Shown here in pieces: positions 1 through 64,000 of a stretch of DNA of 64,000 nt. The stretch lies in NCBI RefSeq assembly GCF_002854065.1, contig NZ_CP024147.1. The stretch is one strand, 5' to 3'. The notes beneath the pieces were generated by a model. The model was not told where the DNA came from and did not search any database. It was given only the letters and a program-made list of their open reading frames with translations. How positions within the stretch are numbered: the first letter of the stretch is position 1; every line of letters begins with the position of its first letter. The translations under genes were made by a program, and so were the position numbers. Source of the stretch: Escherichia coli. Lineage in GTDB: Bacteria; Pseudomonadota; Gammaproteobacteria; Enterobacterales; Enterobacteriaceae.

Positions 1-304
<304 letters not shown>

Positions 305-450
305 TTTTGTTGGCCTGATAAGACGTGGCGCATCAGGCATCGTGCACCGAATGCCGGATGCGGTGTGAACGCCTTATCCGTCCTACAAATACCCGTAATT
401 TCAATATGTTTGGTAGGCATGATAAGACGCGGCAGCGTCGCATCAGGCGC
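305..450. repeat. REP/BIME-type palindromic units in the trpR-yjjX intergenic region
   Basis: Imperfect palindromes of the gcctgatgcgacgctg / gccggatgcggcgtgaacgccttatcc type seen directly. Confidence 0.6.
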
Positions 451-975
<525 letters not shown>

Positions 976-1014
976 TCAGAAAATTAACGTTACAGCAGTA
1001 TACGGAAAAAAAGC

Positions 1015-1662
1015 ATGTTACAGGTATACCTAGTCCGCCACGGTGAAACGCAGTGGAACGCCGAGCGACGTATTCAGGGCCAGTCTGACAGCCCGCTGAC
1101 CGCCAAAGGTGAGCAACAGGCGATGCAGGTGGCGACGCGTGCCAAAGAGCTTGGCATTACGCATATCATCAGTAGCGATTTAGGGCGCACCCGGCGTACG
1201 GCGGAAATCATCGCCCAGGCCTGCGGCTGTGACATCATCTTTGATTCTCGCCTGCGTGAATTAAACATGGGTGTGCTGGAAAAAAGACATATCGATTCTC
1301 TGACCGAAGAAGAAGAGAACTGGCGTCGGCAGCTGGTCAATGGCACCGTTGACGGGCGTATTCCTGAAGGCGAGTCAATGCAGGAGCTCAGCGATCGCGT
1401 CAATGCGGCACTGGAATCTTGCCGGGACTTACCGCAGGGAAGCCGACCGCTGCTGGTGAGTCATGGTATTGCACTGGGATGCCTGGTGAGTACGATTCTC
1501 GGATTACCAGCATGGGCAGAGCGCCGCTTACGTCTGCGTAACTGTTCTATTTCGCGCGTGGATTATCAGGAAAGCCTGTGGCTGGCGTCTGGCTGGGTCG
1601 TTGAAACCGCAGGGGACATCTCGCATCTGGACGCCCCTGCATTAGATGAGCTGCAGCGTTAA
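1015..1662 (+). CDS. gpmB: Phosphoglycerate mutase-family phosphatase
   Basis: 215-aa ORF with RHGETQWN histidine-phosphatase motif; conserved position next to rob. Confidence 0.9.
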   Translation: MLQVYLVRHGETQWNAERRIQGQSDSPLTAKGEQQAMQVATRAKELGITHIISSDLGRTRRTAEIIAQACGCDIIFDSRLRELNMGVLEKRHIDSLTEEEENWRRQLVNGTVDGRIPEGESMQELSDRVNAALESCRDLPQGSRPLLVSHGIALGCLVSTILGLPAWAERRLRLRNCSISRVDYQESLWLASGWVVETAGDISHLDAPALDELQR

Positions 1663-2528
1663 CGGCGGATAGGAATCAGCAGTTCACAGCGCAGATTAAT
1701 TGGGCGATCTCCCGCTTTGGCGTCTTCTGCCGGGTAGTATCGCTCAATATCCTGACCTTTACGGCGCGTCAGGTTGAGCATTGGCATGCACGTTCCGTAT
1801 ACCGTCAGGATAAACTCCTGCACGCCGGTTCCCAGACCTTCATAGGTAAACATCACATATTCGCCGCCCTGCAGCATCACCGGATGCCCCGTCAGTACAT
1901 AGCCATCTGCCTGATCCTGGGCTAACGCGGTGGTATAGAATACCTCTTGTTCGTCGTCTTTATCCTGACTCGGACGCGTTTCATTCAGGCCGTAGAGCAC
2001 TGGCGGAATGGTCGGCGCGTTGCCGAGAAAATCGTGCCAGAACTGATAACGCATTTCATGGCGGAAATCAGAGATTTGCTCCAGCGAACAGGAGTAGCTC
2101 TGGGTAACACCAATCAGCGGCGTATCTTCCAGGGTGACAAATTTATGCTCTGGCATAGTGAATTCACCCAGACGCAGTGGCGGGCGAATACCAAAGGCGC
2201 TCCATTCAGGAGAACGGCGGTAAAGTGCAGGAGTCTGGGCAAACTGCTTCTTGAATGCGCGGGTAAATGTCTGTTGAGAGTCGAAGCGGTATTGCAGCGC
2301 GATGTCCAGAATCGGACGCGCAGTCAGGCGTAGTGCGACCGCCGATTTCGACAAACGACGAGCACGAATATACGCGCCAATAGCATGGCCAGTGACATCT
2401 TTAAACATTCTCTGTAAGTGCCACTTGGAATAACCTGCTTTCGCCGCTACATTGTCGAGCGACAGGGGCTGATCCAGATGACCTTCCAGCCAGATTAAAA
2501 GGTCGCGAATAATGCCGGCCTGATCCAT
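1659..2528 (-). CDS. rob: AraC/XylS-family transcriptional regulator Rob
   Basis: 289-aa ORF; N-terminal HTH region MDQAGIIRDLLIWLEGHLDQPLSLDNVAAKAGYSKWHLQRMFK. Confidence 0.9.
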   Translation of the reverse strand: MDQAGIIRDLLIWLEGHLDQPLSLDNVAAKAGYSKWHLQRMFKDVTGHAIGAYIRARRLSKSAVALRLTARPILDIALQYRFDSQQTFTRAFKKQFAQTPALYRRSPEWSAFGIRPPLRLGEFTMPEHKFVTLEDTPLIGVTQSYSCSLEQISDFRHEMRYQFWHDFLGNAPTIPPVLYGLNETRPSQDKDDEQEVFYTTALAQDQADGYVLTGHPVMLQGGEYVMFTYEGLGTGVQEFILTVYGTCMPMLNLTRRKGQDIERYYPAEDAKAGDRPINLRCELLIPIRR

Positions 2529-2738
2529 AAAATATCCTCATCCTTTCAACAACGAGCACCTGACATCAGGTAATTGGATAATAGCATTTTTTGCTGTTTT
2601 AGCATTCAGTGTTTTTTTCTTAGTAGAGTATGTTTTAGGTCTTGACGGAAATAAAAGTATTGAGATTTTGTTCTTAATCAATATGTTATTTACCGTGACG
2701 AACTAATTGCTCGTGTAATAGATAAAAATGGTAACAAT

Positions 2739-3212
2739 ATGAAATACAAGCATTTGATCCTGTCTTTAAGCCTGATAATGCTGGGGCCATTGGCTCATGC
2801 AGAAGAGATTGGTTCGGTCGACACCGTATTTAAAATGATCGGCCCGGATCACAAAATTGTTGTGGAAGCCTTTGACGATCCCGATGTGAAAAATGTCACC
2901 TGTTATGTGAGCCGGGCGAAAACAGGTGGTATTAAAGGGGGATTGGGTCTGGCGGAAGATACCTCCGATGCGGCTATTTCTTGTCAGCAAGTCGGGCCGA
3001 TTGAACTGTCGGATCGTATTAAAAACGGCAAAGCTCAGGGCGAGGTAGTATTCAAAAAACGCACGTCCCTGGTCTTTAAGTCGTTACAGGTCGTGCGCTT
3101 TTATGACGCCAAACGCAACGCGCTCGCTTATCTGGCTTACTCCGACAAAGTTGTAGAAGGTTCGCCGAAAAACGCGATTAGCGCGGTTCCTGTCATGCCG
3201 TGGCGGCAATAA
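2739..3212 (+). CDS. creA: CreA family periplasmic protein
   Basis: 157-aa ORF with signal peptide, immediately upstream of creBC. Confidence 0.85.
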
Positions 3213-3224
3213 CAGAGGCGATTT

Positions 3225-3914
3225 ATGCAACGGGAAACGGTCTGGTTAGTGGAAGATGAGCAAGGGATAGCCGACACGCTGGTCTACATGTTGCAGCAGG
3301 AAGGTTTTGCCGTCGAGGTCTTTGAGCGAGGCTTGCCGGTGCTGGATAAAGCTCGCCAGCAGGCTCCCGACGTCATGATTCTCGATGTTGGTTTGCCTGA
3401 TATCAGCGGCTTTGAATTGTGCCGCCAGTTACTGGCGCTCCATCCGGCGTTACCTGTACTGTTCCTGACGGCCCGAAGTGAAGAGGTCGATCGCCTGCTT
3501 GGGCTGGAAATTGGCGCTGACGACTATGTGGCTAAACCGTTTTCACCCCGCGAAGTGTGCGCCAGGGTGCGCACCTTATTGCGTCGGGTGAAGAAGTTCT
3601 CGACGCCGTCTCCCGTCATCCGTATTGGTCATTTTGAATTGAATGAACCCGCGGCGCAGATCAGCTGGTTTGACACGCCATTAACGCTGACGCGGTATGA
3701 GTTTTTATTGCTGAAGACGTTACTCAAGTCGCCAGGCCGCGTCTGGTCCCGCCAGCAACTAATGGATAGCGTGTGGGAAGATGCGCAGGACACCTACGAT
3801 CGCACCGTCGATACCCACATTAAAACGCTGCGTGCCAAGCTGCGCGCCATCAACCCCGATCTTTCACCGATTAATACTCATCGCGGCATGGGATATAGCC
3901 TGAGGGGCCTGTAA
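3225..3914 (+). CDS. creB: Two-component response regulator CreB
   Basis: 229-aa OmpR-family regulator; receiver domain plus winged-helix C-terminus. Confidence 0.9.
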   Translation: MQRETVWLVEDEQGIADTLVYMLQQEGFAVEVFERGLPVLDKARQQAPDVMILDVGLPDISGFELCRQLLALHPALPVLFLTARSEEVDRLLGLEIGADDYVAKPFSPREVCARVRTLLRRVKKFSTPSPVIRIGHFELNEPAAQISWFDTPLTLTRYEFLLLKTLLKSPGRVWSRQQLMDSVWEDAQDTYDRTVDTHIKTLRAKLRAINPDLSPINTHRGMGYSLRGL

Positions 3915-5338
3915 TGCGTATCGGCATGCGGTTGTTGCTGGGCTATTTTTTACTGGTGGCGGTGGCGGCCTGGTTCGTACTGGCTATTTTTGTCAAAGAA
4001 GTTAAACCGGGCGTGCGAAGAGCAACGGAGGGGACGCTGATCGACACCGCAACGTTGCTGGCGGAGCTGGCGCGTCCCGATTTGCTCTCTGGGGACCCAA
4101 CGCATGGGCAACTGGCGCAGGCGTTTAATCAGCTACAACATCGCCCGTTTCGCGCCAATATCGGTGGCATTAACAAAGTGCGCAATGAATATCATGTCTA
4201 TATGACCGATGCGCAGGGCAAAGTATTGTTCGATTCGGCAAATAAAGCCGTTGGGCAGGATTATTCGCGCTGGAATGACGTCTGGCTAACGTTGCGTGGT
4301 CAGTATGGTGCGCGCAGCACGTTGCAAAATCCTGCCGATCCCGAAAGTTCGGTGATGTATGTTGCCGCGCCGATTATGGACGGCTCGCGGCTTATTGGCG
4401 TTTTGAGTGTAGGCAAACCGAACGCGGCGATGGCTCCGGTCATTAAGCGCAGCGAGCGGCGAATTTTATGGGCCAGCGCCATTTTGCTGGGGATTGCACT
4501 GGCGATTGGCGCAGGCATGGTTTGGTGGATCAACCGCTCCATTGCCCGGCTCACTCGCTATGCCGATTCCGTCACTGACAATAAGCCCGTTCCTCTTCCT
4601 GAACTAGGCAGTAGCGAGTTGCGTAAGCTTGCGCAGGCGCTGGAAAGTATGCGCGTGAAGCTGGAAGGGAAAAACTATATTGAGCAGTATGTTTATGCGT
4701 TAACCCATGAGCTAAAAAGCCCACTGGCGGCGATTCGTGGCGCGGCGGAAATTTTACGCGAAGGTCCGCCGCCGGAAGTGGTGGCTCGTTTTACCGACAA
4801 CATTCTGACGCAAAATGCGCGTATGCAGGCATTGGTAGAAACGTTACTACGCCAGGCAAGACTGGAGAATCGTCAGGAAGTCGTTCTGACTGCTGTTGAT
4901 GTGGCGGCATTATTTCGCCGCGTCAGCGAAGCGCGCACCGTGCAGTTGGCAGAAAAAAACATCACTCTACATGTTATGCCCACTGAGGTTAATGTTGCTG
5001 CTGAACCGGCGTTACTGGAGCAGGCGCTGGGGAATTTACTGGATAACGCCATCGATTTTACCCCCGAGAGCGGTCGCATAACGCTAAGCGCCGAAGTGGA
5101 TCAGGAACACGTTGCTCTTAAGGTGCTGGATACCGGTAGTGGTATTCCTGACTACGCGCTGTCACGTATTTTTGAACGCTTTTACTCTTTGCCGCGTGCA
5201 AATGGGCAAAAAAGCAGCGGTCTGGGGTTGGCGTTTGTCAGTGAGGTCGCCCGTTTGTTTAACGGCGAAGTCACGCTGCGCAACGTGCAGGAAGGTGGCG
5301 TGCTGGCCTCGCTTCGACTTCACCGTCACTTCACATAG
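3914..5338 (+). CDS. creC: Sensor histidine kinase CreC
   Basis: 474-aa ORF with transmembrane N-terminus and H-box LTHELKSPLAAIRG; start overlaps creB stop. Confidence 0.9.
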   Translation: MRIGMRLLLGYFLLVAVAAWFVLAIFVKEVKPGVRRATEGTLIDTATLLAELARPDLLSGDPTHGQLAQAFNQLQHRPFRANIGGINKVRNEYHVYMTDAQGKVLFDSANKAVGQDYSRWNDVWLTLRGQYGARSTLQNPADPESSVMYVAAPIMDGSRLIGVLSVGKPNAAMAPVIKRSERRILWASAILLGIALAIGAGMVWWINRSIARLTRYADSVTDNKPVPLPELGSSELRKLAQALESMRVKLEGKNYIEQYVYALTHELKSPLAAIRGAAEILREGPPPEVVARFTDNILTQNARMQALVETLLRQARLENRQEVVLTAVDVAALFRRVSEARTVQLAEKNITLHVMPTEVNVAAEPALLEQALGNLLDNAIDFTPESGRITLSAEVDQEHVALKVLDTGSGIPDYALSRIFERFYSLPRANGQKSSGLGLAFVSEVARLFNGEVTLRNVQEGGVLASLRLHRHFT

Positions 5339-5395
5339 CTTCAAATTCTTCCCACATAGCCTTCGTATCCTGCTGCCATTGCAAAGGAGAAGACT

Positions 5396-6748
5396 ATGTT
5401 GAAATCCCCCCTGTTCTGGAAAATGACCACCCTGTTTGGTGCAGTATTGCTGTTGTTGATTCCGATAATGCTGATTCGGCAGGTGATTGTCGAACGTGCC
5501 GATTACCGTAGCGATGTGGAAGATGCGATTCGTCAAAGTACCAGCGGGCCGCAAAAACTCGTTGGGCCGCTTATCGCTATTCCTGTGACCGAGCTTTATA
5601 CGGTGCAGGAAGACGATAAAACCGTGGAGCGGAAACGAAGTTTTATCCATTTTTGGTTACCTGAGTCATTGATGGTTGATGGCAATCAGAACGTGGAAGA
5701 ACGCAAGATAGGGATTTATACCGGTCAGGTCTGGCACAGTGATTTAACGCTAAAAGCCGATTTCGATGTTTCGCGTCTTAGCGAACTCGACGCGCCAAAT
5801 ATCACCTTTGGCAAGCCATTTATTGTGATTAGCGTCGGGGATGCGCGTGGTATTGGTGTGGTGAAAGCGCCTGAAGTTAACGGAACGGCGCTGACCATTG
5901 AACCCGGCACCGGGTTAGAGCAAGGCGGGCAGGGCGTGCATATCCCTTTACCCGAAGGGGACTGGCGGAAGCAGAACCTGAAGCTGAATATGGCCCTGAA
6001 TTTAAGCGGTACCGGCGATCTTTCTGTGGTGCCTGCCGGGCGTAATAGCGAAATGACCTTAACCAGCAACTGGCCGCATCCCAGTTTTTTAGGTGATTTT
6101 CTACCAGCCAAACGGGAAGTTAGTGAGTCAGGTTTTCAGGCGCAATGGCAAAGCAGCTGGTTTGCTAATAATCTCGGTGAGCGTTTTGCTTCAGGCAATG
6201 ATACCGGCTGGGAAAACTTCCCCGCGTTTAGCGTCGCAGTGACGACGCCAGCCGATCAATACCAATTAACTGACCGGGCGACTAAGTATGCCATTCTGCT
6301 GATTGCGCTGACTTTTATGGCGTTCTTTGTTTTTGAAACGCTCACCGCGCAGCGCTTACACCCAATGCAATATTTGCTGGTGGGGCTTTCATTGGTGATG
6401 TTTTATTTGCTCTTGCTGGCGCTTTCTGAACATACCGGTTTTACCGTGGCATGGATAATCGCCAGTCTGATTGGGGCGTTAATGAACGGTATTTATTTGC
6501 AGGCGGTATTGAAAGGTTGGCGCAACAGCATGTTGTTTACCCTCGCGCTGTTGTTGCTGGATGGTGTGATGTGGGGACTGCTCAACTCTGCCGATAGCGC
6601 GCTGTTGTTGGGAACCAGTGTGCTGGTGGTGGCGCTGGCCGGCATGATGTTTGTGACCCGTAATATCGACTGGTATGCGTTTTCACTGCCGAAAATGAAA
6701 GCCAGTAAAGAAGTTACAATGGACGATGAATTACGTATCTGGAAATAA
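5396..6748 (+). CDS. creD: Inner membrane protein CreD
   Basis: 450-aa membrane protein ORF following creC. Confidence 0.9.
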   Translation: MLKSPLFWKMTTLFGAVLLLLIPIMLIRQVIVERADYRSDVEDAIRQSTSGPQKLVGPLIAIPVTELYTVQEDDKTVERKRSFIHFWLPESLMVDGNQNVEERKIGIYTGQVWHSDLTLKADFDVSRLSELDAPNITFGKPFIVISVGDARGIGVVKAPEVNGTALTIEPGTGLEQGGQGVHIPLPEGDWRKQNLKLNMALNLSGTGDLSVVPAGRNSEMTLTSNWPHPSFLGDFLPAKREVSESGFQAQWQSSWFANNLGERFASGNDTGWENFPAFSVAVTTPADQYQLTDRATKYAILLIALTFMAFFVFETLTAQRLHPMQYLLVGLSLVMFYLLLLALSEHTGFTVAWIIASLIGALMNGIYLQAVLKGWRNSMLFTLALLLLDGVMWGLLNSADSALLLGTSVLVVALAGMMFVTRNIDWYAFSLPKMKASKEVTMDDELRIWK

Positions 6749-6759
6749 GGTTGAAAAAT

Positions 6760-6790
6760 AAAAACGGCGCTAAAAAGCGCCGTTTTTTTT
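6760..6790. terminator. Bidirectional rho-independent terminator between creD and arcA
   Basis: aaaaacggcgctaaaaagcgccgtttttttt: GC stem with A-run and T-run on either side. Confidence 0.7.
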
Positions 6791-6807
6791 GACGGTGGTA
6801 AAGCCGA

Positions 6808-7524
6808 TTAATCTTCCAGATCACCGCAGAAGCGATAACCTTCACCGTGAATGGTGGCGATGATTTCCGGCGTATCCGGCGTAGATTCGAAATGTTTACG
6901 AATACGGCGGATCGTCACGTCTACAGTACGGTCGTGTGGTTTCAGCTCACGGCCGGTCATTTTCTTCAGCAGTTCAGCACGGGACTGAATTTTGCCTGGG
7001 TTTTCACAGAAGTGAAGCATGGCGCGGAACTCGCTGCGCGGCAGCTTGTACTGCTCGCCATCAGGGCCGATCAACGAACGGCTGTTGATGTCCAGTTCCC
7101 AACCATTGAACTTGTAGCTTTCAACGCTACGACGTTCTTCGCTGACAGTACCCAGATTCATGGTACGGGACAGCAGGTTGCGTGCACGAATCGTCAGTTC
7201 ACGCGGGTTGAACGGTTTGGTGATGTAGTCATCTGCACCGATTTCGAGGCCGAGAATTTTATCGACTTCGTTGTCACGGCCAGTCAGGAACATCAACGCA
7301 ACATTCGCCTGCTCGCGCAGTTCACGCGCTAACAGAAGACCGTTCTTACCCGGCAGATTGATATCCATGATCACCAGGTTGATGTCATATTCAGAGAGGA
7401 TCTGATGCATTTCCGCGCCATCTGTCGCTTCGAAAACATCATAGCCTTCCGCTTCGAAAATACTTTTCAACGTGTTGCGTGTTACCAACTCGTCTTCAAC
7501 GATAAGAATGTGCGGGGTCTGCAT
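6808..7524 (-). CDS. arcA: Aerobic respiration control response regulator ArcA
   Basis: 238-aa [33 protein letters not shown]... recognised. Confidence 0.95.
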
Positions 7525-8159
7525 GTTTGCTACCTAAATTGCCAACTAAATCGAAACAGGAAGTACAAAAGTCCCTGACCTGCCTGATGCATGCTGCAAA
7601 TTAACATGATCGGCGTAACATGACTAAAGTACGTAATTGCGTTCTTGATGCACTTTCCATCAACGTCAACAACATCATTAGCTTGGTCGTGGGTACTTTC
7701 CCTCAGGACCCGACAGTGTCAAAAACGGCTGTCATCCTAACCATTTTAACAGCAACATAACAGGCTAAGAGGGGCCGGACACCCAATAAAACTACGCTTC
7801 GTTGACATATATCAAGTTCAATTGTAGCACGTTAACAGTTTGATGAAATCATCGTATCTAAATGCTAGCTTTCGTCACATTATTTTAATAATCCAACTAG
7901 TTGCATCATACAACTAATAAACGTGGTGAATCCAATTGTCGAGATTTATTTTTTATAAAATTATCCTAAGTAAACAGAAGGATATGTAGCATTTTTTAAC
8001 AATTCAACCGTTAGTACAGTCAGGAAATAGTTTAGCCTTTTTTAAGCTAAGTAAAGGGCTTTTTCTGCGACTTACGTTAAGAATTTGTAAATTCGCACCG
8101 CGTAATAAGTTGACAGTGATCACCCTGTTCGCGGTCATTTGGTCAAGAAGAGTGGCAAT

Positions 8160-8846
8160 ATGCGTATAACGATTATTCTGGTCGCACCCGCCAGAGCAGA
8201 AAATATTGGGGCAGCGGCGCGGGCAATGAAAACGATGGGGTTTAGCGAACTGCGGATTGTCGATAGTCAGGCACATCTGGAGCCAGCCACCCGCTGGGTC
8301 GCACATGGATCTGGTGATATTATTGATAATATTAAAGTTTTCCCGACGCTGGCTGAATCGTTACACGATGTCGATTTCACTGTCGCCACCACTGCGCGCA
8401 GTCGGGCGAAATATCATTACTACGCTACGCCAGTTGAACTGGTGCCGCTGTTAGAGGAAAAATCTTCATGGATGAGCCATGCCGCGCTGGTGTTTGGTCG
8501 CGAAGATTCCGGGTTGACTAACGAAGAGTTAGCGTTGGCTGACGTTCTTACTGGTGTGCCGATGGTGGCGGATTATCCTTCGCTCAATCTGGGGCAGGCG
8601 GTGATGGTCTATTGCTATCAATTAGCAACATTAATACAACAACCGACGAAAAGTGACACAACGGCAGACCAACATCAACTGCAAGCTTTACGCGAACGAG
8701 CCATGGCATTGCTGACGACTCTGGCAGTGGCAGATGACATAAAACTGGTCGACTGGTTACAACAACGCCTGGGGCTTTTAGAGCAACGAGACACGGCAAT
8801 GTTGCACCGTTTGCTGCATGATATTGAAAAAAATATCACCAAATAA
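8160..8846 (+). CDS. lasT: SpoU/TrmH-family RNA methyltransferase
   Basis: Translation MRITIILVAPARAENIGAAARAMKTMGF...; start taken at MRITI inside ORF 8139..8846. Confidence 0.85.
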   Translation: MRITIILVAPARAENIGAAARAMKTMGFSELRIVDSQAHLEPATRWVAHGSGDIIDNIKVFPTLAESLHDVDFTVATTARSRAKYHYYATPVELVPLLEEKSSWMSHAALVFGREDSGLTNEELALADVLTGVPMVADYPSLNLGQAVMVYCYQLATLIQQPTKSDTTADQHQLQALRERAMALLTTLAVADDIKLVDWLQQRLGLLEQRDTAMLHRLLHDIEKNITK

Positions 8847-9056
8847 AAAACGCCTTAGTAAGTATTTTTCAGCTTTTCATTCTGACTGCAACGGGCAATA
8901 TGTCTCTGTGTGGATTAAAAAAAGAGTGTCTGATAGCAGCTTCTGAACTGGTTACCTGCCGTGAGTAAATTAAAATTTTATTGACTTAGGTCACTAAATA
9001 CTTTAACCAATATAGGCATAGCGCACAGACAGATAAAAATTACAGAGTACACAACA

Positions 9057-9125
<69 letters not shown>

Positions 9126-9148
9126 CGCGTACAGGAAACACAGAAAAA

Positions 9149-9179
9149 AGCCCGCACCTGACAGTGCGGGCTTTTTTTT
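9149..9179 (+). terminator. thr attenuator terminator hairpin
   Basis: agcccgcacctgacagtgcgggc stem followed by T8, between thrL and thrA. Confidence 0.9.
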
Positions 9180-9205
9180 CGACCAAAGGTAACGAGGTAA
9201 CAACC

Positions 9206-11668
9206 ATGCGAGTGTTGAAGTTCGGCGGTACATCAGTGGCAAATGCAGAACGTTTTCTGCGGGTTGCCGATATTCTGGAAAGCAATGCCAGGCAGGGGCA
9301 GGTGGCCACCGTCCTCTCTGCCCCCGCCAAAATAACCAACCACCTGGTGGCGATGATTGAAAAAACCATTAGCGGCCAGGATGCTTTACCCAATATCAGC
9401 GATGCCGAACGTATTTTTGCCGAACTTCTGACGGGACTCGCCGCCGCCCAGCCGGGATTCCCGCTGGCGCAATTGAAAACTTTCGTCGACCAGGAATTTG
9501 CCCAAATAAAACATGTCCTGCATGGCATTAGTTTGTTAGGGCAGTGCCCGGATAGCATTAACGCTGCGCTGATTTGCCGTGGTGAGAAAATGTCAATCGC
9601 CATTATGGCCGGCGTGTTAGAAGCGCGTGGTCACAACGTTACCGTTATCGATCCGGTCGAAAAACTACTGGCAGTGGGGCATTACCTCGAATCTACCGTC
9701 GATATTGCTGAGTCCACCCGCCGTATTGCGGCAAGTCGTATTCCGGCTGATCACATGGTGCTGATGGCAGGTTTCACCGCCGGTAATGAAAAAGGCGAAC
9801 TGGTGGTACTTGGACGCAACGGTTCCGACTACTCCGCGGCGGTGCTGGCTGCCTGTTTACGCGCCGATTGTTGCGAGATTTGGACGGACGTTGACGGGGT
9901 ATATACCTGCGACCCGCGTCAGGTGCCCGATGCGAGGTTGTTGAAATCGATGTCCTACCAGGAAGCGATGGAGCTTTCCTACTTCGGCGCTAAAGTTCTT
10001 CACCCCCGCACCATTACTCCCATCGCCCAGTTCCAGATCCCTTGCCTGATTAAAAATACCGGAAATCCTCAAGCACCAGGTACGCTCATTGGTGCCAGCC
10101 GTGATGAAGACGAATTACCGGTCAAGGGCATTTCCAATCTGAATAACATGGCAATGTTCAGCGTTTCCGGCCCGGGGATGAAAGGAATGGTCGGCATGGC
10201 GGCGCGCGTCTTTGCTGCAATGTCACGCGCCCGTATTTCCGTGGTGCTGATTACGCAATCATCTTCCGAATACAGTATCAGTTTCTGCGTTCCGCAAAGC
10301 GACTGTGTGCGAGCTGAACGGGCAATGCAGGAAGAGTTCTACCTGGAACTGAAAGAAGGCTTACTGGAGCCGCTGGCGGTGACGGAACGGCTGGCCATTA
10401 TCTCGGTGGTAGGTGATGGTATGCGTACCTTGCGTGGGATCTCGGCGAAATTCTTTGCCGCGCTGGCCCGCGCCAATATCAACATTGTCGCCATTGCTCA
10501 GGGATCTTCTGAACGCTCAATCTCTGTCGTGGTAAATAACGATGATGCGACCACTGGCGTGCGCGTTACTCATCAGATGCTGTTCAATACCGATCAGGTT
10601 ATCGAAGTGTTTGTGATTGGCGTCGGTGGCGTTGGCGGTGCGCTGCTGGAGCAACTGAAGCGTCAGCAAAGCTGGTTGAAGAATAAACATATCGACTTAC
10701 GTGTCTGCGGTGTTGCTAACTCGAAGGCTCTGCACACCAATGTGCATGGCCTAAATCTGGAAAACTGGCAGGAAGAACTGGCGCAAGCCAAAGAGCCGTT
10801 TAATATCGGGCGCTTAATTCGCCTCGTGAAAGAATATCATCTGCTGAACCCGGTCATTGTTGACTGCACCTCCAGCCAGGCAGTGGCGGATCAATATGCC
10901 GACTTCCTGCGCGAAGGTTTCCACGTTGTCACGCCGAACAAAAAGGCCAACACCTCGTCGATGGATTACTACCATCAGTTGCGTTATGCGGCGGAAAAAT
11001 CGCGGCGTAAATTCCTCTATGACACCAACGTTGGGGCTGGATTACCGGTTATTGAGAACCTGCAAAATCTGCTCAATGCTGGTGATGAATTGATGAAGTT
11101 CTCCGGCATTCTTTCAGGTTCGCTTTCTTATATCTTCGGCAAGTTAGACGAAGGCATGAGTTTCTCCGAGGCGACTACTCTGGCGCGGGAAATGGGTTAT
11201 ACCGAACCGGATCCGCGAGATGATCTTTCTGGTATGGATGTAGCGCGTAAACTATTAATTCTCGCTCGTGAAACGGGACGTGAACTGGAGCTGGCGGATA
11301 TTGAAATTGAACCTGTGCTGCCCGCAGAGTTTAACGCCGAGGGTGATGTTGCCGCTTTTATGGCGAATCTGTCACAGCTCGACGATCTCTTTGCCGCGCG
11401 CGTGGCGAAGGCCCGTGATGAAGGAAAAGTTTTGCGCTATGTTGGCAATATTGATGAAGATGGTGTCTGCCGCGTGAAGATTGCCGAAGTGGATGGTAAT
11501 GATCCGCTGTTCAAAGTGAAAAATGGCGAAAACGCCCTGGCCTTTTATAGCCACTATTATCAGCCGCTGCCGTTGGTGCTGCGCGGATATGGTGCGGGCA
11601 ATGACGTTACAGCTGCCGGTGTCTTTGCCGATCTGCTACGTACCCTCTCATGGAAGTTAGGAGTCTGA
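9206..11668 (+). CDS. thrA: Bifunctional aspartokinase I / homoserine dehydrogenase I
   Basis: Start at [13 protein letters not shown] inside ORF 9164..11668; 820 aa. Confidence 0.95.
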
Positions 11669-11669
11669 C

Positions 11670-12602
11670 ATGGTTAAAGTTTATGCCCCGGCTTCCAGTG
11701 CCAATATGAGCGTCGGGTTTGATGTGCTCGGGGCGGCGGTGACACCCGTTGATGGTGCATTGCTCGGAGATGTAGTAACGGTTGAGGCGGCAGAGACATT
11801 CAGTCTCAACAACCTCGGACGCTTTGCCGATAAGCTGCCGTCAGAACCACGGGAAAATATCGTTTATCAGTGCTGGGAGCGTTTTTGCCAGGAGCTGGAC
11901 AAGCAAATTCCAGTGGCGATGACTCTGGAAAAGAATATGCCGATCGGTTCGGGCTTAGGCTCCAGCGCCTGTTCGGTGGTCGCGGCGCTGATGGCGATGA
12001 ATGAACACTGCGGCAAGCCGCTTAATGACACCCGTTTGCTGGCTTTGATGGGCGAGCTGGAAGGGCGTATCTCCGGCAGCATTCATTACGACAACGTGGC
12101 ACCGTGTTTTCTTGGTGGTATGCAGTTGATGATCGAAGAAAACGACATCATCAGCCAGCAAGTGCCAGGGTTTGATGAGTGGCTGTGGGTGCTGGCGTAT
12201 CCGGGGATTAAAGTCTCGACGGCAGAAGCCCGGGCTATTTTACCGGCGCAGTATCGCCGCCAGGATTGCATTGCGCACGGGCGACATCTGGCAGGCTTCA
12301 TTCACGCCTGCTATTCCCGTCAGCCTGAGCTTGCCGCGAAGCTGATGAAAGATGTTATCGCAGAACCCTACCGTGAACGGTTACTGCCTGGCTTCCGGCA
12401 GGCGCGGCAGGCGGTCGCGGAAATCGGCGCGGTAGCGAGCGGTATCTCCGGCTCCGGCCCGACCTTGTTCGCTCTGTGTGACAAGCCGGATACCGCCCAG
12501 CGCGTTGCCGACTGGTTGGGTAAGAACTACCTGCAAAATCAGGAAGGTTTTGTTCATATTTGCCGGCTGGATACGGCGGGCGCACGAGTACTGGAAAACT
12601 AA
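11670..12602 (+). CDS. thrB: Homoserine kinase
   Basis: 310-aa [26 protein letters not shown]... Confidence 0.95.
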
Positions 12603-13889
12603 ATGAAACTCTACAATCTTAAAGATCACAATGAGCAGGTCAGCTTTGCGCAAGCCGTAACCCAGGGGTTGGGCAAAAATCAGGGGCTGTTTTTTCCGCA
12701 CGACCTGCCGGAATTCAGCCTGACTGAAATTGATGAGATGCTGAAGCTGGATTTTGTCACCCGCAGTGCGAAGATCCTCTCGGCGTTTATTGGTGATGAA
12801 ATCCCGCAGGAAATCCTGGAAGAGCGCGTGCGCGCGGCGTTTGCCTTCCCGGCTCCGGTCGCCAATGTTGAAAGCGATGTCGGTTGTCTGGAATTGTTCC
12901 ACGGGCCAACGCTGGCATTTAAAGATTTCGGCGGTCGCTTTATGGCACAAATGCTGACCCATATTGCGGGCGATAAGCCAGTGACCATTCTGACCGCGAC
13001 CTCCGGTGATACCGGAGCGGCAGTGGCTCATGCTTTCTACGGTTTACCGAATGTGAAAGTGGTTATCCTCTATCCACGAGGCAAAATCAGTCCACTGCAA
13101 GAAAAACTGTTCTGTACATTGGGCGGCAATATCGAAACTGTTGCCATCGACGGCGATTTCGATGCCTGTCAGGCGCTGGTGAAGCAGGCGTTTGATGATG
13201 AAGAGCTGAAAGTGGCGCTGGGGTTAAACTCAGCTAACTCGATTAACATCAGCCGGTTGCTGGCGCAGATTTGCTACTACTTTGAAGCAGTTGCGCAGCT
13301 GCCGCAGGAAGCGCGCAACCAGCTGGTTGTCTCGGTGCCAAGCGGAAACTTCGGCGATTTGACGGCGGGTCTGCTGGCGAAGTCACTCGGTCTGCCGGTG
13401 AAACGTTTTATTGCTGCGACCAACGTGAACGATACCGTGCCACGTTTCCTGCACGACGGTCAGTGGTCACCCAAAGCGACTCAGGCGACGTTATCCAACG
13501 CGATGGACGTGAGTCAGCCGAACAACTGGCCGCGTGTGGAAGAGTTGTTCCGCCGCAAAATCTGGCAACTGAAAGAGCTGGGTTATGCAGCCGTGGATGA
13601 TGAAACCACGCAACAGACAATGCGTGAGTTAAAAGAACTGGGCTACACTTCGGAGCCGCACGCTGCCGTAGCGTATCGTGCGCTGCGTGACCAGTTGAAT
13701 CCAGGCGAATATGGCTTGTTCCTCGGCACCGCGCATCCGGCGAAATTTAAAGAGAGCGTGGAAGCGATTCTCGGTGAAACGTTGGATCTGCCAAAAGAGC
13801 TGGCAGAACGTGCCGATTTACCCTTGCTTTCGCATAATCTGCCCGCCGATTTTGCTGCGTTGCGTAAATTGATGATGAATCATCAGTAA
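12603..13889 (+). CDS. thrC: Threonine synthase
   Basis: 428-aa ORF MKLYNLKDHNEQVSFAQAVTQGLGKNQGLFFP... Confidence 0.95.
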   Translation: MKLYNLKDHNEQVSFAQAVTQGLGKNQGLFFPHDLPEFSLTEIDEMLKLDFVTRSAKILSAFIGDEIPQEILEERVRAAFAFPAPVANVESDVGCLELFHGPTLAFKDFGGRFMAQMLTHIAGDKPVTILTATSGDTGAAVAHAFYGLPNVKVVILYPRGKISPLQEKLFCTLGGNIETVAIDGDFDACQALVKQAFDDEELKVALGLNSANSINISRLLAQICYYFEAVAQLPQEARNQLVVSVPSGNFGDLTAGLLAKSLGLPVKRFIAATNVNDTVPRFLHDGQWSPKATQATLSNAMDVSQPNNWPRVEELFRRKIWQLKELGYAAVDDETTQQTMRELKELGYTSEPHAAVAYRALRDQLNPGEYGLFLGTAHPAKFKESVEAILGETLDLPKELAERADLPLLSHNLPADFAALRKLMMNHQ

Positions 13890-13910
13890 CAGCTATTCAT
13901 TATCTCAATC

Positions 13911-13946
13911 AGGCCGGGTTTGCTTTTATGCAGCCCGGCTTTTTTG
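13911..13946 (+). terminator. thr operon terminator
   Basis: aggccgggtttgcttttatgcagcccggcttttttg hairpin plus T-run. Confidence 0.6.
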
Positions 13947-14102
13947 TGAAGAAAATATGGAGAGAAACGACAGGGAAAAAGGAGGAATTCTCAATAAATG
14001 CGGTAACTTAGAGATTAGGATTGCGGAGAATAACAACCGCCGTTCTCATCGCGTAATCTCCGGATATCGACCCATAACGGGCAATGATAAAAGGAGTAAC
14101 CT

Positions 14103-14399
14103 GTGAAAAAGATGCAATCTATCGTACTCGCACTTTCCCTGGTTCTGGTCGCTCCCATGGCAACGCAGGCTGCGGAAATTACGTTAGTCCCGTCAGTAAA
14201 ATTACAGATAGGCGATCGTGATAATCGTGGCTATTACTGGGATGGCGGTCATTGGCGCGACCACGGCTGGTGGAAACAACATTATGAATGGCGAGGCAAT
14301 CGCTGGCACCCACACGGACCGCCGCCACCGCCGCGTCACCATAAGAAAGCTCATCATGATCATCACGGCGGTTATGGTCCAGGCAAACATCACCGCTAA
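14103..14399 (+). CDS. yaaX: DUF2502-family secreted His/Pro-rich protein
   Basis: 98-aa ORF with signal peptide and [14 protein letters not shown] tail. Confidence 0.8.
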
Positions 14400-14540
14400 A
14401 TGACAAATGCCGGGTAACAATCCGGCATTCAGCGCCTGATGCGACGCTGGCGCGTCTTATCAGGCCTACGTGAATTCTGCAATATATTGAATCTGCATGC
14501 TTTTGTAGGCCGGATAAGGCGTTCACGCCGCATCCGGCAT
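14400..14540. repeat. REP/BIME palindromic units downstream of yaaX
   Basis: gcctgatgcgacgctggcgcgtcttatcaggcctac ... gccggataaggcgttcacgccgcatccggc. Confidence 0.6.
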
Positions 14541-14551
14541 TGACTACAAAC

Positions 14552-15328
14552 TTAACGCTGCTCGTAGCGTTTAAACACCAGTTCGCCATTGCTGGAGGAA
14601 GCTTCATCAAAGAAGTAACCTTCGCTATTAAAACCAGTCAGTTGCTCTGGTTTGGTCAGCCGATTTTCAATAATGAAACGACTCATCAGACCGCGTGCTT
14701 TCTTAGCGTAGAAGCTGATTATCTTAAATTTGCCGTTCTTCTCATCGAGGAACACCGGCTTGATAATCTCGGCATTCAATTTCTTCGGCTTCACCGATTT
14801 AAAATACTCATCTGACGCCAGATTAATCACCACATTATCGCCTTGTGCTGCGAGCGCCTCGTTCAGCTTGTTGGTGATGATATCTCCCCAGAATTGATAC
14901 AGATCTTTCCCTCGGGCATTCTCAAGACGGATCCCCATTTCCAGACGATAAGGCTGCATTAAATCGAGCGGGCGGAGTACGCCATACAAGCCGGAAAGCA
15001 TTCGCAAATGCTGTTGGGCAAAATCGAAATCGTCTTCGCTGAAGGTTTCGGCCTGCAAGCCGGTGTAGACATCACCTTTAAACGCCAGAATCGCCTGGCG
15101 GGCATTCTCCGGCGTGAAATCTGGCTGCCAGTCATGAAAGCGAGCGGCGTTGATACCTGCCAGTTTGTCGCTGATACGCATCAGCGTGCTAATCTGCGGA
15201 GGCGTCAGTTTCCGCGCTTCATGGATCAACTGCTGGGAATTGTCTAACAGCTCCGGCAGCGTATATCGCGTGGTGGTCAACGGGCTTTGGTAATCAAGCG
15301 TTTTCGCAGGTGAAATAAGAATCAGCAT
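14552..15328 (-). CDS. yaaA: Peroxide stress protein YaaA (DUF328)
   Basis: 258-aa [31 protein letters not shown]... Confidence 0.9.
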
Positions 15329-15397
15329 ATCCAGTCCTTGCAGGAAATTTATGCCGACTTTAGCAAAAAAAGAGAATGAGTTGATCGATAGTTGTGA

Positions 15398-16828
15398 TTA
15401 CTCCTGCGAAACATCATCCCACGCGTCCCGAGAAAGCTGGCGACCGATATCCGGATAACGCAACGGATCAAACACCGGGCGCACGCCGAGTTTACGCTGG
15501 CGTAGATAATCACTGGCAATGGTATGAACCACAGGCGAGAGCAGTAAAATGGCGGTCAAATTGGTAATAGCCATGCAGGCCATTATGATATCTGCCAGTT
15601 GCCACATCAGCGGAAGACTTAGCAAGGTGCCGCCGATGACCGTTGCGAAGGTGCAGATCCGCAAACACCAGATCGCTTTAGGGTTGTTCAGGCGTAAAAA
15701 GAAGAGATTGTTTTCGGCATAAATGTAGTTGGCAACGATGGAGCTGAAGGCAAACAGAATAACCACGAGGGTAACAAACTCAGCACCCCAGGAACCCATT
15801 AGCACCCGCATCGCCTTCTGGATAAGCTGAATACCTTCCAGCGGCATGTAGGTTGTGCCGTTACCCGCCAGTAATATCAGCATGGCGCTTGCCGTACAGA
15901 TGACCAGGGTGTCGATAAAAATGCCAATCATCTGGACAATTCCTTGCGCTGCCGGATGCGGAGGCCAGGACGCCGCTGCCGCTGCCGCGTTTGGCGTCGA
16001 ACCCATTCCCGCCTCATTGGAAAACATACTGCGCTGAAAACCGTTAGTAATCGCCTGGCTTAAGGTATATCCCGCCGCGCCGCCTGCCGCTTCCTGCCAG
16101 CCAAAAGCACTCTCAAAAATAGACCAAATGACGTGGGGAAGTTGCCCGATATTTATTACGCAAATCACCAGGCTGGTCAGTACCCAGATTATCGCCATCA
16201 ACGGGACAAACCCCTGCATGAGCCGGGCGACGCCATGAAGACCGCGAGTGATTGCCAGCAGAGCAAAGACAGCGAGAATAATGCCTGTCACCAGCGGGGG
16301 AAAATCAAAAGAAAAACTCAGGGCTCGGGCAACAGCGTTTGCCTGAACTCCGCTGAAAATTATGCCGTAGGCGATGAGCAAAAAGACGGCGAACAGAACG
16401 CCCATCCAGCGCATCCCCAGCCCGCGCGACATATACCATGCCGGTCCGCCACGAAACTGCCCATTGACGTCACGTTCTTTATAAAGTTGTGCAAGGGAAC
16501 ATTCGGCAAACGAGGTCGCCATGCCGATAAACGCGGCAACCCACATCCAGAAGACGGCTCCAGGTCCACCGGCGGTAATAGCCAGCGCAACGCCGGCCAG
16601 GTTGCCGCTACCCACGCGCGCCGCAAGACTGGTACACAATGACTGAAATGAGGTTAAACCGCCTGGCTGTGGATGAATGCTATTTTTAAGACTTTTGCCA
16701 AACTGGCGGATGTAGCGAAACTGCACAAATCCGGTGCGAAAAGTGAACCAACAACCTGCGCCGAAGAGCAGGTAAATCATTACCGATCCCCAAAGGACGC
16801 TGTTAATAAAGGAGAAAAAATCTGGCAT
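15398..16828 (-). CDS. yaaJ: Sodium:alanine symporter family transporter
   Basis: 476-aa polytopic membrane ORF at the conserved position. Confidence 0.9.
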   Translation of the reverse strand: MPDFFSFINSVLWGSVMIYLLFGAGCWFTFRTGFVQFRYIRQFGKSLKNSIHPQPGGLTSFQSLCTSLAARVGSGNLAGVALAITAGGPGAVFWMWVAAFIGMATSFAECSLAQLYKERDVNGQFRGGPAWYMSRGLGMRWMGVLFAVFLLIAYGIIFSGVQANAVARALSFSFDFPPLVTGIILAVFALLAITRGLHGVARLMQGFVPLMAIIWVLTSLVICVINIGQLPHVIWSIFESAFGWQEAAGGAAGYTLSQAITNGFQRSMFSNEAGMGSTPNAAAAAASWPPHPAAQGIVQMIGIFIDTLVICTASAMLILLAGNGTTYMPLEGIQLIQKAMRVLMGSWGAEFVTLVVILFAFSSIVANYIYAENNLFFLRLNNPKAIWCLRICTFATVIGGTLLSLPLMWQLADIIMACMAITNLTAILLLSPVVHTIASDYLRQRKLGVRPVFDPLRYPDIGRQLSRDAWDDVSQE

Positions 16829-17106
16829 GCATATCCCTCTTATTGCCGGTCGCGATGACTTTCCTGTGTAAACGTTACCAATTGTTTAAGAAGTATATAC
16901 GCTACGAGGTACTTGATAACTTCTGCGTAGCATACATGAGGTTTTGTTTAAAAATGGCGGGCGATATCAACGCAGTGTCAGAAATCCGAAACAGTCTCGC
17001 CTGGCGATAACCGTCTTGTCGGCGGTTGCGCTGACGTTGCGTCGTGATATCATCAGGGCAGACCGGTTACATCCCCCTAACAAGCTGTTTAAAGAGAAAT
17101 ACTATC

Positions 17107-18060
17107 ATGACGGACAAATTGACCTCCCTTCGTCAGTACACCACCGTAGTGGCCGACACTGGGGACATCGCGGCAATGAAGCTGTATCAACCGCAGGATG
17201 CCACAACCAACCCTTCTCTCATTCTTAACGCAGCGCAGATTCCGGAATATCGTAAGTTGATTGATGATGCTGTCGCCTGGGCGAAACAGCAGAGCAACGA
17301 TCGCGCGCAGCAGATCGTGGACGCGACCGACAAACTGGCAGTAAATATTGGTCTGGAAATCCTGAAACTGGTTCCGGGCCGTATCTCAACTGAAGTTGAT
17401 GCGCGTCTTTCCTATGACACCGAAGCGTCAATTGCGAAAGCAAAACGCCTGATCAAACTCTACAACGATGCAGGTATTAGCAACGATCGTATTCTGATCA
17501 AACTGGCTTCTACCTGGCAGGGTATCCGTGCTGCGGAACAGCTGGAAAAAGAAGGCATCAACTGTAACCTGACCCTGCTGTTCTCCTTCGCTCAGGCTCG
17601 TGCTTGTGCGGAAGCGGGCGTATTCCTGATCTCGCCGTTTGTTGGTCGTATTCTTGATTGGTACAAAGCGAATACCGATAAGAAAGAGTACGCTCCGGCA
17701 GAAGATCCGGGCGTGGTTTCTGTATCTGAAATCTACCAGTACTACAAAGAGCACGGTTATGAAACCGTGGTTATGGGCGCAAGCTTCCGTAACATCGGCG
17801 AAATTCTGGAACTGGCAGGCTGCGACCGTCTGACCATCGCACCGGCACTGCTGAAAGAGCTGGCGGAGAGCGAAGGGGCTATCGAACGTAAACTGTCTTA
17901 CACCGGCGAAGTGAAAGCGCGTCCGGCGCGTATCACTGAGTCCGAGTTCCTGTGGCAGCACAACCAGGATCCAATGGCAGTAGATAAACTGGCGGAAGGT
18001 ATCCGTAAGTTTGCTATTGACCAGGAAAAACTGGAAAAAATGATCGGCGATCTGCTGTAA
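17107..18060 (+). CDS. talB: Transaldolase B
   Basis: Start at [27 protein letters not shown] inside ORF 17044..18060; 317 aa. Confidence 0.95.
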
Positions 18061-18174
18061 TCATTCTTAGCGTGACCGGGAAGTCGGTCACGCTACCTCT
18101 TCTGAAGCCTGTCTGTCACTCCCTTCGCAGTGTATCATTCTGTTTAACGAGACTGTTTAAACGGAAAAATCTTG

Positions 18175-18762
18175 ATGAATACTTTACGTATTGGCTTAGT
18201 TTCCATCTCTGATCGCGCATCCAGCGGCGTTTATCAGGATAAAGGTATCCCTGCGCTGGAAGAATGGCTGACATCGGCGCTAACCACGCCGTTTGAACTG
18301 GAAACCCGCTTAATCCCCGATGAGCAGGCGATCATCGAGCAAACGTTGTGTGAGCTGGTGGATGAAATGAGTTGCCATCTGGTGCTCACCACGGGCGGAA
18401 CTGGCCCGGCGCGTCGTGACGTAACGCCCGATGCGACACTGGCAGTAGCGGACCGCGAGATGCCTGGCTTTGGTGAACAGATGCGCCAGATCAGCCTGCA
18501 TTTTGTACCAACTGCGATCCTTTCGCGTCAGGTGGGTGTGATTCGCAAACAGGCGCTGATCCTTAACTTACCCGGTCAGCCGAAGTCTATTAAAGAGACG
18601 CTGGAAGGTGTGAAGGACGCTGAGGGTAACGTTGTGGTACACGGTATTTTTGCCAGCGTACCGTACTGCATTCAGTTGCTGGAAGGGCCATACGTTGAAA
18701 CGGCACCAGAAGTGGTTGCTGCATTCAGACCGAAGAGTGCAAGACGCGACGTTAGCGAATAA
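18175..18762 (+). CDS. mog: Molybdopterin adenylyltransferase
   Basis: MNTLRIGLVSISDRASSGVY...; 195 aa. Confidence 0.9.
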   Translation: MNTLRIGLVSISDRASSGVYQDKGIPALEEWLTSALTTPFELETRLIPDEQAIIEQTLCELVDEMSCHLVLTTGGTGPARRDVTPDATLAVADREMPGFGEQMRQISLHFVPTAILSRQVGVIRKQALILNLPGQPKSIKETLEGVKDAEGNVVVHGIFASVPYCIQLLEGPYVETAPEVVAAFRPKSARRDVSE

Positions 18763-18766
18763 AAAA

Positions 18767-18786
18767 ATCCCCCCGAGCGGGGGGAT
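18767..18786. terminator. Bidirectional terminator between mog and satP
   Basis: atccccccgagcggggggat perfect hairpin flanked by A-run and T/A-rich sequence. Confidence 0.6.
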
Positions 18787-18796
18787 CTCAAAACAA

Positions 18797-19363
18797 TTAG
18801 TGGGATTCACCAATCGGCAGAACGGTGCGACCAAACTGCTCGTTCAGCACTTCACCCATCGCCAGATAGATTGCGCTGGCACCGCAGATCAGACCAATCC
18901 AGCCGGCAAAGTGGATGATCGCGGCATTACTGGCAATGTTACCGATCGCCAGCAGGGCAAACAGCACGGTCAGGCTAAAGAAAACGAATTGCAGGACGCG
19001 TGTGCCTTTCAGAGTGCCGAAGAACATAAACAACGTAAATACGCCCCACAGACCCAGGTAGACACCAAGGAACTGTGCATTTGGCGCATCGGTCAGACCC
19101 AGTTTCGGCATCAGCAGAATCGCAACCAGCGTCAGCCAGAAAGAACCGTAAGAGGTGAATGCGGTTAAACCGAAAGTGTTGCCTTTTTTGTACTCCAGCA
19201 GACCGGCAAAAATTTGCGCGATGCCGCCGTAGAAAATGCCCATGGCAAGAATAATACCGTCCAGAGCGAAATAACCCACGTTGTGCAGATTAAGCAGAAT
19301 GGTGGTCATGCCGAAGCCCATCAGGCCCAGCGGTGCCGGATTAGCCAACTTAGTGTTGCCCAT
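18797..19363 (-). CDS. satP: Acetate/succinate:H+ symporter (GPR1/FUN34/YaaH family)
   Basis: 188-aa membrane ORF MGNTKLANPAPLGLMGFGMTTILLNLHN... Confidence 0.9.
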   Translation of the reverse strand: MGNTKLANPAPLGLMGFGMTTILLNLHNVGYFALDGIILAMGIFYGGIAQIFAGLLEYKKGNTFGLTAFTSYGSFWLTLVAILLMPKLGLTDAPNAQFLGVYLGLWGVFTLFMFFGTLKGTRVLQFVFFSLTVLFALLAIGNIASNAAIIHFAGWIGLICGASAIYLAMGEVLNEQFGRTVLPIGESH

Positions 19364-19511
19364 AATTCCTCAAAAATCATCATCGAATGAATGGTGAAAT
19401 AATTTCCCTGAATAACTGTAGTGTTTTCAGGGCGCGGCATAATAATCAGCCAGTGGGGCAGTGTCTACGATCTTTTGAGGGGAAAATGAAAATTTTCCCC
19501 GGTTTCCGGTA

Positions 19512-20225
19512 TCAGACCTGAGTGGCGCTAACCATCCGGCGCAGGCAGGCTATTTGCAGTACGGCTGGAATCGTCACGCGATAGGCGCTGCCGCTGACCG
19601 CTTTAACCCCATTTAATGCTGCGCCCACAGGGCCTCCCAGACCCGCGCCGCGCAGCAAACCATGCCCAAGCACGCTCATTGCTGCGTGGGTGCGTAAAAT
19701 GCGGGTCAATTGGCTGGAAAGCAAATGCGACACGCCTTTTGCCAATAATTTGTCTTTCATCAGCAGCGGCAGCAGCTCTTCCAGCTCATTCACCCTGGCA
19801 TCGACCGCGTGCAGAAACTCCTGCTTATGTTCCTCGTCCATTTTCTTCCAGGTATTACGCAGAAATTGTTCCAGTAACTGTTGCTCAATTTCAAACGTAG
19901 ACATCTCTTTGTCGGCTTTCAGCTTCAATCGTTTTGAAACATCGAGCAAAATGGCCCGATACAATTTACCGTGTCCGCGCAGTTTGTTGGCGATACTATC
20001 GCCACCAAAATGCTGTAATTCTCCAGCAATCAGCTGCCAGTTGCGGCGATGTTGCTCGGGATGTCCTTCCATCGATTTAAACAGTTCGTTGCGCATCAGT
20101 ACGCTGGAGAGGCGAGTTTTGCCTTTTTCATTATGGGTGAGCAGCCGGGCGAAATTTGCTAACTGTTCCTCACTACAATGCTGGAGAAAATCCAGATCTG
20201 AATCATTCAGGTAATTAACATTCAT
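19512..20225 (-). CDS. yaaW: UPF0174 protein YaaW
   Basis: 237-aa ORF at the conserved position. Confidence 0.85.
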   Translation of the reverse strand: MNVNYLNDSDLDFLQHCSEEQLANFARLLTHNEKGKTRLSSVLMRNELFKSMEGHPEQHRRNWQLIAGELQHFGGDSIANKLRGHGKLYRAILLDVSKRLKLKADKEMSTFEIEQQLLEQFLRNTWKKMDEEHKQEFLHAVDARVNELEELLPLLMKDKLLAKGVSHLLSSQLTRILRTHAAMSVLGHGLLRGAGLGGPVGAALNGVKAVSGSAYRVTIPAVLQIACLRRMVSATQV

Positions 20226-20250
20226 TTTTTGTGGCTTCTATATTCTGGCG

Positions 20251-20655
20251 TTAGTCGTCGCCGATAATTTTCAGCGTGGCCATATCCGATGAGTTCACCG
20301 TATGACCGGAAAAGGTGATTTTTGAGACGCAGCGTTTATTGTCGTTATCGCTGTTAATGTTGATCCAGTCAGTGGTTTGCCCTTCTTTTATTTCTGAAGG
20401 AATATTCAGGCTCTGACTGGCGCTACGGGCGGCTTTGAAATAAACCGATGCACCGCTTAACTGTAAATCGCCATGGTCGGCAGAGAGTTGTATGCGTTTC
20501 ACAATGCGACAAACAGGAAGTTTCAGCGCCAGATCGTTGGTTTCGTTACGCGGCATCGCAATGACGCCGAGGAGTTTATGGTTGTTTGCCTGCGCCGTGC
20601 AGCACAGCATCAGGCTAATCGCCAGGCTGGCGGAAATCGTAAAAACGGATTTCAT
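20251..20655 (-). CDS. yaaI: DUF2541 secreted protein YaaI
   Basis: 134-aa ORF with signal peptide. Confidence 0.85.
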
Positions 20656-20873
20656 AAGGATTCTCTTAGTGGGAAGAGGTAGGGGGATGAATACCCACTA
20701 GTTTACTGCTGATAAAGAGAAGATTCAGGCACGTAATCTTTTCTTTTTATTACAATTTTTTGATGAATACCTTGGCTGCGATTCATTCTTTATATGAATA
20801 AAATTGCTGTCAATTTTACGTCTTGTCCTGCCATATCGCGAAATTTCTGCGCAAAAGCACAAAAAATTTTTGC

Positions 20874-20986
20874 ATCTCCCCCTTGATGACGTGGGTTACG
20901 ACCCCATTTAGTAGTCAACCGCAGTGAGTGAGTCTGCAAAAAAATGAAATTGGGCAGTTGAAACCAGACGTTTCGCCCCTATTACA
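20874..20986 (+). promoter_or_regulatory. dnaK heat-shock (sigma-32) promoters P1 and P2
   Basis: tctcccccttgatga ... gaccccatttagt and ttgaaa ... cgcccctattac match the sigma-32 -35/-10 consensus (CTTGAA / CCCCATnT) upstream of dnaK. Confidence 0.7.
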
Positions 20987-21031
20987 GACTCACAACCACA
21001 TGATGACTGAATATATAGTGGAGACGTTTAG

Positions 21032-22948
21032 ATGGGTAAAATAATTGGTATCGACCTGGGTACTACCAACTCTTGTGTAGCGATTATGGATGGCACCACT
21101 CCTCGCGTGCTGGAGAACGCCGAAGGCGATCGCACCACGCCTTCTATTATTGCCTATACCCAGGATGGTGAAACTCTGGTTGGTCAGCCGGCTAAACGTC
21201 AGGCAGTGACGAACCCGCAAAACACCCTGTTTGCGATTAAACGCCTGATTGGCCGCCGCTTCCAGGACGAAGAAGTACAGCGTGATGTTTCCATCATGCC
21301 GTTCAAAATTATTGCTGCTGATAACGGCGACGCATGGGTCGAAGTTAAAGGCCAGAAAATGGCACCGCCGCAGATTTCTGCTGAAGTGCTGAAAAAAATG
21401 AAGAAAACCGCTGAAGATTACCTGGGTGAACCGGTAACTGAAGCTGTTATCACCGTACCGGCATACTTTAACGATGCTCAGCGTCAGGCAACCAAAGACG
21501 CAGGCCGTATCGCTGGTCTCGAAGTAAAACGTATCATCAACGAACCGACCGCAGCTGCGCTGGCTTACGGTCTGGACAAAGGTACTGGCAACCGTACTAT
21601 CGCGGTTTATGACCTGGGTGGTGGTACTTTCGATATTTCTATTATTGAAATCGACGAAGTTGACGGCGAAAAAACCTTCGAAGTTCTGGCAACCAACGGT
21701 GATACCCACCTGGGTGGTGAAGACTTCGACAGCCGTCTGATCAACTATCTGGTTGAAGAATTCAAGAAAGATCAGGGCATTGACCTGCGCAACGATCCGC
21801 TGGCAATGCAGCGCCTGAAAGAAGCGGCAGAAAAAGCGAAAATCGAACTGTCTTCCGCTCAGCAGACCGACGTTAACCTGCCGTACATCACTGCAGACGC
21901 GACCGGTCCGAAACACATGAACATCAAAGTGACTCGTGCGAAACTGGAAAGCCTGGTTGAAGATCTGGTTAACCGTTCCATCGAGCCGCTGAAAGTTGCA
22001 CTGCAGGACGCTGGCCTGTCTGTATCTGATATCGACGACGTTATCCTCGTTGGTGGTCAGACTCGTATGCCAATGGTTCAGAAGAAAGTTGCTGAGTTCT
22101 TTGGTAAAGAGCCGCGTAAAGACGTTAACCCGGACGAAGCTGTAGCAATCGGTGCTGCTGTTCAGGGTGGTGTTCTGACTGGTGACGTAAAAGACGTACT
22201 GCTGCTGGACGTTACCCCGCTGTCTCTGGGTATCGAAACCATGGGCGGTGTGATGACGACGCTGATCGCGAAAAACACCACTATCCCGACCAAGCACAGC
22301 CAGGTGTTCTCTACCGCTGAAGACAACCAGTCTGCGGTAACCATCCATGTGCTGCAGGGTGAACGTAAACGTGCGGCTGATAACAAATCTCTGGGTCAGT
22401 TCAACCTGGATGGTATCAACCCGGCACCGCGCGGCATGCCGCAGATCGAAGTTACCTTCGATATCGATGCTGACGGTATCCTGCACGTTTCCGCGAAAGA
22501 TAAAAACAGCGGTAAAGAGCAGAAGATCACCATCAAGGCGTCTTCTGGTCTGAACGAAGATGAAATCCAGAAAATGGTACGCGACGCAGAAGCTAACGCC
22601 GAAGCTGACCGTAAGTTTGAAGAGCTGGTACAGACTCGCAACCAGGGCGACCATCTGCTGCACAGCACCCGTAAGCAGGTTGAAGAAGCAGGCGACAAAC
22701 TGCCGGCTGACGACAAAACTGCTATCGAGTCTGCACTGACTGCACTGGAAACTGCTCTGAAAGGTGAAGACAAAGCCGCTATCGAAGCGAAAATGCAGGA
22801 GCTGGCACAGGTTTCCCAGAAACTGATGGAAATCGCCCAGCAGCAACATGCCCAGCAGCAGACTGCCGGTGCTGATGCTTCTGCAAACAACGCGAAAGAT
22901 GACGATGTTGTCGACGCTGAATTTGAAGAAGTCAAAGACAAAAAATAA
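21032..22948 (+). CDS. dnaK: Hsp70 chaperone DnaK
   Basis: 638-aa [41 protein letters not shown]... Confidence 0.97.
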
Positions 22949-23036
22949 TCGCCCTATAAACGGGTAATTATACTGACACGGGCGAAGGGGAATTTCCTCT
23001 CCGCCCGTGCATTCATCTAGGGGCAATTTAAAAAAG

Positions 23037-24167
23037 ATGGCTAAGCAAGATTATTACGAGATTTTAGGCGTTTCCAAAACAGCGGAAGAGCGTGAAATCA
23101 AAAAGGCCTACAAACGCCTGGCCATGAAATACCACCCGGACCGTAACCAGGGTGACAAAGAGGCCGAGGCGAAATTTAAAGAGATCAAGGAAGCTTATAA
23201 AGTTCTGACCGACTCGCAAAAACGTGCGGCATACGATCAGTATGGTCATGCTGCGTTTGAGCAAGGTGGCATGGGCGGCGGCGGTTTTGGCGGCGGCGCA
23301 GACTTCAGCGATATTTTTGGTGACGTTTTCGGCGATATTTTTGGCGGCGGACGTGGTCGTCAACGTGCGGCGCGCGGTGCTGATTTACGCTATAACATGG
23401 AGCTCACCCTCGAAGAAGCTGTACGTGGCGTGACCAAAGAGATCCGCATTCCGACTCTGGAAGAGTGTGACGTTTGCCACGGTAGCGGTGCAAAACCAGG
23501 TACACAGCCGCAGACCTGTCCGACCTGTCATGGTTCTGGTCAGGTGCAGATGCGCCAGGGTTTCTTTGCCGTGCAGCAGACCTGTCCACACTGTCAGGGC
23601 CGCGGTACGCTGATCAAAGATCCGTGCAACAAATGTCATGGTCATGGTCGTGTTGAGCGCAGCAAAACGCTGTCCGTTAAAATCCCGGCAGGGGTGGACA
23701 CTGGAGACCGCATCCGTCTTGCGGGCGAAGGTGAAGCGGGTGAGCATGGCGCACCGGCAGGCGATCTGTACGTTCAGGTTCAGGTTAAACAGCACCCGAT
23801 TTTCGAGCGTGAAGGCAACAACCTGTATTGCGAAGTCCCGATCAACTTCGCTATGGCGGCGCTGGGTGGTGAAATCGAAGTACCGACCCTTGATGGTCGC
23901 GTTAAACTGAAAGTGCCTGGCGAAACCCAGACCGGTAAGCTGTTCCGTATGCGCGGTAAAGGCGTCAAGTCTGTCCGCGGTGGCGCACAGGGTGATTTGC
24001 TGTGCCGCGTTGTCGTCGAAACACCGGTAGGCCTGAACGAGAAGCAGAAACAGCTGCTGCAAGAGCTGCAAGAAAGCTTCGGTGGCCCAACCGGCGAGCA
24101 CAACAGCCCGCGCTCAAAGAGCTTCTTTGATGGTGTGAAGAAGTTTTTTGACGACCTGACCCGCTAA
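23037..24167 (+). CDS. dnaJ: Hsp40 co-chaperone DnaJ
   Basis: Start at [14 protein letters not shown] inside ORF 23007..24167; J-domain, G/F region, CxxCxGxG zinc fingers. Confidence 0.95.
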
Positions 24168-24270
24168 CCTTCCCAAAAGCCTGCCCGTGGGCAGGCCTGG
24201 GTAAAAATAGGGTGCGTTGAAGATATGCGAGCACCTGTAAAGTGGCGGGGATCACTCCCCGCCGTTGCTC

Positions 24271-24423
24271 TTACTCGGATTCGTAAGCCGTGAAAACAGC
24301 AACCTCCGTCTGGCCAGTTCGGATGTGAACCTCACAGAGGTCTTTTCTCGTTACCAGCGCCGCCACTACGGCGGTGATACAGATGACGATCAGGGCGACA
24401 ATCATCGCCTTATGCTGCTTCAT
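24271..24423 (-). CDS. hokC: Type I toxin HokC (Gef), 50 aa
   Basis: MKQHKAMIVALIVICITAVVAALVTRKDLCEVHIRTGQTEVAVFTAYESE is embedded in the 80-aa ORF 24271..24513, which is the overlapping mokC frame. Confidence 0.85.
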   Translation of the reverse strand: MKQHKAMIVALIVICITAVVAALVTRKDLCEVHIRTGQTEVAVFTAYESE

Positions 24424-34893: not shown

Positions 34894-37710
34894 ATGAGTG
34901 ACTATAAATCAACCCTGAATTTGCCGGAAACAGGGTTCCCGATGCGTGGCGATCTCGCCAAGCGCGAACCGGGAATGCTGGCGCGTTGGACTGATGATGA
35001 TCTGTACGGCATCATCCGTGCGGCTAAAAAAGGCAAAAAAACCTTCATTCTGCATGATGGCCCTCCTTATGCGAATGGCAGCATTCATATTGGTCACTCG
35101 GTTAACAAGATTCTGAAAGACATTATCGTGAAGTCCAAAGGGCTTTCCGGTTATGACTCGCCGTATGTGCCTGGCTGGGACTGCCACGGTCTGCCGATCG
35201 AGCTGAAAGTAGAGCAAGAATACGGTAAGCCGGGTGAGAAATTCACCGCCGCCGAGTTCCGCGCCAAGTGCCGTGAATACGCGGCGACCCAGGTTGACGG
35301 TCAACGCAAAGACTTTATCCGTCTGGGCGTGCTGGGCGACTGGTCGCACCCGTACCTGACCATGGACTTCAAAACTGAAGCCAATATCATCCGCGCGCTG
35401 GGCAAAATCATCGGCAATGGTCACCTGCACAAAGGCGCGAAGCCGGTGCACTGGTGCGTAGACTGCCGTTCTGCACTGGCAGAAGCGGAAGTTGAGTATT
35501 ACGACAAAACTTCTCCGTCCATTGACGTCGCTTTCCAGGCGGTCGATCAGGATGCGCTGAAAGCGAAATTTGGCGTAAGCAACGTTAACGGCCCAATCTC
35601 GCTGGTGATCTGGACCACTACGCCATGGACTCTGCCTGCGAACCGCGCAATCTCTATTGCACCTGATTTCGACTATGCGCTGGTGCAGATCGACGGTCAG
35701 GCCGTGATTCTGGCGAAAGATCTGGTTGAAAGCGTAATGCAGCGTATCGGCGTGACCGATTACACCATTCTCGGCACGGTAAAAGGTGCGGAGCTTGAAC
35801 TGCTTCGCTTTACCCATCCGTTTATGGGCTTCGACGTTCCGGCAATTCTTGGCGATCACGTTACCCTGGATGCCGGTACCGGTGCCGTTCACACCGCGCC
35901 TGGCCACGGCCCGGACGACTATGTGATCGGTCAGAAATACGGCCTGGAAACCGCTAACCCGGTTGGCCCGGACGGCACTTATCTGCCGGGCACTTATCCG
36001 ACGCTGGATGGCGTGAACGTCTTCAAAGCGAACGACATCGTCGTTGCGCTGCTGCAGGAAAAAGGCGCGCTGCTGCACGTTGAGAAAATGCAGCACAGCT
36101 ATCCGTGCTGCTGGCGTCACAAAACGCCGATCATCTTCCGCGCGACGCCGCAGTGGTTCGTCAGCATGGATCAGAAAGGTCTGCGTGCGCAGTCACTGAA
36201 AGAGATCAAAGGCGTGCAGTGGATCCCGGACTGGGGCCAGGCGCGTATCGAGTCGATGGTTGCTAACCGTCCTGACTGGTGTATCTCCCGTCAGCGCACC
36301 TGGGGCGTACCGATGTCACTGTTCGTGCACAAAGACACGGAAGAGCTGCATCCGCGTACCCTCGAACTGATGGAAGAAGTGGCTAAACGCGTTGAAGTTG
36401 ACGGCATCCAGGCGTGGTGGGATCTCGATGCGAAAGAGATCCTCGGCGATGAAGCTGATCAGTACGTGAAAGTGCCGGATACGCTGGATGTATGGTTTGA
36501 CTCCGGATCTACCCACTCTTCCGTTGTTGACGTGCGTCCGGAATTTGCCGGTCACGCAGCGGACATGTATCTGGAAGGTTCTGACCAGCACCGTGGTTGG
36601 TTCATGTCTTCCCTGATGATCTCCACCGCGATGAAAGGCAAAGCGCCGTATCGTCAGGTACTGACCCACGGCTTTACCGTGGATGGTCAGGGCCGCAAGA
36701 TGTCTAAATCCATCGGCAACACCGTTTCGCCGCAGGATGTGATGAACAAACTGGGCGCGGATATTCTGCGTCTGTGGGTGGCATCAACCGACTACACCGG
36801 TGAAATGGCCGTTTCTGACGAGATCCTGAAACGTGCTGCCGATAGCTATCGTCGTATCCGTAACACCGCGCGCTTCCTGCTGGCAAACCTGAATGGTTTT
36901 GATCCAGCAAAAGATATGGTGAAACCGGAAGAGATGGTGGTACTGGATCGCTGGGCCGTAGGTTGTGCGAAAGCGGCACAGGAAGACATCCTCAAGGCGT
37001 ACGAAGCATATGATTTCCACGAAGTGGTACAGCGTCTGATGCGCTTCTGCTCCGTTGAGATGGGTTCCTTCTACCTCGACATCATCAAAGACCGTCAGTA
37101 CACCGCCAAAGCGGATAGCGTGGCGCGTCGTAGCTGCCAGACTGCGCTGTATCACATCGCTGAAGCGCTGGTGCGCTGGATGGCACCAATCCTCTCCTTC
37201 ACCGCTGATGAAGTGTGGGGCTACCTGCCGGGCGAACGTGAAAAATACGTCTTCACCGGTGAGTGGTACGAAGGCCTGTTTGGTCTGGCAGACAGTGAAG
37301 CAATGAACGATGCGTTTTGGGACGAGCTGTTGAAAGTGCGTGGCGAAGTGAACAAAGTCATTGAGCAAGCGCGTGCCGACAAGAAAGTGGGTGGCTCGCT
37401 GGAAGCGGCAGTAACCTTGTATGCAGAACCGGAACTGGCGGCGAAACTGACCGCGCTGGGCGATGAATTACGATTTGTCCTGTTGACCTCCGGCGCTACC
37501 GTTGCAGACTATAACGACGCACCTGCTGATGCTCAGCAGAGCGAAGTACTCAAAGGGCTGAAAGTCGCGTTGAGTAAAGCCGAAGGTGAGAAGTGCCCAC
37601 GCTGCTGGCACTACACCCAGGATGTCGGCAAGGTGGCGGAACACGCAGAAATCTGCGGCCGCTGTGTCAGCAACGTCGCCGGTGACGGTGAAAAACGTAA
37701 GTTTGCCTGA
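34894..37710 (+). CDS. ileS: Isoleucyl-tRNA synthetase
   Basis: 938-aa ORF with HIGH ([11 protein letters not shown]) and KMSKS motifs. Confidence 0.97.
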
Positions 37711-38204
37711 TGAGTCAATCGATCTGTTCAACAGGGCTACGCTGGCTGTGGCTGGTGGTAGTCGTGCTGATTATCGATCTGGGCAGCAAATACCTGATCC
37801 TCCAGAACTTTGCTCTGGGGGATACGGTCCCGCTGTTCCCGTCGCTTAATCTGCATTATGCGCGTAACTATGGCGCGGCGTTTAGTTTCCTTGCCGATAG
37901 CGGCGGCTGGCAGCGTTGGTTCTTTGCCGGTATTGCGATTGGTATTAGCGTGATCCTGGCAGTGATGATGTATCGCTCGAAGGCCACGCAGAAGCTAAAC
38001 AATATCGCTTATGCGCTGATTATTGGCGGCGCGCTGGGCAACCTGTTCGACCGCCTGTGGCACGGCTTCGTTGTCGATATGATCGACTTCTACGTCGGCG
38101 ACTGGCACTTCGCCACCTTCAACCTTGCCGATACTGCCATTTGTGTCGGTGCGGCACTGATTGTGCTGGAAGGTTTTTTGCCTTCTAAAGCGAAAAAACA
38201 ATAA
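37710..38204 (+). CDS. lspA: Lipoprotein signal peptidase II
   Basis: 164-aa membrane ORF; ATGA start/stop overlap with ileS. Confidence 0.95.
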
Positions 38205-38265
38205 TAAACCCTGCCGGATAAGGCCTACAGATTGCTGCGAAATCGTAGGCCGCATCCGGCAAAAA
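38205..38265. repeat. REP palindromic unit downstream of lspA
   Basis: ctgccggataaggcctacag ... cgtaggccgcatccggc. Confidence 0.5.
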
Positions 38266-38291
38266 TCCTCAAAATATAAGAGCAAACCTGC

Positions 38292-38741
38292 ATGTCTGAA
38301 TCTGTACAGAGCAATAGCGCCGTCCTGGTGCACTTCACGCTGAAACTCGATGATGGCACCACCGCTGAGTCTACCCGCAACAACGGTAAACCGGCGCTGT
38401 TCCGCCTGGGCGATGCTTCTCTTTCTGAAGGGCTGGAGCAACACCTGCTGGGGCTGAAAGTGGGCGATAAAACCACCTTCTCGCTGGAGCCAGATGCGGC
38501 GTTTGGCGTGCCGTCACCGGACCTGATTCAGTACTTCTCCCGCCGTGAGTTTATGGATGCAGGCGAGCCAGAAATTGGCGCAATTATGCTTTTTACCGCA
38601 ATGGATGGCAGTGAGATGCCTGGCGTGATCCGCGAAATTAACGGCGACTCTATTACCGTTGATTTCAACCATCCGCTGGCCGGGCAGACCGTTCATTTTG
38701 ATATTGAAGTGCTGGAAATCGATCCGGCACTGGAGGCGTAA
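38292..38741 (+). CDS. fkpB: FKBP-type peptidyl-prolyl cis-trans isomerase
   Basis: 149-aa [31 protein letters not shown]... Confidence 0.9.
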
Positions 38742-38742
38742 C

Positions 38743-39693
38743 ATGCAGATCCTGTTGGCCAACCCACGTGGTTTTTGTGCCGGGGTAGACCGCGCTATCA
38801 GCATTGTTGAAAACGCGCTTGCCATTTACGGCGCACCGATATATGTCCGTCACGAAGTGGTGCATAACCGCTACGTGGTCGATAGCCTGCGCGAGCGTGG
38901 AGCTATCTTTATTGAGCAGATCAGCGAAGTGCCGGACGGCGCGATCCTGATCTTCTCCGCACATGGTGTTTCTCAGGCGGTACGTAACGAAGCGAAAAGC
39001 CGTGATTTGACGGTATTCGACGCCACCTGTCCGCTGGTGACCAAAGTGCATATGGAAGTAGCCCGCGCCAGCCGTCGTGGCGAAGAGTCTATTCTCATCG
39101 GTCACGCCGGGCACCCGGAAGTGGAAGGGACGATGGGGCAGTACAGCAACCCTGAAGGGGGAATGTATCTGGTCGAATCGCCAGACGATGTGTGGAAACT
39201 GACGGTCAAAAACGAAGAGAAGCTCTCCTTTATGACCCAAACCACGCTGTCGGTGGATGACACGTCTGATGTGATCGACGCGCTGCGTAAACGCTTCCCG
39301 AAGATTGTCGGTCCGCGCAAAGATGACATCTGCTACGCCACGACTAACCGTCAGGAAGCGGTACGCGCCCTGGCAGAACAGGCGGAAGTTGTGTTGGTGG
39401 TCGGTTCGAAAAACTCCTCCAACTCCAACCGTCTGGCGGAGCTGGCCCAGCGTATGGGCAAACGCGCGTTTTTGATTGACGATGCGAAAGATATCCAGGA
39501 AGAGTGGGTGAAAGAGGTTAAATGCGTCGGCGTGACTGCGGGCGCATCGGCTCCGGATATTCTGGTGCAGAATGTTGTGGCACGTTTGCAACAGCTGGGC
39601 GGTGGTGAAGCCATTCCGCTGGAAGGCCGTGAAGAAAACATTGTTTTCGAAGTGCCGAAAGAGCTGCGTGTCGATATTCGTGAAGTCGATTAA
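38743..39693 (+). CDS. ispH: 4-hydroxy-3-methylbut-2-enyl diphosphate reductase
   Basis: Start at [19 protein letters not shown] inside ORF 38659..39693; 316 aa. Confidence 0.95.
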
Positions 39694-39758
39694 GTCATTA
39701 GCAGCCTAAGTTATGCGAAAATGCCGGTCTTGTTACCGGCATTTTTTATGGAGAAAAC

Positions 39759-40673
39759 ATGCGTTTACCTATCTTCCTCGATACTGACCCCGGCATTGAC
39801 GATGCCGTCGCCATTGCCGCCGCGATTTTTGCCCCCGAACTCGACCTGCAACTGATGACCACCGTCGCGGGTAATGTCTCGGTTGAGAAAACCACCCGCA
39901 ACGCCCTGCAACTGCTGCATTTCTGGAATGCGGAGATTCCGCTCGCCCAGGGAGCCGCTGTGCCGCTGGTACGCGCACCGCGTGATGCAGCATCTGTGCA
40001 CGGCGAATCGGGAATGGCTGGCTACGACTTTGTTGAGCACAACCGAAAGCCACTCGGGATACCGGCGTTTCTGGCGATTCGGGATGCCCTGATGCGTGCA
40101 CCAGAGCCCGTTACCCTGGTGGCCATCGGCCCGTTAACCAATATTGCGCTGTTACTTTCACAATGCCCGGAATGTAAACCGTATATTCGTCGTCTGGTGA
40201 TCATGGGCGGCTCTGCCGGTCGCGGCAACTGCACGCCAAACGCCGAGTTTAATATCGCTGCCGATCCAGAAGCGGCAGCCTGTGTCTTCCGTAGCGGCAT
40301 CGAAATCGTCATGTGCGGTCTGGATGTCACCAATCAGGCAATATTAACCCCTGACTATCTCGCTACTTTGCCGGAGTTGAATCGCACCGGAAAAATGCTC
40401 CACGCCCTGTTTAGCCACTACCGTAGCGGCAGTATGCAAAGCGGTCTGCGAATGCACGATCTCTGCGCCATCGCCTGGCTGGTGCGCCCGGACTTATTCA
40501 CCCTCAAGCCGTGTTTTGTCGCGGTAGAAACTCAAGGCGAATTTACCTCAGGCACGACGGTGGTTGATATCGACGGTTGCCTGGGCAAACCAGCCAATGT
40601 ACAGGTGGCATTGGATCTGAATGTAAAAGGCTTCCAACAGTGGGTGGCTGAGGTGCTGGCTCTGGTGCCGTAA
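39759..40673 (+). CDS. rihC: Non-specific ribonucleoside hydrolase
   Basis: 304-aa ORF with [12 protein letters not shown] nucleoside-hydrolase motif. Confidence 0.9.
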
Positions 40674-40824
40674 CCTGTCACATGTTATCGGCATGCAGTC
40701 ATTCATCGACTCATGCCTTTCACTGATATCCCTCCCTGTTTATCATTAATTTCTAATTATCAGCGTTTTTGGCTGGCGGCGTAGCGATGCGCTGGTTACT
40801 CTGAAAACGGTCTATGCAAATTAA

Positions 40825-41661
<837 letters not shown>

Positions 41662-42064
41662 CCACAAAATGTTTATGATGATGCAAAAGTAACACATTTA
41701 ATTTATTAATTATAAAGGGCTTTAATTTTTAGCCCTTTTATTTTTGGTGTTATGCTTTTAAATTTTCTATAACTGCCAAAAATTACATGTTTTGTCTTCT
41801 ATTTTTGTTGTTTTAATGTAAATTTTGACCATTTGGTCCACTTTTTCCTGCTCGTTTTTATTTCATGCAATCTTCTTGCTGCGCAAGCGTTTTACAGAAC
41901 AGGTTAGATGATCTTTTTGTCGCTTAATGCCTGTAAAACATGCATGAGCCACAAAATAATATAAAAAATCCTGCCATTAAGTTGACTTTTAGCGCCCATA
42001 TCTCCAGAATGCCGCCGTTTGCCAGAAATTCGTCGGTAAGCAGATTTGCATTGATTTACGTCAT

Positions 42065-42106
42065 CATTGTGAATTAATATGCAAATAAAGTGAGTGAATA
42101 TTCTCT
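42065..42106 (+). promoter_or_regulatory. carAB P2 region with tandem ARG-box-like ArgR operators
   Basis: ttgtgaattaatatgcaaa and gtgagtgaatattctct resemble the ARG box (TnTGAATwwwwATTCAnw) just upstream of carA. Confidence 0.5.
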
Positions 42107-42116
42107 GGAGGGTGTT

Positions 42117-43265
42117 TTGATTAAGTCAGCGCTATTGGTTCTGGAAGACGGAACCCAGTTTCACGGTCGGGCCATAGGGGCAACAGGTTCGGCGGTTGGG
42201 GAAGTCGTTTTCAATACTTCAATGACCGGTTATCAAGAAATCCTCACTGATCCTTCCTATTCTCGTCAAATCGTTACTCTTACTTATCCCCATATTGGCA
42301 ATGTCGGCACTAATGACGCCGATGAAGAATCTTCTCAGGTACATGCACAAGGTCTGGTGATTCGCGATCTGCCGCTGATTGCCAGCAACTTCCGTAATAC
42401 CGAAGACCTCTCTTCTTACCTGAAGCGCCATAACATCGTGGCGATTGCCGATATCGATACCCGTAAGCTGACGCGTTTACTGCGCGAGAAAGGCGCACAG
42501 AATGGCTGCATTATCGCAGGCGATAACCCGGATGCGGCGCTGGCGTTAGAAAAAGCCCGCGCGTTCCCAGGTCTGAATGGCATGGATCTGGCAAAAGAAG
42601 TGACCACCGCAGAAGCCTATAGCTGGACACAAGGGAGCTGGACGTTGACCGGCGGCCTGCCAGAAGCGAAAAAAGAAGACGAGCTGCCGTTCCACGTCGT
42701 GGCTTATGATTTTGGTGCCAAGCGCAACATCCTGCGGATGCTGGTGGATAGAGGCTGTCGCCTGACCATCGTTCCGGCGCAAACTTCTGCGGAAGATGTG
42801 CTGAAAATGAATCCAGACGGCATCTTCCTCTCCAACGGTCCTGGCGACCCGGCCCCGTGCGATTACGCCATTACCGCCATCCAGAAATTCCTCGAAACCG
42901 ATATTCCGGTCTTCGGCATCTGCCTCGGTCATCAGCTGCTGGCTCTGGCGAGCGGTGCGAAGACTGTCAAAATGAAATTTGGTCACCACGGCGGCAACCA
43001 TCCGGTTAAAGATGTGGAGAAAAACGTGGTGATGATCACCGCCCAGAACCACGGTTTTGCGGTGGACGAAGCAACATTACCTGCAAACCTGCGTGTCACG
43101 CATAAATCCCTGTTCGACGGTACGTTACAGGGCATTCATCGCACCGATAAACCGGCGTTCAGCTTCCAGGGGCACCCGGAAGCCAGCCCAGGTCCACACG
43201 ACGCAGCGCCGTTGTTCGACCACTTTATCGAGTTAATTGAGCAGTACCGTAAAACCGCTAAGTAA
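42117..43265 (+). CDS. carA: Carbamoyl-phosphate synthase small subunit
   Basis: Start taken at the TTG codon ([17 protein letters not shown]) inside ORF 42090..43265; 382 aa. Confidence 0.95.
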
Positions 43266-43282
43266 TCAGGAGTAAAAGAGCC

Positions 43283-46504
<3,222 letters not shown>

Positions 46505-46556
46505 TAGCGTGTCATGGCGGATATTTTTCATCCGCTAATTTGATCGAATAACTAAT

Positions 46557-46586
46557 ACGGTTCTCTGATGAGGACCGTTTTTTTTG
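46557..46586 (+). terminator. carAB terminator
   Basis: acggttctctgatgaggaccgtttttttt. Confidence 0.7.
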
Positions 46587-46764
46587 CCCATTAAGTAAAT
46601 CTTTTGGGGAATCGATATTTTTGATGACATAAGCAGGATTTAGCTCACACTTATCGACGGTGAAGTTGCATACTATCGATATATCCACAATTTTAATATG
46701 GCCTTGTTTAATTGCTTCAAAACGAGTCATAGCCAGACTTTTAATTTGTGAAACTGGAGTTCGT

Positions 46765-47160
46765 ATGTGTGAAGGATATGTTGAAAAACCACTCTACTTG
46801 TTAATCGCCGAATGGATGATGGCTGAAAATCGGTGGGTGATAGCAAGAGAGATCTCTATTCATTTCGATATTGAACACAGCAAGGCGGTTAATACCCTGA
46901 CTTATATTCTGTCGGAAGTCACAGAAATAAGCTGCGAAGTTAAGATGATCCCTAATAAGCTGGAAGGGCGGGGATGCCAGTGTCAGCGACTGGTTAAAGT
47001 GGTCGATATCGATGAGCAAATTTACGCGCGCCTGCGCAATAACAGTCGGGAAAAATTAGTCGGCGTAAGAAAGACACCGCGTATTCCTGCCGTTCCGCTC
47101 ACGGAACTTAACCGCGAGCAGAAGTGGCAGATGATGTTGTCAAAGAGTATGCGTCGTTAA
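46765..47160 (+). CDS. caiF: Transcriptional activator of the cai/fix operons
   Basis: Start at MCEGYVEKPLYLLIAEWMMAENRW inside ORF 46660..47160; 131 aa. Confidence 0.9.
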   Translation: MCEGYVEKPLYLLIAEWMMAENRWVIAREISIHFDIEHSKAVNTLTYILSEVTEISCEVKMIPNKLEGRGCQCQRLVKVVDIDEQIYARLRNNSREKLVGVRKTPRIPAVPLTELNREQKWQMMLSKSMRR

Positions 47161-47245
47161 TTTTATCTCGTTGATACCGGGCGTCCTGCTTGCCAGATAC
47201 GATGTTGTAGCATCTTATCCAGCAACCAGGTCGCATCCGGCAAGA

Positions 47246-47836
47246 TCACCGTTTAGGCGTCACATCCGTCGTCCCCTGCAAACGGGGGCGATTTTCCTCC
47301 ATTTGCCTCAGTGGCTGCGTTTCATGTAACGATGCATGACAGCGCCCGACAAGATCCTGATACTCTTTGGTATTCAACCGTTTCCAGTGTAACTCGTCGT
47401 CACTAACACTGCGTACAGCGCGGGCTGGCGTACCCATCAACAACTGGCGTTTCTCGCCGTGAAAGCCTGCTTTGACAAAGCTCATGGCGGCAACAATGCT
47501 CTCTTCGCCAATGACCGCGCCATCCATAATCACGCTGTTCATCCCGACCAATGCATCGCGACCAATCACACAACCATGCAGGATCGCTCCGTGCCCGATA
47601 TGGCCGTTTTCCCCAACGATGGTATCAGTGTCGCAGTAGCCATGCATAATGCAGCCATCCTGAATATTGGCTCCCGTTTGCACGATCAACCGCCCGTAGT
47701 CACCACGCAGTGAGGCGAGTGGGCCAATGTAGACACCGGCTCCCACAATCACATCGCCAATCAAGACTGCACTGGGATGGACAAACGCCGTCGGGTGAAC
47801 CACCGGAATTAACCCCTCAAAGGCGTAATAGCTCAC
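47246..47836 (-). CDS. caiE: Carnitine operon protein CaiE (hexapeptide-repeat family)
   Basis: Within ORF 47246..47857; start assumed at the GTG equivalent to K-12 MSYYAFEGL. Confidence 0.85.
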
Positions 47837-47841
47837 GGTTG

Positions 47842-48627
47842 TTAACGTCCTTTCCACACCGGATCGCGCTTCTCGGCAAACGCCAGCGGCCCTTCAATGG
47901 CATCTTCCGAATGCAGAACCGATGGATAGTGTTTCAACACGCCGCTGCGAATATAGCGATACGCTTCTTCTACCGGCATTTCGCTGGTGGTGCGGTAGAT
48001 CTCTTTCAGCGCCGCAATCGCCAGCGGGGCGCTGTTAACCAGCTGCTGAGCCAGTTCGCGGGCGTTATCCATCAGTTCCGCCTGGCTAACCACGCGGTTG
48101 ACTATCCCCCAACGCAGCGCCTCTTCTGCGCCCATTCGTCTGCCGGTCATCACCATTTCATTGACGATGGCAGGCGGCAGGATCTTCGGCAGACGCAGCA
48201 CACCGCCGCTGTCAGGAACGATGCCCAGTTTGGCTTCCGGCAGGGCGAAGCTGGCGTTATCGGCACAAACAATAAAATCTGCCGCCAGCGCCAGTTCGAA
48301 ACCGCCGCCAAAGGCGTAGCCGTTCACAGCTGCGATAACCGGTTTGTCGAGATTGAAAATTTCGGTTAATCCCGCAAAACCACCCGGGCCAAAGTCAGCA
48401 TCCGGTGCTTCGCCTTCTGCTGCCGCTTTTAAATCCCAGCCCGCGGAAAAGAATTTCTCTCCGGCACCGGTAATAATGGCGACACGTAATTGCGGATCGT
48501 CACGGAAATTTAGAAATACTTCGCCCATTTCAAAGCTGGTTTTTGCATCAATAGCATTCGCTTTTGGGCGATCAAGGGTAATTTCCAGAATTGATCCATT
48601 GCGGGTCAGATGTAATGATTCACTCAT
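47842..48627 (-). CDS. caiD: Carnitinyl-CoA dehydratase (crotonase family)
   Basis: Start at [25 protein letters not shown] inside ORF 47842..48735; 261 aa. Confidence 0.9.
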
Positions 48628-48735
48628 TCCTTTTCTCCATTTTTGCTTTTTCAGGGACGACAACATCCCTGCAAAAAATGCATATTGTTTTAGAACGTGA
48701 TTATTAGCTTGCAGGGTAGTTCCCTGCCGTTTCAT

Positions 48736-49014
48736 TTATTTCAGATTCTTTCTAATTATTTTCCCCGAGCAATTACGTGGCAGATCTTTTCTGATCTCCA
48801 GATAAGAGGGCACTTTAAATTTCGCCATATTTTGTTCGCAGAAGCGAAAAAATTCCTCTTCGCTCAATGTTTCACCTTCATTCAGCACCACAAATGCTTT
48901 GATGGCTTCATCGCGAATCGAATCTTTAATACCCACAACCACGATGTCCTGAATTTTCGGATGGGTGGCGATGATATTTTCCAGCTCCACGCAGGAGACA
49001 TTCTCGCCACCGCG
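48736..49014 (-). pseudogene. caiC: caiC 3' fragment (C-terminal ~85 codons of the CoA ligase), split by IS1
   Basis: ORF 48736..48990 encodes ...[22 protein letters not shown]...KIIRKNLK; abuts the IS1 left end at 49015. Confidence 0.9.
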
Positions 49015-49069
49015 GGTGATGCTGCCAACTTACTGATTTAGTGTATGATGGTGTTTTTGAGGTGCTCCA

Positions 49070-49345
49070 GTGGCTTCTGTTTCTATCAGCTGTCCCTCCT
49101 GTTCAGCTACTGACGGGGTGGTGCGTAACGGCAAAAGCACTGCCGGACATCAGCGCTATCTCTGCTCTCACTGCCGTAAAACATGGCAACTGCAGTTCAC
49201 TTACACCGCTTCTCAACCCGGTACGCACCAGAAAATCATTGATATGGCCATGAATGGCGTTGGATGCCGGGCAACCGCCCGCATTATGGGCGTTGGCCTC
49301 AACACGATTTTCCGCCATTTAAAAAACTCAGGCCGCAGTCGGTAA
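49070..49345 (+). CDS. insA: IS1 InsA
   Basis: 91-aa ORF identical to the copy 1 InsA. Confidence 0.9.
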
Positions 49346-49767
49346 CCTCGCGCATACAGCCGGGCAGTGACGTCATCGTCTGCGCGGAAATGGACGAACA
49401 GTGGGGATACGTCGGGGCTAAATCGCGCCAGCGCTGGCTGTTTTACGCGTATGACAGGCTCCGGAAGACGGTTGTTGCGCACGTATTCGGTGAACGCACT
49501 ATGGCGACGCTGGGGCGTCTTATGAGCCTGCTGTCACCCTTTGACGTGGTGATATGGATGACGGATGGCTGGCCGCTGTATGAATCCCGCCTGAAGGGAA
49601 AGCTGCACGTAATCAGCAAGCGATATACGCAGCGAATTGAGCGGCATAACCTGAATCTGAGGCAGCACCTGGCACGGCTGGGACGGAAGTCGCTGTCGTT
49701 CTCAAAATCGGTGGAGCTGCATGACAAAGTCATCGGGCATTATCTGAACATAAAACACTATCAATAA
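49264..49767 (+). CDS. insB: IS1 InsB
   Basis: 167-aa ORF identical to the copy 1 InsB. Confidence 0.9.
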
Positions 49768-49782
49768 GTTGGAGTCATTACC

Positions 49783-51081
49783 GCCACCGCGTTTGATCAT
49801 ATTGCAGCGGCGATCGACGACATAAAAAAAGCCTTCTTCGTCGCGGTATCCGGTATCGCCGGTATGCAGCCAGCCATCAGCTTCCAGCACTTTTGCAGTG
49901 GCTTTCGGGTTGAGAAAATACTCTTTGAAGATGGTTTTCCCTGGTACGCCTTTAATACAGATTTCACCGATCTCACCTGCCGGGAGCGGGCGATTGTGAT
50001 CGTCGCGGATCTCCGCTTCGTAGCAAAACCCCGCCCGACCAATCGACGGCCAGCGTCGTTTATCGCCAGGGCGATCGCCGATAATGCCCACAATGGTTTC
50101 CGTCATCCCATAAGACGTCAGCAAGCGAACGCCGAAGCGTTCACAAAACGCATCTTTTTCCTGCTCCGACAAGTTGAGATAAAACATCACTTCCCGCAGG
50201 CGGTGTTGCCGATCGTTCGCTGAAGGCGGCTGCACCATCAACGTACGAATCATCATCGGAATACATTCGGTAACGGTGGCGCGGTACTTCTGCACCTGTC
50301 CCCAGAAGGCGCGGGCGCTGTATTTCTCGACCAGCACAAAGGTGGCCCCGGCAGAAAACGCCGCCATCGCCGCAGTACACTGGCAATCGATATGAAACGC
50401 AGGCATTACCGTCAGGTAGACGTCATCGTCACGCAGTGCACACTGCCAGGCGGAGTAATATCCAGCGAAGCGCAGGTTGTAATGGGTAATCACCACACCT
50501 TTCGGTCGGGAGGTGGTGCCGGAGGTGAAGAGAATTTCCGCCGTATCGTCAGTCGATAGCGGCGGTGCATAGCACAAGGTGGCAGGTTGTTGATTTTTCA
50601 GTTGAGTAAACGAACTCACGCCATCATCAGCGGGAAGTGCCACATCTGTCAGGCAAATGTGCCGCAACTGAGTGGCATCTTCCTGCTGAATCTGTTGATA
50701 CATAGGATAAAATTGCGCACTGGTCACCAGCAGGCAAGCCTGGCTATTTTGCAAGATCCACGCGCTTTCCTCGCGCAACAGGCGGGCGTTAATCGGCACC
50801 ATAATCGCGCCAATTTTTGCCAGCCCGAACCAGCAAAAGATAAATTCCGGGCAGTTGTCGAGATGTAGTGCAACCTTGTCGCCTTTGCGAATCCCCAGCG
50901 TATAAAACAGGTTTGCCGTGCGGTTAATCTCCTGATTTAACTCAAGATAACTATACCGGTTAACGACTCCGCCGCTGGATTCACAAATCAGCGCCGTTTT
51001 ATGACCGTAAACGTCCGCCAGATCGTCCCACATTTGACGTAGATGTTGTCCGCCAATGATATCCATTGCACCTCTATCCAT
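49783..51081 (-). pseudogene. caiC: caiC 5' fragment (N-terminal ~430 codons), split by IS1
   Basis: ORF 49702..51081: native sequence ...[27 protein letters not shown]... runs to ...[10 protein letters not shown] and then reads into IS1. Confidence 0.9.
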
Positions 51082-51139
51082 TTTTGTTCGTTTGTTATTG
51101 GGCGGGCGTTAGTCAGGCAAGCCGACTGACGCCACGCGT

Positions 51140-52375
<1,236 letters not shown>

Positions 52376-52379
52376 TTAT

Positions 52380-52480
<101 letters not shown>

Positions 52481-52485
52481 CGGAC

Positions 52486-64000: not shown

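Follow-up and report, generated by a model that had tools for sequence, protein, structure and literature searches.

The caiC gene, encoding crotonobetaine/carnitine-CoA ligase, is split by an insertion sequence in the E. coli genome studied here, which raises the question of how the element came to lie there, when this happened, and what is left of the gene and of its operon. The locus was analysed within a window, the whole stretch of 64,000 nucleotides of contig NZ_CP024147.1, to which all positions refer unless another genome is named (Table 1). The explanation that we retain, with near certainty, is a simple transposition of IS1 into caiC, which duplicated 9 bp of the target and inactivated the gene recently.

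The element at caiC is an ordinary IS1 within a duplicated target

The initial annotation had placed an IS1 at 49015..49782 between identical 9-bp flanks. Both the coordinates and the two GCCACCGCG copies were confirmed, by reading the sequence and by script. The 768 bp separating the two copies, which were read and checked in the same way, start with GGTGATGCTGCCAACTTACTGAT and end with AAGTTGGAGTCATTACC. These termini are imperfect inverted repeats of about 23 bp (GGTGATGCTGCCAACTTACTGAT and GGTAATGACTCCAACTTATTGAT), so that length and ends are those of the IS1 family, and the 23-mer of the left end occurs 3 times in the window, with 0 occurrences expected from shuffled sequences. The identification as IS1 was borne out by the coding content as well: the element has insA, the A6C motif and insB', the frameshift arrangement of the family, and the fused 232-aa InsAB' scored 243.8 bits on the NCBIfam equivalog model for IS1 transposase (NF033558), whose cut-off is 100 bits.

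Compared to IS1A of E. coli K-12 MG1655 (19796..20563), the caiC copy is identical over 760 of 768 nt, the remainder being 8 substitutions. The two have in common their 768 bp, the terminal inverted repeats, insA, the A6C motif, insB' and a 9-bp duplication, and no structural differences were seen between them. The caiC copy is apparently an ordinary IS1, intact as far as its reading frames show, and these intact frames, together with the identical copy at 30681..31448, are compatible with recent activity of the element.

As for the target, GCCACCGCG is present twice around the element and once in intact relatives, its length being the one typical of IS1 duplications. The match is 9 out of 9, in register with both IS1 ends, for which the probability by chance is 4^-9, or approximately 4×10−6. 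Identity at the junctions actually extends over 10 bases, the C that ends IS1 (49782) being the same as base 49005; judged from the empty site, the duplication proper is 9 bp.

Table 1. Features of the caiC locus and IS1 copies of the window.
Feature	Position	Strand	Remarks
Third IS1	30681..31448	-	100% identical to the caiC copy, 17.6 kb away; target duplication absent
caiC 3' fragment, codons 426-517 and stop	48736..49014	-	AMP-binding_C domain and SGK motif
Left target-site duplication copy, 9 bp GCCACCGCG	49006..49014	.	gene strand CGCGGTGGC, caiC codons R426-G427-G428
IS1 element, 768 bp	49015..49782	+	opposite to caiC orientation; IRL ~49015..49037, IRR ~49760..49782
insA, 91 aa, GTG start; IS1 zinc-finger DNA-binding regulator	49070..49345	+	NF033558 and NF050000
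insB' frame, catalytic part of InsAB' transposase	49264..49767	+	
AAAAAAC motif, programmed -1 frameshift joining insA to insB'	49321..49327	+	
Right target-site duplication copy, 9 bp GCCACCGCG	49783..49791	.	single copy in intact relatives
caiC 5' fragment, codons 1-428	49783..51066	-	ORF continues 26 codons into the IS1 right end, stop at 49702
Second IS1, splits caiT at codons 80-83	54935..55702	+	own 9-bp duplication GGTTCGTTA at 54926..54934 and 55703..55711

Excision in silico restores a complete caiC

The gene had been described as split near codon 430, and the break was located more exactly at codons 426-428: the duplicated 9 bp read CGC GGT GGC (R-G-G) and lie within a conserved IKRGGE stretch. 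In an alignment with the solved oxalate-CoA ligase 5ie0, both the RGGE and the SGK motifs are conserved.

The check that the initial annotation had proposed, namely removal of the IS1 with one copy of the repeat, gave the outcome expected for a simple insertion. A continuous minus-strand ORF of 1554 nt was obtained, 517 codons long and beginning with MDIIGG. Its product was recognised as CaiC by the equivalog model NF005947 (NCBIfam), with 983.8 bits over 1-517 of the 518 model positions and a cut-off of 651 bits; the split gene as present in the window fails to give a full-length match. Pfam domains of the restored protein are AMP-binding (17-384) and AMP-binding_C (435-510), the two-domain layout of the ANL family, and the IS1 break separates one from the other. 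Because of this position of the duplication, the truncated CaiC lacks the whole C-terminal domain. The 3' fragment has no start codon, and the longest ORF remaining in it is 84 aa long, with a GTG start at 48990. The exact 454-aa fusion product of CaiC with the IS1 end has a single record in NCBI data. We conclude that caiC is a pseudogene made by IS1.

Comparison with empty-site genomes

Two complete E. coli genomes, CUWW06 (NZ_CP182139.1) and 100416 (NZ_CM128593.1), have cai operons that are annotated and intact. Gene order in the window is colinear with the annotated loci of both, caiTABCDE being found in its position next to caiF and fixABCX. The restored caiC and the annotated intact gene of CUWW06 (WP_032280228.1) are 100% identical at the nucleotide level, without a single substitution in 1554 nt, and caiA, caiB, caiD and caiE are identical to those of this genome too. 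The 5,143 bp lying between the IS1 copies of caiC and caiT are 100.0% identical to both genomes. Once both IS1 elements were removed, each with one copy of its duplication, the 13,143 bp from carB to fixX aligned without any gap, with 4 mismatches against CUWW06 and 4 against 100416. Further along the window, segments 1..30680 and 31449..46553 are 99.97% identical to CUWW06, the differences being 13 substitutions and a single 1-nt indel. A single window-specific change was found in the cai operon, at position 54852, where CaiT carries G108R in comparison with the two nearest intact genomes.

The gapless alignment and the identical genes indicate that the target contained a single GCCACCGCG, that the insertion was simple and did not involve a rearrangement, and that the fragments have not mutated since. 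The earlier view of a simple insertion thus holds, the duplication being perfect and both flanks colinear with the empty-site genomes, and so does the statement that the fragments are otherwise intact. No sequence evidence against a simple insertion was encountered in the analysis.

The same comparison gives an indication of age. Since the window matches CUWW06 at 99.97% outside the IS1 sites, all three IS1 events of the window took place after it had diverged from these relatives. The absence of any extra substitution in caiC, the identity of its IS1 with another copy of the window, and the empty site found in relatives at 99.97% all mark the caiC insertion as recent, as it arose after the divergence from relatives at about 3 differing sites per 10 kb. 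Its distribution points the same way as the recent date put forward initially. A megablast search with 200 nt of flank and 200 nt of IS1 found the junction, in the same orientation, in 0 of 5,426 complete RefSeq E. coli genomes, while 5 genomes had IS1 at other sites of caiC. With a junction constructed in the opposite orientation, none of the complete E. coli genomes had IS1 at the window site, and 2 had it elsewhere in caiC. Exact and degenerate junction patterns (the degenerate ones in both orientations) gave 0 matches in contigs of species-representative genomes, and the degenerate pattern 0 matches in JGI metagenome contigs. A literature search for caiC with IS1 returned nothing relevant. 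The empty-site comparison makes of this insertion a clean, datable marker of the lineage.

Two further IS1 copies and the origin of the insertion

By blastn, 3 full-length IS1 copies are present in the window. One of the other two interrupts caiT, with which the operon begins; it lies 5,152 bp from the caiC copy and forms a direct repeat with it, so that the pair brackets caiC'-caiB-caiA-'caiT. This copy differs from the caiC one by 8 nt and from K-12 IS1A by 1 nt, which makes it closer to IS1A. The last copy, at 30681..31448, replaces 1,537 bp of CUWW06; missing as a result are a fimbrial subunit gene, the greater part of a fimbrial chaperone gene and the final 37 nt of espX1, whose truncated ORF (31427..32833) runs into this IS1. 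The structure is that of an adjacent deletion associated with IS1.

We considered whether the caiC copy could have been misplaced by the assembler, as IS1 is multicopy and this copy has a 100% identical counterpart 17.6 kb away. Such an artefact is very improbable, however: assemblers do not make 9-bp duplications in exact register with both ends of an element, the fusion ORF is documented on a contig of 4.64 Mb, a size that suggests a finished assembly, and independent IS1 insertions affect the same part of caiC in other genomes (see below).

Even less credible is an arrival of the two cai copies together, as a composite IS1 transposon which would have moved as a unit with the 5.15 kb between the copies at 49015 and 54935. 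IS1 pairs do form such elements, Tn9 being the known case, and two direct copies separated by 5,152 bp are found here. But the DNA they enclose is the native caiC'-caiB-caiA-'caiT segment, colinear with intact operons and with 0 to 2 differences per gene; the two copies differ from each other at 8 positions; and each is flanked by its own perfect 9-bp duplication, GCCACCGCG for one and GGTTCGTTA for the other. These separate duplications imply two separate simple insertions. A Tn9-like origin was refuted on this ground, since neither a single outer duplication nor foreign cargo was found. The operon has been hit twice by IS1, independently.

Recombination between IS1 copies, by inversion, deletion or cointegrate resolution, has a negligible probability as the way in which IS1 reached caiC, because it would part the two halves of the duplication, whereas here both flanks share the 9 bp and are contiguous, joining seamlessly in empty-site genomes; three IS1 copies are nevertheless present in the window, and the one at 30681..31448, located at the 1537-bp deletion and devoid of duplication, indicates that an IS1-associated rearrangement has occurred in this genome.

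Simple insertion is the reading with which we proceed. It is a textbook case of IS1 insertion, which belongs to already known biology and does not reveal a new kind of element, so that its importance beyond annotation is slight.

Mechanism and expected consequences

The cuts that IS1 makes in its target are staggered by 9 bp, and the gaps are filled by repair. The GCCACCGCG duplication would have been produced along this standard route, the 9 bp of caiC codons being cut in a staggered way and copied as the gaps on either side of the element were repaired.

Adenylating enzymes of the ANL family need a mobile C-terminal domain and the conserved lysine of the SGK motif. As both are missing from the 428-residue N-terminal product of caiC, this fragment should be inactive, by analogy with the family. 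Expression of the genes downstream, caiD and caiE, is probably reduced too, given the classical polarity of IS1, whichever its orientation. This polarity might be incomplete, since a weak outward promoter-like site is found at the left end of the IS1: a hybrid site on the minus strand (49028..49000) associates TTGGCA from the IS1 left end and GAGAAT from the caiC flank, separated by 17 nt, and points toward caiD and caiE. It fits 9 of 12 consensus positions, a score that is not above shuffle expectation in the consensus scan.

With one IS1 in caiC and another close to the beginning of caiT, it is highly likely that the caiTABCDE operon no longer functions, and we predict that the strain would fail to convert L-carnitine to gamma-butyrobetaine anaerobically. 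Taken together, the two insertions would make it a strain deprived of anaerobic carnitine respiration or conversion. The caiC insertion is not the sole lesion of the operon, and it may not be the event which abolished carnitine metabolism, because caiT, upstream, is split by IS1 as well. Recombination between the two directly repeated copies could also readily delete caiC'-caiB-caiA-'caiT.

IS1 insertions in caiC of other genomes

Seven complete E. coli genomes were found to carry IS1 elsewhere in caiC: EA13, PEC414, AVS0968, MIN14, VG1046-3E9, EcPF7 and 2017.18.04CC. Like in the window, the 3' part of caiC is interrupted in all of them, and the orientation is that of the window in 5 of the 7. 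The positions are different, IS1 being found at 185, 304 and 423 nt from the stop end of caiC and further upstream, compared to 279 nt in the window. EA13, PEC414 and AVS0968 have a common IS1 site, with the duplication CGCGAATCG, and the elements of EA13 and AVS0968 (L001 and L004, both at 2607..3374) share the same orientation. The IS1 copies of EA13 and PEC414 are only 93% identical to that of AVS0968, which indicates that different IS1 variants hit this one site independently. More extensive changes were observed in two of the seven genomes. In MIN14 (L002), a fragment of caiT is linked to the caiC 3' fragment by a single IS1 and the greater part of the cai operon is deleted, a structure compatible with a deletion between direct IS1 copies such as those paired in the window. 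A single IS1 also marks the end of the caiC 3' fragment in VG1046-3E9 (L003), where it links this fragment directly to kefF, with IS1-linked loss of the cai and fix operons.

Among draft contigs, one (L014; Logan SRR21357663, lineage of GCA_018565165.1) has an IS1 end adjoining the caiC 3' fragment exactly at the equivalent of window position 49014. The orientation is opposite to that of the window, with the IRR beside the 3' fragment, and the flank reads CGCAGTGGC rather than CGCGGTGGC; one junction was recovered. Its flanks show 14 differences from the window over 1700 nt, and we therefore count this insertion as an independent event.

Over all genomes, IS1 ends adjoin the equivalents of window positions 49014 (twice, in the window and L014), 48992 (twice, L012 and L013, in both orientations) and 48991 (L010). 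Draft contigs of at least four further diverged lineages (L019-L024) start at 49008..49010, that is 4-6 nt inside the flank, which is compatible with insertions at or next to the window site, without proving them. By our own calculation, five events falling on three positions within a 36-nt span have a chance probability of roughly 0.02, for a sample that is biased by the way it was ascertained.

These independent insertions, at the window site or within 23 nt of it, hint at a local target preference. It is possible, although on balance we doubt it, that IS1 has repeatedly targeted codons 426-434 of caiC, through independent insertions of either orientation in several lineages of E. coli and Shigella. 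Target choice by IS1 is known to be non-random. Given this well-known preference and the ascertainment bias of the sample, the hot spot is to be taken as a lead and not as a finding, and it would be a minor point on IS1 target choice. One cause might be a local preference of IS1 for sequence or structure, the target GGTGGCGA resembling the termini GGTGATGC and GGTAATGA. Alternatively, loss of carnitine metabolism could have been selected repeatedly. Interrupted fractions for the carnitine-metabolism genes that Hawkey et al. 2020 (PMC7373316) list in a supplementary table range from 0 to 0.07 across S. sonnei, S. dysenteriae and S. flexneri. As far as the genes listed there are concerned, such low fractions argue against a general selection for the loss of carnitine genes in these three main Shigella clades. 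They also speak against a Shigella origin of the window with a fixed insertion, a reading that was rejected, and so does the 99.97% identity of the window to two ordinary E. coli genomes.

Other truncations of caiC were met in the same part of the gene in further public genomes. Their cluster at codons 425-433 was rejected as a signal, for it is ascertainment-biased: the truncations were found via the 84-aa ORF, and this ORF is called only when the break lies just upstream. Some of them may be homopolymer sequencing errors. The truncations (L005-L008, L011; P0002, P0013, P0014) consist of nonsense mutations at K425, E429 and C433, a single inserted nucleotide at codons 426/427, and frameshifts in a T7 run at codons ~413-416.
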